Shown here: piece after piece, positions 1-64,000 of the stretch
Layout of the letters: the number at the start of each line of letters is the position of its first letter
Numbering within the stretch: the stretch's first letter is position 1
Source of the DNA: an uncultured Bacilli bacterium
GTDB lineage: Bacteria; Bacillota_I; Bacilli_A; RF39; UBA660
NCBI GenBank assembly: GCA_934190785.1
Contig: CAKPTA010000001.1
Location: 111,540-175,539 of the forward strand
Direction: 5' to 3'
Length of the DNA stretch: 64,000 bases
Translations under genes and position numbers: made by a program
The notes under the pieces: generated by a model
The model's database searches: none
What the model was told of the DNA's origin: nothing
Seen by the model: the letters and a program-made list of their open reading frames with translations, nothing else

Positions 1-177
1 GTTGGAACATATAATCCAATTTGTGAACCAGCTGAAGTTAAAATTGATGAAGAAAAAGCTATTAAATGGTTAAATAATGGAGCTCAACCAACTGATACAG
101 TAAGAGATTTACTAAGAAGTGCTGGTGTTTTAGAAAAATTCCATAATAGTAAAATGACTTCTAAAAAAGGTGAATAA
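1..177 (+). CDS. rpsP: 30S ribosomal protein S16, C-terminal fragment (gene starts upstream of window)
   Basis: Frame 1 reads through from the window edge to TAA at 175-177. The translation ...[21 protein letters not shown]... resembles the S16 C-terminus. A KH-domain gene follows, as in the rpsP-ylqC arrangement. Confidence 0.55.
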
Positions 178-178
178 T

Positions 179-424
179 ATGGATTTAGTAGCACTAACAA
201 AATTTTTAGTTGAAAGTATTGTAAAGGATCCTGATGCTATAACTGTAAAGATGTTTTCTGAAGATGAAAATGAAATTATTATTCAGGTTTTAGTGAAGGA
301 TGAAGATATGGGTGCTGTGATTGGTAAGTCAGGAACTATTGCTAATGCAATTAGAACAATTGTTCAAGCAAGTGCTTATGTTAATCATTTACCAAAAGTA
401 AAAATCAATATTGATAGTTATTAA
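179..424 (+). CDS. KH-domain RNA-binding protein (YlqC/UPF0109 family)
   Basis: VIGKSGTIANAIRTIV is a KH GXXG-type motif. The protein is about 80 aa and sits immediately after rpsP. I prefer ATG 179 to the GTG 170 of the ORF track. Confidence 0.7.
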   Translation: MDLVALTKFLVESIVKDPDAITVKMFSEDENEIIIQVLVKDEDMGAVIGKSGTIANAIRTIVQASAYVNHLPKVKINIDSY

Positions 425-519
425 GAGCAAATGCTCTTTTTTCTTTACATAATCGTATAAAAAATAAAGGGAATTTATAAAAATGTTATTAAATATAATA
501 AAAAAATGGTATAATAATA

Positions 520-1266
520 ATGGTGATTTTGATGGTATGCAAGATAGATGGTATAAATGTACATTATGAGCGTTTAGGAAATAACCAAAAACGAGCAATT
601 ATTTATCTACATGGATGGGGACAAAATACGATTATGATGGAACCAATTGCTAAACCATTTTATGATGAGTTTGATACAATTGTTGTAGATTTACCAGGAT
701 TTGGTGATAGTGAAGAGCCAAAACGTGTGTATACTGTATATGATTATGCAGAGTGTATTTATAAGTTATGTAAAAAATTAAATGTTTCTAATCCAATCTT
801 AATTGGTCACTCTTTTGGAGGAAAGGTTAGTTTAGTATTTGCTAGTAAATATGGAGCTAGTAAATTAATCTTGTTTGGAAGTCCATTTAAAAAAGAAATT
901 GAAAAACTATCTTTAAAAACAAAAATATTAAAACAAGCAAAAAAGATTCCTTTAATTAATCGTTTTTCTGAAATTGCTAAGCGTCATATTGGATCTACTG
1001 ATTATAGAAGTGCTAGTGCTATCATGCGCGAGATTTTAGTTTCAACGGTCAATTTGGACATTACTTATGATGTAAAAAAGATTACTTGCCCAACTTTAAT
1101 TGTATGGGGAGACTTAGATGCTGCTGTACCACTAGAAGATGCATATACATTAGAAGGCTTAATAAAAGATGCTGCGGTAATTGTTTATGAAGGTTGCACA
1201 CATTATGCATATTTAGAAAATTTAGGTCAAACAATTAGTATTATTGGAAGTTTTGTAAGGAGTTGA
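520..1266 (+). CDS. alpha/beta-fold hydrolase
   Basis: IYLHGWGQN and GHSFGG (nucleophile elbow GxSxG), 248 aa. Confidence 0.6.
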   Translation: MVILMVCKIDGINVHYERLGNNQKRAIIYLHGWGQNTIMMEPIAKPFYDEFDTIVVDLPGFGDSEEPKRVYTVYDYAECIYKLCKKLNVSNPILIGHSFGGKVSLVFASKYGASKLILFGSPFKKEIEKLSLKTKILKQAKKIPLINRFSEIAKRHIGSTDYRSASAIMREILVSTVNLDITYDVKKITCPTLIVWGDLDAAVPLEDAYTLEGLIKDAAVIVYEGCTHYAYLENLGQTISIIGSFVRS

Positions 1267-1270
1267 TTAT

Positions 1271-2863
1271 ATGTTACCACAATTTATTGTTTCTTTATTA
1301 ATGGCATATGTATATATTATTATTAAATCTAAAAAATCATATCATATGTTACAACAAAATTGGTATAATGACGGAAATCGTTATATTAATTGGATATTAG
1401 ATAATAAGAGAAAAGTTTTTATAACACCAGAATTATTATTTGTCTTATTTCTACTTTTCTTTATTTTACCAATTAAAGTAAGCATGAGCATTTTCATAAT
1501 TTTTTATATGATAATGTCACTTATATATATAAAAGCAAAAAAGACGGAGCAAGTAAAAAAACCACTTGTATTTACTAGTCGTGTTAAAAGATTATGTGTA
1601 ACAACGATGGTACTTTATTTAATCCCAGTTATATTATTTATCATTTTCTTTAATATAGATTATATTTATCTTTATTATTTATTATTTGGACTTATGATAT
1701 ATTTAAATTATTTTGTTGTTTATATTGCTAATATTGTTAATATGCCAATTGAAGCATCAATACGTTTAAAATTTAAACGTATGGCTATAAAAAAGCTTAA
1801 TAATATGAATCATATGAAAGTTATTGGTATTACTGGAAGCTATGGTAAAACTAGTAGTAAGAATATTTTAAGTGATATTTTAAATGTAAAATATAATGCA
1901 TTACCAACACCAAAGAATTTTAATACTCCACTTGGTATAATCAGAACAATTAATAATGATTTAGATAAATTTAATGATTTATTTATTGCTGAAATGGGAG
2001 CATTTAAAAGAGGTGAAATACAAGAATTATGTGATTTAGTTCATCCTACTTATGGAATTTTAACTAAAATTGGAACAGCACATATGGATAGTTTTGGTTC
2101 ACAAGAGAATATTCAAAAAGGTAAATTTGAATTAATTGAATCACTACCAAGTGATGGAATAGGTATTTTAAATAAAGACGATGAACTTCAAGTATCTTAT
2201 AAGCTAAAAAATAATGTTCGTATAATTTGGATAGGTATAAAAAATGAGGATGCTGATGTTAGAGCTTGTGATATAAAACTTTCTCATACTGGTACTAAAT
2301 TTAATGTTGTATTTAAAGGCGATAAAAAGAAGTATCCATTTGAAACTAAATTACTTGGTGAAGCTAATGTATATAATATTTTAGCTGGTGTAGCGCTAGG
2401 ACATGCTCTTGGTATTTCCATCAATCAGTTACAAGTTGGAGTTAAAAAAGTTTGTCCGGTCGAGCATCGCTTGGAATTAAAAAAATATTTAGATATCAAT
2501 ATTATTGATGATGCATATAATTCTAATCCAGTTGGTTCTAGTATGGCATTAGATGTTTTAGCTCTTATGCCTGGTAAAAAAATAATTGTTACCCCTGGAA
2601 TGATTGAGATGGGTGATATACAGGATGACCTTAATAAGGAATTTGGAAAACACATTGCAAGTGTTTGTGATGAGGTAATTTTAGTAGGGGAGACCCAAAC
2701 TAAACCTATATATGATGGATTAATTAGTAAAAAATATCCTAAAAAGAAAATACATGTTATTAATGATGTTAAATTGGCTTTTCCAATGATGCAACAGTTA
2801 AAAGACAAAGAAACATATGTATTATTAGAAAATGATTTACCTGATATTTTTAATGAAAAATAA
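1271..2863 (+). CDS. murF: UDP-MurNAc-tripeptide--D-Ala-D-Ala ligase MurF with an unusual ~180-aa polytopic membrane N-terminus
   Basis: Mur-ligase P-loop GITGSYGKTS and C-terminal DDAYNSNP motif. The gene lies next to ddl. The N-terminal 180 aa contain about five hydrophobic helices in place of the usual soluble N-domain. Confidence 0.75.
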   Translation: MLPQFIVSLLMAYVYIIIKSKKSYHMLQQNWYNDGNRYINWILDNKRKVFITPELLFVLFLLFFILPIKVSMSIFIIFYMIMSLIYIKAKKTEQVKKPLVFTSRVKRLCVTTMVLYLIPVILFIIFFNIDYIYLYYLLFGLMIYLNYFVVYIANIVNMPIEASIRLKFKRMAIKKLNNMNHMKVIGITGSYGKTSSKNILSDILNVKYNALPTPKNFNTPLGIIRTINNDLDKFNDLFIAEMGAFKRGEIQELCDLVHPTYGILTKIGTAHMDSFGSQENIQKGKFELIESLPSDGIGILNKDDELQVSYKLKNNVRIIWIGIKNEDADVRACDIKLSHTGTKFNVVFKGDKKKYPFETKLLGEANVYNILAGVALGHALGISINQLQVGVKKVCPVEHRLELKKYLDINIIDDAYNSNPVGSSMALDVLALMPGKKIIVTPGMIEMGDIQDDLNKEFGKHIASVCDEVILVGETQTKPIYDGLISKKYPKKKIHVINDVKLAFPMMQQLKDKETYVLLENDLPDIFNEK

Positions 2864-2875
2864 GGAGTGAGTGAA

Positions 2876-4093
2876 ATGAAGATAAAGTTAGGTGTTATAT
2901 TTGGAGGATGTACAGTAGAACATGAGGTAAGTATCATTACAGCTGTACAGGCTATGAATAATATTGATGAGGAAAAATATGATATTATTCCAATTTATAT
3001 AAGTAAGGATAGAATTTGGTATACTGGTAAAATGCTTATGGATATTGATGTATACAGAAATTTTGATACATTAAAGAAATATGCTAAAAAGGTTATGCTA
3101 GTAAAGAAGGAAAATGGGTTCTTTTTGCAAAAGGTAAATGGGATTTTTAAAAGTGATGTAGCAGAATTAGATGTTGTATTTCCAATTGTTCATGGAAAAG
3201 GTGTTGAAGATGGATCTTTAGCTGGATTACTTGATTCTGTTGGTATTCCATATGTTGGACCAAATGTATTAGGTGCTGCTTTAGGACAAGATAAAGTTGT
3301 CCAAAAACAAGTTATGTCTTCTTGTAACATAAATATACCAAAATATACATGGTTTTATGATACTGATTATTTGAATGACAATAAAGATATTTTAGCTAAT
3401 ATTAAAGCTCTAAAATATCCAGTTATTGTAAAACCAGCAAATCTTGGAAGTAGTATTGGAATTTCTGTTGCTAAGAATGAAACTGAAGTAGATAATTGCA
3501 TAATGGAAGCTATTAAATATGATAACAAAATTGTTGTTGAAGAGATGATTCCTAATTTAATGGAAGTTAATTGTAGCGTTCTTGGTAACTATGAATATCA
3601 AGAAACAAGTGCAATTGATGAAATGTTAACTAGTCATGACTTCTTAACATATAATGACAAATATTTAAGTGGCGGAAAAGGTAAGAATAAAGCTTGTAAA
3701 ACTGCTGGGGCAGGAAAAATGAGTTCAAGTGACCGTGTTATTCCTGCACGAATTTCTAGTGAAGTAGAAGCAACTGTAAGAGATATGGCTAAAGCCACAT
3801 TTAAAGCACTAAATTTGAGTGGTATTGCAAGAATTGACTTTTTAATTAATAAAAAAACAAACGAAGTATATGTTAATGAACCTAATACAATTCCTGGATC
3901 GCTAGCATTCTATTTATGGAGTTATACTGGTAAAGAATATAAAGATCTTTTAGATGACGCAATTACATTATGTATTAAGAGTTATAAAAATGATGCTAAA
4001 AAAGTATCTTCATTTGAATCAAATATCTTAAGTAATTTTAGTGGCTCAAAAGGATTGAAAGGTATAAAAGGTAGTAAAGGTAAATTAATGTAA
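2876..4093 (+). CDS. ddl: D-alanine--D-alanine ligase
   Basis: MKIKLGVIFGGCTVEHEVS is the classic Ddl N-terminus, and there is an ATP-grasp body. AAGGAG sits 8 nt upstream of ATG 2876. The C-terminus carries a Gly/Lys-rich tail (GSKGLKGIKGSKGK). Confidence 0.85.
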   Translation: MKIKLGVIFGGCTVEHEVSIITAVQAMNNIDEEKYDIIPIYISKDRIWYTGKMLMDIDVYRNFDTLKKYAKKVMLVKKENGFFLQKVNGIFKSDVAELDVVFPIVHGKGVEDGSLAGLLDSVGIPYVGPNVLGAALGQDKVVQKQVMSSCNINIPKYTWFYDTDYLNDNKDILANIKALKYPVIVKPANLGSSIGISVAKNETEVDNCIMEAIKYDNKIVVEEMIPNLMEVNCSVLGNYEYQETSAIDEMLTSHDFLTYNDKYLSGGKGKNKACKTAGAGKMSSSDRVIPARISSEVEATVRDMAKATFKALNLSGIARIDFLINKKTNEVYVNEPNTIPGSLAFYLWSYTGKEYKDLLDDAITLCIKSYKNDAKKVSSFESNILSNFSGSKGLKGIKGSKGKLM

Positions 4094-4096
4094 AAA

Positions 4097-4119
4097 AATG
4101 ACTTTATAGTCATTTTTTT
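4097..4119. terminator. bidirectional rho-independent terminator (aatgact-ttat-agtcatt) flanked by A and T runs
   Basis: Perfect 7-bp stem between convergent ddl and the 4110..4703 gene. Confidence 0.5.
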
Positions 4120-4703
4120 GCTTTTCTACCAAATAATTTGCTTTTAACTTTAATTGCATCTACATCATTCCCTAGACTGATGTTATCTTTTTCTATTTTG
4201 TTATTATTTTGATTTTGTCTTTTAATAGTTAAAGTATATCTATAAAAATATTCTAAACTAAATTCAATTTTTAAATTTCTATTATTTACAATAATATCTA
4301 TTAAGTTATTTTTTAATTTATTGAGAATGTGTTCTTGGTTTTGATAGATCTCTTTGGTATTAATAGGTTCAAGATTAACCTGTATATTATAATTTGAACC
4401 AACATACCAAATTGGATTTTCACACATTGAGAATGCTATATCAACGGCAATTTTAGCGTTTATATTATTATCACTCTTTATTATCTTATGTTTATTAATA
4501 GCTTTTACTATACAAGTAGCATCATTAAATGTATCCAACTCTTTTTCTTCATTATTTGGTACTAGCATATTATAAAGTCTTTGGTATTCTTCTTCAATCT
4601 TGTCTATTGTAGTAGGGTTAATAGAGTTGGTATTAATATTATTTTCTTTTAGTGCATCACAAATTAAATTTTCAATATCTTTTTTACTTTTCATAAACAT
4701 CAC
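4110..4703 (-). CDS. hypothetical protein
   Basis: 197-aa ORF with no recognised motif. Confidence 0.4.
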   Translation of the reverse strand: MMFMKSKKDIENLICDALKENNINTNSINPTTIDKIEEEYQRLYNMLVPNNEEKELDTFNDATCIVKAINKHKIIKSDNNINAKIAVDIAFSMCENPIWYVGSNYNIQVNLEPINTKEIYQNQEHILNKLKNNLIDIIVNNRNLKIEFSLEYFYRYTLTIKRQNQNNNKIEKDNISLGNDVDAIKVKSKLFGRKAKK

Positions 4704-4827
4704 CTGCAGTCATATTATAACATTGTAAATTAAAGTTGTAAAATATAAGTAAAATTTTGATAAAATATTGTATTTCAATAAATAAAAATATCTAACATAA
4801 ATGTGTTAGATATTTAAATACATCTAA

Positions 4828-4903
4828 TGGTGGACTGTTAGGGATTCGAACCCTAGACCCACTGATTAAGAGTCAGTTGCTCTACCAACTGAGCTAACAG
4901 TCC
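4828..4903 (-). tRNA. tRNA-Lys (anticodon CTT)
   Basis: The reverse complement GGACTGTTAGCTCAGTTGGTAGAGC...CTCTTAA...GGTTCGAATCCC...CCA folds as a cloverleaf. Anticodon loop is cTCTTaa. It is very similar to Bacillus tRNA-Lys. Confidence 0.85.
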
Positions 4904-4960
4904 AATAATGACTATTTAAGTATATCATATTTTTCTTAAATGTCAATTACTATTTTAAAA

Positions 4961-5620
4961 TTAAGTCATTCTTTTAAGATATTTTACTTTTATTTTTTCA
5001 TTTGTTCTTTTTAAAATACGAGATGTATATGACTGAGTATATCCAAATATATCAGCAATTTCATCTTGTTTGTATCTTCTATCTGAATCAAAGCCATAGT
5101 ATTTTTTAACAACCTCTTTTTCAAGTGGTGGAAGGGAATCTATAATTTCCCTAATTACAGTTTTTTCGACATCTGCTTCAACTTTATCTTCTATAAGTCC
5201 ATTTGAATCTTGCACCATTTCTTCAAGTGTAAGATCTGATATGTCTCTATCACGTGAAATAATGGGCTCATTTAAACTAGCAACTTGATCGTGCTTTTTA
5301 TTTTTTCTTAGATACATAAATATTTCATTTTGAATACAAGTTGAAACATATGTAGCAAATTTAATATTAATGTTTGGGTTAAAAGAATCTACTCCTTTTA
5401 TTAATCCTAATATTGAAACACTTACTAATTCTTCTAACATTTCGCCCTTTGATCCAGCTATTTTTTGAGCATAGGATATGGCTAATCTTAAATTATGTAG
5501 AATTAATTTCTCTCTAGCTTCTGCCTCTCCATTTTCATAATCATGAGCTAATTTCATATTTTCTTCTTGTGGTAAAACTTTATATTTTTTTAAATCATAA
5601 TTTAAATTGTAACTATACAT
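4961..5620 (-). CDS. sigma-70 family sporulation-type sigma factor (SigE/SigK-like)
   Basis: KLILHNLRL and FATYVSTCIQNEIFMYLRKNK match region 2 of SigE/SigK. A region-4 HTH is near the C-terminus. There is a short (~12 aa) N-terminal extension. Confidence 0.7.
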   Translation of the reverse strand: MYSYNLNYDLKKYKVLPQEENMKLAHDYENGEAEAREKLILHNLRLAISYAQKIAGSKGEMLEELVSVSILGLIKGVDSFNPNINIKFATYVSTCIQNEIFMYLRKNKKHDQVASLNEPIISRDRDISDLTLEEMVQDSNGLIEDKVEADVEKTVIREIIDSLPPLEKEVVKKYYGFDSDRRYKQDEIADIFGYTQSYTSRILKRTNEKIKVKYLKRMT

Positions 5621-5778
5621 TTTCTCTCTCCTTTGATGTGCCTTTCCATTTTACATAAATATTTTAATTAAATTGGTTAATTTACATAAACTGCTATTTT
5701 TGGTGTCTAAACAGAATAGTGATTGTAAAATTCGACAATATTTGATATAATGCTAAAGAGTTAGTGTGAGGTGTATGT

Positions 5779-6354
5779 ATGAACATAAAAAATAAAAAGG
5801 TCTTTATAATTATATTAGTAGTAGTCTTAATTATTACAGCTATTTCTTTATTAACAGTTAATTTTGTTAAAAATATGAAAAAAGATAGAGAAGAAACAAT
5901 AAAAACAATGGAACAAATAAAAGAAAGTTATAAAACTTTTTCACCACTAGTTGAAGAATTTAGCGGAAAAAGAACTGAATACTATACAATGAAGGATGAA
6001 AAATTATATTTAGAGGATATCTCAGATAGTAAAGAAGAAATTATTTCTTTTATGGATGAATATTCAGCTCTTGTACATAAAGTTCATGATGATTCTAAAT
6101 ATCTTGAAGATAATTGTATGAGAAAATACTCTGATAATAGAGTTAATAATACATGTAATTTATTTAAACAAGGATACGAAGCAATTATGAATTACTATAT
6201 GACTGATATAAAAGGATATAATGAATTCGTAACTTCTTATAATGAATGGCCAAAAGAAAGTAATAGCGCACTAAAGCTAGATAAAATAGAGTTTGATTTA
6301 TATAGCGATTATATTGATTATGATAAAGATGGTAGTTTTCTAGGAGGAAAGTAA
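5779..6354 (+). CDS. hypothetical membrane-anchored protein
   Basis: N-terminal TM (VFIIILVVVLIITAISLLTV). Promoter-like TTCGACA...TATAAT upstream. Confidence 0.4.
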   Translation: MNIKNKKVFIIILVVVLIITAISLLTVNFVKNMKKDREETIKTMEQIKESYKTFSPLVEEFSGKRTEYYTMKDEKLYLEDISDSKEEIISFMDEYSALVHKVHDDSKYLEDNCMRKYSDNRVNNTCNLFKQGYEAIMNYYMTDIKGYNEFVTSYNEWPKESNSALKLDKIEFDLYSDYIDYDKDGSFLGGK

Positions 6355-6355
6355 A

Positions 6356-7426
6356 ATGCATAAAGAGAAAAAAGAAGTAAAAGAAAAAAAGAAAATGAAA
6401 AAATCAACTAAGATTATAATTACTGTTTTTATTAGTCTTTTTGTCCTAGGATGTGGTAGTGGGTTAACACTTTTATATGGACCATGGTCTGGATTTAGAA
6501 ATTGGCTTATTACAACAGCTATGACTACTATGAATCATCAATATTTAGCAACGTGGTTTTATAGTGATGAGACAATAGCTAAAGTATTAGATCAAAATCA
6601 AGTTATTGAATCTGGAGAAGAAACAGATTCATCATTAATTAAATTTGTTGATTATGATTCTGCTGTTGTTACATATAAAAACAAATATGATAAAGAAGTT
6701 TTAACACGTGATAAAGGTAATGATGACTATAAGGTTATTAATATAAATGAGCCTGGATTAAGAGGTTATTTGGTTGCTATTTATCATCCTGAAAAAGTAA
6801 AAATAGCGACTTCTAAATACATGGGTAAGAGCGGACAAATGTTAGTTGATATTGCGAAAAACAACAACGCTTTAGTTGCTATGAATGCAAGTGGCTTTAT
6901 TGACCCTGAATATAATAGTAATGGTGGAGTACCACATGGTATTGTAATTAAAGATGGTAAAATTATAAGTGATGAAGCAAAACTTAATCAATCTGGCGGA
7001 ATTATAGGATTTACAAAAGACAATAAACTTATTTTAGCCAAAATAAGTGGTAAAGAAGCTATCAATAAAGGTGTTAGAGACGCTGTTGAATTTGGACCAT
7101 TCTTAATTGTTAATGGTGAACCATCATTTATTCGTGGAAATGGTGGTTGGGGAGATGCCCCAAGAAGTGCTATAGGTCAGAGAAAAGATGGAATTGTTTT
7201 ATTCCTTGTTATGGATGGCCGTGATTATACAAGCGGTATTTTAGGTGCTGATATGGTTGATATGACAGAAATACTTATGAATTATGGTGCTTATAATGCT
7301 GCAAATTTAGATGGTGGAACTTCAAGTGGACTTGCTATTAATGGAACATTAATTAACAAACCTGTAAATGGTGGAGGACAACAAATGACTAGAGCTATTC
7401 CAAACGCTTGGATTTTAGAGGCATAA
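6356..7426 (+). CDS. phosphodiester glycosidase family protein (DUF2233/NAGPA-like), secreted or anchored
   Basis: Signal/TM N-terminus. GNGGWGDAPRSAIGQ and NLDGGTSSG motifs are typical of the family. Confidence 0.55.
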   Translation: MHKEKKEVKEKKKMKKSTKIIITVFISLFVLGCGSGLTLLYGPWSGFRNWLITTAMTTMNHQYLATWFYSDETIAKVLDQNQVIESGEETDSSLIKFVDYDSAVVTYKNKYDKEVLTRDKGNDDYKVININEPGLRGYLVAIYHPEKVKIATSKYMGKSGQMLVDIAKNNNALVAMNASGFIDPEYNSNGGVPHGIVIKDGKIISDEAKLNQSGGIIGFTKDNKLILAKISGKEAINKGVRDAVEFGPFLIVNGEPSFIRGNGGWGDAPRSAIGQRKDGIVLFLVMDGRDYTSGILGADMVDMTEILMNYGAYNAANLDGGTSSGLAINGTLINKPVNGGGQQMTRAIPNAWILEA

Positions 7427-7452
7427 GAAAACATGTTCATTGAACATGTTTT

Positions 7453-8040
7453 TTATATTAAAATATCTTTATAAAGAATATTAATGGATAAGCAAAGCGG
7501 CTTTAATTTTTCTAAATATATATTAGTTTCTATATCAGATATTAGTAATATATATTTAACTTTATCGTCAAATATTTTTTCTTTAATTTCTATATCATCT
7601 AAGATATAATCAACTTTCTTAACATTATCATAGGGTAGTATTATTTCAATTTCATTACCAATGATTTCATCTCTTAAACTAGCTTTTTTTAAAGCTTCTA
7701 TTACAGAGTTTGAATATGCTCTAACAAGACCACCAGCACCAAGTTTAATACCTCCAAAATATCTAATTACGATAGCAAGAATATGGTTACAATTATTTTC
7801 TTCTAATACATGTAAAATAGGCATACCAGCAGTACCACCCGGTTCACCATCATCGGAAAATCTTTTTACTTGGTTAACTATGTATGCATAACAATAGTGA
7901 GTAGCACCCTTATACTCATCTCTTATTTTTTTTAAAATAGTGTTTACTTCATCAGTAGATTTGATATGGCATAGTAAAGTGATAAATTTGGATTTTTGAA
8001 TTATATATTCATCTTCTACATTATTCCATAGCGCTTTCAT
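7453..8040 (-). CDS. yigZ: YigZ/IMPACT family protein
   Basis: GEPGGTAGMPILHVL is the IMPACT-N signature. Confidence 0.75.
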   Translation of the reverse strand: MKALWNNVEDEYIIQKSKFITLLCHIKSTDEVNTILKKIRDEYKGATHYCYAYIVNQVKRFSDDGEPGGTAGMPILHVLEENNCNHILAIVIRYFGGIKLGAGGLVRAYSNSVIEALKKASLRDEIIGNEIEIILPYDNVKKVDYILDDIEIKEKIFDDKVKYILLISDIETNIYLEKLKPLCLSINILYKDILI

Positions 8041-8162
8041 AAAATCACCATTAACATTATAACAAAATTAGTATAAAAAGCAATATTGAAGTCATAATGG
8101 TTATTTCCTTGACTATATAAAATCTATGTGATAAAATAAACAATCAAAAAAGGGGTGGCAGT

Positions 8163-9158
8163 ATGAAAAAAGTTAGAGAATATTTAAAACAATTTGAAAA
8201 CAAGTATATTGATTCATTAGATGACTTGTTTATTTTATTTGATAGTGAAAAAATAACTTTTGATCAAAGAAAACAGCTTTTAAAAGAAGTATTAAATCAT
8301 AATGAGCAACTATATAATAAAGAGAAAATAAAAAATAAAGATGTATCTAAAAAAATTATTATCTCAGATAACGAGAACGTTTCTTCTGATATTTTAATCA
8401 ATCATGAAGAGGATAGAAAACAAGTTAAAATGCTTGATGTTAAATCTTATATAGATTTATTAATGAAGTGTAATTCAATAAATGAAATAGAGCGTGTATT
8501 ACCAGCCAGTGATAGTGAGCTATATTTAGAAAAGATTAATCAAATTTTGACTGATTGTTATCAATATAAAGTTGAAGTAATTAACTTTTTAAATTCAAAT
8601 AGTGATTTAAGTGATGAAGAAGTTAGTGAATTTAAAAAAGAAGAAGAATTAATGCAATTTATAATTGAAACTATAAGAGGTATTTTATATGAGAAAGGTG
8701 ATAATTTCTTAGAAATTGAGACTTCTAATAAATTAATATTCCAGGAAAATGGTGACAGAATAATAAGCGCTTTAAAAGATATTGATAGAGAGTATTATGA
8801 TTCTTTTAAAGAATTATTATTATCTATAAAAAATGGAAATTTTAAAAGGAATAGAAGATTTGTAAATAATAACAATATTAATGGTATTTATGAAGTTAAA
8901 AATTTTAAAACAAGAATTTTATATGATCGCATTGATATAAATACATATGTTATAATTGATGCTTTTGTAAAGAAATGTGATATTGATTCCAGATATAGAA
9001 ATCGTATTCAAAATAGTATTCAAGCTTATAGAAAAGAAGAAGCTATTTTGAGAGAAAAAGTAAAGGATGCAAATTTTCTTTCGAAACAAAAAGATATTGA
9101 AGAAGAAGTGTTTGAATTACTTGATAATAGCAAGAAAAAGGTGTTAACAAATGAATGA
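8163..9158 (+). CDS. fusion protein: unknown N-domain plus C-terminal Gp49/HigB-like (RelE-superfamily) toxin-like domain
   Basis: The C-terminus GIYEVKNFKTRILYDRIDINTYVIIDAFVKK...IQAYRKEE aligns with the Gp49-like addiction-module killer pattern G.[FY]ELR....RILY......IVL.hgFVKKTQKTP...A...Y. Confidence 0.45.
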   Translation: MKKVREYLKQFENKYIDSLDDLFILFDSEKITFDQRKQLLKEVLNHNEQLYNKEKIKNKDVSKKIIISDNENVSSDILINHEEDRKQVKMLDVKSYIDLLMKCNSINEIERVLPASDSELYLEKINQILTDCYQYKVEVINFLNSNSDLSDEEVSEFKKEEELMQFIIETIRGILYEKGDNFLEIETSNKLIFQENGDRIISALKDIDREYYDSFKELLLSIKNGNFKRNRRFVNNNNINGIYEVKNFKTRILYDRIDINTYVIIDAFVKKCDIDSRYRNRIQNSIQAYRKEEAILREKVKDANFLSKQKDIEEEVFELLDNSKKKVLTNE

Positions 9159-10872
9159 TTTAGCGGTATTAATAGGTAAAAGAATTAATATTCTAAAAGA
9201 TGAAGAATTTGATAAATTAGATGATGTATGTTTTTTTGAAGCTGCAAATGAAAAAATAGAGTTTTATTCAATACTTAAAAGTAGTATAATTATAGCTAAT
9301 TTTATTGAGGATATTTTAAATAATGATGTTTTAGAAGTAGCATGTCTTGATAACATCCCAAAGATAGATGAAGTGAATATTAGTAATGTAACTAATGAAA
9401 GAACTATTGTTGTTGATATTGAAAAAAAAGTATTTAAAGTTTCGGTTCCAAAGGATTTCAAGGAAAAATTACAAGAAGAAATAAGAAATATTTCTCTAGA
9501 TGATATTGATAGAAGAGATAAAATAATTAATAAATTTATAGAACTAGTTAGAAGTAACTACAATAATTTAAAACCACAATATGATAAATATAATAGAAAT
9601 AAAACAAAAGTACTAGTTACATATATGAAACTAGCTGAGTTCTTTCAACAATTATCACTTAAGTTAGATAATTATATTTCTATACCAGACTTTGTATATG
9701 ATATACCTTATCCTGACGATTTAAAGGCTGTTTTAAATTATATTATTGAATTAAATAAAAAATTGTATTTAGAAGAAAAAAGTAAGGAGAAAAGTGCTAC
9801 TGATTTAGAACAATATGTAGAGTTATTCCTTAAATATGGTTATAACTTTAACAATTTTAATCAAGATGAGAGAGAGCTTATTTTAAATAATAGTTCATTA
9901 TCATCTTTAAGTCACATATTTGAAATTATGCCAATTGATTTAAAAAAACTTAGTAAAAGTGATTTCTTATACATTATTTTGAATACTGATGAAAGAATTG
10001 TTTCTAATATTAAAATGTTAATTTCTAATAACAACATGAAAAAAGAATTTTTTATGAATAATCCTGGCCTTTTTGTTTCAAATTTAAAAGTTAGAATGTC
10101 AGGTAATAGAGAAGTACCACTTTATAATAATTTTATGAATAATATTGATACTTTATTTTCTCTTAATAATTTTGATTATATGATTAGGAATAATTCTGAT
10201 TTATTTTTACTTTCAAATGATATTATAAAAACTAATTTAAATCTTATAACAGAATATGGCATAGATATTTATAATGACTATAATAATAAAATATATAAGG
10301 GAGATATTTTAACTGAGTCTCTATATATGGACTATGTTGATGAATTGATTGAAATGGGATACTATAGTTATATTAAATGTCATCCTGAATATATTAAAGA
10401 AAATACCAAAAATATGATTATTAGACTTAATATTGAAGATAATATAGGTGGAAATATTATTAATGAAAAAGGTAAATTTAAAAGTAGCATAACAAGCGGT
10501 AAAAACTTTTATGTTCCAGATAGTATGTTAGATAATTACCGTATACATAAAGTTAATGAAAATAAAGAAGATATTTATTTTAAACTTTTAGATAATTCTA
10601 AAAGAAATGTTATAAGTAAAGATTTATTAAAGCTTGATATTATTAAATATTTTGATTCAAAATATAAGATAAGTGAATATGAATACTGTATTGATGATAT
10701 TATTATTTCAAGAAAGAAAGTATTAAGAAATATGCAAGCGTTAATTAATTTAAAAGAAAATGATTATAATCATATGTTGCTTTCTTCAATTGAATATAAA
10801 GCTATTATGAATGATAGTGAAATTAAAACTGTATCAGATACTATTTACGGAAAAGTATTATGTAAAAAATAG
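9151..10872 (+). CDS. hypothetical 573-aa protein, translationally coupled to the preceding Gp49-like gene
   Basis: 8-nt overlap with the upstream gene. Asn/Lys/Ile-rich. No HTH or known domain recognised. Confidence 0.35.
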   Translation: MNDLAVLIGKRINILKDEEFDKLDDVCFFEAANEKIEFYSILKSSIIIANFIEDILNNDVLEVACLDNIPKIDEVNISNVTNERTIVVDIEKKVFKVSVPKDFKEKLQEEIRNISLDDIDRRDKIINKFIELVRSNYNNLKPQYDKYNRNKTKVLVTYMKLAEFFQQLSLKLDNYISIPDFVYDIPYPDDLKAVLNYIIELNKKLYLEEKSKEKSATDLEQYVELFLKYGYNFNNFNQDERELILNNSSLSSLSHIFEIMPIDLKKLSKSDFLYIILNTDERIVSNIKMLISNNNMKKEFFMNNPGLFVSNLKVRMSGNREVPLYNNFMNNIDTLFSLNNFDYMIRNNSDLFLLSNDIIKTNLNLITEYGIDIYNDYNNKIYKGDILTESLYMDYVDELIEMGYYSYIKCHPEYIKENTKNMIIRLNIEDNIGGNIINEKGKFKSSITSGKNFYVPDSMLDNYRIHKVNENKEDIYFKLLDNSKRNVISKDLLKLDIIKYFDSKYKISEYEYCIDDIIISRKKVLRNMQALINLKENDYNHMLLSSIEYKAIMNDSEIKTVSDTIYGKVLCKK

Positions 10873-10905
10873 AAATAGTTTTGGTATAATAAAGTAGGTG
10901 ATACT

Positions 10906-12699
10906 ATGGATTATATAAAACAAAAACTTTCTTTGGTTCCTAATTTGCCGGGTTGTTATCTAATGAAGAATAAAGATGGGGTTATTATTTATGTTGGTAA
11001 AGCTAAAAAATTAAAAAACCGTGTTAGCTCTTATTTTAGAGGTACACATACAGGTAAAACAGCTAAACTTGTAAGTGAAATTGTTGACTTTGAATATGTT
11101 GTTGTTGGAAGTGAAACAGAGTCTCTGATTTTAGAGATGAATTTAATAAAAGAGCATGATCCTAAATATAATATTTTACTTAGAGATGATAAAAGCTATC
11201 CTTATATTGAACTTACAAACGATAAAGTTCCAAAACTTAGTGTTGTTAGAAGTCTAAATAAGAAAAAACACAAAGGTAACTTATATGGACCATATCCAAA
11301 TGTTGGAGCTGCAAGAAATACAGTTAATTTATTAAATCGTATGTATCCTCTTAGAAAATGTAATACATATAATAGTCGTCCTTGCCTTTATTATCACATA
11401 CATGAATGTCTTGGGTATTGTACTCATAAAGTAGATCAAAGTGTGGTCGCAAAGATGAGAGATGAAATAATTAAGTTTTTAAAAGGAGACCATACTTATG
11501 TAACAGAGCGTATTACAAAAGAAATGAATGATGCTGCTTTAAGTCTTAATTTTGAAAAAGCACAAGAATTAAAAGAACTGCTTGATTATATTAAAGTAAC
11601 ATTAGTTAAACAAAAAGTAGAAGTTCAAGATAACGTTGATAGAGATGTTTTTGGATATTATATATATAAAGGTTATATATCAATTCAAGTTTTCTTTATT
11701 CGCGGTGGTAAAGTATTAGAAAGGCATTCTAAGATAGCTACTATGATGGAAGACGAAGGAGAAGAACTTACAAATTATATTGCTAAGTTTTATTCTGGTA
11801 GCTTTTTACTTCCTAAAGAAGTTCTTGTACCAGAAATTGTTGATTATAATACTTTGTCAGAATTCCTATCTGTATCTGTAAAAGCCCCACAAAAAGGTGT
11901 TAAGAAAAAATTAGTTGATATGGCAAAAGAAAATGCCAAAATATCACTTTTAAATCAATTTGAAATGATTGAAAAAGATCAGACTAAAACATCTAGCGCT
12001 AATGAAGAATTAAGAAATATTCTTAAACTTGATAGTTTATATCGTATTGAACTTTTTGATAATTCTCATCTTTTTGGAACATATAGTGTTTCTGGAATGG
12101 TTGTTTTTAAGGATGGTAAACCAAGTAAAAATGATTATCGTAAATTTAAAATCATGGAAGATTCAAACGATGAATATGGAATGATGAAGGAAGTTATTTA
12201 TAGAAGGTATTTTCGCATTTTAAGAGATAACTTAGAAAAACCAGATTTAATTATTGTTGATGGTGGATTAGGACAAATTCATGTGGCAAGAGAAATCCTT
12301 AAAAGTTTAGGTATGAATATACCAGTAGTTGGATTAAAGAAGGATAATAAGCATAATACTAGTGCTCTTTTAGCTTTTGATCCTATTGTTGAAATTCCAA
12401 TTGATAAAAAAAGTAATTTATTTTATTTCTTAGAAAGAATGCAAGATGAAGTACACGATTTTACAATTGCATATCATAGACAAATTAGAAGTAAGGGTGC
12501 AGTTGAAAGCATTCTAGACAATGTAGCTGGAATTGGTAGTGTTAGAAAAAAACAATTGTTAAAAAAATATAAAACTATTACTAAAATCAAAGAAGCTGGT
12601 GTAGAAGAAATAGGAAAAATTGTTCCATCTTCTGTTGCACTTGAACTTATGAATGTAATTGATGAATACCTTAAAAATAATAAGGAACTTAAAAGTTAA
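10906..12699 (+). CDS. uvrC: excinuclease ABC subunit C
   Basis: N-terminal GIY-YIG (PGCYLMKNKDGVIIYVGKAKKLKNRVSSYF), 597 aa. Confidence 0.9.
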   Translation: MDYIKQKLSLVPNLPGCYLMKNKDGVIIYVGKAKKLKNRVSSYFRGTHTGKTAKLVSEIVDFEYVVVGSETESLILEMNLIKEHDPKYNILLRDDKSYPYIELTNDKVPKLSVVRSLNKKKHKGNLYGPYPNVGAARNTVNLLNRMYPLRKCNTYNSRPCLYYHIHECLGYCTHKVDQSVVAKMRDEIIKFLKGDHTYVTERITKEMNDAALSLNFEKAQELKELLDYIKVTLVKQKVEVQDNVDRDVFGYYIYKGYISIQVFFIRGGKVLERHSKIATMMEDEGEELTNYIAKFYSGSFLLPKEVLVPEIVDYNTLSEFLSVSVKAPQKGVKKKLVDMAKENAKISLLNQFEMIEKDQTKTSSANEELRNILKLDSLYRIELFDNSHLFGTYSVSGMVVFKDGKPSKNDYRKFKIMEDSNDEYGMMKEVIYRRYFRILRDNLEKPDLIIVDGGLGQIHVAREILKSLGMNIPVVGLKKDNKHNTSALLAFDPIVEIPIDKKSNLFYFLERMQDEVHDFTIAYHRQIRSKGAVESILDNVAGIGSVRKKQLLKKYKTITKIKEAGVEEIGKIVPSSVALELMNVIDEYLKNNKELKS

Positions 12700-12754
12700 A
12701 TAAAAGTAAAAAATACATTGCTTTTTAATAAAATATAGTGTATATTATTTATGT

Positions 12755-12801
12755 ACTTATTCGTGGAGATTCGATCCTCCGACGATTTCTAGGAATAAGC
12801 G
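12755..12801 (+). promoter_or_regulatory. putative rpsO leader stem-loop (possible S15 autoregulatory element)
   Basis: acttattc...gaataag 8-bp outer stem encloses ggag/ctcc inner helices, 24 nt upstream of the rpsO ATG. Confidence 0.3.
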
Positions 12802-12824
12802 AATTTTAGAAAAGGAGAAAAATT

Positions 12825-13094
12825 ATGGCATTAACAAGCGAAAAGAAACAAGAAATTATAAAGAAATATGCAAGAACTGAAGGAGATACAGGATCTGCTG
12901 AAGTACAAATTGCTATTTTAACTGCTGAGATTAACGAATTAACTGAGCATTTAAAGGAACATAAACATGACTATCATTCAAGAAGAGGTCTTTTAAAGAA
13001 AGTTGGTCAAAGACGTAGTTTACAAAGATATTTACTTAAGACTGACGTTACTCGTTATAGAAACTTGATAGCTAGTTTAGGACTTAGAAAATAA
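12825..13094 (+). CDS. rpsO: 30S ribosomal protein S15
   Basis: 89 aa, ...[29 protein letters not shown]..., with a strong RBS. Confidence 0.95.
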
Positions 13095-13098
13095 TAAA

Positions 13099-13135
13099 GT
13101 AGGCACTTATTTTAAGTGTCTTTATTTTTATTTAT
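13099..13135 (+). terminator. rho-independent terminator after rpsO
   Basis: aggcacttattttaagtgtct hairpin followed by a T-run. Confidence 0.55.
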
Positions 13136-13230
13136 AAATAAAAAAATAATAATTTTTTATAACTTTAATTCTAAAATATTAAAGTGTTAGTTTTAAGAAT
13201 ATAAAGTTATTTGAAAGGAAATAATAAGAT

Positions 13231-13860
13231 ATGGATAGTAAAAGAGTTTTTATTGGAGTATACAAAGATACTAATCAAGAATCATTGTTTTACCAAAAAG
13301 ATAATGGCTTATTTCGTGATTTGATAAAAAGTAGATCTGTTTCTATTGATGAATTAGAAAGTAATTTAATTTCTTATGATAGTTTTTGTGATAATATTAT
13401 AGAACACAGCAGTAAGGCAATTTCTTATGATAGTTTTTATGCTAACATTATAGAACACAAAAGTAAATTTAAAAGAAATATGATTAAGCTATATAATTAT
13501 GATAGAATGCAGAAAGTATCGTTAAAAAGAGTGTTTATAGGGAATAGTTATGTAGTTGCTAAAATACTTAATAGAGATTTTTTTGGTTTTTCATCATGTA
13601 CAACAACTTATAGCAGTCAAAAATTAGGTGATAGAATATTATTATATTCTGAAGATTATGATCTAGAATATAGTGATTTTATTGATATAGAGAATAATGA
13701 ATATTATAAGAATTTATTTTGTCCAGAAAAAGGAGATATTTATATTTCGATAGATGATTTAAAACCGGCTTCATTAGAACTTAATATTCATGATACGGTT
13801 GTTGAAAAACAAAAGTTGTTAGAAAAATATAGAACGTATAAAAAAGGAGGTAACAAATGA
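13231..13860 (+). CDS. hypothetical protein inserted between rpsO and pnp; contains an internal tandem repeat
   Basis: 209 aa. The repeat unit ISYDSF(C/Y)(D/A)NIIEH(S/K)SK occurs twice. A second module (KRVFIG...) is also duplicated. Overlaps the pnp start by 4 nt. Confidence 0.4.
13369..13470 (+). repeat. direct tandem repeat, 2 x 51 bp (~85% identical), in-frame within the CDS
   Basis: Copy 1 at 13369-13419 and copy 2 at 13420-13470, read directly. Confidence 0.7.
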
Positions 13861-15995
13861 AAAGAGTATTTGAATTAGATTTTAGAGGAAGAAAAATTGT
13901 TGTAGAACATGGAGAACTTGCTAAACAAGCAGATGGAGCTGTTTTAGTTCGTTATGGTGATACAGTTATTTTAACTGCAGCTGTTGTTGCTAAAACTGCT
14001 AATTTATTATCTGATTTTTTTCCATTAACAGTTTTATATCAAGAAAAACTTTATTCTGTTGGTAAAATACCAGGTGGTTTTATAAAAAGAGAAGGACGTC
14101 CTACTGAAAATGCTACATTAGCAGCTAGAATGATTGATCGTCCTATGCGACCACTATTTAAGGATGGATTTAAAAATGAAGTACAAATAGTTAATACAGT
14201 TTTATCAGTAGATCAGGATAATTCACCAGAAATGACAGCAATGTTAGGTTCAAGCTTAGCAGTATCAATTAGTAAAATTCCATTTGATGGGCCTATTGCT
14301 GGTGTAAAAGTGGGAAGAGTTAATGGCGAATTTATTATAAATCCAACAAAAGAACAAATGGATAACTCTGATATTGATTTAACGGTAGCAGGAACTAAAG
14401 ACGCTATTAATATGGTAGAGGCAGGTGCAAAAGAAGTAAGTGAAGACGATATGCTTGAAGCTTTAATGTTTGGACATGAAGCTATTAAGGAACTTATTGC
14501 TTTTGAAGAAGAAATAATATCAGCAATTGGTGAAGAAGATATGGAATATGAAACACTAGAGATTACTGATGATTTCAAAAAAGAAATCGAAGTTCTTGCT
14601 GGTCCTACTTTAAATACAGCTATGCGTATTAAAGATAAGTTAGAAAAATATGCTGCTATTGATGCAGCAAAAGAAGATGTTGTTAAAATTTATGAAGAGA
14701 AGGGCGCATCTTTAAGTGAAGATGAGAAAAAAGAATTAATTACTAAGGTAAAATTAGTACTTGAAAATATTGAGTATGAAATATTTAGAAATATAGTTGT
14801 AAAAGAACATACAAGAGCTGATGGAAGAGAAATGGATGAAATTAGACCACTATCAACTGATATTGATCTATTACCTCGAACTCATGGTTCTGCTTTATTT
14901 ACAAGAGGACAAACTCAAGCTTTAGGTGTTGTTACGCTTGGAGCTTTAGGGGAACATCAAATTTTAGATGGACTTTCTATTGAAGACGAGAAAAGATTTA
15001 TGTTACATTACAATTTCCCTCAATTTTCAGTTGGAGAAACAGGACGTTATGGTGCACCTGGAAGAAGAGAAATTGGACACGGTGCTTTAGGAGAACGTGC
15101 ATTGCAACAGGTAATACCAAGTGAGGATGAATTCCCATATACAATTCGTGTTGTTTCCGAAATACTTGAATCCAATGGTTCATCAAGCCAAGCATCTATT
15201 TGTGCTGGTTGTATGGCTTTAATGGCAGCAGGTGTGCCAATAAAAGCTCCAGTAGCAGGTATTGCTATGGGATTAATTACACATGAATCTGATTATACAA
15301 TTTTAACTGATATTCAAGGTATGGAAGATCATCTTGGTGATATGGATTTCAAAGTAGCAGGAACTAGAGATGGAATTTGTGCTCTTCAGATGGATATTAA
15401 AATTAAAGGTATTACAAAACAAATACTAAAAGAAGCTTTAGATAAGGCCAAAAAAGCACGTATGCAAGTTTTAGATGTTATGGAAAAACAAATTGCTGCA
15501 CCTAGAAGCGAAGTTAGTAAATATGCTCCTAAGACAATGTCATTCTATATTAATCCAAATCGTATTAAAGAAGTAATTGGAAAAGGTGGAGAAATGATTA
15601 CTAAGATAATTCTAGAATCAAGCCACGTAAATACAGTAACTGATGTTAATGCTGTAAAAGTTGATATAGAAGAAGATGGTAGAGTAATAATTTATCATAG
15701 TGATAAAGATATTATTGATGAGACAGCACGTCGTATCAAAGATGTTGTAAGAGAAGTAGAAGATGGTGCTATTTACAAAGGAAAAGTAGTAAAAGTTGAA
15801 GATTTTGGATGTTTTGTTGAATTGTGGCCTGGATGTGAAGGACTTGTTCATGTTTCACATTTAGATAGTAAGCGTGTTGAAAAACCTAGTGATGTTGTAT
15901 CTGTTGGTGATGAAATCATTGTAAAAAGTTTAGGTTATGACAAACGTGGAAGACTTAATTTATCAAGAAAAGAAGCTTTGCAAGAAGAAAAATAA
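13857..15995 (+). CDS. pnp: polynucleotide phosphorylase
   Basis: 712 aa with two RNase PH domains, KH and S1. The [15 protein letters not shown] motif is present. Confidence 0.95.
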
Positions 15996-16020
15996 AAAGG
16001 TGACTAATTAGTCGCCTTTT
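15996..16020. terminator. bidirectional terminator shared by convergent pnp and the HIT gene
   Basis: aaaggtgactaattagtcgcctttt hairpin. The HIT-gene stop codon lies inside the stem. Confidence 0.5.
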
Positions 16021-16376
16021 ATTATGTCATAAATTTCAGATGGGTTTTTAATTTCCACATTATTTTCATAATGTGGAACTACATGTAAGTGAAAATGTTT
16101 TACTTCTTCAACATCACCATTATTCTGAGAAAAAGTAATACCTGTACATTTTAGCTTTTCTTCAAGTAATTTTTTAACTTTCAAACCTACTTTAAAAATA
16201 TGCATAACAGTATCACTATCAATATCCATACTGTCAACAAAATGATTCTTAGGGATTATTAAAGTATGACCATTACTAGCTGGATTAATATCTAAGAATG
16301 CTAAAACAGTTTCATCTTCATAAACTTTATAGCTTGGAATTTCTCCATTTATAATTTTACAAAAAATACAGTCCAT
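16008..16376 (-). CDS. HIT-family (histidine triad) hydrolase
   Basis: NGHTLIIPKNHF and HFHLHVVP histidine-triad motif. Confidence 0.8.
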   Translation of the reverse strand: MDCIFCKIINGEIPSYKVYEDETVLAFLDINPASNGHTLIIPKNHFVDSMDIDSDTVMHIFKVGLKVKKLLEEKLKCTGITFSQNNGDVEEVKHFHLHVVPHYENNVEIKNPSEIYDIIKGD

Positions 16377-16557
16377 AATATCATCTCCATATAAAATTAT
16401 ATCAAAAAGAAAAAAAGAGTAAACTCTTTTTGGTGAATATCTGCGAATATTCTATTTAATTATGAGTAAAAATGTACATTTTAAACAAAAAATTGACAAA
16501 AGAGGTAAATAACTATATATTATAAGTGTTGTAAACATTTAGAACGATGGTGATTTT

Positions 16558-19182
16558 ATGATTCAAGATTTTAAAAATAAAACAAAAGAAGAACGCCTTA
16601 TGCTATTATCAAACAGTGAATTTATAAAAAGTATTTTAGCGATGCCACCAGCTTCTCTTAATGCTTTTGGACTTTCCCTTAGTAATGATGAAATGCAAAA
16701 GTTTGTTCCATATGCATCTGATTTTACAAAAGTAGATAGAATTCGTTTTAATGCTTTTTTTAAAACATTTGGTTCAAATATTCAGAAACAATTTTTTGAT
16801 AATGAAGAATTTTTAACGTTTTACATGGAAGCAAAAAAAACACAGCGAGGATATCATCCTTTTATGTCACTTCCTGAGGATGTAAAATTATACGTTTTAG
16901 AGAAACATGAATATATTATGAGTCATATAAATAATCTTGAATATATACATAATTTAAATAAAGAAAATGAAAGATTATATCTTGATTCACTTGATACATA
17001 TATAAAAAATAATTGTAGTGATGAGCTTAAAAACATTCCTATCACTGAGCTTAGATATGTATATAGCTTGTACCATGATAAAGATTATTCTAAAGTTAAA
17101 GCTTGGTGTAAACGGGAATTTCAAATTGAAGATGAAGAATTATTTGAAAGCTTATTTAATTTAATTATTCATAATCATGCTAAACTTACTTATGCCCTAA
17201 CACTAAAAACAGAGTTAGAATGGTTATTATATTTAAAATTTGATATTTATATACCATCATTAGATGAAAAAAGTGAAAATCTAGGTATTAAACTGGATAA
17301 AGAATTATTAAAAAAAGTTAGAGTACATGATGTTAACCGTATATATAGAGAATTAGCTAATACTAATGAATTAAATGATTATGAAAAGCTTATTTTATCA
17401 CTTAATGCGTATAGTGTTTTGGGGCTTGATAATAGTTTAAAACTAGTCCGTGGTAAGTTTTCAAATATAACAGATCGTGCTCTTGATAGATCAGCAAGAT
17501 TAGATTTTACTGATAGTAGAAGAGAATATAGAATAAAACATCAAGATGAGTTTTACGGTTATCAATTATTTGATAAAGTAAAAAGGTGTTTTAAAGATGA
17601 AGAATATACATATCTAGAAAATATTTTTAAAATAAATCATAATGAAATAGATGAGTATATAAATGAAATATATTCCATGTGGAAGAAGAATGAAAAACAT
17701 GAAGAGTGGGATACCTTTTTAGCCCATATAATAAAAACAACAATTACTAGACGTGAGAAAAATTTAGAAAAAGAACACATTGAAAAATTTAAGAAAAATT
17801 ATCTAGCAAAAAGAACACATGATGTAACAATTAAAGATGTATTTATGTGTTTTCGTGATATTGATTTAAGTAATATTTCTTACAATGATAAGGGTAAACC
17901 TATAATTAATCCAGTTTTAGTTACATTTTTACTGGGAAATGAAAAAGTTGATAATGATTGTTTAATTAGACTTGTTTTAAATGGACTAGCTTTTGGACTT
18001 AATTATACGCTTGCAAATACAATTAATCATTTTAAAGCTTTAAATGATATAATTGAAAAATCTAAAGGTAAAATGAATATTAATTCTCTTTTAGATGTAA
18101 TTGATGCTAGTAAAGTATTACTTTATGAATTAGAGCCTGATGAGCAAGATATTTCTCTTGCTACAATAGCTAAAATTCAGTCTTCAAGGCAGCATTGCAA
18201 TGAACCTGTTGATGTAATTATAAGAAAAGTAAAAAAGCTTCATCATGAGAGAAAAAGTAAAGTAGCAGCTACAATTCCATTTGTTCGTGGAATAAGTGCT
18301 AATGGTATTTCTTATGGTATATTAGAGTATGATGATGAAAAAGTACTTACGGCTGGAATAGATACTGGAAGTTGTTTTAGAGTAGGCGCTAGAGGTGAAG
18401 ATTTTCTACGCTATTGTGCATTAGATAAAAATGGCGCTATATTATCCCTTACAACTAAAGAAGGTAATTATTACATTTGTCCACTTATTAGAAATGGGAA
18501 CAGTGTTTATGGAAATGGCATAGATCCAGAACCAAAAACAGAAAAAGAGACAGAGGAACTATTAACAACAATTAAAGAATGTTTCTCTAAAATGTGCCTT
18601 CGAAGTGATAAAAAAGAACCAATTGAAATAGGTGTTATCACTGATTTACATAATAAAAATTATTTTGAACATGAAACTTATGAAAAATTTAATTCTAAGG
18701 AAGCTTTTATGCTAGGAGAATACTGTTATACTGATTACTATAAATCAACAATTCAAAATTATATAATTTATAAAGAAAATAATGCTGAAACTAAATATTA
18801 CAATCCTAACATTGTTTATAGTGAGCCACGCCAAAAACCATATACATATATTTCATCAGTAGAGCAAGATAAAGAACGAATTAACCTTTTAATAAATTCA
18901 ATTGGTTACACAATATATAAAGAGGAATTAATTAAAGAAAAAAGTAGAAAAAAAGCTTTTAAAACATATAAACCATTTAATGTTGATGATTTTAAATCAA
19001 TTAATGGTGCTAAAGATTGGTTTGTAGGAATAAAAGACAACTTAACAGTTGAAAGTAGATGCTTACCATATGATAAAAGAGCAAAAATTGAAATGTATAA
19101 CGCTTTAGCTAAAATAGAAGAACAACTAAATTTTTCAGAAACTATGGAGGAAAATCTATCATGCGAGAAGAAAAAGGTATAA
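16558..19182 (+). CDS. large hypothetical protein (874 aa)
   Basis: Long uninterrupted ORF with TTGACA-17-TATATT promoter upstream. No recognised domain. Confidence 0.4.
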   Translation: MIQDFKNKTKEERLMLLSNSEFIKSILAMPPASLNAFGLSLSNDEMQKFVPYASDFTKVDRIRFNAFFKTFGSNIQKQFFDNEEFLTFYMEAKKTQRGYHPFMSLPEDVKLYVLEKHEYIMSHINNLEYIHNLNKENERLYLDSLDTYIKNNCSDELKNIPITELRYVYSLYHDKDYSKVKAWCKREFQIEDEELFESLFNLIIHNHAKLTYALTLKTELEWLLYLKFDIYIPSLDEKSENLGIKLDKELLKKVRVHDVNRIYRELANTNELNDYEKLILSLNAYSVLGLDNSLKLVRGKFSNITDRALDRSARLDFTDSRREYRIKHQDEFYGYQLFDKVKRCFKDEEYTYLENIFKINHNEIDEYINEIYSMWKKNEKHEEWDTFLAHIIKTTITRREKNLEKEHIEKFKKNYLAKRTHDVTIKDVFMCFRDIDLSNISYNDKGKPIINPVLVTFLLGNEKVDNDCLIRLVLNGLAFGLNYTLANTINHFKALNDIIEKSKGKMNINSLLDVIDASKVLLYELEPDEQDISLATIAKIQSSRQHCNEPVDVIIRKVKKLHHERKSKVAATIPFVRGISANGISYGILEYDDEKVLTAGIDTGSCFRVGARGEDFLRYCALDKNGAILSLTTKEGNYYICPLIRNGNSVYGNGIDPEPKTEKETEELLTTIKECFSKMCLRSDKKEPIEIGVITDLHNKNYFEHETYEKFNSKEAFMLGEYCYTDYYKSTIQNYIIYKENNAETKYYNPNIVYSEPRQKPYTYISSVEQDKERINLLINSIGYTIYKEELIKEKSRKKAFKTYKPFNVDDFKSINGAKDWFVGIKDNLTVESRCLPYDKRAKIEMYNALAKIEEQLNFSETMEENLSCEKKKV

Positions 19183-19373
19183 TAAAAGAATATATAGATG
19201 ATATTAATGGAATAATACTAGGTGAAGATAATATTGAATACTTTTTTTCAAAAGTAAATATGGACTCGGATATAACAGGTAGTGTTAATGAAAAAGTAAG
19301 ATTTATTGTAAAAAATATAAAAACAGAAAATGGATATATTATCCATAAAGCTATCGATATTACAGGGTTATAG
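19161..19373 (+). CDS. small protein with cold-shock-domain-like pattern
   Basis: 70 aa. KGIIKEY..NGIILGEDN.IEYFF...GSVNEKVRFIV...GYIIHKAIDI resembles the CspA layout. Overlaps the upstream gene by 22 nt. Confidence 0.3.
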   Translation: MREEKGIIKEYIDDINGIILGEDNIEYFFSKVNMDSDITGSVNEKVRFIVKNIKTENGYIIHKAIDITGL

Positions 19374-19423
19374 TTTTATTATATAAGAATTCTAAGTACA
19401 CCCACGCTCCACTTGACAAGTGG

Positions 19424-19454
19424 GGGGGGGGTGTATGCTAAAATACACTTTAGA
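19424..19454 (+). promoter_or_regulatory. putative sigma-A promoter (TTGACA ... TAAAAT) with a 19-nt spacer containing a G9 homopolymer
   Basis: -35 TTGACA at 19424-19429 lies inside the perfect palindrome ccacttg-a-caagtgg. -10 TAAAAT at 19449-19454. G run at 19433-19441. Confidence 0.4.
19433..19441. repeat. poly-G homopolymeric tract (9 G)
   Basis: Read directly. This is the only such G/C run in the window. Confidence 0.9.
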
Positions 19455-19472
19455 ATAGAGGTGTATTTTTTT

Positions 19473-21065
19473 ATGAAAAAGAAAGGTTTTACTTTAATAG
19501 AATTACTTGCCGTAATAGTTATTTTAGCTGTTGTTGCACTAATATCAATGCCACTAGTATTAAATACAATAGATAAGGCAAAGAAAGGTGCAGCTATAGA
19601 ATCAGCTAATGGTGTTATATCAGCAGCTGAGAATAAATACATGAGTAGTATGATAACAGGAGATAAAGATACAAGATTTGATTTTCCAAGTGATACCAAG
19701 TTATCAATCAAAGGAACAAGACCAACAAGTGGAACAGTTGTCGTTGATAAGAAAGGTAATATAAGTGCTACTTTAGAAATAAATGGATACTGCATAGAAA
19801 AGACGTTTCTTGAAACATCACCAAAAGTAATAGAAAAAAGTCCATGTACAATTAGTGATAGTGAGCTTTTTGAAGCAGAAAAATATAAAGATTCTGTTTT
19901 AAATGGAGCAGACCCTGTTATAAATAGTGACTTAGTAGCAGTAACAATAGAAAATGATGGAACAGTAAAAAAAGCCGATATCAAAAAAGAATGGTATAAC
20001 TATAAAAATAAAGTATGGGCCAATGCGATTATTCTAAAAGATAAAACAATAAACTATGAAGATAATGAGGTAATACCAGAAAGTAATATAGAATCATATT
20101 TTGTATGGATACCAAGATATAAATATAGAATCTTTAATGAAGGAAATTATACAAACTATATAGAAGGAAAACCAGAAAGTTCAAGCAAACCAGATACAAT
20201 AGAAATAGTATTTGAAAATAAAGATACAAGTGTATCAAATGGTTCAAAGGTAGGAGAATACTTAACACATCCAGCCTTTACAAGTTTTGAAAGTAATGGA
20301 TTTTGGATGGGAAAATTTGAAACAACTGGAAGTACAAGTAATATAACAGTAAAACCAAATAATACATCACTTCGAAATATAAATGTAAAATCAATGTTTG
20401 AGTTAGCTTACAATTATAATAGAAATCTAGATAGTCATATGCTAAAGAATACTGAGTGGGGAGCAGCTACATACTTATCATATTCAGTATATGGAATAAA
20501 TGATGAAGTAAATATAAATAATAATAGTAACTTTGTAACAGGATATAGTGCGGTTTCTGGAACAGATCAAAGTAGTTATCCTGGAACATATGGAACTGAT
20601 ACAAGTGTAACACTTGCATATAATACAGAAACAGGGTATAAGGCAAGTACAACTGGAAATATAAGTGGAGTATATGATATGAGTGGAGGAGCATGGGAAT
20701 ACATGGCTTCATATATGAAAGATACATATAAAGATAGCGGTTTTGATGCAGCCTCAATATCTTCATATAATTCAAAATACTTTGATATTTATCCAAGTGA
20801 TAGTGGTTGGACAAGTTATAATAAACGAATTTTAGGAGATGCGACAGGAGAGATAGGGCCATTCTATTATTACAAAGATAAAGATGGAAATAACAGAATA
20901 CATAACTCTTGGTTTGGGGACTACTCTTATTTCGTTGACGCTTCTTACCCTTGGTTCGTACGCGGAGGCCGTTACGCCAACGGTGTTCTTGCAGGTCAGT
21001 CGTTTTTTGATAGGTCTACTGGTGTTGCGAGCAGTTGGAATGGCTTCCGCCTTGCATTAATATAA
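19473..21065 (+). CDS. type IV prepilin-like N-terminus fused to a formylglycine-generating-enzyme (FGE/SUMF1) family domain
   Basis: MKKKG|FTLIELLAVIVILAVVALI is the prepilin cleavage/methylation motif (Gly-1, Phe+1, Glu+5). The C-terminal domain carries FGE hallmarks (...TEWGAATY..., GGAWEYM, RGGRYANG...SWNGFRLAL). I prefer ATG 19473 to the upstream track start, which reads through the G tract. Confidence 0.6.
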   Translation: MKKKGFTLIELLAVIVILAVVALISMPLVLNTIDKAKKGAAIESANGVISAAENKYMSSMITGDKDTRFDFPSDTKLSIKGTRPTSGTVVVDKKGNISATLEINGYCIEKTFLETSPKVIEKSPCTISDSELFEAEKYKDSVLNGADPVINSDLVAVTIENDGTVKKADIKKEWYNYKNKVWANAIILKDKTINYEDNEVIPESNIESYFVWIPRYKYRIFNEGNYTNYIEGKPESSSKPDTIEIVFENKDTSVSNGSKVGEYLTHPAFTSFESNGFWMGKFETTGSTSNITVKPNNTSLRNINVKSMFELAYNYNRNLDSHMLKNTEWGAATYLSYSVYGINDEVNINNNSNFVTGYSAVSGTDQSSYPGTYGTDTSVTLAYNTETGYKASTTGNISGVYDMSGGAWEYMASYMKDTYKDSGFDAASISSYNSKYFDIYPSDSGWTSYNKRILGDATGEIGPFYYYKDKDGNNRIHNSWFGDYSYFVDASYPWFVRGGRYANGVLAGQSFFDRSTGVASSWNGFRLALI

Positions 21066-21080
21066 AAATAATTATTTTTA

Positions 21081-21101
21081 AAGACAATTTTGTCTTTTTT
21101 T
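21081..21101 (+). terminator. rho-independent terminator after the pilin-FGE gene
   Basis: aagacaa-tt-ttgtctt followed by T7. Confidence 0.5.
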
Positions 21102-21125
21102 GTTATACTATTAGCAGTGATATTT

Positions 21126-22079
21126 ATGAATGAATTAGAATTAATAAATGATGTTGTTAGCAAGTATATATCCGATTGTAATATAGAAGATATGAACGAT
21201 TTTAGATTTTTAACGTCTTTAATTGATATTTTTGATAGTAATTATAAGGGAAATAAAGTTAGAGATTTTAAGAAACGTGTTTCTTTGAAACGTTGTCTTA
21301 AATATGCATATGATTTTTTTATGTCTATTAATTCAGACTATGCGGCTTACTTAGAAAAACGTTTAGATGAAGGTGCTTTTATCTTTGAAACTGGTAAAGA
21401 AAAGTATGACAATAATTTATCTATTTCTAGTATTATTGATGGTAAAGCAAAGATGATAGTATATCTTCAAAATACTATTAATGATGCTTATGCAATTACG
21501 CATGAGCTTATTCATGATATGACTATAGAAAGAGAAGGAGTAGATAATTCTGCTACAAGATCTGTATTTTGTGAAATGTTTTCCTTATTGGGAGAAGAAC
21601 TTTTAAGAGATTATTTTGAAAGGACTACTAGGCCAAGTGAGTATGAACTTGAGAGTAAATATAATTTATATGTAATCTCTTGGAAAAATAAAATTATTTT
21701 ATATGAGCTTCATTTAATTGAAACTTATCTTAATAATGGGTATATTCATGCTACTGATTTAGCTTATGGTGATGATGATCTTGTATGCGGTATTGCACTT
21801 GATGATATTTTAGATAATAAGGATTTAAGTTTTCCTTTTGAAGAAAGGTATGTAATAGGTTATTTATTTGCGTGTTATATGCTTGATAGAGTTGATAGTA
21901 ATAGTAAAAATATTAATGAATTTTTTGAACTTAATGATATTATTAATAAATTTAAATTTTTAAATTTGACAAATTATTTAGAACTTGATGTAGTGGATGC
22001 TAGAACATTTGATTTAACAGATGAATCTTATAAAAAGATAGAAAATGCTTTTGTTAAAAGGTTAAAGAAAGTTAGGTAA
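21126..22079 (+). CDS. HExxH...E putative gluzincin metallopeptidase, paralog 1
   Basis: HELIH, then a Glu about 20 aa downstream (FCEMFS). I prefer ATG 21126 because the track TTG start lies inside the terminator. Confidence 0.45.
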   Translation: MNELELINDVVSKYISDCNIEDMNDFRFLTSLIDIFDSNYKGNKVRDFKKRVSLKRCLKYAYDFFMSINSDYAAYLEKRLDEGAFIFETGKEKYDNNLSISSIIDGKAKMIVYLQNTINDAYAITHELIHDMTIEREGVDNSATRSVFCEMFSLLGEELLRDYFERTTRPSEYELESKYNLYVISWKNKIILYELHLIETYLNNGYIHATDLAYGDDDLVCGIALDDILDNKDLSFPFEERYVIGYLFACYMLDRVDSNSKNINEFFELNDIINKFKFLNLTNYLELDVVDARTFDLTDESYKKIENAFVKRLKKVR

Positions 22080-22107
22080 ATGATTGTAAAATAAAGTGGG
22101 GGTAATA

Positions 22108-23151
22108 ATGGTGACAGTAGAAGAGTATAAAAAATTAAATGATTATTTAAATGGCTGTTTTATTAAATTAGAAAGAAATGACTGGTTTTTATTAGATAAT
22201 ATAAGTTTTTTTGATAAACTTAGTAAAGCTTTTATTGAAACTGTTAATGAATATGATTTAGGCATGAATACTGAAGCTTGTAATATTAGTTTTAATGATA
22301 TTTACGTTTTAGCTCGTGAAATTCTTGAAGATATTTCACCATCATATTTGCCTATATTTGATACTTTAATAAAAAGCGGCGAGCTTGATTTTAGTTATGA
22401 GAATGAATATAAAACTTCTTGTGTTACATATGATCATTTAAATGATGTTTCTCTAATTAATATTAATTTAAGTTTTACACATCAAGATGTTGCTACTTTA
22501 ATTCATGAGTTTATGCATAAAATTAATTATGGCAATTCTTTTAATTGGTATATATTTACAGAATTTATCTCTATTTATTTTGAGGAATATGCGAAACGAT
22601 ATTTACTTAATAAAGGCATTTTTAAAGATAGTTTGAATTTAAATCTTAGAATATCTAATACATTAATATGTGCAAGTGATATTGTTAGTTATTCTCGTAT
22701 TATTTTTGCATATGAAAAAATGGGTAAAATTGATATGAATTCATATGAATTTTTAGATGAATATTTTACTCCTACAGATAAAGATGATTTTGAAGATGAA
22801 TGTAAAGTATTTTTACAAAAAATTCAAAAAATTGAGAATAGTTATAAAATGTCTATTTTGTATGAAAAAGATTTTAATGAAAATGAATTATATGATAAAA
22901 TTATTAGAAGTTTATCTAAGGGGTATCGTTATATTTTAGGAACTGCCGTAGCTTATTATGCATTAGAACATTGTAATAAAGAAGATATTGTATATTTATC
23001 TTGGCATATTAATGATGAAGAGTTTAGAAATATTTCTTTTTTTGAATGTTTAAATAAAATTGGAATAAGTAGTGATATTATAACGATTAATGATTGTACT
23101 GATGCGGTAAAAAAGGTACTTGAAAATAATTCACATAAAAAAGATAGGTGA
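22108..23151 (+). CDS. HExxH...E putative gluzincin metallopeptidase, paralog 2
   Basis: HEFMH ... FTEFIS. Same size and layout as paralog 1. Ends 5 nt before miaA. Confidence 0.45.
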   Translation: MVTVEEYKKLNDYLNGCFIKLERNDWFLLDNISFFDKLSKAFIETVNEYDLGMNTEACNISFNDIYVLAREILEDISPSYLPIFDTLIKSGELDFSYENEYKTSCVTYDHLNDVSLININLSFTHQDVATLIHEFMHKINYGNSFNWYIFTEFISIYFEEYAKRYLLNKGIFKDSLNLNLRISNTLICASDIVSYSRIIFAYEKMGKIDMNSYEFLDEYFTPTDKDDFEDECKVFLQKIQKIENSYKMSILYEKDFNENELYDKIIRSLSKGYRYILGTAVAYYALEHCNKEDIVYLSWHINDEEFRNISFFECLNKIGISSDIITINDCTDAVKKVLENNSHKKDR

Positions 23152-23155
23152 TTAG

Positions 23156-24037
23156 ATGGTTATTGTAATTACAGGTCCAACTTGTGTTGGTAAAACAAAA
23201 ATGAGTGTAGAGCTTGCTCATATATTAGATGGAGAAGTTGTGAATGCAGATTCAACACAAGTATATAAAGAGATGGATATAGCAACTGCTAAAGTAAGTG
23301 AAGAGGAAAAAGAAAATATACCTCATCATTTGTTTGATATTAAAGATATTAGTGATGACTATAGTATTTATGATTATCAACAAGATGCAAGACTTATAAT
23401 TAATGATATATTAAAACGTGGTAAAATTCCAATTTTAGTTGGAGGAACAGGACTATATATAAAGGCAGCTCTTTACAATTATCAATTTATTGAGGAAGAA
23501 AAAAAGTATGATTATAGCACTTATTCTAATAGTGAGCTTTATCAAGAATTACTTAAAGTTGACCCAAATACTGATATTCACATGAATAATAGAAAAAGAG
23601 TAGAACGTGCACTTAATTATTATAAAAACAATAAAGTACCTATGAGTTCTAAAGAACGTAGTAGTGAACTTATGTATGATGATGTGTTATTTATTGGTCT
23701 TACTACTGATAGAAGTATTTTATATGATAAGATTAATGCTAGAGTAGATAATATGGTAGATAATGGTTTACTTGATGAAGCATTTAAAATTTATTCATCT
23801 GGTATTAGGAGTAAAGCTGTTTTAACACCTATTGGATATAAGGAATTGTTTCCATATTTTGAACATAAAAAAGAGCTTTATGAATGCCTAGATGATATAA
23901 AGAAAAACAGTAGACATTATGCGAAGAGGCAATACACTTTTTTTAATAATCAACTTCCTATCAAGTGGTTTTATGTTGACTATAACTATTTTAATAAAAC
24001 AATTAATGATGTTTTAAATTATATAAAAAATAGCTAA
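23156..24037 (+). CDS. miaA: tRNA dimethylallyltransferase
   Basis: ITGPTCVGKTKMSVELA P-loop and DSTQVYKEMDIATAK. Confidence 0.9.
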   Translation: MVIVITGPTCVGKTKMSVELAHILDGEVVNADSTQVYKEMDIATAKVSEEEKENIPHHLFDIKDISDDYSIYDYQQDARLIINDILKRGKIPILVGGTGLYIKAALYNYQFIEEEKKYDYSTYSNSELYQELLKVDPNTDIHMNNRKRVERALNYYKNNKVPMSSKERSSELMYDDVLFIGLTTDRSILYDKINARVDNMVDNGLLDEAFKIYSSGIRSKAVLTPIGYKELFPYFEHKKELYECLDDIKKNSRHYAKRQYTFFNNQLPIKWFYVDYNYFNKTINDVLNYIKNS

Positions 24038-24045
24038 TCATGTGA

Positions 24046-24918
24046 TTAACTATTTTCTTTTTTATCAAAAAAATATATTACAAAGGCACCAAATATAAAT
24101 GTTATTATAGATGTTAAGATTGTAGTTATATTGTAACCACTAGTTGGAATAATTGAAATTGCACTAGCAATTATAAGTCCTAAAATTAAACTCATAATAT
24201 TTCTTTTATAATGTTTTAATAAATAATTTGTTATAATAGCGCTTACTACTATACCTAAAATAACACCAATTCCAATAAAGATAATTGGAATAATTATTTT
24301 AGTGTCAAAAGATGTTACATTAGCAACATATCCTTTGAATAGGTGATATTTACCTAGAACAAGTAGTACCATTGATCCTGATACACCAGGAAACATCATT
24401 GATGCTCCACCAATTGCACCAAGTCCTGTTAGCATAATTAAATATCCTATCGTTAGATTTTGATTTAAAAGAACTTCTTTTTTTACAATGTTGCCTTCTT
24501 CGCCAGGAGCTAGGTAAGTTATAAGACCTATTATTAAACAACCGATAATTAAGAATAACCAATTAATTTTTTCACCTTTTAATTCATTTTTCTTTAAAAT
24601 AGGAACTGAACACAATATTAAGCCAATAAACCAGTATAGAGTTTGAACTTCGAATGAAACAAACAAAAATTCAAGTATTTTAGCAAATCCAACTAATCCA
24701 ATTCCTGCTCCAAGTAGGAATTCTAATAAAAAAATAAAGCTTTCTTTTTTGTCTCTTAATTTAATTTTAAAGTTAAAAACATTACTAATACTTTCCATTA
24801 ATTTATCAAATAGTCCCATTAAAACAATAATGGTACCACCACTAACACCAGGAATTATATTAGCAATTCCGACACATATTCCCCCAATTATATTTTTCAT
24901 GAATTTCACCTCTATCAT
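24046..24918 (-). CDS. DUF368 family polytopic membrane protein (PopT-like putative polyprenyl-phosphate transporter)
   Basis: GVSGGTIIVLMGLFD and FPGVSGSMVLLVLG duplicated motifs. Confidence 0.6.
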   Translation of the reverse strand: MIEVKFMKNIIGGICVGIANIIPGVSGGTIIVLMGLFDKLMESISNVFNFKIKLRDKKESFIFLLEFLLGAGIGLVGFAKILEFLFVSFEVQTLYWFIGLILCSVPILKKNELKGEKINWLFLIIGCLIIGLITYLAPGEEGNIVKKEVLLNQNLTIGYLIMLTGLGAIGGASMMFPGVSGSMVLLVLGKYHLFKGYVANVTSFDTKIIIPIIFIGIGVILGIVVSAIITNYLLKHYKRNIMSLILGLIIASAISIIPTSGYNITTILTSIITFIFGAFVIYFFDKKENS

Positions 24919-25000
24919 ATTATAACAAACATAATAATAATTTAAAAGATATTTTATTGCTTATAATTTTATAAAGTGTTATACTTACTTCGGCGATTTT

Positions 25001-25435
25001 ATGAAAGAAGTAAGTATAAAAAAAATAATTTTATGGATATTATTATTAGGTTGGATGGCTTTAATTTTTATGCTTTCTAATCAAAATGGGACTTTAAGTG
25101 ATAAAACATCAAATGGCGTTTTATCATTTGTTTCAAATGCTTTATCACTTCATGTTAGTCCATTTTTAATTAGAAAAGCGGCTCATGCTACAGAGTATAC
25201 GATTTTATCACTTTTAATGATCTTGCTTATAAAAGAGTATAGAAATGTTAATTTTTCTATATATATTTATGTATTGTTTATATCAGTAATTTATGCTACA
25301 AGTGATGAATTACATCAGATTTTTATATCTGGAAGAAGTGCACAAGTCTTAGATGTATTAATAGATACGTGTGGAATTATAATAGGTATATTTTTACATT
25401 TTATCTGGTCTTTAAGGAGAAAATGTAGTAATTAA
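25001..25435 (+). CDS. VanZ family membrane protein
   Basis: AAHATEYTILSLL and DELHQIFISGRS. Confidence 0.6.
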   Translation: MKEVSIKKIILWILLLGWMALIFMLSNQNGTLSDKTSNGVLSFVSNALSLHVSPFLIRKAAHATEYTILSLLMILLIKEYRNVNFSIYIYVLFISVIYATSDELHQIFISGRSAQVLDVLIDTCGIIIGIFLHFIWSLRRKCSN

Positions 25436-25468
25436 TATGCATTTTTGATATAATGTGATAGAGGTGAT

Positions 25469-26617
25469 TTGGTGTTAGGAAGAAAAGAAAAAAAGCAGGA
25501 GAGTGTTGATACAAATAAGATTAATGATGTACTAACACTTTCTAACAAAATATTAAAAATTGTTTATATTTTGCTTGTTATATTAGGAGTATATATTGCA
25601 ATTATTGTATGTAAAGAACTTAGTATTAAAAAGACAATTTTAACGATACTTAAGATTCTATTTCCTTTATTTATTGGTATATTTGTAGCATGGCTTTTTG
25701 ACCCTTTTGTTACTTTTTTACAAAGAAAAGGTTTAAAAAGAAGTGTTGGAACATTTATTACCTATGTTTTATTTATTGGAACTCTTTTGATTATTGTAGG
25801 GGCAATTGTTCCAATTTTGTCTGAACAAATTAATGAATTTGTAAAAATGATTCCATCTACTTTTGATACTATTAAAGTATGGTGTGATAATTTATTTGAA
25901 CGTATTAATAATATTAATATTGTAGATGCTGTTGCAATAAAAAATGAATTATTCAAAAAGATTGAAGAAATTGGTATTGGTCTTACAAATTCACTTCCAG
26001 ATATGTTAGTATCATCCGTTAAAACTTTATTCTCATCACTTGGAACATTTATTGTAGGACTTATTATAGGATTTTATTTGCTTCTTACTTTTAATAATGC
26101 TAATGACTTGCTTATTACATTACTTCCAAAGAAAATTCAGGTAGATGCAAGAGATTTAGTAAATGAAGTAAATACTTCGCTTAGAAAATTTATTGAAGGG
26201 GCTATTGCTGATTGCAGTTTGGTATTTGTTGTTACTTCACTTGCTTTTTATATAGTAGGTCTTAGAGCGCCTTTGCTTTTTGGACTTTTCTGTGGTATTA
26301 CTAACATTATTCCATATGCAGGGCCTTATATTGGTGGTGCACCAGCTGTAATTGTTGGCTTTTCACAAAGTCCTTTAATTGGTATTTTAACACTTGTATC
26401 AGTATTTGTTGTTCAGTTTTTAGAAGGTAACTTCTTACAACCATTAATCATGAGTAAAACAACAAAACTTCATCCTGTTACAATTATGCTTGGATTACTT
26501 ATTTTTGGACACTTCTTTGGTATTATTGGAATGGTTATTTCAACACCTGTTATTGCAGCATTTAAAGCAACATTTATGTTCTTTAATGATAAATTTGGAA
26601 TTTTAAATAATGAGTAG
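25469..26617 (+). CDS. AI-2E family transporter (PerM/YhhT-like)
   Basis: Eight TM helices and the conserved ...RKGLKRSVG... loop, 382 aa. Confidence 0.7.
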   Translation: MVLGRKEKKQESVDTNKINDVLTLSNKILKIVYILLVILGVYIAIIVCKELSIKKTILTILKILFPLFIGIFVAWLFDPFVTFLQRKGLKRSVGTFITYVLFIGTLLIIVGAIVPILSEQINEFVKMIPSTFDTIKVWCDNLFERINNINIVDAVAIKNELFKKIEEIGIGLTNSLPDMLVSSVKTLFSSLGTFIVGLIIGFYLLLTFNNANDLLITLLPKKIQVDARDLVNEVNTSLRKFIEGAIADCSLVFVVTSLAFYIVGLRAPLLFGLFCGITNIIPYAGPYIGGAPAVIVGFSQSPLIGILTLVSVFVVQFLEGNFLQPLIMSKTTKLHPVTIMLGLLIFGHFFGIIGMVISTPVIAAFKATFMFFNDKFGILNNE

Positions 26618-26624
26618 GTGAATT

Positions 26625-27164
26625 ATGAAATTTGAAAAACATGATATTAAACTAATAATTTTATCAGGTAAAGCACATAGTGGTAAAAGTTTGGTTGCTG
26701 ATATGATAAATGATTATTATGGGAGTAAATGTATTAGTATTTCTTATGCTTACTATATTAAAGATTATTTAAGTAGAATGAATAGATATTCTGATAGTAA
26801 TAAAGAAGAATATAGAAGCTTAATGCAAGACTTTGGAATTAAACTTTTGCATGACAAAATTGACCATGATTTTCTTATCAATAGAGTTTGTGAAGATATT
26901 GAAGTGTTTTCTTACTTTTATGATGTTATTGTTATATCTGATGCTAGAATGTTACCTGAAATAGAAATTCCAAAATCATTATATAAAAATGTTACAACTA
27001 TTAGAGTTACGTCTAATTTGCCTGGAATATGTGATGAACTAAAAAGTCATATTACGGAAGTTGCACTAGATAAATATGATGGGTATGATTATATAATTGA
27101 TAATAATGGTTCCCGTGATGAATTAAAACTTAAAGTTTCAAATATATTAAGTGAGGTGTTATAA
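26625..27164 (+). CDS. deoxynucleoside monophosphate kinase-like protein (phage T4 gp1 dNMP kinase family)
   Basis: KLIILSGKAHSGKS Walker A. The C-terminal HITEVALDKYDGYDYIIDNNGSRDELKLKVSNIL parallels T4 dNMP kinase ...THITEAGLP..DGDLVITNDGSLEELFSKIKNTL. Confidence 0.5.
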   Translation: MKFEKHDIKLIILSGKAHSGKSLVADMINDYYGSKCISISYAYYIKDYLSRMNRYSDSNKEEYRSLMQDFGIKLLHDKIDHDFLINRVCEDIEVFSYFYDVIVISDARMLPEIEIPKSLYKNVTTIRVTSNLPGICDELKSHITEVALDKYDGYDYIIDNNGSRDELKLKVSNILSEVL

Positions 27165-27712
27165 TGAAACCTATAATTGCGCTTGTTGGAATGTGTGGAG
27201 CTGGTAAATCTGTTGTAACTGATTATTTTACTAATTTAGGGTATGAAAAGATTTACTTTGGGAAAGTTACTATGGACAAATTAAAAGAAAATGCTTTAGA
27301 AGTAACTCCTGAAAATGAAAAGAAAGTAAGAGAAGGTCTTAGACGTGAATATGGAATGGGAGCGTATGCTTATCTTCTTTTAGATGAGATAGAGCATGCA
27401 TCCTCACATTCAAAAGTTGTATTAGATGGATTATACTCATGGGATGAATATAAGATTTTAAAAGATAGGTTTGGTGATAGCTTATACGTAATTGCTGTTG
27501 TCGCAAACAAAAAAATACGTTATAATAGATTAGAAAAAAGAAGTGTTAGACCATTTAGTAAAAATGATGCAGTTAAAAGAGATATATCTGAAATTGAAAA
27601 TATTAAAAAAGCAGGTCCAATTGCTTTTGCTGATTATTATTTGCTAAATAATAAAGATACTAACTATTTATATCACGAACTTGATGATATAATGAACGAT
27701 ATAATGAGGTGA
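27164..27712 (+). CDS. P-loop nucleotide kinase-like protein (adenylate/dephospho-CoA kinase-like fold)
   Basis: ALVGMCGAGKS Walker A. Start overlaps the preceding stop (ATGA). Confidence 0.4.
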   Translation: MKPIIALVGMCGAGKSVVTDYFTNLGYEKIYFGKVTMDKLKENALEVTPENEKKVREGLRREYGMGAYAYLLLDEIEHASSHSKVVLDGLYSWDEYKILKDRFGDSLYVIAVVANKKIRYNRLEKRSVRPFSKNDAVKRDISEIENIKKAGPIAFADYYLLNNKDTNYLYHELDDIMNDIMR

Positions 27713-27716
27713 TGTT

Positions 27717-29459
27717 ATGAATTTAAAGGATTTATATATTAATTTTTTTGTAAGTAAAGGACATGTTCAAATACCAAGTGCACCAGTTGTACCTGAAAAT
27801 GATCCATCTGTTTTATTTAATACTGCAGGAATGCAACCACTTGTACCGTATTTAATGGGTGAAGTTCATCCATATGGGACACGCCTTTGTGATTATCAAA
27901 AATGTGTTCGAACAAATGATTTAGAAGAAATTGGTGATACAACGCATCATACTTTTTTTGAAATGCTTGGTAATTGGAGTTTAGGAGACTATTTTAAAGA
28001 AGAAGCAATTTCTTGGAGTTTTGAATTTTTAACAAGTGTTTTAAAAATACCAGTTGAAAGACTAGCTGTTACGGTATTTGGTGGTAATGAATATATTGAT
28101 TTTGATAAAGAGTCTTATAATAAGTGGTTATCACTTGGAATTAAAGAATCTAGAATTGCTAAGACTAGTGATGATAATTTTTGGATAGCAGGAGAAGCAG
28201 GACCTTGTGGACCTGACACAGAAATATTTTATTGGCGTAGCGATGATGAAATTCCTGATACTTTTGATACTGAAGATGATAGATGGGTTGAAATATGGAA
28301 TAATGTTTTTATGGCATACAATAAAAGCCTAGAGGGTGTTATTACTGATTTACCAAAGAAGAATGTAGATACTGGTATGGGTGTTGAGAGAGTAACAGCA
28401 ATTTTAGAGGGTGTAGATGATAATTATTTATCTTCTATATGGCGTGATGTTATAAGTTTAATAGAAAATATTTCTGGACTTTCTTATAATGGTAATGAAA
28501 AAAGTATGCGTGTTATAGCTGATCACATTAGAACAGCGGTATTTATTGCAGCTGATCCTGCTGGTATTAAGCCAAGTAATACAGATCAAGGTTATATTTT
28601 AAGAAGATTAATAAGACGTGCGATTAGACATGCAAAGAAACTTAATATTGATATTAATAGTAATTGGGAAAGTGAAATAGCTAAATTAATTATCGATAAA
28701 TATAAAAAATATTATAGTGAAATTGAGAGTAATAAAAATGTTGTTTTAGATGTTTTAAAACAAGAAAAAGAAAAATTTAATCGTACACTTGAAAAGGGAC
28801 TTAGGGAATTTGAAAAAGTAAGTAATACAGATATTGACGCTAATGTTGCTTTTCATCTTTATGATACTTATGGCTTTCCAATCGAACTTACTTTAGAGCT
28901 TGCATCTGAAAAAAATCTTAAAGTAGATGTTGAGGGCTTCAAAGAAAAATTTAGGGCTCATCAAGAATTATCTCGTACAGCTTCTAAAGGAAAATTTAAA
29001 GGTGGACTTGCTGGAAATAGTGAAATAGAAATTAAGTATCATACAGCAACACATTTACTTAATGCTGCTTTAAAAGTCGTTTTAGGAAGCGATGTTCATC
29101 AAAAAGGTTCAAATATAACTGATGAGAGAATGCGTTTTGATTTTTCTTGTGATCACAAGTTAACAGATGAAGAGAAAAAAGCGGCTGAAGATTTAGTAAA
29201 TAAATGGATTAGTGAGGCTATTCCTGTTACAAAGAAGGAAATGTCTAAGGAAGAAGCAATTAAATCAGGTGCAGAATGTATGTTTATTGAAAAATATCCA
29301 GATGTTGTAACTGTATATAGTATAGGCGATGTCTCACATGAACTATGTGGAGGTCCACATGTTAAAAACACAAGTGAACTTGGGCACTTCAAAATAAAGA
29401 AAGAAGAAGCAAGTAGTGCTGGTGTTCGTAGAATTAAAGCAATTTTAGAAGATGCATAA
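27717..29459 (+). CDS. alaS: alanine--tRNA ligase, short form (catalytic, tRNA-recognition and editing domains; no C-Ala domain)
   Basis: N-terminal FNTAGMQPLVPYLMG...GNWSLGDYFK. Editing motifs HTATHLLNAAL and CGGPHV. The ORF stops at 580 aa in front of a terminator. Confidence 0.85.
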   Translation: MNLKDLYINFFVSKGHVQIPSAPVVPENDPSVLFNTAGMQPLVPYLMGEVHPYGTRLCDYQKCVRTNDLEEIGDTTHHTFFEMLGNWSLGDYFKEEAISWSFEFLTSVLKIPVERLAVTVFGGNEYIDFDKESYNKWLSLGIKESRIAKTSDDNFWIAGEAGPCGPDTEIFYWRSDDEIPDTFDTEDDRWVEIWNNVFMAYNKSLEGVITDLPKKNVDTGMGVERVTAILEGVDDNYLSSIWRDVISLIENISGLSYNGNEKSMRVIADHIRTAVFIAADPAGIKPSNTDQGYILRRLIRRAIRHAKKLNIDINSNWESEIAKLIIDKYKKYYSEIESNKNVVLDVLKQEKEKFNRTLEKGLREFEKVSNTDIDANVAFHLYDTYGFPIELTLELASEKNLKVDVEGFKEKFRAHQELSRTASKGKFKGGLAGNSEIEIKYHTATHLLNAALKVVLGSDVHQKGSNITDERMRFDFSCDHKLTDEEKKAAEDLVNKWISEAIPVTKKEMSKEEAIKSGAECMFIEKYPDVVTVYSIGDVSHELCGGPHVKNTSELGHFKIKKEEASSAGVRRIKAILEDA

Positions 29460-29470
29460 GCATCTTTTTT
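29450..29470 (+). terminator. rho-independent terminator overlapping the alaS stop
   Basis: agatgc-ataa-gcatct followed by T6. Confidence 0.45.
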
Positions 29471-29508
29471 TCGTATCCTCAATATGATATAATTTATATG
29501 GTGATACT

Positions 29509-29721
29509 ATGGAATTTTTAAATATAACAATTGATGGTAAAAGATACGATTATGTAACATCTATAAATTATAATTCAAAATCATATGTAGCACTCGCTAA
29601 TGCGGATGTTATAACTATAAGTGAATATGATATTGTTGATGGGAAACTTATTTTGTATCAAATCAGCGATGATGTATTTAAAAGTGTGAGTGAGGTGATG
29701 TGCTTAAATGATAAAGTATAA
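29509..29721 (+). CDS. small DUF1292-like protein (paralog of the 32777..33067 gene)
   Basis: 70 aa. The pattern (..YDYVTSINYNSKSYVAL.....ITISEYDIVDGK) resembles DUF1292/UPF0473. Confidence 0.3.
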   Translation: MEFLNITIDGKRYDYVTSINYNSKSYVALANADVITISEYDIVDGKLILYQISDDVFKSVSEVMCLNDKV

Positions 29722-30892
29722 ATTTTATGTTGATAATGATGGCACTTTAAACTGCCTAAAAAGTGATTCCATAAAAAATGAGAAAATGGAACCAGAAAAA
29801 GCTATTCAATTATTTAAGAAATTTGACAAAAAATCATTTACTCATGTTGATATAAGTTCTAGAAATATGATTTTTAAAGTTGATAATGTAGAAATTCACT
29901 TTATAAATTATCTAGAAATAATTTCTGAATATAATTTTTATTTATCAAACACTTTACCTAAAATAGAGAGGTTACTTAATCGTAATCAAAAGAAAAAACA
30001 TAGTAATAAGCGCCTTCATAATTTGAAATTAGCAGGTATTGGCGTTACTGTTGGCTCACTTGCAATGTGCTCTTTAGTAATGAACTATAATGCTAAAAAA
30101 AGTAACTTTGTTAATAATAATATTGATGAAATATTATTGGATGATAGTGATACAAAAGAGAATAATTATGATTTAGGTGATAATGTTAAAATTAATGAAA
30201 ATATAGTTGATAAAGAACAGGATGTAACACATATTGATTATGAGAGCGAGAGATATTCAAAGACAGGTGAATATGCGTATAATCTTTATTACGAAACTAT
30301 TTTGCCTTATGCTTGTGAGTGGGGAATTTCGCCTGAACTTGTAATGGCAATTTTAACACAGGAAAGTGCAGGTAAAAATTCTAATTTAATGCAAATAGAA
30401 TTTTCGGCCTGGGAAGATCAAGTTCTTAAAGTATATAATTTTGATAGTAATGAAAATAAAAAATATGTTTTAACTAATGATCCTAAAAAATATAATGGTA
30501 AAGATATTATTTGTATTAGTGAAGAATAATTAAATAATCCAAGAATTAATATATCTGTTGGATGCATTCTTTTAACTGAAGCTATGAAAAGTATGCATTA
30601 TCATATTGGAGCTGGAATTCAGTGCTATAATTTTGGCGTTGGTAATATGCGTAAAGTTTTAGAAAAAACAAGTAGTGAAACTAAAGAGAGTATTGATGAA
30701 ATTTTATCTTCACAAAAAAATCTTGATTTTACTAATTATACAAATATTATTAAAGCTGGAGATAAGGATTATTTAAAACATGTTTTAAGGTATTTAAGTG
30801 ACTATGATGATGGTATTAAAATAAAATATGTAGATGATAGTGGTAATATATGTGAGAATAATGTAACAATATTACCAAGTAAAACAAAGTAA
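29708..30892 (+). pseudogene. membrane-anchored family-1 lytic transglycosylase (SLT domain) interrupted by a single in-frame TAA at 30527-30529
   Basis: ORFs 29708..30529 and 30584..30892 share a frame. The SLT motifs are split across them: ...AILTQESAG... before the stop and ...YNFGVGNMRKV (AYNAGxGxV-like) after it. Confidence 0.5.
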
Positions 30893-30903
30893 GGAGTGGT
30901 AAT

Positions 30904-32022
30904 ATGAGTATTAGTAAAAATATGACTAGATGTGAAAATAGTTTGAGTAAGTATGCTTGTAAAAGTAAAGAAGCAATTCGTATTTATCCTGTAAAAGAAG
31001 ATATTCGTCCACCATTTTTTCATGATATAGATAGAATTATTTATTCTCTAGCATATACTCGTTATATTGATAAGACACAAGTATTTAGTTTAAATGAAAA
31101 TGATCATATAAGTAGAAGAATGATTCATGTTCAATTTGTAAGTAAAATAGCAAAAACAATTGGGAGGGCGCTTGCTTTAAACGAAGATTTGATTGAAGCT
31201 ATTGCTCTAGGTCATGATCTTGGACATGTACCTTTTGGACATGTTGGAGAAAGAATTTTGAGTAATCTTAGTTTTTCTTATAATCACACCTATTTCAATC
31301 ATAATATTCAAAGTGTTCGTCAGTTAATGGTTTTAGAAAATCACGGTAGGGGATGTAATATAACACTTCAAGTTTTAGATGGAATAATGTGTCATAATGG
31401 AGAATTTTTAGAGGGAAAGTATTATCCTAAAAAGAAAACTTTAGAAGAATTTTTAGCTGAATATAATGATAGTTATACGAAAGAAGATATTATAAATAGA
31501 CTTGTTCCTTCAACTCTTGAAGGATGTGTTGTTAGAATTAGTGATATGATAGGTTATATTGGACGTGATATCGAAGATGCTATTTTGCTTGGCGTTTTAA
31601 AAAGAGAAGACTTACCGGTAGAAATTACAAAAATTTTAGGAAATACGAATCGTGATATTATAAATAGTATTACATTAGATATAATAAAAAATAGTGAAGG
31701 TAAAAATTATATCTGTATGAGTTCTAATGTATATAAAGCTTTACGTGATTTAAAGGCGTTTAATGCAAATGAAATATATGCAAAGGCAAACACAAAAGAA
31801 CAAATTGCTAAATATGAAGAAATGTTTAAAACTGTCTTTACAACTTATCTTAATGATTTAGAAGTACAAAATAGATCTAGTGATATATTTACTTATTTTT
31901 TGAATGATATGGATTTAGAATATTTTGCTAAAACAGATAACGTTCAAATGGTTGTTGACTATATTGCTGGTATGACAGATGACTTTTTTGTACATCAGTA
32001 TGAGAAAATTAAAAATTCATAA
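30904..32022 (+). CDS. dGTPase-family HD-domain phosphohydrolase
   Basis: HDLGHVPFGHVGE and upstream RRMIHVQFVS are the dGTP triphosphohydrolase-like HD motifs. Confidence 0.7.
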   Translation: MSISKNMTRCENSLSKYACKSKEAIRIYPVKEDIRPPFFHDIDRIIYSLAYTRYIDKTQVFSLNENDHISRRMIHVQFVSKIAKTIGRALALNEDLIEAIALGHDLGHVPFGHVGERILSNLSFSYNHTYFNHNIQSVRQLMVLENHGRGCNITLQVLDGIMCHNGEFLEGKYYPKKKTLEEFLAEYNDSYTKEDIINRLVPSTLEGCVVRISDMIGYIGRDIEDAILLGVLKREDLPVEITKILGNTNRDIINSITLDIIKNSEGKNYICMSSNVYKALRDLKAFNANEIYAKANTKEQIAKYEEMFKTVFTTYLNDLEVQNRSSDIFTYFLNDMDLEYFAKTDNVQMVVDYIAGMTDDFFVHQYEKIKNS

Positions 32023-32103
32023 ATTATGATATAGAATTGCTTAAATGAAAAAAGCATGTTACAATATAAATGTATTGATATATGATAATCGGATGGTGAT
32101 AGC

Positions 32104-32355
32104 ATGAATAATTTAGATGAAACAAAAATCTATAATGCAAGTGATGTAGAGAATGCTTACATTTTACACGAATTAAAAGAGATTAGTGATATTCTAAAAG
32201 AAAGAGGTTATAATCCTATTCATCAGTTAGTTGGATATATGCTAAGTGGGGACCTAGGTTATATAACAAGTTATAAAAATGCTAGAGGAAGAATTATGCA
32301 ACTAGATAGAATAAAACTACTAGAAGCTATGGTTAAAAACAGCTTGGAATTATGA
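32104..32355 (+). CDS. IreB family regulatory phosphoprotein (UPF0297)
   Basis: 83 aa in the position between alaS and ruvX where the YrzL/IreB-family gene sits in B. subtilis. Confidence 0.65.
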   Translation: MNNLDETKIYNASDVENAYILHELKEISDILKERGYNPIHQLVGYMLSGDLGYITSYKNARGRIMQLDRIKLLEAMVKNSLEL

Positions 32356-32780
32356 GATATTTAGGCCTTGATTTAGGAACTAGAACTCTTGGAATATCGT
32401 TATCTGATACTTCTCTTACAATAGCAACTCCATATACTGTTTTAAGATTTAATGATGGATGCTATGAAGATACATTCCCTGATATTAAAAAAATTGTGGA
32501 TGAGTATGGTATCAAAAAAATCATTTTAGGTTTTCCTAAAAATATGAATAATACAGTTGGAGATAGAGGTACAACAACTATACTATATAAAGAGAAACTT
32601 GAAAAATATTTGAATCTTGAAGTTGTTCTTCAAGACGAAAGATTATCGACAGTAGAAGCTACACACTACATGATACAAGCTGATATTTCTAGAAAAAAAA
32701 GAAAGAAAAAAATAGATAGCTTAGCTGCTAATATCATATTACAAACATATTTAGATAAAGAGAAAGGACTAAAAAAATGA
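32352..32780 (+). CDS. ruvX: putative pre-16S rRNA nuclease / Holliday-junction-resolvase-like YqgF
   Basis: YLGLDLGTRTLGISLSD N-terminus (RNase H-like YqgF). Confidence 0.85.
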   Translation: MRYLGLDLGTRTLGISLSDTSLTIATPYTVLRFNDGCYEDTFPDIKKIVDEYGIKKIILGFPKNMNNTVGDRGTTTILYKEKLEKYLNLEVVLQDERLSTVEATHYMIQADISRKKRKKKIDSLAANIILQTYLDKEKGLKK

Positions 32781-33067
32781 AAGAAGAATTAGTAAAATTT
32801 AAAGTATTTGATGAAGATGGTAAGGAAGTAGAGTGCGAAGTATTATTTACTTTTGATTCTGATGAAACAAATAAAAGTTATATGGTGTATACTGATAATA
32901 CTGTTGATGAAGATGGTAATACACGTGTTTATGCATCAATTTACAATCCAGAAGCAGATGAAGTTAAATTGGAACCAATTGAGACAGATAAAGAATGGAA
33001 AATTATCGAAACAATTTTAAATGAAATACAAGATTCTGTTAAAGATGGAGAGGAAAGCGAGCAATAA
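32777..33067 (+). CDS. DUF1292 (UPF0473) family protein
   Basis: Acidic ~95-aa protein between ruvX and mltG, as for YrzB in B. subtilis. Confidence 0.65.
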   Translation: MKEELVKFKVFDEDGKEVECEVLFTFDSDETNKSYMVYTDNTVDEDGNTRVYASIYNPEADEVKLEPIETDKEWKIIETILNEIQDSVKDGEESEQ

Positions 33068-34154
33068 TAGCTCGTCTTTGTATATGAAGAAGTATAATTC
33101 ACTTTTGAAAATTATTGTTACATTTATAATTAGTATTTTAATGTTTTTATATATTCTATATCACTTTTTATTATCTAGTCCTTCTAGTAATAAGAATATT
33201 ATTTCTTTTGAAGTAAAGTCAGGTGATAGTCTTCTTACTATTGCAGATGAATTAAAAGACTCAGGACTTATTAGGTCTAAGCTTGCTTATAAGTTATACA
33301 TTAAATTTCATAAAGTAAGTGGCCTAGAAGCTGGTGTTTATGAACTTACGCCTAATATGGATGTTGTTGCTTTAACTAAAACTTTATCGGGAAAAAGTAA
33401 GAATACAAATAATATAAAAATAACATTTAAAGAAGGCATAAATATGCGAGCTGTTGCAGCTTTAATTGAAAAGAATACTAATTATAGTGAAGAAGATGTA
33501 TATGATCTTTTATCTGATGATGAATTTCTTAATGAATTAATTGAAAAGTATTGGTTTTTAACAGATGAAATAAAAAATAAAAATATATATTATTCTCTTG
33601 AAGGATATTTATTTCCAAATACATATGAGTTTAAAAAAGATGCTACTTTAGAAGAAATGTTTATTACGCTTTTAAACGAAACAGATAAAGTATTAAGTAA
33701 ATATAAAAGCGATATTAATAAGAGTTCTTATTCTATCCATGAACTTTTAACACTAGCTTCTATAGTTGAGCTTGAAGCAAGTAGAGATGTTGATAGAGCG
33801 TCAGTAGCAGGTGTATTTTATAATCGTTTAGAGAATAATTGGTCACTAGGAAGTGATGTTACAACTTATTATGCGGCTCGTGTTGATATGAGTGAACGTG
33901 ATTTATATGTATCTGAATTAAATGATTATAATGCTTATAACACAAGAAGTAGTAAAATGGCTGGTAAACTTCCTGTTGGACCAATTTGTAATCCTAGTGA
34001 AGAATCAATTCTAGCAGCGATTAATCCAGTGAGTCATAATTACTTTTATTTTGTTGCTGATAAAAATAAAAAGACTTATTTTTCACGTACTTCAAGTGAG
34101 CATGCAAAAACAATAAGTGAGTTAAAGGAAGCGGGATTATGGTACGAATACTAG
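33021..34154 (+). CDS. mltG: endolytic murein transglycosylase MltG (YceG-like)
   Basis: N-terminal TM and YceG-like domain. The true start may be ATG ~33087 (MKKYNSLLK). Confidence 0.8.
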   Translation: MKYKILLKMERKASNNSSSLYMKKYNSLLKIIVTFIISILMFLYILYHFLLSSPSSNKNIISFEVKSGDSLLTIADELKDSGLIRSKLAYKLYIKFHKVSGLEAGVYELTPNMDVVALTKTLSGKSKNTNNIKITFKEGINMRAVAALIEKNTNYSEEDVYDLLSDDEFLNELIEKYWFLTDEIKNKNIYYSLEGYLFPNTYEFKKDATLEEMFITLLNETDKVLSKYKSDINKSSYSIHELLTLASIVELEASRDVDRASVAGVFYNRLENNWSLGSDVTTYYAARVDMSERDLYVSELNDYNAYNTRSSKMAGKLPVGPICNPSEESILAAINPVSHNYFYFVADKNKKTYFSRTSSEHAKTISELKEAGLWYEY

Positions 34155-34720
34155 AAGAAATGGAAGAATATGCAGCATTAAATAATATTCCTATTATGAT
34201 GCCAGATGGTATAGAGTTTTTACTTGAATATATAAAAGAACATCATGTTAAGAATATTCTTGAGATAGGTAGCGCTATTGGATACTCTTCAATTAGGATG
34301 GCTAGTGTAGATGAAAGTATTAAAGTTACAACAATTGAAAGAGACGAAAAAAGATATGCGATGGCTTTGAAAAATATCCATAAAGCTGGGTTAGATAATA
34401 GAATAGAAATAATAGCTGGAGATGCTCTAGAGACTAATATCGATTCTATATATGATTTAATTTTTATTGATGCTGCCAAAGCGCAATATATTAAATTTTT
34501 TGAAAAATATAAGCATAATTTAAGTATGGATGGAGCAATTGTATCTGATAATTTAAATTTTCATGGATTAGTTCATGAAGACACCAGTACAATGAGTCGT
34601 AATGTTAGGGGACTTGTTAGAAAAATTAATTTGTATGTTGATTTTTTAACTAATAATGATGAATTTAAAACAGAATTTTATTCTATTGGTGATGGTATTG
34701 GAATAAGTACAAGAAAATAA
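34139..34720 (+). CDS. class I SAM-dependent O-methyltransferase (TrmR/YrrM-like tRNA ho5U methyltransferase)
   Basis: O-methyltransferase family 3 motifs (ILEIGSAIGYSS, IFIDAAK). Confidence 0.7.
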   Translation: MVRILEEMEEYAALNNIPIMMPDGIEFLLEYIKEHHVKNILEIGSAIGYSSIRMASVDESIKVTTIERDEKRYAMALKNIHKAGLDNRIEIIAGDALETNIDSIYDLIFIDAAKAQYIKFFEKYKHNLSMDGAIVSDNLNFHGLVHEDTSTMSRNVRGLVRKINLYVDFLTNNDEFKTEFYSIGDGIGISTRK

Positions 34721-34772
34721 CTTGTACTTTTCTTTTTCTGTGATATAATAAAAGACCAAATGAGGGGTTATT

Positions 34773-35831
34773 ATGGAGTATAGTTTTGATAAAAATGAAT
34801 TAAAAAGTAAACTAAAAGAAAGTAAAAGATTATATAAAAATGGAATTATAACACAAAATGAATATAACATACTTATGCGTCAAATTAAAATGTTATTAGG
34901 TCATGTAAAAAAAGAAAAGAGTAGTTTTCCTTCATTAAAAGAAAAGCTAACAAAAATAAATAATATGCTTGTTTATTATGATCAAATGTTAACTGATGAT
35001 AGCGTGACTACATTAGAAACATTAGTAGATAATGTTTTAGATGATGAAATTCCAAAACCTAAAGAGATATCTTATCCAGTAGGAAATGAAGAACTTCTTA
35101 AATTAGTGCTGGATTTATATAAAGAGGTAAGCAGTGATGATAGTGATTTTTTAAGTGAGTTAGCAAATAATGGTAAACTTGAAATATCTCTTCCAAAATA
35201 TAGTTTTGATATGACTTCAATAACACAACTTCTATATTATAATGATTTCTATATAAGAATTGTACGTAGTAATACAGTTTATGATGCTTGTAGTATCGCT
35301 CATGAATTTAGACATATTTTAGATCGTAAAAATACAACTAAAATTGAAGGTAATGTTTTAAGCGAGATTAATCCTATTTTTATGGAACTTTATTTTAATT
35401 CTAAATTATATAAAGAAAATAATACTTTTGGAGAAGCTATTATAGATAGACTATATGATAATTATAAAATGGCTAGTAATATTAACGCTTTTCTAGCTCT
35501 TCTTAATTGTAGATATAATATAGCTCCTGCAACTGATGATATTATTTATGAGTGTTTTAATTGTAGTAATGAGTTAGAGCTTCTAGATATTATTGATGAT
35601 TTATCAAGTGGTTTGTTCTGTTTAAATTTTGATTATTTTATTGGTACAATAGGTGCTATAAATATATATTATAAAGCGCTAGATAATATATATGATGCTT
35701 TAAAAATAGTAAATAAAATAGCTTATAATATATCTTCACCAATTGAACTTGATGATGTTTTAAAATATTTAGGTAGTGATTCTGTAGAGCAATATCATAA
35801 TTTTGTAAATACATATGTTAAAAAGAAATAA
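34773..35831 (+). CDS. HExxH...E putative gluzincin metallopeptidase, paralog 3
   Basis: HEFRH ... SEINP. Same ~350-aa architecture as the 21126 and 22108 genes. Sits between trmR and the U32 pair. Confidence 0.45.
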   Translation: MEYSFDKNELKSKLKESKRLYKNGIITQNEYNILMRQIKMLLGHVKKEKSSFPSLKEKLTKINNMLVYYDQMLTDDSVTTLETLVDNVLDDEIPKPKEISYPVGNEELLKLVLDLYKEVSSDDSDFLSELANNGKLEISLPKYSFDMTSITQLLYYNDFYIRIVRSNTVYDACSIAHEFRHILDRKNTTKIEGNVLSEINPIFMELYFNSKLYKENNTFGEAIIDRLYDNYKMASNINAFLALLNCRYNIAPATDDIIYECFNCSNELELLDIIDDLSSGLFCLNFDYFIGTIGAINIYYKALDNIYDALKIVNKIAYNISSPIELDDVLKYLGSDSVEQYHNFVNTYVKKK

Positions 35832-35860
35832 AAATGATATAATGGATTAGGAGTGATTTT

Positions 35861-36721
35861 ATGACAAAACTAATTACTATACCAACAAAGCAAAATTTAA
35901 GTAATATTGTAGAATATAGTGATGCTATATTAATTGGAATTGATAATTTATCGGTTAATGTTCCAGATACTTATAGTATTCATGAAGTAGAAGAGATTAT
36001 TAAAAAATATAATCAAATAGAGTTTTTTGTAGCACTTAATAAAAATATGCATAAATGTGATCTAGATAGCCTAAAAGACACTTTAATAAAACTAGATAAG
36101 ATGAATATAGCAGGAATTTTTTATTATGATATAGCTGTTTTAGAATACAGAAACACTTTAAATTTAAAGGTTCCTTTAGTATGGAGTCAAGAACATTTAA
36201 CTACTAATTATGCGACTATGAATTATTGGTATAATGAAAATGTTAATTATACTTATGTATCTAGTGAAATAACACTAGATGAAATTATAGAAAATAGAAA
36301 AAATACAAAAATGAAACTTATTGTTCCTATTTTCGGGTATTTACCTATGTTTGTATCAAAAAGACATCTTGTAGAAAATTATTTAGAATATTTTAACCTT
36401 GATAAAAAGAGTAGCAAATATGAACTTGAGAAAGATTCAAAATTATATCCTGTTAGTATAATATCTAATGATACTACTATATATTCATCACATATTTTAA
36501 ATGGATTATCTGAACTTAAAGTTTTGGAAGAAAATAATATTGAATATGTGACACTTAATTCATACAATATTGATACGTCTAAGTTTATTGATGTTTTAAA
36601 AATATATAAAAGCAGATTATATGAAAGTGAAAAGGAAATTGATATGGTGTTTGATAATTTAGATAAAGGATTTTTATATAAAGAAACGGTATATAGGGTG
36701 AAGAAGAATGAAAAGAAGTAA
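35861..36721 (+). CDS. peptidase U32 family protein, YrrN-like
   Basis: Adjacent to and overlapping the canonical U32 gene. This is the YrrN-YrrO arrangement of B. subtilis. Confidence 0.55.
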   Translation: MTKLITIPTKQNLSNIVEYSDAILIGIDNLSVNVPDTYSIHEVEEIIKKYNQIEFFVALNKNMHKCDLDSLKDTLIKLDKMNIAGIFYYDIAVLEYRNTLNLKVPLVWSQEHLTTNYATMNYWYNENVNYTYVSSEITLDEIIENRKNTKMKLIVPIFGYLPMFVSKRHLVENYLEYFNLDKKSSKYELEKDSKLYPVSIISNDTTIYSSHILNGLSELKVLEENNIEYVTLNSYNIDTSKFIDVLKIYKSRLYESEKEIDMVFDNLDKGFLYKETVYRVKKNEKK

Positions 36722-37925
36722 ACCAGAATTATTAGCTCCAGCAGGAGATTTAGAACGTTTAAAAATAGCCATTTTATATGGCGCGGATGCTGTATATTTA
36801 GGAGGGCCTAGCCTAGGACTTAGAGCAAATGCAATAAATTTCACTTTTGAAGAACTAGAAGAAGGATGCCGTTTTGCGCATGAACATAATGCAAGAATTC
36901 ATGTAACGGTTAATATTGTACTTCATAATAAAGAAATACGTGAAGTTAAGGATTATTTAATACGCTTAGAAAAAATAGGTGTTGATGCTATAATCGTGAG
37001 TGATCCCGCAATTATTGATTTAGCTCTTAAATACACTAATTTAGAAATTCATCTTTCGACGCAACAATCTACTTTAAATAGAGAAGCTTGTCTTTATTGG
37101 TATAAAAAGGGTGTTAAGCGAATTGTAATGGGAAGAGAAGCTAGTAGGGAAGAGATTAAAGATATTATTGATAATGTTCCAATTGATGTTGAATGTTTTA
37201 TACATGGCGCTATGTGTGCATCTTATAGTGGTAGATGTGTTTTATCAAATTTTTTAACAGCTCGTGATGCTAATCGTGGAGGATGTAGTCAAATTTGTAG
37301 GTGGGATTTTAATCTTTTAGGTGATTCTAAAAAACTAAAAGGCGATAAAGATTTTACTTTGTGTACTAAAGACTTATCGATGCTTAAGTATTTGAATGAA
37401 ATGATTGATATGGGAATTACTTCTTTTAAAATAGAAGGAAGAATGCGCTCTATATATTATGTTGCAACTATTGTTGATGTTTATAGACGTTTTATTGATG
37501 CATATTTAAGTGGTGATAAAACATATAATAATTATGATTATTATGAACAAGTTCTTAGAAATTGTGCTAATAGGGATGCTGTACCACAATTCTTTAATGG
37601 TGTAAATGATGTAACGACACAGTATTATAATGGTAGAGAAGAAGTATCAAATCAGGATTTTTTAGGTATTATTTTATCTTATGATAATAAAACTAATTTA
37701 GCGCTTGTTGAAGAACGCAATTATTTTAAAGTTGGTGATAAAGTTGATATATTTGGTCCTAATATAGAGCCTTTTACATTTACAATATCCGAAATATTTG
37801 ATTCTGATTATAATGAAATAGATGTAGTTAGACATCCAAAACAACTTGTTTATGTTAAAATACCAGAAATTGCTTATCCAAATGATATGATTCGTATTAA
37901 TCGTATTAATAAGTTGACAAAATAG
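36708..37925 (+). CDS. peptidase U32 family protein (YrrO/TrhP-like tRNA hydroxylation factor)
   Basis: ELLAPAGDLERLKIAILYGADAVYLGG is the U32 N-terminal signature. Cys cluster CASYSGRC. Confidence 0.85.
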   Translation: MKRSKPELLAPAGDLERLKIAILYGADAVYLGGPSLGLRANAINFTFEELEEGCRFAHEHNARIHVTVNIVLHNKEIREVKDYLIRLEKIGVDAIIVSDPAIIDLALKYTNLEIHLSTQQSTLNREACLYWYKKGVKRIVMGREASREEIKDIIDNVPIDVECFIHGAMCASYSGRCVLSNFLTARDANRGGCSQICRWDFNLLGDSKKLKGDKDFTLCTKDLSMLKYLNEMIDMGITSFKIEGRMRSIYYVATIVDVYRRFIDAYLSGDKTYNNYDYYEQVLRNCANRDAVPQFFNGVNDVTTQYYNGREEVSNQDFLGIILSYDNKTNLALVEERNYFKVGDKVDIFGPNIEPFTFTISEIFDSDYNEIDVVRHPKQLVYVKIPEIAYPNDMIRINRINKLTK

Positions 37926-37983
37926 TTATTTCGTAGTATACTTTTGCAAGTTTAATGATTATAGAAAATTTGAGGTGAAATGT

Positions 37984-38454
37984 ATGGCAAATACAAATGA
38001 AATATATTTAACAGAAGATGGATTAAACGAAATAAAACGTGAGCTTGATTATTTAAAACAAGTTCGTAGACCTGAGGTAATTAGTGCACTTAAAGATGCA
38101 CGTGCTCTAGGAGATTTAAGTGAAAATGCTGAATATGATGCTGCAAGAACAGAGCAGGCTGAAGTAGAGGGAAAAATTGTTGAACTTGAAGCTATGATTG
38201 AGAAAGCTGTTGTTATTACCTCTGTTGATAAAGACAAAGTATCAATTGGAAGTTGCGTTAAAATTAAGTATGTTGATGATGGTGAAGTTGAAGAGTATAC
38301 AATTGTTGGAAGCAAAGAGGCTGATCCTTTCCAAAATCGTATTTCTAATGAATCACCACTTGCTAAAGCTATTTTAGGAAGTACTGTTGGTTCAACTGTT
38401 GATGTTGATAGCCCAAGTGGAAAATATCAGGTTGAAATTGTTGAAATCGCATAA
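37984..38454 (+). CDS. greA: transcription elongation factor GreA
   Basis: LTEDGLNEIKRELDYLKQVRRPEV...AEYDAAR. I prefer ATG 37984. Confidence 0.9.
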   Translation: MANTNEIYLTEDGLNEIKRELDYLKQVRRPEVISALKDARALGDLSENAEYDAARTEQAEVEGKIVELEAMIEKAVVITSVDKDKVSIGSCVKIKYVDDGEVEEYTIVGSKEADPFQNRISNESPLAKAILGSTVGSTVDVDSPSGKYQVEIVEIA

Positions 38455-38460
38455 GTAATA

Positions 38461-38484
38461 AGATAGATATTTCTATCTTTTTCT
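38461..38484 (+). terminator. rho-independent terminator after greA
   Basis: agataga-tatt-tctatct followed by a T-run. Confidence 0.55.
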
Positions 38485-38545
38485 TTAGATAACTTGAAAA
38501 AATAATTAATATAGTATATACTATAAATGTTTTAAGGAGGATATT

Positions 38546-39811
38546 ATGGCAAAAGAAACAAATAAAAATATACGTGAAGTTAGTGTTAAAATAGAAGGCG
38601 CTGACTGGGAAAAAGCACAAGATAAGGCTTATAAGGAAGCCAGTAAAAAGGCACATATTGACGGATTTAGACCAGGTCATGCTCCAAAGGAAGTATTTAT
38701 AAAAAAATATGGAGAAGATAATCTTTTATTAGATGCAGCTGACAGTGTACTTGAAGATGCATATAAAAGAATGATTGATGAAAATAAGGATTTAGAAATT
38801 GTTGCACAACCAGAAGTACATTTAAAATCTTTAGGTAAGGAAGCAGTTGAATTTAATTTTGTACTTACAACTAAACCAGAAGTTAAATTAGGTAAATACA
38901 AAAAATTAGGTGTTAAAAAAGAAGAAATTAAAGTTTCAAAAGAAGAAATTGATAAGGCTGTAGAAGAGACTTTAAATAGATATGCTGAAGCTGTATTAAA
39001 AGATGGCGCTATTGAAGATGGAGATACTGCTGTTATTGATTTTGAAGGATTTAAAGATGGTGTAGCTTTTGATGGTGGTAAGGGTGAAAATTATTCCTTA
39101 ACTATTGGTTCACATACATTTATTCCAGGATTTGAAGAACAAATGATTGGTATGAAAAAGGGAGAAGAAAAAGAAATTAATGTAGTTTTCCCAGAAGACT
39201 ATCACAGTGAAGAATTAAAAGGGCAAGCAGTTGTATTTAAAGTTAAAGTTCATGAAATTAAAACAACAGTTATTCCAAAAATGGATAAAGATTTCTTTGA
39301 TGATTTAGGAATGGAAGGAATTGATTCTGAAGAATCTCTTAGAAAACAAATGGAAGAAAATATCCGTGCTCATAAGGAACACCATGCAGAGGATCATTTT
39401 ATTGATGAATTACTTGATGCAGCTATCAAAAATATGGAAGTTGATATTCCAGAGGCAATGATTGAAGAAGAAGTTAATCGTATGATTAAACAATATGAAG
39501 AAAACTTAAAAATGCAAGGAATTACACTTGAACAATTCTATAAGTTTACTAATTCAGATGAAGCTCTTCTTCGCTCTCAAATGAAGGAAGAAGCAGAAAA
39601 AAGAGTTTCTTCAAGACTTTTATTAGAAGCTATCATGAAAGAAGAAAAAATTGAAGTTGCAAGTGAAGATGTCGATAAGGAAGCTTCTGACTTAGCTAGT
39701 AAATACAATATGAAAAAAGAAGAATTCTTAAATTTATTTGGCGGACTTGAAATGGTTGAATATGATATGAAAATGCGTAAAGCAATAGAAATATTAAAAG
39801 AAAACAACTAG
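38546..39811 (+). CDS. tig: trigger factor
   Basis: GFRPGHAPKEVFIKKYGE ribosome-binding signature, FKBP-like middle domain, 421 aa. Confidence 0.85.
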   Translation: MAKETNKNIREVSVKIEGADWEKAQDKAYKEASKKAHIDGFRPGHAPKEVFIKKYGEDNLLLDAADSVLEDAYKRMIDENKDLEIVAQPEVHLKSLGKEAVEFNFVLTTKPEVKLGKYKKLGVKKEEIKVSKEEIDKAVEETLNRYAEAVLKDGAIEDGDTAVIDFEGFKDGVAFDGGKGENYSLTIGSHTFIPGFEEQMIGMKKGEEKEINVVFPEDYHSEELKGQAVVFKVKVHEIKTTVIPKMDKDFFDDLGMEGIDSEESLRKQMEENIRAHKEHHAEDHFIDELLDAAIKNMEVDIPEAMIEEEVNRMIKQYEENLKMQGITLEQFYKFTNSDEALLRSQMKEEAEKRVSSRLLLEAIMKEEKIEVASEDVDKEASDLASKYNMKKEEFLNLFGGLEMVEYDMKMRKAIEILKENN

Positions 39812-39829
39812 TTTTCTTTTTTAATTAAA

Positions 39830-40282
39830 GTGAATCCTGTTTGTACATTTATTGATTTTATCAAAAATTTAACAGATGATGACTATGGTCATAATATTTC
39901 TTATTTTTCAAGTAAACTTTATTTTAAAAGTGGTGGGTGTTATGAACTTGTTAAAACACTTAAATATTTTTTACCTGATAGTGAAATATATGTTAGAAAT
40001 GACTATGGTCATTGTACTTTAAAGTATAAGGGTATATTATATGACATTGATGGAATTGTCGAAGATAATTCAATTTATCATTTAGCAACAAAAGAAGATA
40101 TGTTATATTTAAATGACCCACAATTTTATGGACGCATTGAAATAAAGTTTGATTTTAAAAGTCCGTCAGATGCTCTTATTCAAAATATTTTAAAATGTAG
40201 AGTTATGAGTTTAGTTGATGCTTGTCGTAAGATGGATAGTATAGATGATTTTTATAAACCAAAGCAAAAAATAAAAGAATAA
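39830..40282 (+). CDS. hypothetical protein
   Basis: 150-aa ORF with no recognised motif. Confidence 0.35.
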   Translation: MNPVCTFIDFIKNLTDDDYGHNISYFSSKLYFKSGGCYELVKTLKYFLPDSEIYVRNDYGHCTLKYKGILYDIDGIVEDNSIYHLATKEDMLYLNDPQFYGRIEIKFDFKSPSDALIQNILKCRVMSLVDACRKMDSIDDFYKPKQKIKE

Positions 40283-40288
40283 TATATA

Positions 40289-40318
40289 GTAAAAACATCC
40301 CATTTGGAGATGTTTTTT
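40289..40318. terminator. bidirectional terminator
   Basis: aaaacatccca-ttt-ggagatgttttttt hairpin between convergent genes. Confidence 0.4.
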
Positions 40319-40322
40319 TATG

Positions 40323-40640
40323 TCAAGCTTGAAGTTCATCGTATTTTTGCTTTAATTCATCTTTAGTCTGATTTATTTTGTCATCACAAGCCTTTTCTAT
40401 TTGATACCATCCATTTTTAAACATACATTCATATAGGTTACGACTACTTTGTTTGATATCTTTAAAAATAGTGAAAAGTTCATCATATAGTTTTTCGTTA
40501 CTTGCTTCATTTAAAGCAATAGTCATGTTAACGCTTATATTTTTTTCGGTTTGTAATAAATCATTTAAAAAATCACGATCATTCATATCTTTGTTTTTTT
40601 CAATTGTTACCTCTTCATTTGTTATTTTTTCATTATTCAT
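40323..40640 (-). CDS. spore coat protein F-like (Coat_F domain)
   Basis: The protein is about 105 aa and contains ...FKNGWYQ... It sits next to a second small coat-like gene (YraF/YraG-like pair). Confidence 0.45.
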   Translation of the reverse strand: MNNEKITNEEVTIEKNKDMNDRDFLNDLLQTEKNISVNMTIALNEASNEKLYDELFTIFKDIKQSSRNLYECMFKNGWYQIEKACDDKINQTKDELKQKYDELQA

Positions 40641-40649
40641 AATATTCTC

Positions 40650-40880
40650 CTAATCTAATATATTTAATATTTTTTCTAAAATATTAGTGTGCATTTTGTA
40701 AATTTTTGTTATTAGTTTTTGTATTTCTTCATTTTTGGTAGCATTAATATAACATAATGCTTTTTTACTTGCTACAAAATTCCATTCAAATATATCAGTT
40801 AAATAAGATAAATCTTTTGTTCCAATAATTGCTGGTACTTGTTCCATAAAATCATCCTTTCTTCTTTTATTTTGAAACAA
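40650..40880 (-). CDS. small CotF-associated protein (YraG-like)
   Basis: 76 aa, co-oriented partner of the Coat_F gene. Confidence 0.3.
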   Translation of the reverse strand: MFQNKRRKDDFMEQVPAIIGTKDLSYLTDIFEWNFVASKKALCYINATKNEEIQKLITKIYKMHTNILEKILNILD

Positions 40881-40959
40881 TTTTTTTATGTTTATTCATA
40901 ATTATTGTTAAATAAAAAGAATAATGTTATAATAAATTCATGTGAAGAGGAGATATAAT

Positions 40960-42390
40960 ATGAGTAATAAAAAAAATGATGCTATATGTTCTATGGATGT
41001 TGATTTTGCTAAATGGTATACTGATGTTTGCCGTAAAGCAGAACTTATGGAATATTCTAGCTTGAAAGGATTTATTATATATAGACCTTATGGTTATGCA
41101 ATATGGGAAAATATACAAGCGTATTTAAATGATAAGTTTAAAAAAACTGGTCATGAAAATGTATATATGCCCCTTCTTATACCGGAGAGTTTATTAAAAC
41201 GTGAGGCAGATCATGTTATAGGTTTTGCTCCTGAGTGTGCTGTTGTAACAAGAGGTGGAGTAGATGAGCTTGAAGAAAATCTAATTATTCGTCCAACAAG
41301 TGAAACTTTATTTTGTGAGCATTTTTCTAACATTGTAAATTCATACCGTGATTTACCTAAGAAATATAATCAATGGTGCAGTGTTGTACGTTGGGAAAAA
41401 ACAACTAGACCTTTTCTTAGAGGAAGTGAATTTTTATGGCAAGAAGGGCATACTATTCACGCAACAGAAGAAGAGGCTAGACGTGAGACTCTAACAATGT
41501 TAAATATATATAAAGATATGTGTAAGGATTTACTAGCACTTCCTATGCTTACAGGAAGAAAGACAGAAAAAGAAAAGTTTGCTGGTGCAGAAGAGACTTA
41601 TACTATTGAGGCACTAATGCATGATGGAAAAACACTTCAATCTGGAACATCACATTATTTTGGACAAGGATTTGCACGTGCTTTTGATATTACTTATCTT
41701 GATTCAAATAATGAAGAACAATATGTATATCAAACTTCATGGGGAGTATCTACACGATTACTTGGTGCTATTATAATGGTTCATGGAGATGATAATGGTC
41801 TTATTTTACCTCCAAGAGTTGCTCCTACACAAGTTATGATTATCCCAATTAAGAGTGAAAATAAGGCAGTTTTAGAAGCTAGTGAGGCTTTGCTTGATGA
41901 TTTAACAAAACTTAATATTAGAGCTAAAATAGATAATAGTGATAAGTCGCCAGGATGGAAGTTTAGTGAAGCAGAAATGCGTGGAATTCCTGTTCGCATT
42001 GAAATAGGTCCAAATGATGTTAACACTAATAATTGTGTTGTTGTAAAAAGAAATGATGGCGCTAAAGAAAATGTTTCTTTAAGCGAGACTGCTATTTATG
42101 TTAGGGGCTTACTTGATATTATTCATAATGAAATGTATGCTCATGCTTTAAAACATTTAAAAGAACATACTTATCGTGTTAATACATATGATGAATTTAA
42201 GGAAACTTTAAATAATCATCCGGGATTTATAAAAGCTCCTTGGTGTGGCAAAACTTGTTGTGAAGAAAAAATAAAAGAGGAAACTGGTGCAACAACACGT
42301 TGTATTAGTGAAGAAGAAGTACATAATGAAGTATGTATGTATTGTGGTGATAGTGCTCGTCATATTGTATATTTTGGTAAATCTTATTAA
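40960..42390 (+). CDS. proS: proline--tRNA ligase, archaeal/eukaryotic type
   Basis: Class II motifs and ProRS-C ending ...YFGKSY. No editing insertion. I prefer ATG 40960 (MSNKKN). Confidence 0.9.
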   Translation: MSNKKNDAICSMDVDFAKWYTDVCRKAELMEYSSLKGFIIYRPYGYAIWENIQAYLNDKFKKTGHENVYMPLLIPESLLKREADHVIGFAPECAVVTRGGVDELEENLIIRPTSETLFCEHFSNIVNSYRDLPKKYNQWCSVVRWEKTTRPFLRGSEFLWQEGHTIHATEEEARRETLTMLNIYKDMCKDLLALPMLTGRKTEKEKFAGAEETYTIEALMHDGKTLQSGTSHYFGQGFARAFDITYLDSNNEEQYVYQTSWGVSTRLLGAIIMVHGDDNGLILPPRVAPTQVMIIPIKSENKAVLEASEALLDDLTKLNIRAKIDNSDKSPGWKFSEAEMRGIPVRIEIGPNDVNTNNCVVVKRNDGAKENVSLSETAIYVRGLLDIIHNEMYAHALKHLKEHTYRVNTYDEFKETLNNHPGFIKAPWCGKTCCEEKIKEETGATTRCISEEEVHNEVCMYCGDSARHIVYFGKSY

Positions 42391-42393
42391 AAG

Positions 42394-42421
42394 TCTAATG
42401 ATAAAATCATTAGATTTTTTT
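42394..42421 (+). terminator. rho-independent terminator after proS
   Basis: tctaatgat-aaaa-tcattaga followed by T8. Confidence 0.55.
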
Positions 42422-42506
42422 GTATAAAAAGGAATTAACTTTTTTAATTGGTATAATATATATGAATGATTAAAATAAGCTTTTATTCGACAAAATATTA
42501 AAATAT

Positions 42507-43004
42507 ATGGCGTATATTAATATTGAAGGTGATGATATGCGATTTAAAAATATATACTTTTTTGTAGTTTGTATTGTTATAGGAATTTTTCTTGGTAATT
42601 TTATGCTTTCTGAATATAAAAGAGGAAGTAATACGAATGAAACTTTTAATCAATTAAAAAGTGTAACTTATTTTGAACAGGGTATTTATAATAGTAAAGA
42701 AGAAATGGAAGAAAATACAACATCAATATCTTATTATATTTATTCAGAAAATAATGGAAAATACTATGTTTATATTGGAATGACGGGAGAGAGTGATAAT
42801 ATCGAGAAATTAACTAATTATTTTAATTCAAAAGGATATAGTGTTAATACTAAAACATATGATGTATATAATGCTGCATTTTTAGAGGTCCTAGCACAAT
42901 ATGATTTGATGTTAAAAGAAAGTACAGGAGACACTATTGGTTCAATAGAAAGTCAGGTATTAGGCAAATATGAGGAGTTAGTAATTCGTGATAAGGATTT
43001 GTGA
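42507..43004 (+). CDS. hypothetical membrane-anchored protein
   Basis: Single N-terminal TM, 165 aa. Confidence 0.35.
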   Translation: MAYINIEGDDMRFKNIYFFVVCIVIGIFLGNFMLSEYKRGSNTNETFNQLKSVTYFEQGIYNSKEEMEENTTSISYYIYSENNGKYYVYIGMTGESDNIEKLTNYFNSKGYSVNTKTYDVYNAAFLEVLAQYDLMLKESTGDTIGSIESQVLGKYEELVIRDKDL

Positions 43005-43668
43005 TATACCTGTTTTAGATAGACCAGTTGAGCGACTACTTAATTTAGGAGCACATAATCTAAATAATGAAGAGCTTATCGCAATTTTATTAAATACTGG
43101 AACTAAAAATTCATCATCGAAGGTATTATCAAGTGAAATTTTAGCACAAGCAGGTAATGTCAAAAATATTGGTAAAATGACTTTGGAAGATTTGATATCA
43201 ATTAAAGGTATTGGTAAGAAGAAAGCTGCTAGCATATTAGCAGCTGTTGAACTTGGATATAGGATTAATAAAAAGGATGAAAATATTTTGTATAAGCAAA
43301 TTCACAATGCTGATGACGTTTACTCTTATTTTGCTGATATTTGTGAAAATTTAGATCAAGAACATTTTTATTGCCTTTACTTAGATGTCAAAAAAAGAGT
43401 TATAGCATGTAAACTTTTATTTGTAGGAACTCTTAATTATAGCTTAGTTCATCCAAGAGAAGTTTTTAAAGAAGCCTATTTAAATCACGCAATTTCTGTT
43501 ATTTGTATTCACAATCATCCAAGTGGTGATGTAACTCCAAGCAAAGCAGATATTGAGCTTACAAAAAGATTGGTTGAAGGTGGGCTTATTCTTGGGATAA
43601 GTATTGATGATCATATTATTGTAGGAAATAATCATTATTACAGTTTTTTTGAAGATGGAAAAATTTAG
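42988..43668 (+). CDS. radC: RadC-like JAB-domain protein (UPF0758)
   Basis: HNHPSGDVTPSKADIELTKRL JAMM motif. Upstream of mreC, as in Bacillus. Confidence 0.8.
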   Translation: MIRICDIPVLDRPVERLLNLGAHNLNNEELIAILLNTGTKNSSSKVLSSEILAQAGNVKNIGKMTLEDLISIKGIGKKKAASILAAVELGYRINKKDENILYKQIHNADDVYSYFADICENLDQEHFYCLYLDVKKRVIACKLLFVGTLNYSLVHPREVFKEAYLNHAISVICIHNHPSGDVTPSKADIELTKRLVEGGLILGISIDDHIIVGNNHYYSFFEDGKI

Positions 43669-44530
43669 AGGAAGTGATCTTGTGTATCGTAGAGTAAAAA
43701 AGAAAATAGATAGTCGTTATATTATTTTAGCAATTTTAATTTTGATGATGATTGTTTTAGGAGGAACTTTTTTATTTCTTAAAGAAAATAGAAAAGTTTC
43801 CTTTGTTGAAAATGCCTTTAAGAGTACAGGCGCATTTACTTTAAAAATTGTTTCTTATCCCATTAATTTTTTTAATGATACGATAAAGAGGGAACGTGAA
43901 AAAAATAGAATTTATGATACATATCACTCAATGCAAGAAAAATATGATTCTATAAATACATTAGCAAGTGAACTTAAAGAAGCTAAAAAAGAAGTTGCTG
44001 ATTTAGAGGAATTGCTCAATTTGAATTCAACTTTTAGTGAAAATAGCTATGTAAATGCAACTGTTTTATCTAGAAATGTAGGATATTGGTATGATGATAT
44101 AATTTTGGACAAGGGCTCTAGTGATTCTATTTCAGAATTTAGTGCTGTTGTAAATCAAGATGGCTTGATTGGATATATCACTTCTGTAGCTAAAAGAAGC
44201 AGTACGGTTAAGCTTCTTACTAATAGTAATATAAATAAAATATCAATTAAAATTGAGGTAGGAGATTCATTTGTATATGGATTATTAACTGGTTATGACC
44301 GTGATACTAATACATTTAAAATTGAAGATATCTCAGAAAATACAGGTATCCCTGAGAATGCAAGGGTAACAACTACTGGTCTTGGCGATAAATTTCCAAG
44401 TGGCCTTTTAATTGGAACTGTAGAGGAGGTTACTTTAGATAATTTTGAACTTGCTAAGACAGTTTATGTTAAACCTTCTACTAATTTTAATGACATTCAT
44501 TATGTTAGTGTATTAAAGAGAGGAGAGTAA
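43649..44530 (+). CDS. mreC: rod shape-determining protein MreC
   Basis: N-terminal TM and coiled coil, C-terminal beta domain. Conserved order radC-mreC-mreD. Confidence 0.75.
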   Translation: MKMEKFRGSDLVYRRVKKKIDSRYIILAILILMMIVLGGTFLFLKENRKVSFVENAFKSTGAFTLKIVSYPINFFNDTIKREREKNRIYDTYHSMQEKYDSINTLASELKEAKKEVADLEELLNLNSTFSENSYVNATVLSRNVGYWYDDIILDKGSSDSISEFSAVVNQDGLIGYITSVAKRSSTVKLLTNSNINKISIKIEVGDSFVYGLLTGYDRDTNTFKIEDISENTGIPENARVTTTGLGDKFPSGLLIGTVEEVTLDNFELAKTVYVKPSTNFNDIHYVSVLKRGE

Positions 44531-44532
44531 CT

Positions 44533-45030
44533 TTGATATATATACTTTTATTTGTTAGTATTATTTTAGAGGGGATTATATCGCTTATAATTCCAATATA
44601 TCATAGTATATTTGTACCTACATTTTTACTTATAACAATTATTTGTATATATCCATATTTTAAAGATAATTATAAAAAATATTTTATGATAATTTTTATA
44701 GCTGGGTTAGTTTATGATTTTTTATATACACAAACATTATTTTTAGACGCTGTTATATTTGTATTATTAGCGTTTTTGTATCATAAAGTTTATAAATATA
44801 TTAATTATAAATTTTTGGGGACAATTGTTACCTTTATTTTAGCTATTAGTTTGTATAGAATAAGTATTTTTCTTATTTTATGTATAACTGGATATAATAT
44901 TTTTTCTTTTTCTAGGTTATGGATGTCAATTTTAGATAGTTTAGTTTTAAATATTATATATGGTCTTCTTTTACAAAAATTCCTAGAACGTTTTTATGAA
45001 AGACGCTTTTTATATTCTAAAATTTACTAA
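44533..45030 (+). CDS. mreD: rod shape-determining protein MreD
   Basis: 165-aa polytopic membrane protein directly after mreC. Confidence 0.6.
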   Translation: MIYILLFVSIILEGIISLIIPIYHSIFVPTFLLITIICIYPYFKDNYKKYFMIIFIAGLVYDFLYTQTLFLDAVIFVLLAFLYHKVYKYINYKFLGTIVTFILAISLYRISIFLILCITGYNIFSFSRLWMSILDSLVLNIIYGLLLQKFLERFYERRFLYSKIY

Positions 45031-45044
45031 TATGCATATATTGT

Positions 45045-45683
45045 ATGGGTGATACTATGGATAGCGAAATTGAAAAAATAAGAAATGATATACGTTCTAA
45101 AAAAGGAAAAAAACATACAAGTGTTAAATATAAAAATAATAATAATAATAAAAATATTACTTTGTATGTAACAAAGTTTCTTTTTACAATTATTTTTACA
45201 TTAGTAGCGTTAATTCTTTTAAAGAAAAATAGTTCCTTTAAAGATAGTTTTTATAGACATGTTTATGAAGAAAATATTTCTTTTGCTAGTATCAACAATT
45301 TATATAAAAAATATTTTGGAAATACTATTCCTTTTTCTGATTTGTTTTTAAAGCGTGATACAACTGTATTTAATGAAACACTAACGTATAATAGTAAAGA
45401 AGCATATTTAGATGGAGTTAAACTTAATGTTAATAACAATTATTTAGTTCCTGTTTTAGAAAGTGGCATGGTTGTTTTTATAGGTGACAAGGGAGAGTAT
45501 GGTAATACTATTATTGTTCAACAAATGAATGGTGTTGATGTATGGTATTCAAATATTGAATCTAATGTAAAATTATATGATTATATTGAAAAAGGTGAAG
45601 TGTTAGGTGAATGTAAGAGTAATTTTTTGTATTTAACATTTAAACGGGATGGAAAAGTACAAAATTATGAAGATTATATCTAA
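45045..45683 (+). CDS. SpoIVFA-like membrane protein with degenerate M23/LytM domain
   Basis: TM segment plus C-terminal LytM-like VVFIGDKGEYGNTIIVQQ. Precedes an M50 site-2 protease. Confidence 0.45.
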   Translation: MGDTMDSEIEKIRNDIRSKKGKKHTSVKYKNNNNNKNITLYVTKFLFTIIFTLVALILLKKNSSFKDSFYRHVYEENISFASINNLYKKYFGNTIPFSDLFLKRDTTVFNETLTYNSKEAYLDGVKLNVNNNYLVPVLESGMVVFIGDKGEYGNTIIVQQMNGVDVWYSNIESNVKLYDYIEKGEVLGECKSNFLYLTFKRDGKVQNYEDYI

Positions 45684-46404
45684 GGTAAAAATTCATCCTT
45701 TATATTATATTACTGCTTTAATATGTATTCTAACCGGTACATTTAAAAGCTTTATAATAATTAATTTTCTAATTTTTATTCATGAGATTGGTCATATTTT
45801 AGCAGGAATGTATTATAAATGGTCTATTAAATGTATTCATATTTTTCCATTTGGTGGAATGAGCAAGTTTGATGTAATTATAAATTCTCCTATTAAAGAA
45901 GAGCTTGTAGTTGCACTATCTGGTCCCTTATTTCAATTTTTGGGTTATTTTATTTTAGAAGGTTTAGGTGCACATGCTTATATGTATCATTATGCTTTAC
46001 TTTTATTTAATCTCTTACCCATAATTCCACTTGATGGGTCTAAAATTTTGTCATGCATATTATATTTTTTTCTGCCATTTAAGAATGCGCTTAAAGTCTT
46101 ATTTTATTTATCTATCATCTTTATTATAATATTTATTATTTATTCATTTTTATATAATAATTTTCTTTTGTTTTTGATGATCATGGTTCTTATAAAAGAA
46201 AATTATAAATATTATAAAAATATTAATTATATATTTTATAAATTTTTACTTGAGAGATATTTTAGACAAATTATTTTTAATAAACGTTATTTAATTTATA
46301 ACCAAAATATTAAATTAATGAAGAAAGATTATAATCATTTGTTTAAAGTTGAAGAGGGTTATTTAAGTGAAAAAGCTTTTTTAAAAAAGGTGTTAAAAAT
46401 ATAG
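45649..46404 (+). CDS. M50 family site-2 protease, SpoIVFB-like
   Basis: HEIGH in a TM helix and the downstream LPIIPLDGSKIL (LDG) motif. Confidence 0.6.
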   Translation: MEKYKIMKIISKVKIHPLYYITALICILTGTFKSFIIINFLIFIHEIGHILAGMYYKWSIKCIHIFPFGGMSKFDVIINSPIKEELVVALSGPLFQFLGYFILEGLGAHAYMYHYALLLFNLLPIIPLDGSKILSCILYFFLPFKNALKVLFYLSIIFIIIFIIYSFLYNNFLLFLMIMVLIKENYKYYKNINYIFYKFLLERYFRQIIFNKRYLIYNQNIKLMKKDYNHLFKVEEGYLSEKAFLKKVLKI

Positions 46405-46410
46405 ATAGCG

Positions 46411-46536
46411 TTGACAAATATATAAAAATGTGGTAACATTTTATATTGTGTAGAGCCTCACTCTACAACCACACAGAAAAGGTTATAAACGTAAGTGCCT
46501 TAATGGTGAGTCTTAGAAATTTATAAGGAGGTTAAT
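46411..46536 (+). promoter_or_regulatory. sigma-A promoter (TTGACA-17-TAACAT) plus structured rplU (L21) leader
   Basis: Consensus -35/-10 spacing. A ~90-nt leader with hairpin tgtagag-cctca-ctctaca is in the position of the Firmicute L21 leader. Confidence 0.4.
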
Positions 46537-46836
46537 ATGAAAGCTGTCATTGAAACTGGTGGAAAACAATACTATGTAGAAGAAGGTACAGTTCTTTATG
46601 TAGAAAAATTAGATGTTGAACCAGGAAAAACTGTAGAACTTGATCATGTATTAATGGTAAATGATCAAATTGGTACACCTTATGTTAATGGTGCGAAAGT
46701 TGTTTGTGAAGTTGTTAAACACGGAAAACAAAAGAAGGTTTTAATCTTTAAATACAGACAAAAGAAGCATTCTCATAAAACACAAGGACATCGTCAACCA
46801 TATACTAAACTTGAAGTTAAGAAAATTGAAGCTTAA
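46537..46836 (+). CDS. rplU: 50S ribosomal protein L21
   Basis: [17 protein letters not shown]. Confidence 0.95.
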
Positions 46837-46838
46837 TT

Positions 46839-47144
46839 ATGATTAAGGTTAGTATAAAAGAATGTGCAGGTAATGTATGCAATATAACAATTGAAGGTCA
46901 TTCTGGGTATGCTCCTATGGGACATGATATTGTGTGTGCAAGTGTAAGTACACTTGTAATTACAAGCGTTAATATGATTATTCGTCTTGATAAGGATGCT
47001 ATACATTATGTAGCTCGTGATGGATTTATAAGTGTAGATGTTATTAAACATTCTGAATTTATAGATATTGTCGTTCAAAATATGATTAGTTTGTTAGATG
47101 AGTTAGCAAACGATTATAAGAAATATATAAAAATTATTAAATGA
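46839..47144 (+). CDS. prp: ribosomal-processing cysteine protease Prp
   Basis: GHSGYAPMGHDIVCASVS. Sits between rplU and rpmA. Confidence 0.85.
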   Translation: MIKVSIKECAGNVCNITIEGHSGYAPMGHDIVCASVSTLVITSVNMIIRLDKDAIHYVARDGFISVDVIKHSEFIDIVVQNMISLLDELANDYKKYIKIIK

Positions 47145-47156
47145 GGAGGTGTATCT

Positions 47157-47450
47157 ATGAACAAGTTAATGATGTTAAACATTCAAATGTTTGCCCATAA
47201 AAAAGGACAAGGTTCTACAAAAAATGGTCGTGATTCTGAATCAAAGAGACTTGGTGCAAAAGCTAGTGATGGTGAATTTGTAACAGGTGGATCTATTATC
47301 TATCGTCAAAGAGGTACAAAGATATATCCAGGTAAGAACGTTGGTATTGGTAGTGATGATACTATATATGCTAAAATAGATGGGTATGTTAAATTTGAAC
47401 GTGTTGGTAAAGATAGAAAACAAGCAAGCGTTTATGCAGAGAGAGTATAG
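47157..47450 (+). CDS. rpmA: 50S ribosomal protein L27 (with Prp-cleaved N-terminal extension)
   Basis: MLNIQMF|[15 protein letters not shown]. Confidence 0.95.
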
Positions 47451-47478
47451 TTATAATTAGTGAGGAATTAAAACTAGT

Positions 47479-47506
47479 GCAATGTGTAATACATTGCTTT
47501 TTCTTT
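47479..47506 (+). terminator. rho-independent terminator after rpmA
   Basis: gcaatgt-gtaat-acattgc followed by a T-run. Confidence 0.55.
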
Positions 47507-47541
47507 TATAGACTAAACATATATTATAAGGTATAATATAG

Positions 47542-48843
<1,302 letters not shown>

Positions 48844-48908
48844 GAGAGTATCTCTTACTTTTTATTTATTAGAACAAGATTTTATGATACAATAGTGTAG
48901 GTGATTTC

Positions 48909-49778
48909 ATGAATGGGGTTATTTTAGTAAATAAGTGTGAAAATTATACAAGTAGGGATGTTGTAAATGTTATTTCGAAGACATTACATATAAAGCGTGT
49001 CGGTCATACAGGAACATTGGATCCAATGGCAACGGGTGTTTTAGCTGTATGCGTTGGAGAAGCAACTAAGTTAGTTGAAATATTAATGTGTAATGATAAA
49101 GAATATGTTGCAGAAGTTACACTTGGTATTGATACTGACACACTAGATACTACAGGTCATGCTTTAAATAAAATTGATACCCATTTAAGTGCATTAGAAA
49201 TTGATTCGACTTTAGAAAAAATGGTTGGATGTTATATGCAAGAGGTTCCTAAGTATTCAGCCGTTAAAGTCAATGGTAAGAAATTATATGAATATGCCAG
49301 GGAAGGAATAGATGTAAAGCTTCCAAGCCATGAGGTTTCAATCTTTTCCCTTTATCGAATAAGTGAAGTTACATATGAAAATGGTCTTACTAAATTTAAG
49401 ATAAAAACCGAAGTTAGCAAAGGAACTTATATTCGTAGTTTGATTCGTGATATAGCAATTAAACTTGGTACTGTTGGTGTTATGTCATCACTTGTAAGAA
49501 CAAGGCAAGGGTCTTTTACAATTGATGCGTGTAATACATTAAGTGAGATTACTAGTGGTAATTATAAAATGTATTCGATAGCAGAAATGCTCGATTTTGA
49601 ATATACAGTTATTGTAGATGAAATTTTGGAAAGTATGATAAAGAATGGACGTATTTTAGAGAATAGATATGATTCTAATTTTGTTGTCTTTAAAAATAAA
49701 AAAGGCAATGTACTAGCAATTTATAAAGAAAAAGAAGATGGAATGTTACATGTATTTAAAATGTTTCATGAAGAGTAA
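48909..49778 (+). CDS. truB: tRNA pseudouridine(55) synthase
   Basis: GHTGTLDPMATGVL catalytic Asp motif. Confidence 0.85.
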   Translation: MNGVILVNKCENYTSRDVVNVISKTLHIKRVGHTGTLDPMATGVLAVCVGEATKLVEILMCNDKEYVAEVTLGIDTDTLDTTGHALNKIDTHLSALEIDSTLEKMVGCYMQEVPKYSAVKVNGKKLYEYAREGIDVKLPSHEVSIFSLYRISEVTYENGLTKFKIKTEVSKGTYIRSLIRDIAIKLGTVGVMSSLVRTRQGSFTIDACNTLSEITSGNYKMYSIAEMLDFEYTVIVDEILESMIKNGRILENRYDSNFVVFKNKKGNVLAIYKEKEDGMLHVFKMFHEE

Positions 49779-49787
49779 GGTGATATA

Positions 49788-50915
49788 ATGGTTTATTTAG
49801 ATTATTCGGCAACAACGCCTGTTAATAAAGATGTATTAGATAGTTTTAATAAAGTAACATGTGATTTTATTGGTAATGCGAATTCTATTCATTTACTTGG
49901 TGTAAAAGGAAGAACTTTAGAAGAACAAGCAACAAATCAAATTAGGGATATTTTGAAAATTAATGATTATGATATTATTTATACAAGTGGCGCTAGCGAA
50001 GCAAATAATACAGTAATTAAAGGTATTGCTAGTATGTATAGTAATCGTGGTAAAAAAATTATTACAACAAATTTGGAACATTCTTCAATATATGGTCCAC
50101 TTGAATATTTAGAAAAATATGGATTTGAAATTATAAAGATGCCAACTGATAGTAATGGAATTGTTATACTTAGTGAACTAGAGAAACTTATCGATGATTC
50201 TACAATTCTTGTTACTGTTGCAGCTGTAAATAGTGAAACAGGAATCCTTCAACCAATAAATGAAATAGGGAAAATCGTTAAGCAGAATAAAAAATGCTTC
50301 TTTCACGTTGATATGACTCAAAGCATAGGAAAGATTAATATGTCATTTAATGATGTTGATTTTGCAAGTATGTCTGCACATAAAATATATGGCCTTAAAG
50401 GTATTGGTATTTTATTTAAGAAAAAGAATATTGTTATAGAACCACTTATTCATGGAGGTAAAAGTACTACTAAGTATCGTAGTGGAACGCCACCTTTAGC
50501 CTTAATTGTATCAACTTCTAAAGCCCTTAGACTTGCTTATTCTAATATAGAACAGAAGTATGAATACGTATCTAAGTTAAATAAAAAAATCATTACTAAA
50601 TTAAGATGTTATGATAAAGTACGTGTCAATAGTAATGATAAATGTATACCTCATATTATTAATTTTAGTGTACTAGGTGTAAAACCAGAAAGTATGCAAC
50701 ATGCATTAGAAGAATATGAAGTTTATATATCTACTAAAAGTGCATGTAGTGGTGGTAATGATGTTTCTTTAGCTGTACTAGAAGTTACTAAGAATAGTGA
50801 AATTGCTAAACATAGTCTTCGTATAAGCTTATCACATCTAACTAGTGAAGAAGATGTAGATAAATTTTTATTTGCTTTTGATAAGTGTTATCAAAAAATG
50901 TGTAATTTAAAATAA
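49788..50915 (+). CDS. cysteine desulfurase family protein (class V aminotransferase, NifS/IscS-like)
   Basis: MVYLDYSATTP N-terminus, SAHKIYGLKG PLP-lysine region, active-site Cys near SACSGG. Confidence 0.75.
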   Translation: MVYLDYSATTPVNKDVLDSFNKVTCDFIGNANSIHLLGVKGRTLEEQATNQIRDILKINDYDIIYTSGASEANNTVIKGIASMYSNRGKKIITTNLEHSSIYGPLEYLEKYGFEIIKMPTDSNGIVILSELEKLIDDSTILVTVAAVNSETGILQPINEIGKIVKQNKKCFFHVDMTQSIGKINMSFNDVDFASMSAHKIYGLKGIGILFKKKNIVIEPLIHGGKSTTKYRSGTPPLALIVSTSKALRLAYSNIEQKYEYVSKLNKKIITKLRCYDKVRVNSNDKCIPHIINFSVLGVKPESMQHALEEYEVYISTKSACSGGNDVSLAVLEVTKNSEIAKHSLRISLSHLTSEEDVDKFLFAFDKCYQKMCNLK

Positions 50916-50945
50916 AAAAGCTAATTTTAGCTTTTATTTTTTTGA
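50916..50945. terminator. bidirectional terminator
   Basis: aaagctaa-tt-ttagcttt between convergent genes. Confidence 0.5.
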
Positions 50946-52408
50946 TATAAAATATATGTTGTTGTTTGATTTAAATTGTTTGTTTGAGTGTGTCTTTTAA
51001 TTTCATGATAATTTTTTCTAATTTTATCAATTCTTTTTTTTGAAATAGTATTTTTAACAATAATGAAGTTTACTTTAGCTTCATCTACGTATCTATCTTG
51101 TTCATCCATCATTTCTGGATAATTTTTATATGGAATATTATTTTTCATAAAATAATAGTATTTAGGAATAACTTCAGCTTCGAGATAAAATCCACCATCT
51201 AAGAAGCCATAATTTAAAAGTGATTTGTCATTGTTTTGTTTTATAATATCAGAGAATATTATTTGAGCATAGTCACTATTTTTTTTCTTTAACATGAGTG
51301 TATTTGATGATAATTTAAAAGTTAGTGGAATTAAAATTGATAATACAAAGAAATATGTATACCATTTAATTTTAAAAGGATATATTTTTAACAGTAGTGA
51401 AATACCAATTATAATAAATATAGATAGAGGAAGAGAGTAGTAGTGAAAGTTTGTACCTCCAATATAGATAAATATACCAGTTGTAAGTAAACATAAAAGT
51501 AATGCTAGTTTACTATATTTTTTTGCAAAGATATTCTCTTTCATGAAAAGAGCTATAAATCCTACCACTATTCCAAGAAATAAAATATAATTTTTAAATA
51601 TATTTTTAAATAATAAAGTAAATGTTTTAATTATCTTAGCACCTATACTTGCTTTAACTGGATAGGATTTAATATTAATAATAAAATATACATTAAAGAA
51701 GTCATACAAAGCATTATTTAGACTGAAGTAAATAAGCCATGGAAGAACAGGAAGTGCCATACCAAGTAAAAAGATAAGGCATGACATGAAAGCATCTTTA
51801 TATTTTTGATCTTTTAATTGATATAGAAAAATTATAATCATAAATCCAAAGTGAAATCCAAGTAACGTATATTTTATTAAGAGAACCATACCAGCTATAA
51901 ATCCATTTATAAATAGTTCTTTGCTATCCATTTTGGAACTATCACTTTTAAGATATTTAATTAAATAATATCCAGATATTGCTAGAAGTGGAAGAGTAAA
52001 CTCTTCGGCGCTTCCACCATGAGAGAAAGATCTTAAAGTAACAATTCCAAAAGTAATAATTGGAAGAGTGAGTATACTTTTTTTTGTCTCTATGAAAAGA
52101 GCTACAATTTTTTCTATATAGTATAAAAATATAGAAAACGATATTACTTCTAATATAAATACTCCAGTAAAACTGTTATAACTTATAAGTGAACCAATTC
52201 CATAAATTAAATAAAGCAGGGGTCCTTTTTGTTCAAATAAGTCACGGTATGGAAGGAGTCCTCTCATCATACTTTTTCCAACTGTAAAAAATGCATTAGC
52301 GTCAACCCAATCGTTCATTATATAAAGAGGAGAGTTTTTGCTGCATATAAGTAAAAAAATAGTTGATATAAATACACAAATACCATATATTTTTAAATTC
52401 TTTTTCAT
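50927..52408 (-). CDS. GT-C fold polytopic membrane glycosyltransferase (ArnT/PMT-like)
   Basis: About 12 TM helices. N-terminal loop ...DANAFFTVGKSMMRGLLPYRDLFEQKGPLLY is typical of family-39/83-like glycosyltransferases. Confidence 0.45.
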   Translation of the reverse strand: MKKNLKIYGICVFISTIFLLICSKNSPLYIMNDWVDANAFFTVGKSMMRGLLPYRDLFEQKGPLLYLIYGIGSLISYNSFTGVFILEVISFSIFLYYIEKIVALFIETKKSILTLPIITFGIVTLRSFSHGGSAEEFTLPLLAISGYYLIKYLKSDSSKMDSKELFINGFIAGMVLLIKYTLLGFHFGFMIIIFLYQLKDQKYKDAFMSCLIFLLGMALPVLPWLIYFSLNNALYDFFNVYFIINIKSYPVKASIGAKIIKTFTLLFKNIFKNYILFLGIVVGFIALFMKENIFAKKYSKLALLLCLLTTGIFIYIGGTNFHYYSLPLSIFIIIGISLLLKIYPFKIKWYTYFFVLSILIPLTFKLSSNTLMLKKKNSDYAQIIFSDIIKQNNDKSLLNYGFLDGGFYLEAEVIPKYYYFMKNNIPYKNYPEMMDEQDRYVDEAKVNFIIVKNTISKKRIDKIRKNYHEIKRHTQTNNLNQTTTYILYQKNKS

Positions 52409-52609
52409 AAAATCACCACTAGTTATATTGTACCATGTTCTTTGCTAGATAAAATGAATAAATTGTCATATTGACATATTTTATAAATAATTTAAATTTA
52501 TAAAAAAATAAAACTACTATATAGTTTAATTTCTTTAAATAATAATTATTTATATAAAAAATTTATTTTGAAAACAAAAGAAAAAATCAGTAAATAATAT
52601 TACTGACTT

Positions 52610-53230
52610 TTATTTCTTTAATAATTTTACTCTAGCGATTTTAGCTTCGTTTTCTTTACAATACTCTGTTAAAAAGCTATGATATTGATTAAATATCTGT
52701 TCCATATATTCTTCTCTAACGTTTTCATTTTGCGAAAAACCGCTATTATAAGCATTAATAAATTCAATTTGTAATTTTAACTGATAATGATTAATTTTTA
52801 AATCGTCGTATACTAACTTGAATTTTGAAAAAGATGGAATTTCATTTAATACATCTTTAGTAAATGCAAGATGAAGATTTAATGAAGTATTGTCTTCTAT
52901 TAATTTTAATACGGCTTTTCTTTTTGTTACTATTTCATTATATCTTTGATTTAATTCATTTTTGTTAGTTGCTTCATCAATGACTCTATAAGATTTTAAT
53001 AAGTTAGATATATTAACTATCAATGAGTCTATATATCCTAAATATGTTATATATATTTTCATTTGGTTTACTAATTTTTGTTGCCAAAGAAAAGCATCGT
53101 AAGTAGTAGAACCTGTATTTATAAATTCAATAGAACTTTTTGCTTCTTTATCAGATATATGTTTTAATTCTTTATAATTTCTTTTCATCATAAGTTTATA
53201 TACTTTTTCGTTTTTGTTTAATTTATTCAT
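52610..53230 (-). CDS. hypothetical protein
   Basis: 206-aa ORF downstream of the tRNA pair. Confidence 0.35.
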   Translation of the reverse strand: MNKLNKNEKVYKLMMKRNYKELKHISDKEAKSSIEFINTGSTTYDAFLWQQKLVNQMKIYITYLGYIDSLIVNISNLLKSYRVIDEATNKNELNQRYNEIVTKRKAVLKLIEDNTSLNLHLAFTKDVLNEIPSFSKFKLVYDDLKINHYQLKLQIEFINAYNSGFSQNENVREEYMEQIFNQYHSFLTEYCKENEAKIARVKLLKK

Positions 53231-53400
53231 AATTTATTTTACCTTTCTTAAATTTATTATTAAAATTAAAGTGTTATTTATTTTTTTAGTTTGAGTAAGT
53301 ATCGATGAATCTTCAAAATGGTAAAAGTAGTAGAGGAACTCATTCAAAATATTTGGGTAATAAAAAACTCAAACTTTTATAGTTCGAGTTTTATATCAAT

Positions 53401-53487
53401 TTGGTGCGAGTGAAGGGACTTGAACCCCCACGCCGTAAGGCACTAGATCCTAAGTCTAGCGCGTCTGCCAATTTCGCCACACTCGCA
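53401..53487 (-). tRNA. tRNA-Leu (anticodon TAG)
   Basis: Reverse complement GCGAGTGTGGCGAAATTGGCAGACGC...CTTAGGA...long variable arm...GGTTCAAGTCCC...CCA. Confidence 0.85.
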
Positions 53488-53496
53488 AATTTTAAA

Positions 53497-53573
53497 TGGT
53501 GGACCCAGAAGGACTCGAACCTGCGACCGCCCGGTTATGAGCCGGATGCTCTAACCAACTGAGCTATGGGTCC
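53497..53573 (-). tRNA. tRNA with CAT anticodon, most likely tRNA-Ile2 (lysidine) rather than Met
   Basis: Reverse complement GGACCCATAGCTCAGTTGGTTAGAGC...CTCATAA...GGTTCGAGTCC...CCA, close to Bacillus tRNA-Ile(CAU). Confidence 0.8.
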
Positions 53574-53733
53574 GCAACCACTGCTATTACATAATAGCAT
53601 ATTTTTTTTGATAGTGCAATAAAAATTTTAAAAAATTTATAAAGTTTACAAATAAATTTATTTGTATAGTATATTATATTCTGATTTTTTTAAATTATTT
53701 TATCTTTTTACTAAAATATGATAGAATGAATGT

Positions 53734-54384
53734 GTGATGAATATGTATGGTAATAAGTTAGATAAAAGTACTATTGAAAAATATTTATGTGATGATTATT
53801 TTCTTGGCTCTGGTAAAGAGGTTAATGCATATAGATATAATGACTTAGTAATTAAAATTTTTAAGGAAGACAAAACTTCACCGTTTGTATCATTAAGCGA
53901 GGATGCTATTTTAAAGTTAGCGTCTCTTCCGTTAAAGTGTTTTAATAAACCAATTGATATTATAGTATCTGGTAATAAAATGGTTGGCTATACAGAAAAA
54001 TATCTTGAAGAGTGTATGACTAGTGATGGTGTTATATATGATTCTCTTTGTGATATAAAGGATGATATTACTGTTCTTAGCCAAAATGGTTTTGTTATTA
54101 ATGATTTATTTTATAATTATGCTTTAGTAAATGATAAAATTGTTTTTTATGATATGACAAGTTATAATTATGTTAATACGAACGTACCTTTTTTGTTAGA
54201 TAAATTTTTCAAACAAAATATTGATGTTATGAATACGTTTTTAGTTGGTTATTTATATTTTGATGCTTTTAGAAAAGGAAGTAGGAATGAATATACTAAA
54301 ATATATAATGCACAGGAATATATTAGATGTAATTTAAATGGGGAATTTTTTTCTGAGACTTTAACTAATAGCCATGTAAAATAG
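53734..54384 (+). CDS. hypothetical protein, possibly protein-kinase-like fold
   Basis: Gly-rich loop followed by VIKIF (GSGKEVNAYRYNDLVIKIF). Weak. Confidence 0.3.
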   Translation: MMNMYGNKLDKSTIEKYLCDDYFLGSGKEVNAYRYNDLVIKIFKEDKTSPFVSLSEDAILKLASLPLKCFNKPIDIIVSGNKMVGYTEKYLEECMTSDGVIYDSLCDIKDDITVLSQNGFVINDLFYNYALVNDKIVFYDMTSYNYVNTNVPFLLDKFFKQNIDVMNTFLVGYLYFDAFRKGSRNEYTKIYNAQEYIRCNLNGEFFSETLTNSHVK

Positions 54385-54396
54385 AGAGGTGATTTT

Positions 54397-55791
54397 ATGA
54401 AAATTTATAATACACTTACACATTCAGTTTGTGACTTTATACCAAATAAAGAGGGACATGTTAAAATGTATACATGTGGACCTACGGTATATCATTATGC
54501 TCATATTGGTAATTTAAGAACATATATTACAGAGGATATTTTAGAAAAAACATTAGAGTATATTGGGTATGATGTCGATAGAGTTATGAATATTACTGAT
54601 GTTGGGCATTTAAGTAGTGATTCTGATTCTGGTGAAGATAAGATGTTAAAAGGTGCTAAAAGGGAGCATAAATCGGTTATGGATATTGCTAAATTTTATA
54701 CTGATGCCTTTTTAGCTGATTGTAATGAGCTTAATATTAAAATACCTAAAAAACTTATTCCTGCAACTACTTGTATTGATGAATATATAAAAATAATTGA
54801 AGTTCTTTTAGATAAAGAGTTTGCATATATATCTGGAGGCAATGTTTATTTTGACACATCTAAGTTAGATGATTATTATGTATTAACAAATCACAAGGAA
54901 GATGAGATGGTTGTTGGTGTAAGAGAGGGTGTTTTAGCTGATTTAAACAAAAAAAATCAGAATGATTTTGTTTTATGGTTTACAAAATCAAAATTTGATT
55001 CACAAGAATTAAAATGGGATTCTCCTTTTGGACTTGGTTATCCAGGATGGCACATAGAATGTTCTGGAATAAGCCTTAAATATTTAGGTGAATTTCTTGA
55101 TATCCACTGTGGTGGGGTTGATAATATTTTCCCTCATCACACAAATGAAATTGCTCAAAGTGAATCTTATATAGGACACAAATGGTGTAATTTCTGGGTT
55201 CATAGTGAACACTTAAATGATGAAACGGGAAAAATGAGTAAATCTAAAGGAGAGTTTTTAACGGTATCACTTTTAAAAGAAAAAGGATATAATCCTCTTG
55301 CATATCGTTTATTTTGCCTTCAGTCTCATTATCGTAAAACTTTATTATTTAGTTATGATGTTTTAAATCAAGTACAAAGTGTTTATGATAAACTTATAAG
55401 ACGTATTCAAAATATTAGTGAAGATGGTTCTGTTTCAATGGATGCAGTAGCAGCTTATAAAGAAAAATTTATTGAATGTATTACTAATGATATGAATACA
55501 GCATCAAGTTTAACAGTATTATATGATGTATTAAAGGATAAAAATATAAATGGTAGTACAAAACTATATTTGGTTAAAGATTTTGATAAAGTTCTATCTT
55601 TAAATCTTATAACAAATAATTCTGTAGTTTCTAATGAACTTGATTGTTATATTGAAGAGATGATTACTAAGAGAAATGAAGCTAAGAAAAATAAAGATTT
55701 TTGCCTTGCTGATGCAATTAGAAATGAACTTTTAGATAAAGGTATTGTTCTTATGGATACAAGAGAAGGAACAAAGTATGAATTAAGGTAG
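54397..55791 (+). CDS. cysS: cysteine--tRNA ligase
   Basis: HIGN (HYAHIGNLR) and KMSKS motifs, 464 aa. Confidence 0.95.
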
Positions 55792-55799
55792 GTGTTTTT

Positions 55800-56495
55800 A
55801 TGTATTATTATGGATTAGAAAATATAATTACAATTATGCTTTCTGTTATTGGTTTTGTTATTGTTCTTGCAGCTCAATCTTTTATAAGTAGCTCTTATAA
55901 TAAATATAAGAAGGTTTCTAATAATAAAAATATTAGTGGAAGTGAAGTTGCTAGAATTATTTTGGATAAGAATGGTCTTAATGATATTCATGTTGTTGAA
56001 GTTAGTGGTGAACTTACGGATCACTATGATCCAACAAGAAAAGTAGTCCGACTTTCATCTTCTATTTTTCATGGTAACAGCATTGCTGCTATGGCTGTAG
56101 CTGCTCATGAGTGTGGTCACGCTATTCAAGATAAAGAAAATTATACATTTATGAGAATTAGAAGTAGTTTAGTTCCTATTGTTAATTTTGTTAGTTATGC
56201 AGGATATTTTGTGACATTGTTTGGTCTTTTTATTGGTGTTACAGGATATCTTAAGGTAGGTATTTTTATGCTTCTTGCAACAATTTTATTTCAACTTGTA
56301 ACGCTTCCTGTTGAATTTGATGCATCAAGAAGAGCTAAGGCGCAAATTGATGAATTATCTTTAGCCTCAAATAATGAATTAGATGCAGTTAAAAATATGC
56401 TTTTTGCTGCGGCAATGACTTATGTGGCAAGTCTTGTATCATCTATTTTAAATTTACTTCGATTAATTATTATGTTGAGGGATAGGAATGATTGA
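55800..56495 (+). CDS. YugP-like membrane zinc metallopeptidase
   Basis: AAHECGHAIQ HExxH motif and TM helices. Confidence 0.7.
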   Translation: MYYYGLENIITIMLSVIGFVIVLAAQSFISSSYNKYKKVSNNKNISGSEVARIILDKNGLNDIHVVEVSGELTDHYDPTRKVVRLSSSIFHGNSIAAMAVAAHECGHAIQDKENYTFMRIRSSLVPIVNFVSYAGYFVTLFGLFIGVTGYLKVGIFMLLATILFQLVTLPVEFDASRRAKAQIDELSLASNNELDAVKNMLFAAAMTYVASLVSSILNLLRLIIMLRDRND

Positions 56496-56510
56496 TTTAT
56501 TCCTTTTTTT

Positions 56511-57962
56511 ATGGTATTATCTTGTAGTTGGGATGTGGTATGCATGAAATTACCTAATTTGTTAGAAGCAAAGAAAAGAAGTAGTCATGAAGTTTTAACA
56601 AAAACAATTGATTATATAATTAGTCAAAACTTAAAAGATTTAGGTCGCGGTAAAAAGTATTTTGTTAGAACTTATGGATGCCAAATGAATGAGCATGATG
56701 GTGAAAATATAAAGGCAATTTTAGAAGATATGTCTTTTACAGAAACTGATACTATGGAAAATGCTGATTTAATTTTATTAAATACTTGCGCTATTCGCGA
56801 AAATGCACATAATAAAGTATTTGGCATGATTGGAAGAATAAAGCATTTAAAAGAAGAAAAGCCTGATATAATAGCAGGAATTTGTGGTTGCATGGCACAA
56901 GAAGAAGTTGTTGTTCGTGAAATTCTTGAAAAGTATAATTGGCTTGATATTGTCTTTGGTACTCATAATATTTATGATCTTCCTAATATTTTATCTCGTG
57001 CAATCGAGAAAAAAGGTATTGAAGTCGATGTTCTTAGTATTGAAGGAGATGTCATTGAAAATATTCCTGTTAAAAGGGATAGTAAGTATAAAGCATGGAT
57101 TAATATAATGTATGGTTGCGATAAATTTTGTACTTATTGTATAGTTCCATATACAAGAGGAAAACAAAGAAGTAGACAACCTGAATATATTTTATCTGAA
57201 GTTAAAGGCCTTATAAATGATGGATATAAGGAAGTTACACTTTTAGGTCAGAATGTTAATGCTTATGGGAAAGATTTAGATATAGATTATCGCATGGAAA
57301 ATTTGCTTGAAGATGTTGCTCTAACAGGGATTGAGAGAATTCGTTTTGTAACCAGTCATCCATGGGATTTTACGGATGAGATGATTTCAGTAATTGCTAA
57401 ATATCCTAATATTATGCCGTATATTCATCTTCCTTTACAAAGTGGTTCTAATAAAATATTAAAACTTATGGGAAGACGATATACTAAAGAGGAGTATATT
57501 GAACTTTTTTCAAAACTAAAAAAAGCACTTCCTTACTCATCAATTACAACTGATATAATTGTTGGATTTCCAGGGGAAAGTGAGGAAGACTTTCTTGATA
57601 CACTTGATGTTGTAGATAAATGTGCATATGATTCGGCATTTACATTTATTTTTTCTAAAAGAGAAGGTACGCCAGCAGCACGTATGGATGATGATACACC
57701 ATTATCAGTTAAGGAAGAACGTTTACATAGATTAAATGAAAAAATCAATTTTTATTCTAAAAAAGCTAATGATGCTTATTTAAATAAGGTTGTTCCTGTA
57801 TTAATCGAAGGTAAAAGTGAAAAAGATTCATCTATGATGGCTGGATATACTGATACAATGAAATTGGTAAATGTTAAGGGTGATTTTTCTAATATTGGGA
57901 AAATTGTTAATGTAAAAATAACAAGTGTAAAAACTTGGAGTATGGATGGAGAAATTGTTTAA
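56511..57962 (+). CDS. miaB: tRNA-i6A37 methylthiotransferase MiaB (radical SAM)
   Basis: MTTase N-domain YGCQMNEHD, radical-SAM CTYC, TRAM C-terminus. Start may be ATG 56544. Confidence 0.85.
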   Translation: MVLSCSWDVVCMKLPNLLEAKKRSSHEVLTKTIDYIISQNLKDLGRGKKYFVRTYGCQMNEHDGENIKAILEDMSFTETDTMENADLILLNTCAIRENAHNKVFGMIGRIKHLKEEKPDIIAGICGCMAQEEVVVREILEKYNWLDIVFGTHNIYDLPNILSRAIEKKGIEVDVLSIEGDVIENIPVKRDSKYKAWINIMYGCDKFCTYCIVPYTRGKQRSRQPEYILSEVKGLINDGYKEVTLLGQNVNAYGKDLDIDYRMENLLEDVALTGIERIRFVTSHPWDFTDEMISVIAKYPNIMPYIHLPLQSGSNKILKLMGRRYTKEEYIELFSKLKKALPYSSITTDIIVGFPGESEEDFLDTLDVVDKCAYDSAFTFIFSKREGTPAARMDDDTPLSVKEERLHRLNEKINFYSKKANDAYLNKVVPVLIEGKSEKDSSMMAGYTDTMKLVNVKGDFSNIGKIVNVKITSVKTWSMDGEIV

Positions 57963-58001
57963 TTGCTATAATTTTTCATATAATTAAGATGGGGTGATAA
58001 A

Positions 58002-58466
58002 ATGGTAGATAAATATAAAGTGTTATTATTACATGTTGATTTATTTTTAAAACAGATGAATGAACAAAATAAAAGTTTAAAAAGTGTAAGAGCATATGAT
58101 GAATATAAAAAACGTGAATTATTAGAGTCGCTATATAAGAATTATCCATTATATTTAATAGGTGGGACTGACAAGAACAAATTAATTCGTGAGTCTAATA
58201 TAATTGGTATAAATGATTATTTTAAGGGGTTTTATTCTTTGGATAAGAACGATCCATCTTTGGGACCTATTATGTATGATTTGAACATGTCTAATCCTGA
58301 AGAATATTTGGTATGTGGTACGAATGAAGAATATGAAATTTCTATGGCTATTAGAGCTTATATGGACAGTTGTTATGTTGGGTCTAGTGGAAATAGTGCG
58401 GCATTGGATGCTACATATCGAGTTACTGATGAAAGCGATATTAAAAAAGTATTAAAACTACAATAG
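58002..58466 (+). CDS. hypothetical protein
   Basis: 154 aa between miaB and mutL. Confidence 0.35.
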   Translation: MVDKYKVLLLHVDLFLKQMNEQNKSLKSVRAYDEYKKRELLESLYKNYPLYLIGGTDKNKLIRESNIIGINDYFKGFYSLDKNDPSLGPIMYDLNMSNPEEYLVCGTNEEYEISMAIRAYMDSCYVGSSGNSAALDATYRVTDESDIKKVLKLQ

Positions 58467-58510
58467 TAGTTTTTTTTCTTTTATTTTGATATAATGTATA
58501 TGGTGATGTT

Positions 58511-60331
58511 ATGTCTAGAATACATGTAATGGATGAACTTTTAGCAAATAAGATTGCGGCTGGAGAAGTAGTTGAAAGATGCGCTAGTGTTGTAAAAGAA
58601 TTAGTTGAAAATAGTATTGATGCAAAATCGACTGAGATTAGAGTCATCTTAGAAGAAGCTGGGACAAAAAAAATATGCGTTATTGACAATGGAATAGGTA
58701 TGGATAGGGAAGATGCTGTTTTAGCGTTTGGAAGACATGCTACAAGTAAACTTAGGAGTGAGGCTGATTTATTTAGAATAGAGACACTTGGATTCCGTGG
58801 TGAAGCGCTTGCATCTATTGCCAGTGTTAGTAATATTAACTTAAAGACTTCTGATGGTGTTGTTGGAACAGAAGCTAATTTAAGGGGTGGTAAAATTGAA
58901 TCAGTTACTTCTGCTGATTTGAGAAAGGGAACCTCTATTACAGTTTCCGACTTATTTTATAATACTCCAGCTAGATTAAAACACATGAAGAGTTTATATA
59001 CAGAACTTGCCTCAACAGTTGAATATATAAATAAAATTGCTTTATCTCATCCTGAAATTAAATTTACGTTAGAGAATAATGATAATATTTTAGTTAAAAC
59101 GGATGGAAGTGGTCAGTTATTAAAAACAATTAAAGATATTTATGGTATTTCAACTGTAAGAAAAATGATTCCAATTTCAGGAAGTGACAGAGATTATGAT
59201 GTATCAGGATATATTTCACTTCCAGAGGTTCATCGTTCAAATAGGAATCATATGGTTACTCTTGTAAATGGAAGGGTAGTTAGAAATAGTGAAATTAATA
59301 AAATAATTAATGATGCTTATCATTCTTATAAACCAGATACTCGTTATCCTATTGTTGTTATAAATATTGAACTTGATCCTAGTTTAGTAGATGTTAATAT
59401 TCATCCAACTAAAATGGATGTTAAGTTTTCCAAAATTGAAGAACTTAAAACACTTATTTATAATTTAATTCGTCATGAACTTGAAAAAGGAACGTTTATT
59501 CCGGATGCGGTTGAATCTGATGAAAATACTAGTATAACTGTTACTCCAGATACAGAAAGAAATGTTGATATTGAAAAAAAGCCTGTATATGTTGAACAAA
59601 AAATATCATTTGATATGATAAATGATGATAGTGATGAATATGTTTTAATTAGTGATAGTGATTCTTCTAATTCAGAATTATTTAAAACTGATGATTTTTA
59701 TAAAACTGAAGATAACAAAGAAAAAATTGAACCTAAAAAAGAGAGATTTCCAGAAATGTATCCAGTTGGTGTTGTTCATGGAACGTATATTGTGTGTCAA
59801 AGTGATAAAGGGATGTATTTAATTGATCAACATGCTGCTAAAGAAAGATGTAACTATGAGTTATTTAAAGAAGAGATGGGGCATCCTACTAAGGAAAAAA
59901 CAGCAATGTTATTTCCTTTTACAGAAGAATTTAATGCTAGTGAATTTATTGTTTTAAAAGAAAATTTTGATGTTTTAAGAAATATTGGATTTGAAATAGA
60001 GGAATTTGGTGTTAACTCAATTATTATAAAAGCTCATCCTGTTTGGCTTAATCATGATAATATAGAAGAAGCTATCCGTTCTATTTTAGAAATTGTAATT
60101 AAAATGGAAAAAAATTTCTCAGTAGAAAAATTTAATGAATCTGTTGCTACACTTCTTTCATGTAAAAAAGCTATTAAAGCTAATGATTTTATAACGATGG
60201 CTGAGGTTGAAAAGCTTATATCAGATTTAGGAAAGTGTAAGAATCCTTTTCACTGTCCACATGGAAGACCAACAACAATTTTTTATTCTAATTATGATTT
60301 AGAGAAACTATTTAAAAGAAGTGGTTTTTAA
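58511..60331 (+). CDS. mutL: DNA mismatch repair protein MutL
   Basis: N-terminal GHKL ATPase (ANKIAAGEVVERCASVVKELVENSIDA). C-terminal dimerisation domain ends ...HGRPTT. Confidence 0.9.
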   Translation: MSRIHVMDELLANKIAAGEVVERCASVVKELVENSIDAKSTEIRVILEEAGTKKICVIDNGIGMDREDAVLAFGRHATSKLRSEADLFRIETLGFRGEALASIASVSNINLKTSDGVVGTEANLRGGKIESVTSADLRKGTSITVSDLFYNTPARLKHMKSLYTELASTVEYINKIALSHPEIKFTLENNDNILVKTDGSGQLLKTIKDIYGISTVRKMIPISGSDRDYDVSGYISLPEVHRSNRNHMVTLVNGRVVRNSEINKIINDAYHSYKPDTRYPIVVINIELDPSLVDVNIHPTKMDVKFSKIEELKTLIYNLIRHELEKGTFIPDAVESDENTSITVTPDTERNVDIEKKPVYVEQKISFDMINDDSDEYVLISDSDSSNSELFKTDDFYKTEDNKEKIEPKKERFPEMYPVGVVHGTYIVCQSDKGMYLIDQHAAKERCNYELFKEEMGHPTKEKTAMLFPFTEEFNASEFIVLKENFDVLRNIGFEIEEFGVNSIIIKAHPVWLNHDNIEEAIRSILEIVIKMEKNFSVEKFNESVATLLSCKKAIKANDFITMAEVEKLISDLGKCKNPFHCPHGRPTTIFYSNYDLEKLFKRSGF

Positions 60332-60387
60332 GTATTTACTTATAGCTATAATTGTGATATTTTTAAAATGTGAAGGAGTGATTATGT

Positions 60388-61611
60388 ATGTTTTGTCCTG
60401 AATGTGGAACAAAAAATCTAGAAGATGCACAATATTGTGAAAATTGTGGTTCTAAGTTAGAAAACACAACTAGTCAAAATATTGTAAAAAAAGAAAGGAA
60501 ACCATTGAGTAAGAAAAGTAAAATTACAATAGGTTGTGCAACTATTATTTTAGTTATTTTAGTTGTTTGTTATTCTATTTTGAGTAGTTTAACTAGCCCA
60601 AGTAAGGTTGCTATAAATTACTTTAAGGCTGTAACTAGTTATGATGCTGATAAAATATATAGTTACATGGATGTTAGCACAGGTGATTTTACAACCAAAG
60701 ATATGTTTAAGAAAGTTTTAAATAATGAGCTTGAATCAAAAGATAAGACTGAGGTTGTTAATTATACAGTTGATAAAGAGACTATATCTTCAGATAAGAT
60801 GAGTGCAACAGTTACAGTTAAATATTTATTAAAAGATAAAAGTGATACTGAAACTATGGACATTAAGCTTGTGAAGGAAAAGAAGAACAAATGGCTTTTA
60901 TTTGATAATTGGAAAATTAACAATAAATCTACATCTGTAGTAAAAGATTACAATATTAAAGTTCTAAAGAATTCAAAAGTTAAAGTAGAAGGAAAAACTT
61001 TAGATAGTAAATATTTAGATAAAAAGAAATCTACAGATTCAATGGATGTTTATGTTATACCAGCAATGTTTAATTCAAGCTATAAATTTGAAGTAGAATT
61101 ACCTATTGGTATAAAGTTAGAAGATACAGTAAAAGTAAGTAGTTATTCTTCTTATATAAGTAGTTTATCTTTGAATGATTTATCTGATGAAACAAAAAAC
61201 ACTTTAAGTGATGCAGTTAAAACAAGCTTACAAACATTATATGATGGTGTTAAAGATAAAAAATCATTTGATGATATTAAAAAGACATTTGAATATAAGA
61301 ATGCTGATTTATCTGATTTAAAGAGTGATTATGAAGCATTACTTTCTAATATAGGTAATGATTATACGCTTGCAAGTATTACATTTAAAGAAATTAGTTT
61401 AAAAAGTTTGGATATTGATTCTGATGGTCACTTGGAAGTATATGTTAAAGCAAATTATGATTATTCAGTAACATATAATTCTGGAGAAGAATCTAAGACA
61501 AATAATAAGAGCGACTATGATTATGCTTATTTAACATTTGACTATGTAGATAGTAGTTATAAATTAATTGATACATCTAGTTTAAATACATATTTTTCAA
61601 AATATTTCTAA
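60388..61611 (+). CDS. zinc-ribbon plus single-TM protein with large extracytoplasmic domain
   Basis: CPECGT...CENCGS N-terminal zinc ribbon, then a TM segment. Confidence 0.45.
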   Translation: MFCPECGTKNLEDAQYCENCGSKLENTTSQNIVKKERKPLSKKSKITIGCATIILVILVVCYSILSSLTSPSKVAINYFKAVTSYDADKIYSYMDVSTGDFTTKDMFKKVLNNELESKDKTEVVNYTVDKETISSDKMSATVTVKYLLKDKSDTETMDIKLVKEKKNKWLLFDNWKINNKSTSVVKDYNIKVLKNSKVKVEGKTLDSKYLDKKKSTDSMDVYVIPAMFNSSYKFEVELPIGIKLEDTVKVSSYSSYISSLSLNDLSDETKNTLSDAVKTSLQTLYDGVKDKKSFDDIKKTFEYKNADLSDLKSDYEALLSNIGNDYTLASITFKEISLKSLDIDSDGHLEVYVKANYDYSVTYNSGEESKTNNKSDYDYAYLTFDYVDSSYKLIDTSSLNTYFSKYF

Positions 61612-61626
61612 GAGGAGGATTTTAAA

Positions 61627-62376
61627 ATGGCAAAGTTTTGTACAAAATGTGGTAAAGAACTTGTAGATGGAGTTTGTCCATCATGTGCAAGTAGTGAAAA
61701 AGAAACAGTAAGTGGAAGTGTTGATATTAAAGGAAGTTTAATGGAATGTGTAAATGTATTTAAAAAAATATTTACAAAACCATTTGATGCAATTAAAGAA
61801 TTTGTATCAGAAAATAAATTTATTGCTGGAATTATAATGGTTGTTATATCAGCATTATCAACTGGTATATATAAAATTGCAACTTTAAAGAATGTATATT
61901 CATCAAGTAAATCACTTGACTCATTTACATCTAGTGATTTTGCTGATATTTTGAATAGTGCTTTATCAGGTGGAAGTGTTAGTGCTAAACCAGAATATTT
62001 GAAAGAATTTATGACTTCTTTCGCTATGAATTTAGTTTTAAGTGCTTTAGTTATTATAATTGGTTACTTAATTGTTTCTAAATTATTTAAAGGAAAGACA
62101 TCAATAAAGGAAATGATTAATGTTGTTGCAGTTAGTTTAACAGTTATTGTTATGGCTAATTTAGTAAATTCGGTTTTGGTATTTATAGACGGTGAATTTA
62201 TTGCAAACTTAAGAGTATATATTAGTTCATTTGCAACAATTATGAGTACACTTGTTTTATATGGTGCTGTAAAAGAATCTGCTGATATAGATTCAAATAA
62301 ATTATTTGTAAGTGTTGCTTCTATGTCAGTTTTAGCTACTATTGCAATGGATTTAATTCAAAAGGTATTAAATTAA
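61627..62376 (+). CDS. zinc-ribbon polytopic membrane protein
   Basis: CTKCGK...CPSC ribbon, several TM helices. Terminator follows at 62377-62404. Confidence 0.45.
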   Translation: MAKFCTKCGKELVDGVCPSCASSEKETVSGSVDIKGSLMECVNVFKKIFTKPFDAIKEFVSENKFIAGIIMVVISALSTGIYKIATLKNVYSSSKSLDSFTSSDFADILNSALSGGSVSAKPEYLKEFMTSFAMNLVLSALVIIIGYLIVSKLFKGKTSIKEMINVVAVSLTVIVMANLVNSVLVFIDGEFIANLRVYISSFATIMSTLVLYGAVKESADIDSNKLFVSVASMSVLATIAMDLIQKVLN

Positions 62377-62497
62377 GAATTATCACTTGATAATTCTTTT
62401 TTATTAAGTTTTATGTATTATTTAATTTGTTTTGACGGCACTTAATTTTTCTGCTATAATGTATAGGTGATTTCATCTATTTGGAAAGGAGTTTATA

Positions 62498-64000
62498 TGA
62501 GTAAAATAAAAATATTTAGTTTAGGTGGTCTGAATGAAAATGGAAAAAACATGTATGTTGTTGAAGTTGATAAATCTATTTTTGTTTTAGATGCTGGGCT
62601 AAAGTACGCAGATGATAAAATGTTAGGAGTAGATTATATCATTCCTAATTATGATTATATTAAAGAAAATAAAAGTCGTGTTCGTGGTATTTTTGTATCG
62701 CATGGACATGATAGTCAAATGGGGGCTATTCCAGATATTGTAAAGGATATCCCTGATATTGATATATATGGAACGGATTTTACAATTGATATTATTAAAA
62801 ATGAGCTATTGGAAGAGAAGTTAAATATAGACCATTTACATGTTATTACACCTCATAAAAAAATTAATTTTGGGGCTGTTAGTATTTTTCCAGTATCGCT
62901 TACACATTCTGTACCAGGTGCTGTTGGTTATGCGATAAATACAAGTGATGGTGTTATTTTTTATACAGGAAACTTTGTGTTCGATCAAACTATGTCAGGA
63001 GCTTATAAAACTGATATTGGTAAGTTAGCGTATATCGGAAAACAAGGTGTTTTGTGTTTACTTAGTGAGTCTTTGTATGCTGATAAGAGAGGATATACTT
63101 CTCCTAATAATCGTATTGCTTCCATCGTAAGAGAAACATTGGATAAATTTGATGGTAGAATATTATTCAATATTTTTCAAGCTCAACTTTATCGTATTCA
63201 AGAGTTATTTACTGAAATTATGCATACTGATAGAAAAGTTGTAATTATGGGAAAAAGGCTTGAATCTATGATCATGCAAGCTATTGAAAAGGGATATGTA
63301 GATTTTGATAAAAAGAAAATAGTTGGGGTACGTCATATTAATGATGAAAATGTTGTTGTTTTAATTACTGATGAGAGAGAAAAACCTTTTTCTAATATTT
63401 CAAGAATAATTAAAGGGTATGATAAATTTGTAAAGATAAGTGATACAGATACTGTTGTTTTTGCTTCCCCTGTATATGATGGAATGGAGCGAAGTGCAAC
63501 AAAAGTATTTGATGAAATTGCTAAAATTGGTTCTGAATTAGTTATTTTGCCAACTAAAAAATATTTAGGTCATCATGCATCTAGTGAGGATTTAATGATG
63601 ATGATAAATTTAATGAATCCTAAATATTATATCCCTGTAATTGGTGAATATAGACATCAGGTGGCAAATGCTGAGACTGCTAAAAAAATGGGTCTTAATG
63701 ATGATAATATTATTTTAATGCTTAATGGTGATGTTGCATCATTTGAAGGTGGTAAGTTAGTATCAACAAATGAAAAAGTTAAGATAGATGAAATTCTTGT
63801 TGATGGTAAAACTGCTGGAGATATTGGAGAACTTGTATTAAAAGATAGGGAACTTTTAAGCGAAAATGGAGTTGTACTTATTAGTGCTACTTTAGATAAA
63901 TCATCTAAACAAATTCTTGCAGGACCTGAAATTTTAACAAGAGGTTTTATATATGTTCGTGATAATGTTGATATTATAAAGGAAGCAAGTAAAATAGCAC
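62498..64000 (+). CDS. rnj: ribonuclease J (partial, continues past window)
   Basis: MSKIKIFSLGGLNENGKNMYVVEV...VSHGHDSQMGAIP metallo-beta-lactamase/beta-CASP. Confidence 0.9.

Follow-up and report, generated by a model that had tools for sequence, protein, structure and literature searches.

A probable modular type IV pilin carrying a DGR-type variable lectin module in an uncultured gut bacterium

When the gene at 19473-21065 is analyzed in the context of its relatives, its product is, in all likelihood, a modular type IV pilin that has as its tip module the variable lectin fold of a diversity-generating retroelement (DGR), with a variable region (VR) written by mutagenic retrohoming. Most likely it serves an uncultured gut bacterium as a surface adhesin that can evolve rapidly, rather than as an enzyme displayed on a pilus. 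The gene belongs to a multi-copy family, as one of its remote copies, and its features within the window (the whole stretch of DNA that was analyzed, 64 kb) are as follows, TR denoting a template repeat and L-numbers denoting related loci.

19391..19472, + strand: conserved 82-nt 5′ unit that accompanies the gene in all paralogous loci; homology to L001, L081 and L082 begins at 19391
19473..21065, + strand: coding sequence of 530 aa, probable modular type IV pilin with a C-terminal DGR-type C-type-lectin module
19473..19487, + strand: class III leader peptide MKKKG, with a predicted cut after G5 that would make F6 the N-methylated first residue
19488..19850, + strand: pilin module, aa 6 to about 126, with the alpha1 helix, beta-sheet and C107/C125
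19878..21062, + strand: C-terminal module, aa 136-530, an FGE-subtype C-type lectin fold with inserts, TaqVP-like; predicted ligand-binding domain
20910..21059, + strand: VR, codons 480-529 (the final 50 codons, 150 nt), delimited by composition, hypervariability and a gapless alignment to TR_L084 and TR_L082
21040..21059, + strand: GC-rich 3′ end of the VR, GGCTTCCGCCTTGCATTA (GC-rich GGCTTCCGCC), a candidate IMH-like element by analogy with the DGR literature (PMC6328139)
21065..21102, + strand: palindrome AAAAATAATTATTTTT with the hairpin AAAGACA-ATTT-TGTCTTT (21080-21097) and a T-run, read from the sequence as an inverted match

The open reading frame is real: its ATG at 19473 is preceded, at a distance of 9 nt, by the Shine-Dalgarno sequence AGAGGTG (19457-19463), and it ends with the TAA at 21063-21065. 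An exact-protein look-up returned no record of the product, which shares the N-terminal start MKKKGFTLIELL with its homologues. The prepilin signal reads MKKKG/FTLIE, with a basic leader, G at position -1, F at +1 and E at +5, and it scores above the cut-off with both of the relevant profiles, PF07963 N_methyl (30.9 bits against 21.2) and TIGR02532 (30.5 bits against 16.3), confirming the prepilin signal of the earlier proposal. The family profile also matches solved type IV pilins (E 2e-8), in an alignment that places F6 at residue 1 of the mature pilin.

The segment that follows, which the original prediction took for a spacer of about 130 aa, is actually a globular pilin module: a hydrophobic alpha1-N region bearing E+5 and a proline at mature position 22 leads into a long alpha1 helix (aa 8-62) on a small beta-sheet, together with the C107-C125 pair. 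In the structure model two confidently folded modules are separated by a low-pLDDT linker at about aa 121-140 (pLDDT blocks of 58 and 68), giving the pilin module, linker and separately folded effector module by which modular pilins are defined (PMC8179133). Proteins of this kind consist of a small N-terminal pilin module, which bears the class III signal, and a large ligand-binding cargo beyond a short linker; the cargo is considered to be exposed at the tip (PMC8179133, PMC9934059). PilB with its vWA module and PilC with its lectin module, two such pilins of the monoderm S. sanguinis, share the layout of our model, whereas the cargo here has the DGR-type C-type lectin fold with what appears to be a programmed hypervariable surface, and its gene, present in multiple copies, is not part of a pil operon. 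The main text of the survey of modular pilins contains no FGE or CLec cargo (PMC8179133).

A broad relationship of the C-terminal domain to the FGE-sulfatase fold, as originally proposed, does hold, and among its fold matches a DGR variable protein ranks first by far, with a C-type lectin fold and the variable residues at the C-terminus. The alternative, that the protein is a formylglycine-generating or other FGE-family enzyme carried on a pilus, starts from its similarity to the FGE/SUMF1 family, yet the PF03781 match is below the gathering threshold (20.1 bits against 23.3) and covers only aa 312-420. [quoted passage not shown] The segment equivalent to the active site is moreover hypervariable, and we rejected a catalytic FGE as extremely improbable. 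Of the proposed "FGE-like enzyme or binding module" on a pilus, the enzyme option is unsupported, and display on a type IV filament stays plausible. The terminal RGG...SWNGFRLAL block, which had been read as a family hallmark, does not represent a conserved catalytic motif but the A-depleted, GC-rich and hypervariable VR of a DGR-type target, which the earlier reading had missed. Since the block is such a region, the fold class is well characterized (Mtd, TvpA, TaqVP), contrary to the statement that the architecture has essentially no functional characterization, and it is the type IV pilin mounting alone that is little described.

In TaqVP from Thermus aquaticus (PDB ID: 5VF4), TvpA (2Y3C) and Mtd (1YU0) the VR likewise occupies the extreme C-terminus, over 40-45 aa compared with 50 aa in the window protein, and the likeness extends to invariant final residues and to variability that derives from template Asn (AAY) codons (PMC6328139). 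Unlike the window protein, none of the three has a type IV pilin module, and in their systems the template and the reverse transcriptase (RT) adjoin the target, whereas neither is found within 64 kb of the window gene. Mtd forms the tip of a phage tail fibre and TvpA is described as a lipoprotein. With the C-terminal module as tblastn query, 50,697 phage records yielded no match, and this search gave no evidence for a phage tail-fibre origin. Two pattern scans of viral contigs gave 0 matches.

The VR stands out from the rest of the gene by its composition, with A at 0.13-0.19 and GC at 0.47-0.54 compared with 0.43 and 0.30 in the gene body, and it is the only non-tRNA island in the window with a GC content above 0.45; the same shift is seen in 60 of 98 family tails. 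Among homologues that are 83-94% identical nearly all variation is confined to this region and is visible at the protein level, and across five paralogs the variation in blocks of 60 nt is 1-19 within the body and climbs to 33-45 over the final 200 nt. This combination of A depletion and hypervariability is a feature of DGR targets.

The retroelement itself is present beside several relatives of the gene. Loci L027, L043, L056 and L084 carry, in order, the target, a TR, a MutS-like small protein (MSL), Avd and RT, with profile scores of 72-76 bits for bAvd, 62-63 bits for RVT_1 and 38-48 bits for MutS_I, and with 86.4 bits for DivGenRetAVD against a cut-off of 80. This is the order of the MSL-containing DGRs termed Architecture D by Wu et al. 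2018, whose survey included only 16 of them and whose main text makes no mention of pilin targets (PMC5758913); the window differs in having none of the cassette components. L027 is syntenic with the window: its order is PNPase, prepilin-type target, TR, MSL, Avd, RT, AI-2E, dNMP kinase and AlaRS, in agreement with the gene order of the window, which supports the DGR reading. The window locus also lies on VOFC01000530.1, a contig of 146 kb. Loci L084, L085 and L086 were recovered from metagenomes using a looser template pattern, and L084, a 4x-coverage contig in which the RT is split by a frameshift, is the only cassette recovered from the clade of the window gene. When VRs of related loci are compared with their template repeats, the mismatches fall almost entirely at template adenines (L056, 12/12; L043, 16/16; L082, 15/15; L084, 12/13; L027, 23/25; L074, 10/11). 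Templating also occurs in trans: the VR of L086 and TR_L084 lie on different contigs of the same assembly and all 21 of their mismatches are at A, and for L063 and TR_L043, from the same MAG, the figure is 14 of 17.

For the window VR, the nearest templates obtainable, TR_L084 and TR_L082, come from other samples, and against them 13 of 25 and 15 of 28 mismatches are at template adenines; adenine makes up 20% of the template, and the mismatches are therefore enriched at this base (binomial p 3e-4) but not exclusive to it. The window VR departs from the nearest template repeat at codons 484, 486, 492, 496, 500, 502, 511, 513, 515, 518, 520, 521 and 523, and variable columns also fall preferentially where more distant TRs have an A (odds ratio 4.2, p 4.5e-4). 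The 12-13 mismatches at non-adenine positions relative to these closest TRs from other samples suggest either that the genome of origin has a different TR allele or that the VR has undergone drift after its last rewriting.

Neither a repeat finder nor a word-7 blastn search of the tail against all 64 kb detected a template repeat in the window, and tblastn with L056 and L043 queries, together with Pfam scans, detected no RT, Avd or MSL there. No DGR reverse transcriptase thus lies near the gene, and remote targets served in trans are documented in the family.

Other origins for the hypervariability have to be weighed against this background. Ordinary positive selection combined with gene conversion among paralogs, with no retroelement involved, would be consistent with the mosaic body of the gene in near-identical strains (67 mismatches compared with 0-3 per 500 nt in the flanks), from which it follows that the paralogs recombine. 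However, related loci differ from the adjacent repeat almost only at template adenines, these adenine-rich repeats adjoin Avd and RT genes, and protein-level selection does not by itself explain why the tail is so extremely depleted of A and enriched in GC, so that selection as the only cause was rejected as having next to no chance of being correct. A more serious contender, which we regard as possible though on balance doubtful, is that the VR is a relic: the gene would descend from a DGR target and now encode a fixed-sequence pilin adhesin, either the DGR of the genome having been lost or the 3′ recognition element having decayed. The non-adenine mismatches noted above would fit such a history, as would the last 8 nt of the VR, where three positions in the terminal GC-rich element differ from the GCTTCCGCCTCGCTCTT common to the templates and the cleanly templated VRs. 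The cassette is also absent within 64 kb although it adjoins the gene in the syntenic L027, and in L085, a second sample of the same locus, the VR is unchanged save for 1 substitution and 1 indel. Against this, the comparison relied on templates from other samples, and TR alleles are not the same in every sample, TR_L082 and TR_L084 having 4 differences within their shared region; the sameness of the L085 VR says little about rate because the flanks are almost identical, the two samples representing nearly the same strain; the remote L086, a copy from the same clade, is cleanly templated in trans; and the VR has remained intact and in frame, with strong A depletion.

A further reading accepts the variable lectin module and questions the filament: the class III signal would be a cleavable membrane anchor or pseudopilin stub, and the lectin domain a surface or wall receptor or sensor. 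The window would suit this, as Pfam scans of nearly all coding-strand ORFs of at least 100 aa found only housekeeping genes and no filament machinery, so that the original remark that no pilus machinery lies nearby holds for the whole 64 kb. There is also no second prepilin motif in the window, and a regex search through some 1.2 Mb of related loci for pilin operons and machinery found only one small prepilin-gene cluster, in L003, and no machinery. Among the top 150 cluster representatives of the family, 36 have prepilin-type N-termini, 22 have SipW/camelysin-like signals and 66 have other hydrophobic N-termini; the same C-terminal module thus occurs behind non-pilin anchors, for which we found no NCBIfam name, and the anchor looks interchangeable. 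What is conserved here, however, goes beyond the signal to the complete globular pilin module, with its helix, beta-sheet and Cys pair, and it is known that monoderm bacteria build modular pilins into their type IV pili (PMC8179133). We therefore consider a role outside a pilus unlikely and favor a modular type IV pilin.

The flanks of the gene were examined for regulatory elements. The 5′ unit contains TTGACA (19413-19418), a G10 tract (19422-19431), the -10 candidates TATGCT and TAAAAT, and two strong hairpins (about 19396-19436 and 19440-19469; RNA fold -36.5 kcal/mol, z -6.8). The upstream sequence, G10 included, is identical across four different genomic contexts, and the tract is the only G/C run of at least 8 in the 64 kb. 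Downstream of the stop codon, the element at 21065..21102 is, from its sequence, likely a weak intrinsic terminator, and its hairpin is compatible with the one that lies downstream of the VR in DGR targets; comparable hairpins lie 3′ of the VR in L082, L084, L086 and L001. A consensus scanner called neither a promoter in the 5′ unit nor a terminator at the 3′ end, the latter because the hairpin has fewer than the 3 G-C pairs that the scanner requires as a minimum, and Rfam returned nothing at the locus. That the gene has a promoter and terminator of its own, as originally suggested, is nevertheless plausible, given the 82-nt unit that accompanies it and the weak hairpin and T-run behind its stop.

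These results suggest a scheme in which the leader would be removed after G5 by a prepilin peptidase whose gene would lie elsewhere in the genome, and the hydrophobic alpha1 helix would serve as an anchor for the protein, first in the membrane and later in a type IV filament, most likely at the tip because the cargo is bulky. The cargo (aa 136-530) would act as a non-catalytic, ligand-binding C-type-lectin-fold module of the DGR-diversified kind. At the VR, an RT would copy an adenine-rich template with randomization of the adenines, and the cDNA would replace the 3′ end of the gene. The window gene would be one of at least five self-contained copies, each with its own promoter/leader and gene, that are about 90% identical and scattered among housekeeping genes; the template and the MutS-like/Avd/RT cassette would adjoin a different copy and serve this one in trans. 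A more speculative extension, which we put forward as rather less than probable, is a surface variation system of two layers in uncultured gut Bacilli, in which one MutS-like/Avd/RT retroelement rewrites in trans the binding tips of a scattered repertoire of self-contained pilin-adhesin cassettes and each cassette is also switched on and off independently through slipped-strand changes of the poly-G tract in its promoter spacer. If true, this would combine phase variation and programmed hypermutation on one family of filament adhesins.

A precedent with the same logic and habitat is the DGR-pilus system of Bacteroides, where a DGR-diversified C-type lectin domain is likewise carried on a pilus subunit of a gut bacterium. 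That system belongs to another phylum and uses a type V pilus assembled by the lipoprotein/strand-exchange route, whereas the window gene encodes a type IV pilin, and its DGRs reside on conjugative elements beside their target, in contrast to the many chromosomal copies and MSL-type cassette of the family described here. We found no paper that joins "diversity-generating retroelements" with "prepilin", and a GspG-type pilin domain receives one passing mention among rare DGR target domains (PMC11661182). The case also exposes an annotation trap: a weak C-terminal "FGE-sulfatase" match on a surface protein, when accompanied by a 3′ tail rich in GC and poor in A, should be interpreted as the sign of a DGR target rather than of an enzyme.

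To our knowledge, no known proteins vary more than DGR variable proteins, and only for a few of these are the ligands and the mode of display understood. A DGR variable protein on a type IV pilin links two well-studied systems and predicts a filament-tip specificity that could be rewritten in vivo; the nearest template could yield about 1e16 protein variants. The family comprises about 8000 or more clusters at 90% identity (3581 at 50% identity) and is concentrated in uncultured low-GC gut Bacilli, with many copies per genome. Given this size, copy number and distribution, it may be a main route by which these uncultured gut Bacilli attach to hosts, mucus or partner cells.

The gene under study and its ribosome-binding site were placed as follows.

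19473-21065, (+): open reading frame of 530 aa, from ATG 19473 to TAA 21063-21065
9 nt 5' of ATG 19473, (+): Shine-Dalgarno AGAGGTG, as read from the sequence

A longer reading of this frame from a TTG at 19413 was discarded in favor of the ATG, because the homologues begin with MKKKGFTLIELL and the leader of a prepilin has to be short.

The original prediction missed a feature of the 3' end of the gene, where the composition of the DNA changes abruptly. The final ~170 nt have a GC content of 0.47-0.54 and an adenine content of 0.13-0.19, against 0.30 and 0.43 in the gene body, and in 120-nt windows this tail is the only stretch of the 64 kb besides a tRNA pair to exceed a GC content of 0.45. 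It is also where the family diverges: in homologues that are 83-94% identical overall, nearly all amino-acid changes fall within residues 482-530, and the number of variable DNA columns per 60 nt rises from 1-19 in the gene body to 33-45 over the final 200 nt. Judged by its composition and alignment, an adenine-poor, GC-rich, hypervariable tail of this kind is the signature of the variable region (VR) of a diversity-generating retroelement (DGR).

The protein that bears this tail opens with a pilin module. An HMM search upheld the predicted class III (prepilin) signal (PF07963, 30.9 bits against a cut-off of 21.2; TIGR02532, 30.5 bits against 16.3), and the leader, MKKKG|FTLIE, has Gly at -1, Phe at +1, and Glu at +5. 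The family profile matches solved type IV pilins (E 2e-8), placing F6 on residue 1 of the mature pilins. What had been described as a 130-aa spacer is, in an AlphaFold model (mean pLDDT 84, pTM 0.76), the whole pilin module, a helix (8-62) and a small sheet. The only cysteines of the protein, C107 and C125, are almost invariant across the family.

The formylglycine-generating-enzyme domain assigned to the C-terminal part did not hold up, as the Pfam match (aa 312-420) reaches 20.1 bits against a threshold of 23.3. The catalytic triad of the human enzyme is Ser333/Cys336/Cys341 (PMC6328139), which this domain, having no cysteine, cannot form. The best fold match is instead the DGR variable protein TaqVP of Thermus aquaticus (PDB 5VF4), with PvdO (11.8), TvpA (11.1), SUMF2 (10.0), Mtd (9.8), and EgtB (9.6) far below it; a sequence profile barely detects TaqVP too (E 0.0025). 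In TaqVP-like folds, DGR diversification falls at the extreme C-terminus (PMC6328139).

For a test at the level of the family, 79 related loci (L numbers) were fetched from genomes, and every gene tail was compared with its own surroundings. Five loci have a direct repeat 300-400 nt 3' of the gene tail, with mismatches at the adenines of the repeat.

Mismatches between gene tail and own downstream repeat that fall at template adenines
L056: 12/12
L043: 16/16
L027: 23/25
L074: 10/11
L029: 18/24

These template repeats (TRs) encode Asn-rich peptides, for example NSSNPWFERGGNWNNGTEAGSFAFNNNTGGTNTNISFRVVLA, and are followed by a MutS-domain-I protein, then bAvd (72-76 bits) and a reverse transcriptase (RT; RVT_1, 62-63 bits, with IGNYTSQ and YMDD motifs). 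The MutS-like protein (MSL; 123-148 aa, PF01624 at 38-48 bits) lies between TR and Avd in every DGR cassette of the family.

MSL genes (PF01624) in four family cassettes
L027:12232-12603
L043:2534-2980
L056:11835-12272
L084:936-1316

This order corresponds to the MSL-containing 'Architecture D' of Wu et al., of which their 2018 survey holds 16 examples, the MSL accessory gene being rare (PMC5758913). Only a handful of the fetched loci have a template within 10 kb, and the VR-type shift in composition is seen in 60/98 family tails.

Copies ~89-97% identical in DNA (83-94% in protein) to the window gene occur in at least five genomic contexts.

Contexts of the copies closest to the window gene
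Window: between PNPase and MiaA
L081: after RnfC
L082/L084: after RecO/DUF212
L001/L083: between YfhO and UvrA
L086: a fifth context

Homology among them begins 82 nt 5' of the ATG and stops at the VR, so the duplicated unit is the promoter/leader plus the gene. L084, a human-gut contig recovered by a metagenome pattern scan, has the 3' end of a target followed by a TR encoding WFGDNSNFVDASNPWFERGGNYTNGVLAGQSNFNRNTGGANGWDGFRLALAD, then MSL, Avd (NF033474 DivGenRetAVD, 86.4 bits against a cut-off of 80), and an RT broken by a frameshift, on a contig with 4x coverage. Its 151-nt template, TR_L084, has 30 adenines and served as the reference for three VRs.

VR mismatches to TR_L084 that fall at template adenines
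L082: 15/15
L084, in cis: 12/13
L086, on another contig of the same assembly as L084: 21/21

The L086 result is direct evidence that remote copies are rewritten in trans, and a second trans case is found within one MAG, where L063 compared with the template of L043 has 14/17 mismatches at adenines. L082 and L084 are one locus from two samples, with almost identical downstream flanks and VRs that differ only at template-adenine positions. A copy of the TR also lies 170 nt 3' of the L082 target (L082:11764-11913). MSL, Avd, and RT are absent after it, and past the repeat L082 departs from L084 and enters a ClpB-like gene, which may mean either that the assembly was joined at the repeat or that this template lacks a cassette.

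The VR of the window gene (20910-21059) is less cleanly templated than those of L082, L084, and L086. It aligns to TR_L084 without gaps, and 13/25 mismatches fall at template adenines (15/28 against the template of L082), an excess for a template that is 20% adenine (binomial p 3e-4). At the protein level, 10/13 differences from the template lie at adenine-containing codons, eight of them at Asn codons (N to Y, Y, Y, R, F, D, S, and S). The remaining 12-13 nucleotide differences from the TRs are at C, G, or T positions, and the last 8 nt depart at three positions from GCTTCCGCCTCGCTCTT, the element common to the templates and the cleanly templated VRs. These non-adenine mismatches may arise because the source genome has another TR allele, a reading helped by the fact that TRs from two samples already show 4 differences, or they may be drift of this copy since its last rewriting. 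The same locus in another sample (L085, VOFC01000530.1) carries the same VR with 1 mismatch. With 0-3 mismatches to the window per 500 nt of flank, the two are almost one strain, whereas the gene body (19473-20905) differs at 67 positions; it looks mosaic, which suggests gene conversion among scattered paralogs. That a DGR made this VR is thus well supported; whether this copy is being diversified now is close to an even call.

The window (GC ~27%) is otherwise largely housekeeping in content by Pfam scans (Mur ligase, Ddl, UvrC, PNPase, MiaA, AlaRS, MreCD, Obg, MutL, and others), the exceptions being this gene and a few unannotated ORFs. On this gene content, the organism makes peptidoglycan; the nearest relatives in public data are MAGs from the gut that bear the label uncultured Bacilli or Tenericutes. 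In the more distant MAG of L027 (79% protein identity in PNPase, 74% in AlaRS), PNPase is followed by a 551-aa family member of the prepilin type (MKKGFTLIELL...), then by TR, MSL, Avd, an RT that is intact at 350 aa, an AI-2E transporter, dNMP kinase, and AlaRS, and the window has this gene framework without the cassette. Gene order in L027 shows that the very architecture at issue, a prepilin with a lectin fold, is a cis DGR target, and that the window locus is related by position to a DGR-proximal one. Directly 3' of the window gene, two ORFs (21126-22079, 317 aa; 22096-23151, 351 aa) each have an HExxH motif (THELIHD, IHEFMHK) but no Pfam match, and could be two paired, divergent metallopeptidases. 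Upstream, the ORF of 874 aa at 16558-19182 is likewise without a Pfam match, and an unannotated 209-aa ORF 5' of PNPase contains a 51-nt tandem direct repeat (84% identical; 13360-13461).

A full-length search gave at least 7969 matches at E <= 1e-3 (7969/8000 scored candidates), and the C-terminal module alone gave 3581 representatives of 50%-identity clusters at E <= 1e-3 (2562 at E <= 1e-10), in which it almost always lies at the C-terminus.

N-termini among the top 150 representatives
Prepilin: 36
SipW/camelysin-like signal: 22
Other hydrophobic: 66

The variable module therefore rides on several kinds of anchor, and the DGR-proximal targets in L043 and L056 belong to the non-pilin group. 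Fusions to SipW/camelysin-like signals (SYAYY/SYSLF motifs, with PF12389 precomputed for some) and to other anchors include P0061, P0067, L056:9398-11308, and L043:109-2034, and two giant proteins, P0121 (3713 aa) and P0122 (4516 aa), contain the module up to 8 times. Single MAGs have matches on several contigs, with a maximum of 8 loci in CATNCE01, several with more than one copy.

In the conserved upstream unit, TTGACA and candidate -10 hexamers flank a G10 tract (19422-19431; region 19413-19444), and no other G/C run in the window is as long as 8 nt. In 1.22 Mb of related loci, runs of at least G7 number 31, and every one is on the gene strand (L016:1388, 2719, and 12790; L026:8729 and 9762; L043:94; L044, L062, and others); most of the G7-G11 tracts lie between TTGAC(A/T) and TAT..T hexamers directly 5' of family or other signal-peptide genes, and near-identical promoter copies of one contig have G9, G10, and G11. 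The tracts may reflect slipped-strand phase variation of expression, a side observation that could raise the interest of the window gene. In the RNA fold of the leader (19395-19470), which has no Rfam match, two strong hairpins form (-36.5 kcal/mol, z -6.8): in the first, ACACCC...CCACT pairs with AGTGG...GGGTGT across the -35 hexamer and G tract, and the second (19440-19469) covers the ribosome-binding site and is followed by a U-run immediately 5' of the ATG. L083 (1-60), an ortholog of the L001 copy (9920-10000) in the UvrA context, lacks ~55 nt with the -35 hexamer, G tract, and first hairpin, in what looks like a promoter deletion in one sample.

The FGE-type lectin fold is textbook in DGR targets, modular type IV pilins are a known kind, and a DGR target at the pilus tip has been described in type V pili. 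In functional terms, the nearest precedent is provided by the tip adhesins of Bacteroides type V pili, which DGRs diversify (PMC11601372). For a type IV pilin as DGR carrier, the searchable literature offers no more than a brief mention of a 'GspG-type pilin' among the rare target domains of DGRs (PMC11661182), and no paper in it joins 'diversity-generating retroelements' with 'prepilin'. Building on the pilin signal and fold, the TaqVP-like fold, the imprint on the VR, and the adenine-specific templating observed in the family in cis and in trans, we suggest that prepilin peptidase would cleave after G5 and that the protein would join a type IV filament by its pilin module and probably sit at the tip, as has been argued for modular pilins, among them PilB and PilC of S. 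sanguinis (PMC8179133, PMC9934059). The lectin-fold module would then contact its ligand through the surface of residues 484-523, and the nearest template would allow ~1e16 protein variants. Every copy that retains a matching VR end would receive mutagenised cDNA from the MSL/Avd/RT cassette beside one copy.

Follow-up and report, generated by a model that had tools for sequence, protein, structure and literature searches.

A segment of 150 nucleotides near the 3' end of a pilin-like gene, positions 20906 to 21055 of the 64,000-nucleotide (64-kb) stretch of DNA analysed here (the window), is very probably (probability about 0.9) the variable region (VR) of a target gene of a diversity-generating retroelement (DGR). 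The mechanism is already known, and is found here in a little-studied form with many copies. The features of the gene and its surroundings are the following.

19390 to 19472, forward strand: conserved putative leader or promoter region (TTGACA at 19413-19418, a G10 run at 19422-19431 and TAAAAT at 19439-19444), common to paralogues at different loci.
19473 to 21065, forward strand: probable DGR target gene of 530 amino acids, with a pilin-like N-terminus and a C-terminal variable-protein domain (open reading frame, profiles, homologues and AF2 model).
19476 to 19547, forward strand: class III signal of prepilin type with its N-methylation motif, KKGFTLIELLAVIVIL, in which a G precedes F(+1) and position +5 is E (Pfam and NCBIfam matches, translation).
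19494 to 19832, forward strand: pilin-like module, whose long helix at the N-terminus (residues 8-62) precedes a small beta-sheet (residues 68-120) (AF2 secondary structure).
19860 to 21062, forward strand: C-terminal domain, of C-type-lectin/FGE-like fold as in DGR variable proteins (Foldseek against the PDB; sub-threshold PF03781).
20906 to 21055, forward strand: probable VR, a GC-rich, A-poor segment homologous to a template repeat (TR) (gapless alignment to the TR of the related assembly L003).
20920 to 21041, forward strand: putative stretch of mutable codons, bounded by the outermost template-adenine positions, these codons being mostly AAC or AAT in the template (A positions in the aligned TR).
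21042 to 21055, forward strand: 3' terminus of the VR, GGCTTCCGCCTTGC, which is rich in G+C, lacks A and may be an IMH-like initiation segment (TR counterpart GGTTTCCGCCTCGC).
21080 to 21101, forward strand: hairpin AAAGACA-ATTT-TGTCTTT (21080-21097) and then a T run (fold z = -3.05 against shuffles).

The protein has more than 7,900 homologues, chiefly in MAGs of uncultured gut Bacilli. It is the same as P0144, whose contig of 270,974 bp encodes the paralogue P0153 as well; an exact look-up of the window protein and of P0153 gave no record. Its residues 2-25 match the N-methylation profiles of Pfam (N_methyl, PF07963, 30.9 bits for a cutoff of 21.2) and NCBIfam (TIGR02532, 30.5 bits for a cutoff of 16.3), and the translation carries the G|FxxxE cleavage and methylation motif of prepilins (KKG|FTLIELLAVIVIL) followed by a hydrophobic helix, residues 8-62 of the AF2 model (mean pLDDT 91). 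The module of residues 8-120, which gave no fold match when taken alone, is predicted from this model to be a pilin fold. No pilus assembly gene was found in the subset of window ORFs that was scanned. Other N_methyl proteins lie near the paralogues in L002 and L003. For the model as a whole, the only significant matches in the PDB were chains of 5vf4, the DGR variable protein TaqVP of Thermus aquaticus (Foldseek E 1.4e-9, probability 1.0), so that the VR stands at the C-terminus of a C-type-lectin-fold variable protein, as it does in DGR targets. The FGE-sulfatase profile (PF03781) scored 20.1 bits, below its curated cutoff of 23.3, and matched only residues 312-420, outside the tail; the resemblance to FGE is at the level of the fold, like that of other DGR variable proteins. 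The preliminary description had taken the tail for the most conserved FGE block. In close relatives, by contrast, no part of the protein varies more than the tail, in which conserved scaffold residues are interspersed: in alignments of proteins that are 83-94% identical overall, some 480 residues are almost invariant and the last 50 or so differ at discrete positions around a fixed scaffold.

The leader is near-identical across the window, L001, L002, L003 and L084, with the G10 run in five of five, and has no Rfam match; phase variation through this tract is unsupported, its length being the same in the five assemblies. The downstream hairpin is most likely an ordinary terminator. It was considered as a DGR target signal and rejected, since hairpins of this kind follow template-like tails (28 of 58) as often as tails relaxed to host composition (13 of 25) and are thus not DGR-specific.

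The closest TR available is that of L003 (11760-11909), which is not the TR of the window's own genome, and positions 20906-21055 align to it without gaps. Mismatches affect 15 of the 32 template-A positions but only 10 of the 118 others (Fisher p 3e-6), and the mismatch rate at the latter, 8.5%, matches the divergence between the gene bodies of the window and L003 (7.9%). The VR is thus paired with a TR from which it differs mainly at TR adenines, as DGR targets are, the TR here being that of a related assembly. Adenines in the TRs are concentrated in AAC and AAT codons and are almost absent from third positions. The block 21042-21055 agrees with the end of the TR at 12 of 14 positions, and in complete cassettes such as L059 the VR/TR homology stops just past the corresponding 3' block. 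On the model of Bordetella phage BPP-1, prototype of the TR, VR, IMH, Avd and bRT components, this block may act as an IMH-like segment.

Complete cassettes exist in related genomes. In L003, L030, L032, L046, L059 and L077, the stop codon is followed at a distance of 160-220 nt by a tail-like copy, and the differences between VR and TR fall on TR adenines in 23 of 25 cases in L030, 19 of 23 in L003 and 10 of 14 in L077. In L030, L046 and L059, the only loci with a reverse transcriptase (RT) and an accessory gene beside the TR, three genes follow it, which encode a MutS_I-domain protein (MSL), Avd and the RT, in the order target-TR-MSL-Avd-RT. The Avd of these cassettes matches PF22296 and NF033474 (80.1 bits, exactly the cutoff of the latter), and the RT is an RVT_1 protein with IGNYTSQ and YMDD motifs. 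The TRs have 45-51% GC and the adjoining cassette genes 20-25%, like their hosts. Decayed cassettes are also common, with an RT remnant in L032, MSL only in L077, an Avd fragment in L037 and a degenerate TR in L066. The comparison of the VR on contig 5 of the assembly CAKPSO (L066) with the TR on its contig 4 (L046) gives 15 differences, 14 of them at template A, a pattern which indicates that DGR action in trans occurs within one assembly. Further, eight paralogues from the part of the assembly CATNCE that was analysed have template-like tails with an identical A-poor scaffold and 43 variable columns, 21 of which contain three or more bases.

The window itself contains no such cassette. A mismatch search, a repeat finder and short-word BLASTN detected no second copy of the tail and no TR in the 64 kb, and a six-frame motif search and tblastn detected no homologue of RT, Avd or MSL. 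Sister-strain contigs that extend 10 kb past either end of the window carry only housekeeping genes, with no TR, RT, Avd or MSL. There is no RT within 10 kb on either side of the TR of L003, nor was one found in L100 and L001-L004, and for this reason no intact cassette has so far come to light in the window's species. The conjecture that the 'LALTN'-type paralogue adjoins the cassette was discarded, as L100 has neither TR nor RT at that place, and so was a connection of the L003 locus with the L001 locus through YfhO, whose neighbouring genes differ. A scaffold pattern gave no match in reference genomes; it was too strict, positions that are invariant in the five sequences it came from being variable elsewhere. 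Clade-specific TR patterns gave no match in JGI metagenomes and viral contigs, and a family-level TR pattern gave none in viral contigs, results which are consistent with a cellular rather than a phage-borne element. Given that neither TR nor RT lies in the 64 kb, the gene would be a remote target served in trans and not an element in itself.

In the mechanism that we propose, the window gene would be one of several paralogous targets per genome, served in trans by a cognate TR and RT located elsewhere in the genome. The TR would be a near-copy of the VR of about 150 nt, whose scaffold codons avoid adenine and whose variable codons are mostly AAC or AAT; it is expected to agree with 20906-21055 in the scaffold and to carry A at each variable position, TTCGTTGACGCTTCTAACCCTTGGTTCGAACGCGGAGGCAATTAC being one example. 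This TR would be transcribed, the DGR RT together with Avd and the small MutS-like protein would make a cDNA with misincorporation opposite template adenines, and the cDNA would take the place of the VR. Because the VR would be replaced by cDNA derived from the TR, the tail would inherit the atypical A-poor, C/G-rich codons of the template, and changes from A to G or C would add further G+C. The product would be a type-IV-pilin-like subunit, probably displayed on a pilus, with a ligand-binding domain of C-type-lectin/FGE fold whose binding surface is encoded by the VR.

Comparison of the same locus in other samples revealed three VR alleles, which differ at 22 of 32 template-A positions and at 16 of 112 other positions (pairwise p <= 5e-6 for enrichment at template A). 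The 900-nt downstream flanks of these loci have 0-26 mismatches in eight of nine samples, the L093 flank having an indel. The hypervariability between strains is therefore situated in the VR and concentrated at template-A positions, as in DGR targets, and since the three alleles exist among strains whose 900-nt flanks differ by 0-1 nt, rewriting is very recent compared with the divergence of the strains. These alleles argue against the best of the alternatives, a VR written by a DGR in the past whose element is now inactive or lost, the GC-rich tail being a relic not yet ameliorated, and so does the tail itself, which is far from host codon usage (GC 0.51 for an expected 0.39). In favour of such a relic are the lack of any RT or TR in the window and of any RT in the loci inspected of the closest clade, although the inspection covered about 84 kb of a genome of more than 270 kb; the abundance of decayed cassettes in the family, about one quarter of whose tails have relaxed to host composition; the eight private non-A changes of the window allele with respect to the L003 TR, seven of which are GC-to-AT transitions; and the presence of the same allele, unchanged, in at least four other assemblies (L094, L095, L085 and P0125). 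We consider it possible but doubtful that the element is extinct, and DGR activity probably continues at present.

Gene conversion among paralogues or silent cassettes, independent of an RT, would also replace tails. In Neisseria, pilE varies by RecA-dependent gene conversion from silent pilS copies, without RT, template adenine bias or CLec domain; the likeness to the present family lies in a type IV pilin whose C-terminal part is hypervariable and replaced cassette-wise, and in multiple related copies in the genome. Several observations point to such exchange. Gene bodies are clear mosaics, both across strains and across paralogues, and their differences come in clusters; the upstream neighbours vary between strains; and allele B at the window locus carries, just upstream of the VR, a body variant typical of other paralogues. 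In addition, 9-10% of the non-A positions differ between alleles of the locus, mostly by transitions, despite the near-identical flanks, and these differences are not predicted by one faithful template. However, differences are five to six times commoner at template-A positions, half of the variable columns contain three or more bases, and the family includes RT cassettes as well as TRs whose AAC codons are intact; gene conversion alone would not yield A-specific novelty. It is improbable as the sole cause, and probably operates alongside the DGR. A more elaborate version of the DGR reading, which we regard as possible but less likely than not, is a two-tier system in which one TR, possibly apart from its RT, would rewrite many remote tails, and recombination between paralogues would then reshuffle bodies, tails and flanking genome, with eight or more pilin-borne lectin-like adhesins per genome. 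If true, it would account for the unexpected non-adenine differences between alleles, and its number of targets would be above that of any DGR so far described.

The composition of the tail had first drawn attention to it, and the observations of the preliminary description on this point were accurate. The last 150 nt or so are about half G+C (about 50% for a window mean of 27.5%), 20905-21060 having 55 T, 43 G, 35 C and 23 A. In a 150-nt sliding analysis of the 64 kb (mean 0.275, sd 0.052), GC peaks at 0.50-0.52 around 20826-21098, the sole higher peak being a tRNA pair (53333-53633), and AT skew falls to -0.39, a sign of A depletion. The many comparable spikes that would have made the segment commonplace are not seen, as no other protein-coding stretch of the window matches it; the segment is therefore special, but for another reason than the one first proposed. 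Codons said to be almost unused elsewhere are indeed rare in the window (synonymous share 3% for CGC, 7% for GGC, 3.5% for GCC and 2.5% for TCG), and TAC (8%), TTC (9%) and GAC (9%) are rare as well. GC3 reaches 0.45 in the last 49 codons, against a background of 0.135 +/- 0.05 and a maximum of 0.39 among 15,376 windows of the same size from other genes, and third-position A falls from about 0.5 to about 0.1.

The compositional break is shared by the family: in 100 genes from 83 loci, which span dozens of low-GC genomes, the last 150 nt have on average GC 0.46 and A 0.20, against 0.31 and 0.41 in the body. From 0.30 in the body of the window gene, GC rises to 0.39 if tail residues are encoded with host codon usage, to 0.47 in the VR with its template-A positions reset to A, and to the observed 0.51, so that a scaffold rich in Gly and Arg contributes about 9 points, template codons that avoid A about 7, and A-to-N mutagenesis about 5.

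These data leave very little room for the remaining explanations. The view that the 3' cassette came from an organism of higher GC, through horizontal transfer or recombination, which the preliminary description had favoured, fits the sharp boundary near 20905 and the unusual codons, but it is most improbable: the same break recurs in the 100 homologues, paralogue tails within a genome have one scaffold in common, copies differ in an adenine-specific manner, and the donor TR is intragenomic, amid genes of 20-25% GC. What stands of that proposal is that the gene is a compositional mosaic whose tail has a history separate from that of the body, is replaced cassette-wise and has a donor richer in GC than the body; that donor would be an intragenomic TR acting through RNA and cDNA, as the differences at template adenines indicate, and not a foreign organism. 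Nor is it at all likely that a conserved motif rich in Gly, Arg, Ala and Trp simply forces GC-rich codons, for even if GC rises from about 0.40 to 0.53-0.60 at codon positions 1 and 2 and the residues alone explain about 9 of the 21 GC points, the increase in GC3 from 0.13 to 0.45 is synonymous and hence unexplained by residues, in the relaxed paralogue L084 host-typical codons specify this scaffold too (GC 0.367, expected 0.371), and the segment is hypervariable rather than conserved.

The DGR proposed here resembles several known systems. In TaqVP, in Mtd of phage BPP-1 and in the window protein, a C-type-lectin-type fold carries the VR on its C-terminal face, but the window protein shares only about 14-15% sequence identity with TaqVP and has an extra pilin module, and Mtd belongs to a phage tail fibre. 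The DGR of Treponema denticola is likewise cellular and non-phage and acts in trans on several non-adjacent targets with FGE-type CLec domains; its target TvpA is a lipoprotein, unlike the targets here, whose N-termini are of pilin type. Its accessory gene is HRDC, not MSL (PMC5758913), and seven non-adjacent targets are the maximum given by Wu et al. (PMC5758913), a number that copy number here appears at least to equal, with eight template-like tails in part of one assembly. The closest cassettes are those of Architecture D, such as the DGR of Legionella pneumophila Corby with its MSL and Avd accessory genes (Wu et al. 2018, PMC5758913). L030, L046 and L059 have the same target-TR-MSL-Avd-RT order, the small MutS-domain-I protein, the Avd four-helix bundle, an RT with IGxxxSQ and YxDD motifs, adenine-specific mutagenesis and a VR at the C-terminus of a CLec-fold protein. 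Unlike Legionella, the hosts here are uncultured low-GC gut Bacilli, the targets have a prepilin signal and many copies per genome, and no cassette has been seen in the window's clade. According to a preprint (10.1101/2024.11.15.621889), Bacteroides DGRs diversify type V pilus adhesins; on that account both are gut bacteria that vary adhesive pilus components by DGR, with type V pili in Bacteroidota there and a type IV/pseudopilin-like signal in Bacilli here. 'G-type pilin' domains on VR proteins were listed as scarce in a 2024 survey (PMC11661182).

What looked like a signal of horizontal transfer thus becomes a recognisable DGR signature: in an AT-rich genome, a lectin-fold gene that ends in an island of about 150 nt with GC up and A down carries a DGR VR, even without a template or RT nearby. 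As large surveys state that remote DGR targets are missed (PMC8144416), this signature could help to recover them. The DGR reading also accounts for the assembly breaks at these genes in these genomes. The results suggest that uncultured gut Bacilli have a large family of hypervariable, pilin-anchored binding proteins in multiple copies, eight or more in some genomes, which presumably functions in adhesion.

The GC-rich 3' tail of the gene is, with a probability of roughly 0.9, a remote variable region (VR) of a diversity-generating retroelement (DGR), carried by a pilin-like protein with a C-type-lectin fold. In a 150-nt sliding window, GC stands at 0.50-0.52 across about 20826-21098, against a mean of 0.275 (sd 0.052) for the whole 64 kb, where only a tRNA gene pair peaks higher. 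The tail is depleted of A (23 A in 156 nt; AT skew as low as -0.39), third-position A falls from ~0.5 to ~0.1, and GC3 over the last 49 codons is 0.45, against a background of 0.135 +/- 0.05. A check for comparable spikes found no 49-codon window above GC3 0.39 in the other genes. This confirms that the break is real and beyond chance fluctuation. The preliminary description had thus rightly called the last ~150 nt GC-rich and its codons rare (those listed make up 2.5-9% of synonymous choices in the window).

Features of the window
16558-19182: 874-aa ORF upstream of the gene, without Pfam match
19390-19472: ~85-nt leader common to paralogues at different loci, without Rfam match; contains a palindrome (CCACTTG-A-CAAGTGG) and a GTGTAT..ATACAC hairpin
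19413-19418: TTGACA, 20 nt from the TAAAAT at 19439-19444
19422-19431: G10 run, of equal length across five assemblies
19473-21065, + strand: the gene, 530 aa
20906-21055: VR
21117-22079 and 22096-23151: tandem ORFs directly 3' of the gene, with HExxH motifs (HELIH, HEFMH) and without Pfam match
33021-33170: N-terminus of a YceG/MltG-like gene, GC3 0.39, second-highest among 49-codon windows
46457-46523: L21 ribosomal-protein leader (Rfam, 44.6 bits, cutoff 36), an ordinary feature
53.4 kb: tRNA gene pair

Homologues number more than 7,900, nearly all from MAGs of uncultured gut 'Bacilli/Tenericutes'. In proteins 83-94% identical to the query, ~480 residues are almost invariant and the differences lie at discrete sites among the final ~50, set in a scaffold that stays fixed (SW..D...F...PW..RGG.Y..G....F...G.....FR.AL). 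In the DNA of five close copies, 91 of 156 tail columns vary, versus about 13% of body columns, and the invariant tail columns are A-poor. The tail, taken earlier for the most conserved FGE block, is therefore hypervariable; the FGE-sulfatase Pfam hit stays below threshold, spans residues 312-420 and leaves the tail outside. Across 83 loci with 100 family genes, mean GC is 0.46 in the final 150 nt versus 0.31 in the body, and mean A is 0.20 versus 0.41; the tails seem to form two GC groups (58 at >=0.45, 25 at <0.40). The break in composition is thus shared by the family, which excludes a one-off transfer into the window gene. The proposal of a replaced 3' cassette was right in spirit, but a cassette transferred horizontally from a GC-richer donor is not supported. 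The hairpin that follows the stop codon of the window gene is not specific to template-like tails.

To find tail-like copies outside genes, all tails were compared with all loci by BLASTN. Such copies, the putative template repeats (TRs), lie 160-220 nt 3' of the stop codon at six loci from related assemblies (L003, L030, L032, L046, L059 and L077); a further, degenerate one (L066, 11435-11626) stands behind a VR templated from another contig. Mismatches between VR and TR fall on template A (23 of 25 in L030, 19 of 23 in L003, 10 of 14 in L077), mostly in AAC/AAT codons, and the changes are to G, C and T. In L030, L046 and L059 the TR is followed by three genes, for a MutS-domain-I protein (MSL), Avd and a reverse transcriptase (RT). 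Avd matches both the NCBIfam family 'diversity-generating retroelement protein Avd', at cutoff, and Pfam bAvd, and the RT (~345 aa, RVT_1) has IGNYTSQ and YMDD motifs. The MSL+Avd arrangement of these cassettes is the one that Wu et al. 2018 call 'Architecture D' (PMC5758913).

Single genomes carry multiple copies of the family, and in related assemblies the templates act in trans. In assembly CAKPSO, the L066 VR (contig 5) and the L046 TR (contig 4, full cassette) show 15 differences, of which 14 are at template A, and in CAKOTA the core of the L058 VR differs from the L032 TR solely at A positions. Eight CATNCE paralogues on several contigs share one identical A-poor scaffold: their tails have 102 invariant columns (13% A) and 43 variable ones, half with at least three bases, versus 13-14% of variable columns with at least three bases, and ~40% A in invariant columns, in body segments. 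Cellular DGRs with remote targets are known, Treponema having seven (PMC5758913), and a large metagenomic survey itself states that remote targets escape its detection (PMC8144416).

The VR of the window aligns ungapped to the L003 TR, whose adjoining gene has a product 91% identical to the window protein. Mismatches occupy 15 of 32 template-A and 10 of 118 other positions (p 3e-6). Outside template A, the mismatch rate of 8.5% is on a par with the 7.9% by which the two gene bodies diverge. The locus was retrieved from ten other samples by way of MiaA, which lies 2 kb downstream; contigs mostly end inside the multi-copy gene body (8 of 10 assemblies break in the gene), and the 3' tail is kept in 9 of 10. 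Over the 900 nt of downstream flank, eight of nine samples show 0-26 differences to the window; the L093 flank has an indel. Despite these similar flanks, the locus has three VR alleles.

VR alleles at the window locus
Allele A: window, L094, L095; also L085 and the homologous protein P0125
Allele B: six samples (L090 3751-3900 among the locus alleles compared)
Allele C: L097 (1-144)

The alleles differ at 22 of 32 template-A versus 16 of 112 other positions (pairwise p <= 5e-6). In L090, L091 and L096 the flanks show 0-1 differences, yet the 150-nt VR shows 29; rewriting of the VR has therefore taken place over the time in which strains diverge. The non-A differences between alleles (9-10%; 14 of 16 are transitions, with nearly identical flanks) are not predicted by a single faithful template. 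Further, L085 (607-2039) differs from the window body (19473-20905) by 79 clustered nucleotides, with one difference in the VR and none in the downstream flank, and the upstream neighbour varies (the 874-aa ORF in the window, SufBD/aminotransferase in L090 (1-2317), a 175-aa ORF in L085). Mosaic bodies and changed neighbours suggest paralogue recombination or chimeric assembly; mosaic bodies and non-A allele differences suggest that paralogue recombination acts alongside retrohoming.

TR, RT, Avd and MSL were sought in the 64-kb window and none was found. A cognate TR/RT was likewise absent from 10 kb past each end in sister strains, from L001-L004 and L100, and from scans of reference genomes, JGI metagenomes and viral contigs. 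A recently inactivated element in the source genome is an unlikely but conceivable reading, in line with the decayed cassettes of the family and with the L003 TR, whose surroundings lack RT, Avd and MSL over +/-10 kb. In this stretch of L003 (11760-12197) the TR has intact AAC codons and clean A-only VR mismatches, and on its 3' side lie an 89-aa DUF6273-like ORF fragment and then ClpB. Decayed DGR parts comprise an RT C-terminal remnant (L032 11714-11977), an MSL-only locus (L077 2039-2710) and an Avd fragment (L037 1320-1463).

Of the rise in GC, the scaffold, rich in Gly, Arg, Ala and Trp, contributes about 9 points, atypical synonymous codons of the template about 7 and A-to-N mutagenesis about 5.

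GC of the gene and its tail
Gene body: observed 0.302; expected from residues and host codon usage 0.300
Tail: expected from residues alone 0.393
VR with its 32 template-A positions reset to A: 0.467
VR: observed 0.513

TRs have 45-51% GC, with third-position A in only 1-6 of ~50 codons, versus 20-25% GC in the adjacent MSL, Avd and RT genes; the TR thus forms a small island under nucleotide-level selection within a cassette that is otherwise host-like, and is no foreign relic. The L084 paralogue, whose tail is no longer template-like, has GC 0.367 versus an expected 0.371; the protein can therefore do without the atypical codons. DGR logic accounts for the avoidance of A in scaffold codons, but not for the third-position preference of C over T.

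The product carries an N-terminal prepilin-type cleavage and methylation motif (KKG|FTLIELL), with PF07963 and TIGR02532 matches above cutoffs. An AlphaFold2 model from 87 homologues (mean pLDDT 91) predicts a long helix at the N-terminus, followed by a small sheet and a large C-terminal domain. In the PDB it significantly matches only chains of TaqVP, which is the DGR variable protein of Thermus aquaticus (E 1.4e-9). The window itself is ordinary core chromosome (UvrC, PNPase, MiaA, ProRS, Obg, CysRS, MiaB, MutL).

The mechanism is already known; the literature hardly mentions pilin-anchored DGR targets (PMC11661182). The number of targets per genome is high, and the compositional signature, GC up and A down, is a practical means to spot remote VRs.

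Follow-up and report, generated by a model that had tools for sequence, protein, structure and literature searches.

Three HExxH genes in the window

The stretch of DNA analysed here (the window, 64,000 nt) has a GC content of 27.5% and carries a small-genome Firmicute-type gene set. Its housekeeping genes include those for PNPase, miaA, alaS, ruvX, mltG/YceG, trmR, two U32 genes, greA and trigger factor, and further genes encode a Mur ligase, Ddl, uvrC and mutL. Five six-frame open reading frames (ORFs) of at least 60 aa contain an HExxH motif, but the full pattern HExxH...E-x2-[S/P]-x3-E, its second part beginning 15–20 residues after HExxH, is confined to three genes that we designate A, B and C. 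The remaining two HExxH motifs lie in ORFs 45649–46404 and 55800–56495, without the full motif. The three genes and the features around them are as follows.

21126..22079, + strand: paralog A, A-type subfamily, 317 aa (ORF, start set from homologue N-termini)
22108..23151, + strand: paralog B, B-type subfamily, 347 aa
23156..24037, + strand: miaA, tRNA dimethylallyltransferase (Pfam IPPT, PF01715, E 1.4e-73)
34139..34720, + strand: trmR/yrrM-type O-methyltransferase gene, 5′ neighbour of C (Pfam Methyltransf_3, E 3.9e-27)
34705..34729, + strand: terminator-like hairpin, 9 bp stem followed by TTCTTTTTCT, overlapping the trmR stop just 5′ of C (terminator scan)
34739–34749, + strand: extended -10-like element TGTGATATAAT (direct reading, not reported by the scan)
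34773..35831, + strand: paralog C, orphan, 352 aa, with GAGGGG upstream
35861..37925, + strand: two U32 genes 3′ of C (Pfam)

The maximal ORF of gene A spans 21090–22079 (329 aa) and is bounded by an upstream stop codon. We set the start at ATG 21126 rather than TTG 21090, because the N-termini of all 15 A homologues begin at this position in the alignment and because the TTG lies inside a AAAGACAA/TTGTCTTT hairpin followed by a T-run, a structure found by direct reading and not reported by the terminator scan. The scan did return a terminator-like site at 21486–21507, within A across the HExxH codons, which we rejected as being at chance level (1 found versus 1.1 expected). The upstream neighbour of A encodes a pilin-like N_methyl and FGE-domain protein, and queA is not adjacent to A in the window. 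Gene B follows A after a gap of 28 nt. Its maximal ORF (22096–23151, 351 aa) is likewise bounded by an upstream stop, and the true start is probably ATG 22108, because a database protein with 100% identity (P0017) is 347 aa long and a GGGGG ribosome-binding site (RBS) lies approximately 8 nt upstream of this codon.

The initial annotation placed the A/B tandem immediately before miaA and proposed co-transcription. The ORF coordinates bear out the first statement with a spacer of 4 nt, the B stop codon ending at 23151 and the miaA ATG lying at 23156. Co-transcription of B with miaA is plausible because of this short gap, the position of the miaA RBS (AGGTGA, by sequence reading) within the 3′ end of B, and the lack of any terminator-like site between the two genes in the terminator scan. 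Taken together, A, B and miaA appear to form a single transcription unit.

Gene C, whose 352 aa ORF likewise has a stop codon at its upstream end, is flanked by trmR and the U32 genes as first described, the Pfam matches being to Methyltransf_3 and U32. The first U32 gene encodes 286 aa with the U32 domain alone (yrrN/trhP2-like) and the second 405 aa with U32 and U32_C (yrrO/trhP1-like), a domain pattern that agrees with the one described for yrrN/yrrO (PMC6599085). The B. subtilis yrrM-yrrN-yrrO operon encodes TrmR together with TrhP2/TrhP1 and serves mo5U34 synthesis, TrhP1 and TrhP2 being tRNA U34 hydroxylation factors (PMC6599085). Because the U32 pair beside C is of this trhP2/trhP1 type, all three copies in the window adjoin tRNA-modification genes, rather than two of three as the initial annotation had it, which makes the association stronger than first noted. 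The terminator scan of the C region gave four sites versus 1.1 expected. The promoter scans were uninformative in DNA of this base composition, returning 61 and 58 sites versus approximately 47 and 49 expected. The hairpin at 34705–34729 and the TGTGATATAAT element together raise the possibility that C is not co-transcribed with trmR, and the two genes may not share one transcript. We also noted that locus L033, although 98.7% identical to the C region of the window, contains 31 indels over 9 kb, a pattern compatible with assembly error.

Paralogy, size and conservation of the family

At 317, 347 and 352 aa the three ORFs fit the shared layout of about 320–350 aa that was originally reported. 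The position given for HExxH, residues ~135–150, holds roughly for A (HELIH, 126–130) and B (HEFMH, 133–137) and fails for C, in which the motif (HEFRH) lies later, at 177–181, and which has an extra N-terminal helical segment of ~45 aa. A conserved Glu in an E-x-x-S/P context follows the motif in all three proteins, as had been claimed: at +20 in A (E150, the putative third zinc ligand), at +15 in B (E152) and at +17 in C (E198). A second Glu lies beyond it in each case (E157, E159 and E205, respectively), with P201 in between in C, and a C-terminal Tyr is present at Y275 in B, where it is conserved, and at Y288 in C. Residues H126, E127, H130, E150 and E157 of A are invariant among 16 homologues.

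Whether the resemblance extends beyond HExxH, as the initial annotation implied, could not be settled by BLASTP. Pairwise matches were weak (A-B, E 0.14; A-C, E 2e-4 over 113 aa; B-C, E 0.04), and no paralogy was visible outside the motif region for any pair. Comparison of profiles, built from homologues gathered for each protein (16 for A, 65 for B and one for C), revealed homology over most of their length: the A family matched the B family end to end (99.3% probability, E 8e-21, 305 columns), the B family matched C over 214 columns (94.6%, E 7e-8), and the A family matched C at 72% (E 3.4e-5). On these profile alignments A, B and C are true and very old paralogs, representing an A-type subfamily, a B-type subfamily and the orphan C. 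We rejected the idea that A and B together represent one PepF gene broken in two, as each has a complete motif set and the two align end to end.

A HMMER search of 1.84 billion representatives recovered 1,723 proteins at E≤1e-3, of which 852 remained at E≤1e-10 and 229 at E≤1e-30. The 1,723 are representatives clustered at 50% identity, a number at odds with the initial description of the family as small, and most of the best 150 of them are 305–355 aa long. Neither Pfam (at E≤1) nor NCBIfam models matched A, B or C, no significant match was obtained with PHROGs or PADLOC models, no viral relatives were present in IMG/VR, and members are annotated at source as 'hypothetical protein' at most. 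If our assignment is correct, a large family of at least 1,723 clusters at 50% identity has therefore gone without recognition in Pfam or NCBIfam. Longer members (377–544 aa) showed no informative domain fusions, including fusions to RNA-related domains. The family is acidic, with a median pI of 4.95 and net charges of -14 to -22 for A, B and C; A itself has a pI of 4.7 and is predicted to be cytoplasmic. Sequence inspection found no signal peptide or transmembrane segment at the N-termini of A, B and C. The three proteins probably belong to a previously undescribed family of compact (about 305–355 aa), acidic, cytoplasmic proteins.

Conservation is concentrated on the motif residues. In a joint alignment of 52 sequences (C numbering), H177, E178, H181 and E198 are invariant and S201, E205, G134, Y288 and G291 nearly so. 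Among 202 family sequences at 15–50% identity, the two His, the HExxH Glu and the ligand Glu are conserved in 100%, the second Glu in 98% and the C-terminal Tyr (B Y275) in 94%. With H, E, H and E invariant throughout this set, the proteins are probably active zinc peptidases.

C stands apart from its paralogs. The only homologue retrieved by a word-indexed search of 5.8 billion proteins was P0082, which is 99% identical; neither this search nor a metagenome scan gave relatives below 97% identity, the scan returning copies of 97–100% identity alone, and no C-like protein was present among the best 150 of the 1,723 combined-profile matches. We interpret C as a fast-diverged orphan member of the family, on the strength of its profile match. 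Its isolation could also be read as decay, with C in particular, and perhaps the family at large, representing catalytically dead remnants of duplicated M3B genes that are structural, chaperone-like or non-functional. C carries Pro in place of the conserved Ser and lacks several family-conserved residues, and two A-like fragments at locus L022 (8374–8703 and 8788–9291) resemble a split gene. The catalytic residues are nevertheless invariant across the 202 sequences, full-length ORFs for all three genes turn up repeatedly, on dozens of contigs, most of the listed cluster members are full-length, and among 12 full-length variants of C the motif region is invariant while 39 other positions vary. 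We therefore regard the remnant explanation as highly improbable.

Relationship to M3B oligoendopeptidases

Searches of the PDB with the single A, B and C sequences (phmmer) yielded nothing useful, the only matches to C being designed repeat proteins that we treated as noise, and the B-family profile gave chance matches only. The A-family profile identified one solved structure, the M3B oligoendopeptidase F 2qr4 (E 2.9e-4). Residues 57–164 of the A family align to 303–416 of 2qr4, with HExxH falling on HEMGH and CE-x-FS-x3-E on AEIASTTNE in register, so that the M3 signature (HExxH...E-x2-S-x3-E) is aligned to a solved M3B enzyme through the A-family profile.

Predicted structures point the same way. 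The AlphaFold model of B has a pLDDT of 92.6 and a pTM of 0.91, and its best eight Foldseek matches in the PDB are all M3B enzymes (Pz-peptidase A, 3ce2, 2h1n/2h1j and 3sks). The C model (pLDDT 81.5) gave the same ranking (3ce2, 14.3; 2h1j, 14.2; 2qr4, 12.8), although it was built on the joint A/B-type alignment and its fold is thus not independent of A and B. HExxH falls within one predicted helix and the downstream Glu within the next, as the initial annotation anticipated, at 126–139 and 145–168 in B and at 169–186 and 195–216 in C. In both models these consecutive helices follow a small beta-sheet, which is the arrangement of gluzincins, and motifs and predicted helices together place the proteins in clan MA(E). 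Combining profile and fold, oligoendopeptidases of subfamily M3B are the closest relatives, with M32, M2 and M3A coming next, in keeping with the M3/M2-like metallopeptidase first proposed.

The likeness to M3B enzymes (PDB 2qr4, 2h1j/2h1n, 3ce2, 3sks and 3aho/3ahm) comprises HExxH followed by E-x2-S-x3-E on the next helix and, for PepF, a cytoplasmic location without a signal peptide. The differences are chiefly of length. A, B and C have 317–352 aa whereas M3B enzymes have 565–595, and even the maximal ORFs (329, 351 and 352 aa) are too short for the two-lobed architecture of ~560–600 aa. The shortfall lies on the N-terminal side: 125–176 residues precede HExxH in A, B and C, compared with 368 in 2qr4 (587 residues, HExxH starting at 369), so that ~200–240 N-terminal residues of PepF are absent, whereas little is lost on the C-terminal side of the motif (171–210 residues versus 214). 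The His-to-Glu spacing is 15–20 residues as opposed to 24 in 2qr4, and identity to M3B enzymes in structural alignments is 11–15%. M32 carboxypeptidase Taq, M2 ACE/ACE2 and M3A neurolysin, Dcp and OpdA score below M3B against these proteins; they are two-lobed enzymes of 500–700 aa with no sequence-level match to A, B or C. Thermolysin (M4), M30 lugdulysin and MATCAP share HExxH with a Glu on the next helix and a size of about 300–360 aa, but thermolysin-family M4 was the closest neither in fold nor in sequence.

The Pfam model Peptidase_M3 (PF01432) matched just one of 52 members, below threshold (16.6 bits, E 0.0052, against a gathering score of 27 bits), and Peptidase_M3_N (PF08439) matched neither A, B and C nor any of the 52. 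The family thus lies closest to M3B in fold while falling outside Peptidase_M3 as now modelled, and it is without the two-lobe architecture that defines M3B. Judged on motif register, profiles and predicted folds, it appears clearly to descend from M3B, and most likely works in the same way. If so, it represents an M3B/PepF catalytic core minus ~200–240 N-terminal residues and would be a candidate for a new family, or for a new subfamily within M3. An M3B protein of reduced length was present at locus L020, in an uncultured Bacilli MAG belonging to the organisms that carry the family, where this 440 aa M3 protein (L020:4543-5865; motif HEISH...SEMFSMFNE) is encoded directly 5′ of a B-type gene. 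Unlike the family, it passes the Peptidase_M3 threshold (29.6 versus 27 bits); it also matches 2qr4 (E 1.2e-6), is ~100 aa longer at the N-terminus, and is only weakly linked to the B profile (hhalign 25.6%, E 7e-4). Its position beside a B-type gene shows that M3B proteins of several reduced sizes coexist in this lineage.

The interpretation we favour, and hold to be reasonably likely, is that A, B and C are compact, active, cytoplasmic zinc peptidases derived from M3B, and diverged paralogs of one another. By homology, both HExxH His residues and the first Glu of E-x2-S/P-x3-E would bind one Zn2+, and the HExxH Glu would act as general base on a zinc-bound water. In M3 and M2 enzymes a Tyr stabilises the transition state, and the near-invariant C-terminal Tyr (B Y275, A Y242, C Y288) may do so here. 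The N-terminal helices of M3 enzymes contribute a large share of the lobe by which the substrate channel is closed. Given the ~200–240 missing residues, the deep closed channel of PepF is probably replaced by a more open cleft, and the family would then bear on the question of closed channel versus size selection in M3, M2 and M32 enzymes. The likely role would be intracellular oligopeptide breakdown, acting on protein-turnover products, cleaved signal peptides or peptide signals, with paralogs differing in substrate specificity. The genes would ride in housekeeping operons, C being served by a separate promoter-like element within the trmR-trhP cluster. M3 PepF is known to break down intracellular peptides such as the XIP pheromone (PMC9173638). 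Several points tell against the peptidase interpretation: the Glu spacing differs from that of 2qr4, the Peptidase_M3 model fails to recognise the family, without the N-terminal domain the enzymes might act on an entirely different class of substrate, and a generic role leaves the conserved place between tRNA-modification genes unexplained.

Gene neighbourhoods and a possible link to tRNA modification

Neighbouring genes were mapped in 39 loci using the locus proteins as queries, and counts were made over the 31 species-level GTDB loci. The dominant order was queA > [A-like, optional] > [B-like] > miaA > (tadA) > ([A-like]) > lspA > rluD-like, with miaA directly after a B-like gene in 15 of the 31 loci and queA upstream in 16. 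Tandem pairs of A-like and B-like genes were found in six loci, three paralogs occur in a single run at L034 and L035, and L036 and L038 have the order queA-[A-like]-miaA. A second arrangement, RNase R > smpB > [B-like] > engB > engA, accounted for six of the 31 loci, and nine were unlike both main arrangements. Family genes and miaA are separated by 4-nt gaps or have overlapping start and stop codons, which suggests translational coupling.

This placement raises the alternative that the family is not a general peptidase and acts instead as a functional partner of anticodon-loop tRNA-modification enzymes, an explanation that we consider unlikely. Such a partner could be a zinc hydrolase whose task is to process, mature or regulate QueA, MiaA, TadA or TrmR-TrhP, or whose substrate is an amide-linked intermediate or by-product of these pathways. 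As many as three paralogs lie interspersed among queA, miaA and tadA, the dominant order recurring in 15–16 of the 31 GTDB loci and in L034–L039; C occupies a second, unlinked site within trmR-[C]-trhP2-trhP1 in the window; and the suggested coupling to miaA would favour a partner of this kind. All loci nevertheless belong to one set of related gut Bacilli, in which inheritance of a single synteny, with local, in-situ tandem duplications, could explain the pattern, and the placement beside tRNA-modification genes may simply be inherited. In addition, 15 of the 31 loci have other contexts (the six RNase R-smpB-[B]-engB-engA loci and the nine various ones), the terminator-like hairpin separates C from trmR, the longer members carry no RNA-related fusions, and the strong acidity is unexpected of an RNA binder. 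A role for A, B and C in RNA binding was discounted as unlikely for this last reason.

Improbable in our estimation is the more specific proposal that a mini-M3B enzyme is a dedicated part of an anticodon-loop modification cluster (queA-X-X-miaA-tadA-X and trmR-X-trhP2-trhP1), acting on its enzymes or on an amide-linked intermediate. Evidence for any functional link between peptide hydrolysis and tRNA modification is weak at present. Placement among queA, miaA and tadA and in the trmR-trhP operon does offer a testable lead, and were this reading true it would add a previously unknown protease or hydrolase layer to tRNA modification in reduced-genome gut Bacilli.

Within the favoured peptidase interpretation, the enzymes could be specialised for the degradation of cleaved signal peptides or of pheromones. 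Oligopeptidase A (OpdA) degrades lipoprotein signal peptides, and PepF acts on XIP and Phr peptides. At L022 and L034–L039 the third copy lies immediately 5′ of lspA, which encodes signal peptidase II, and degradation of XIP by PepF (PMC9173638) would be in line with such a role. The adjacency to lspA is limited to one subgroup and does not extend to A, B or C of the window, and no pheromone or Rgg/ComR-type genes were noticed nearby. We see a small chance that this narrower role, analogous to those of OpdA and PepF, is correct.

All 31 loci derive from metagenome-assembled genomes (MAGs) of uncultured gut 'Bacilli', 'Tenericutes' or 'Erysipelotrichaceae', including Ca. Faecisoma merdavium, and one to three or more copies are present in many uncultured small-genome gut Bacilli, for whose annotation the family would be of use if our assignment is correct. 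A few of the MAG bins carry the label Muribaculaceae.

Mini-M3B paralogs among tRNA-modification genes

Three anticodon-loop tRNA-modification genes (queA, miaA and tadA) and as many as three mini-M3B paralogs were found grouped together in MAGs of related gut Bacilli. The arrangement in L034 (614-7277) is a compact run with the gene order queA, A-like, B-like, miaA, tadA, A-like, lspA and rluD-like, and the queA/miaA/tadA run with mini-M3B paralogs was also identified in L035, L038, L039 and L022. The A-like copy 3′ of tadA in L022 is broken into two ORFs (8374-8703 and 8788-9291), representing either a frameshift or a pseudogene.

Putative transcription signals and integrity of C

A terminator-like hairpin lies at the end of trmR and is followed, 5′ of C, by an extended -10-like element, TGTGATATAAT (both within 34705-34749); a second such element, TGATATAAT, precedes the first U32 gene (35833-35845). 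Together these predicted signals suggest that trmR, C and the trhP genes would form separate transcription units in the window, in contrast to the single yrrMNO operon of B. subtilis. Locus L033 (VOFC01000530.1) shares 98.7% identity with the window across 9 kb, with 31 gap openings, one of them a 1-nt insertion that frameshifts C near codon 55. The gaps and the frameshift most likely arose from errors in long-read assembly, a genuine pseudogene being the less likely reading.

Genes adjoining B-type members and longer family forms

Two B-type genes, in L009 and L020, are directly preceded at their 5′ side by the following features:

L009:3616-5963, HTH protein and large serine recombinase (Resolvase/Recombinase/Zn_ribbon_recom)
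L020:4543-5865, 440-aa M3 protein with the motif HEISH...SEMFSMFNE (Pfam Peptidase_M3 above threshold, 29.6 bits)

The former may mark a mobile-element insertion adjoining the B-type locus. The L020 protein, which also matches the PepF structure 2qr4 (E 1.2e-6), may be an intermediate-length M3B form within the same lineage. Two further family members, P0152 and P0192, are approximately 540 aa long, with the mini-M3B domain at residues ~9-335 and C-terminal extensions of ~210 aa that had no Pfam match.

Other genes of the window

16558-19182, +, 874-aa ORF between PNPase and the pilin-like gene, no Pfam match
19413-21065, +, 550-aa pilin-like protein carrying an N-terminal methylation motif of the prepilin type (PF07963), together with a weak FGE-sulfatase-like domain
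27717-29459, +, 580-aa alanyl-tRNA synthetase (tRNA-synt_2c and tRNA_SAD)

The pilin-like gene lies immediately 5′ of A, and homologues of its product were found close to mini-M3B family members in L001, L018 and L028. Pfam matches were likewise absent for the ORFs at 8163-9158 (331 aa), 9151-10872 (573 aa), 13231-13860 (209 aa) and 29708-30529 (273 aa). Bacterial AlaRS is typically ~870 aa in length, and on this comparison the 580-aa window enzyme may lack a C-terminal part; the short form appears to be kept in L012, L014 and L024.
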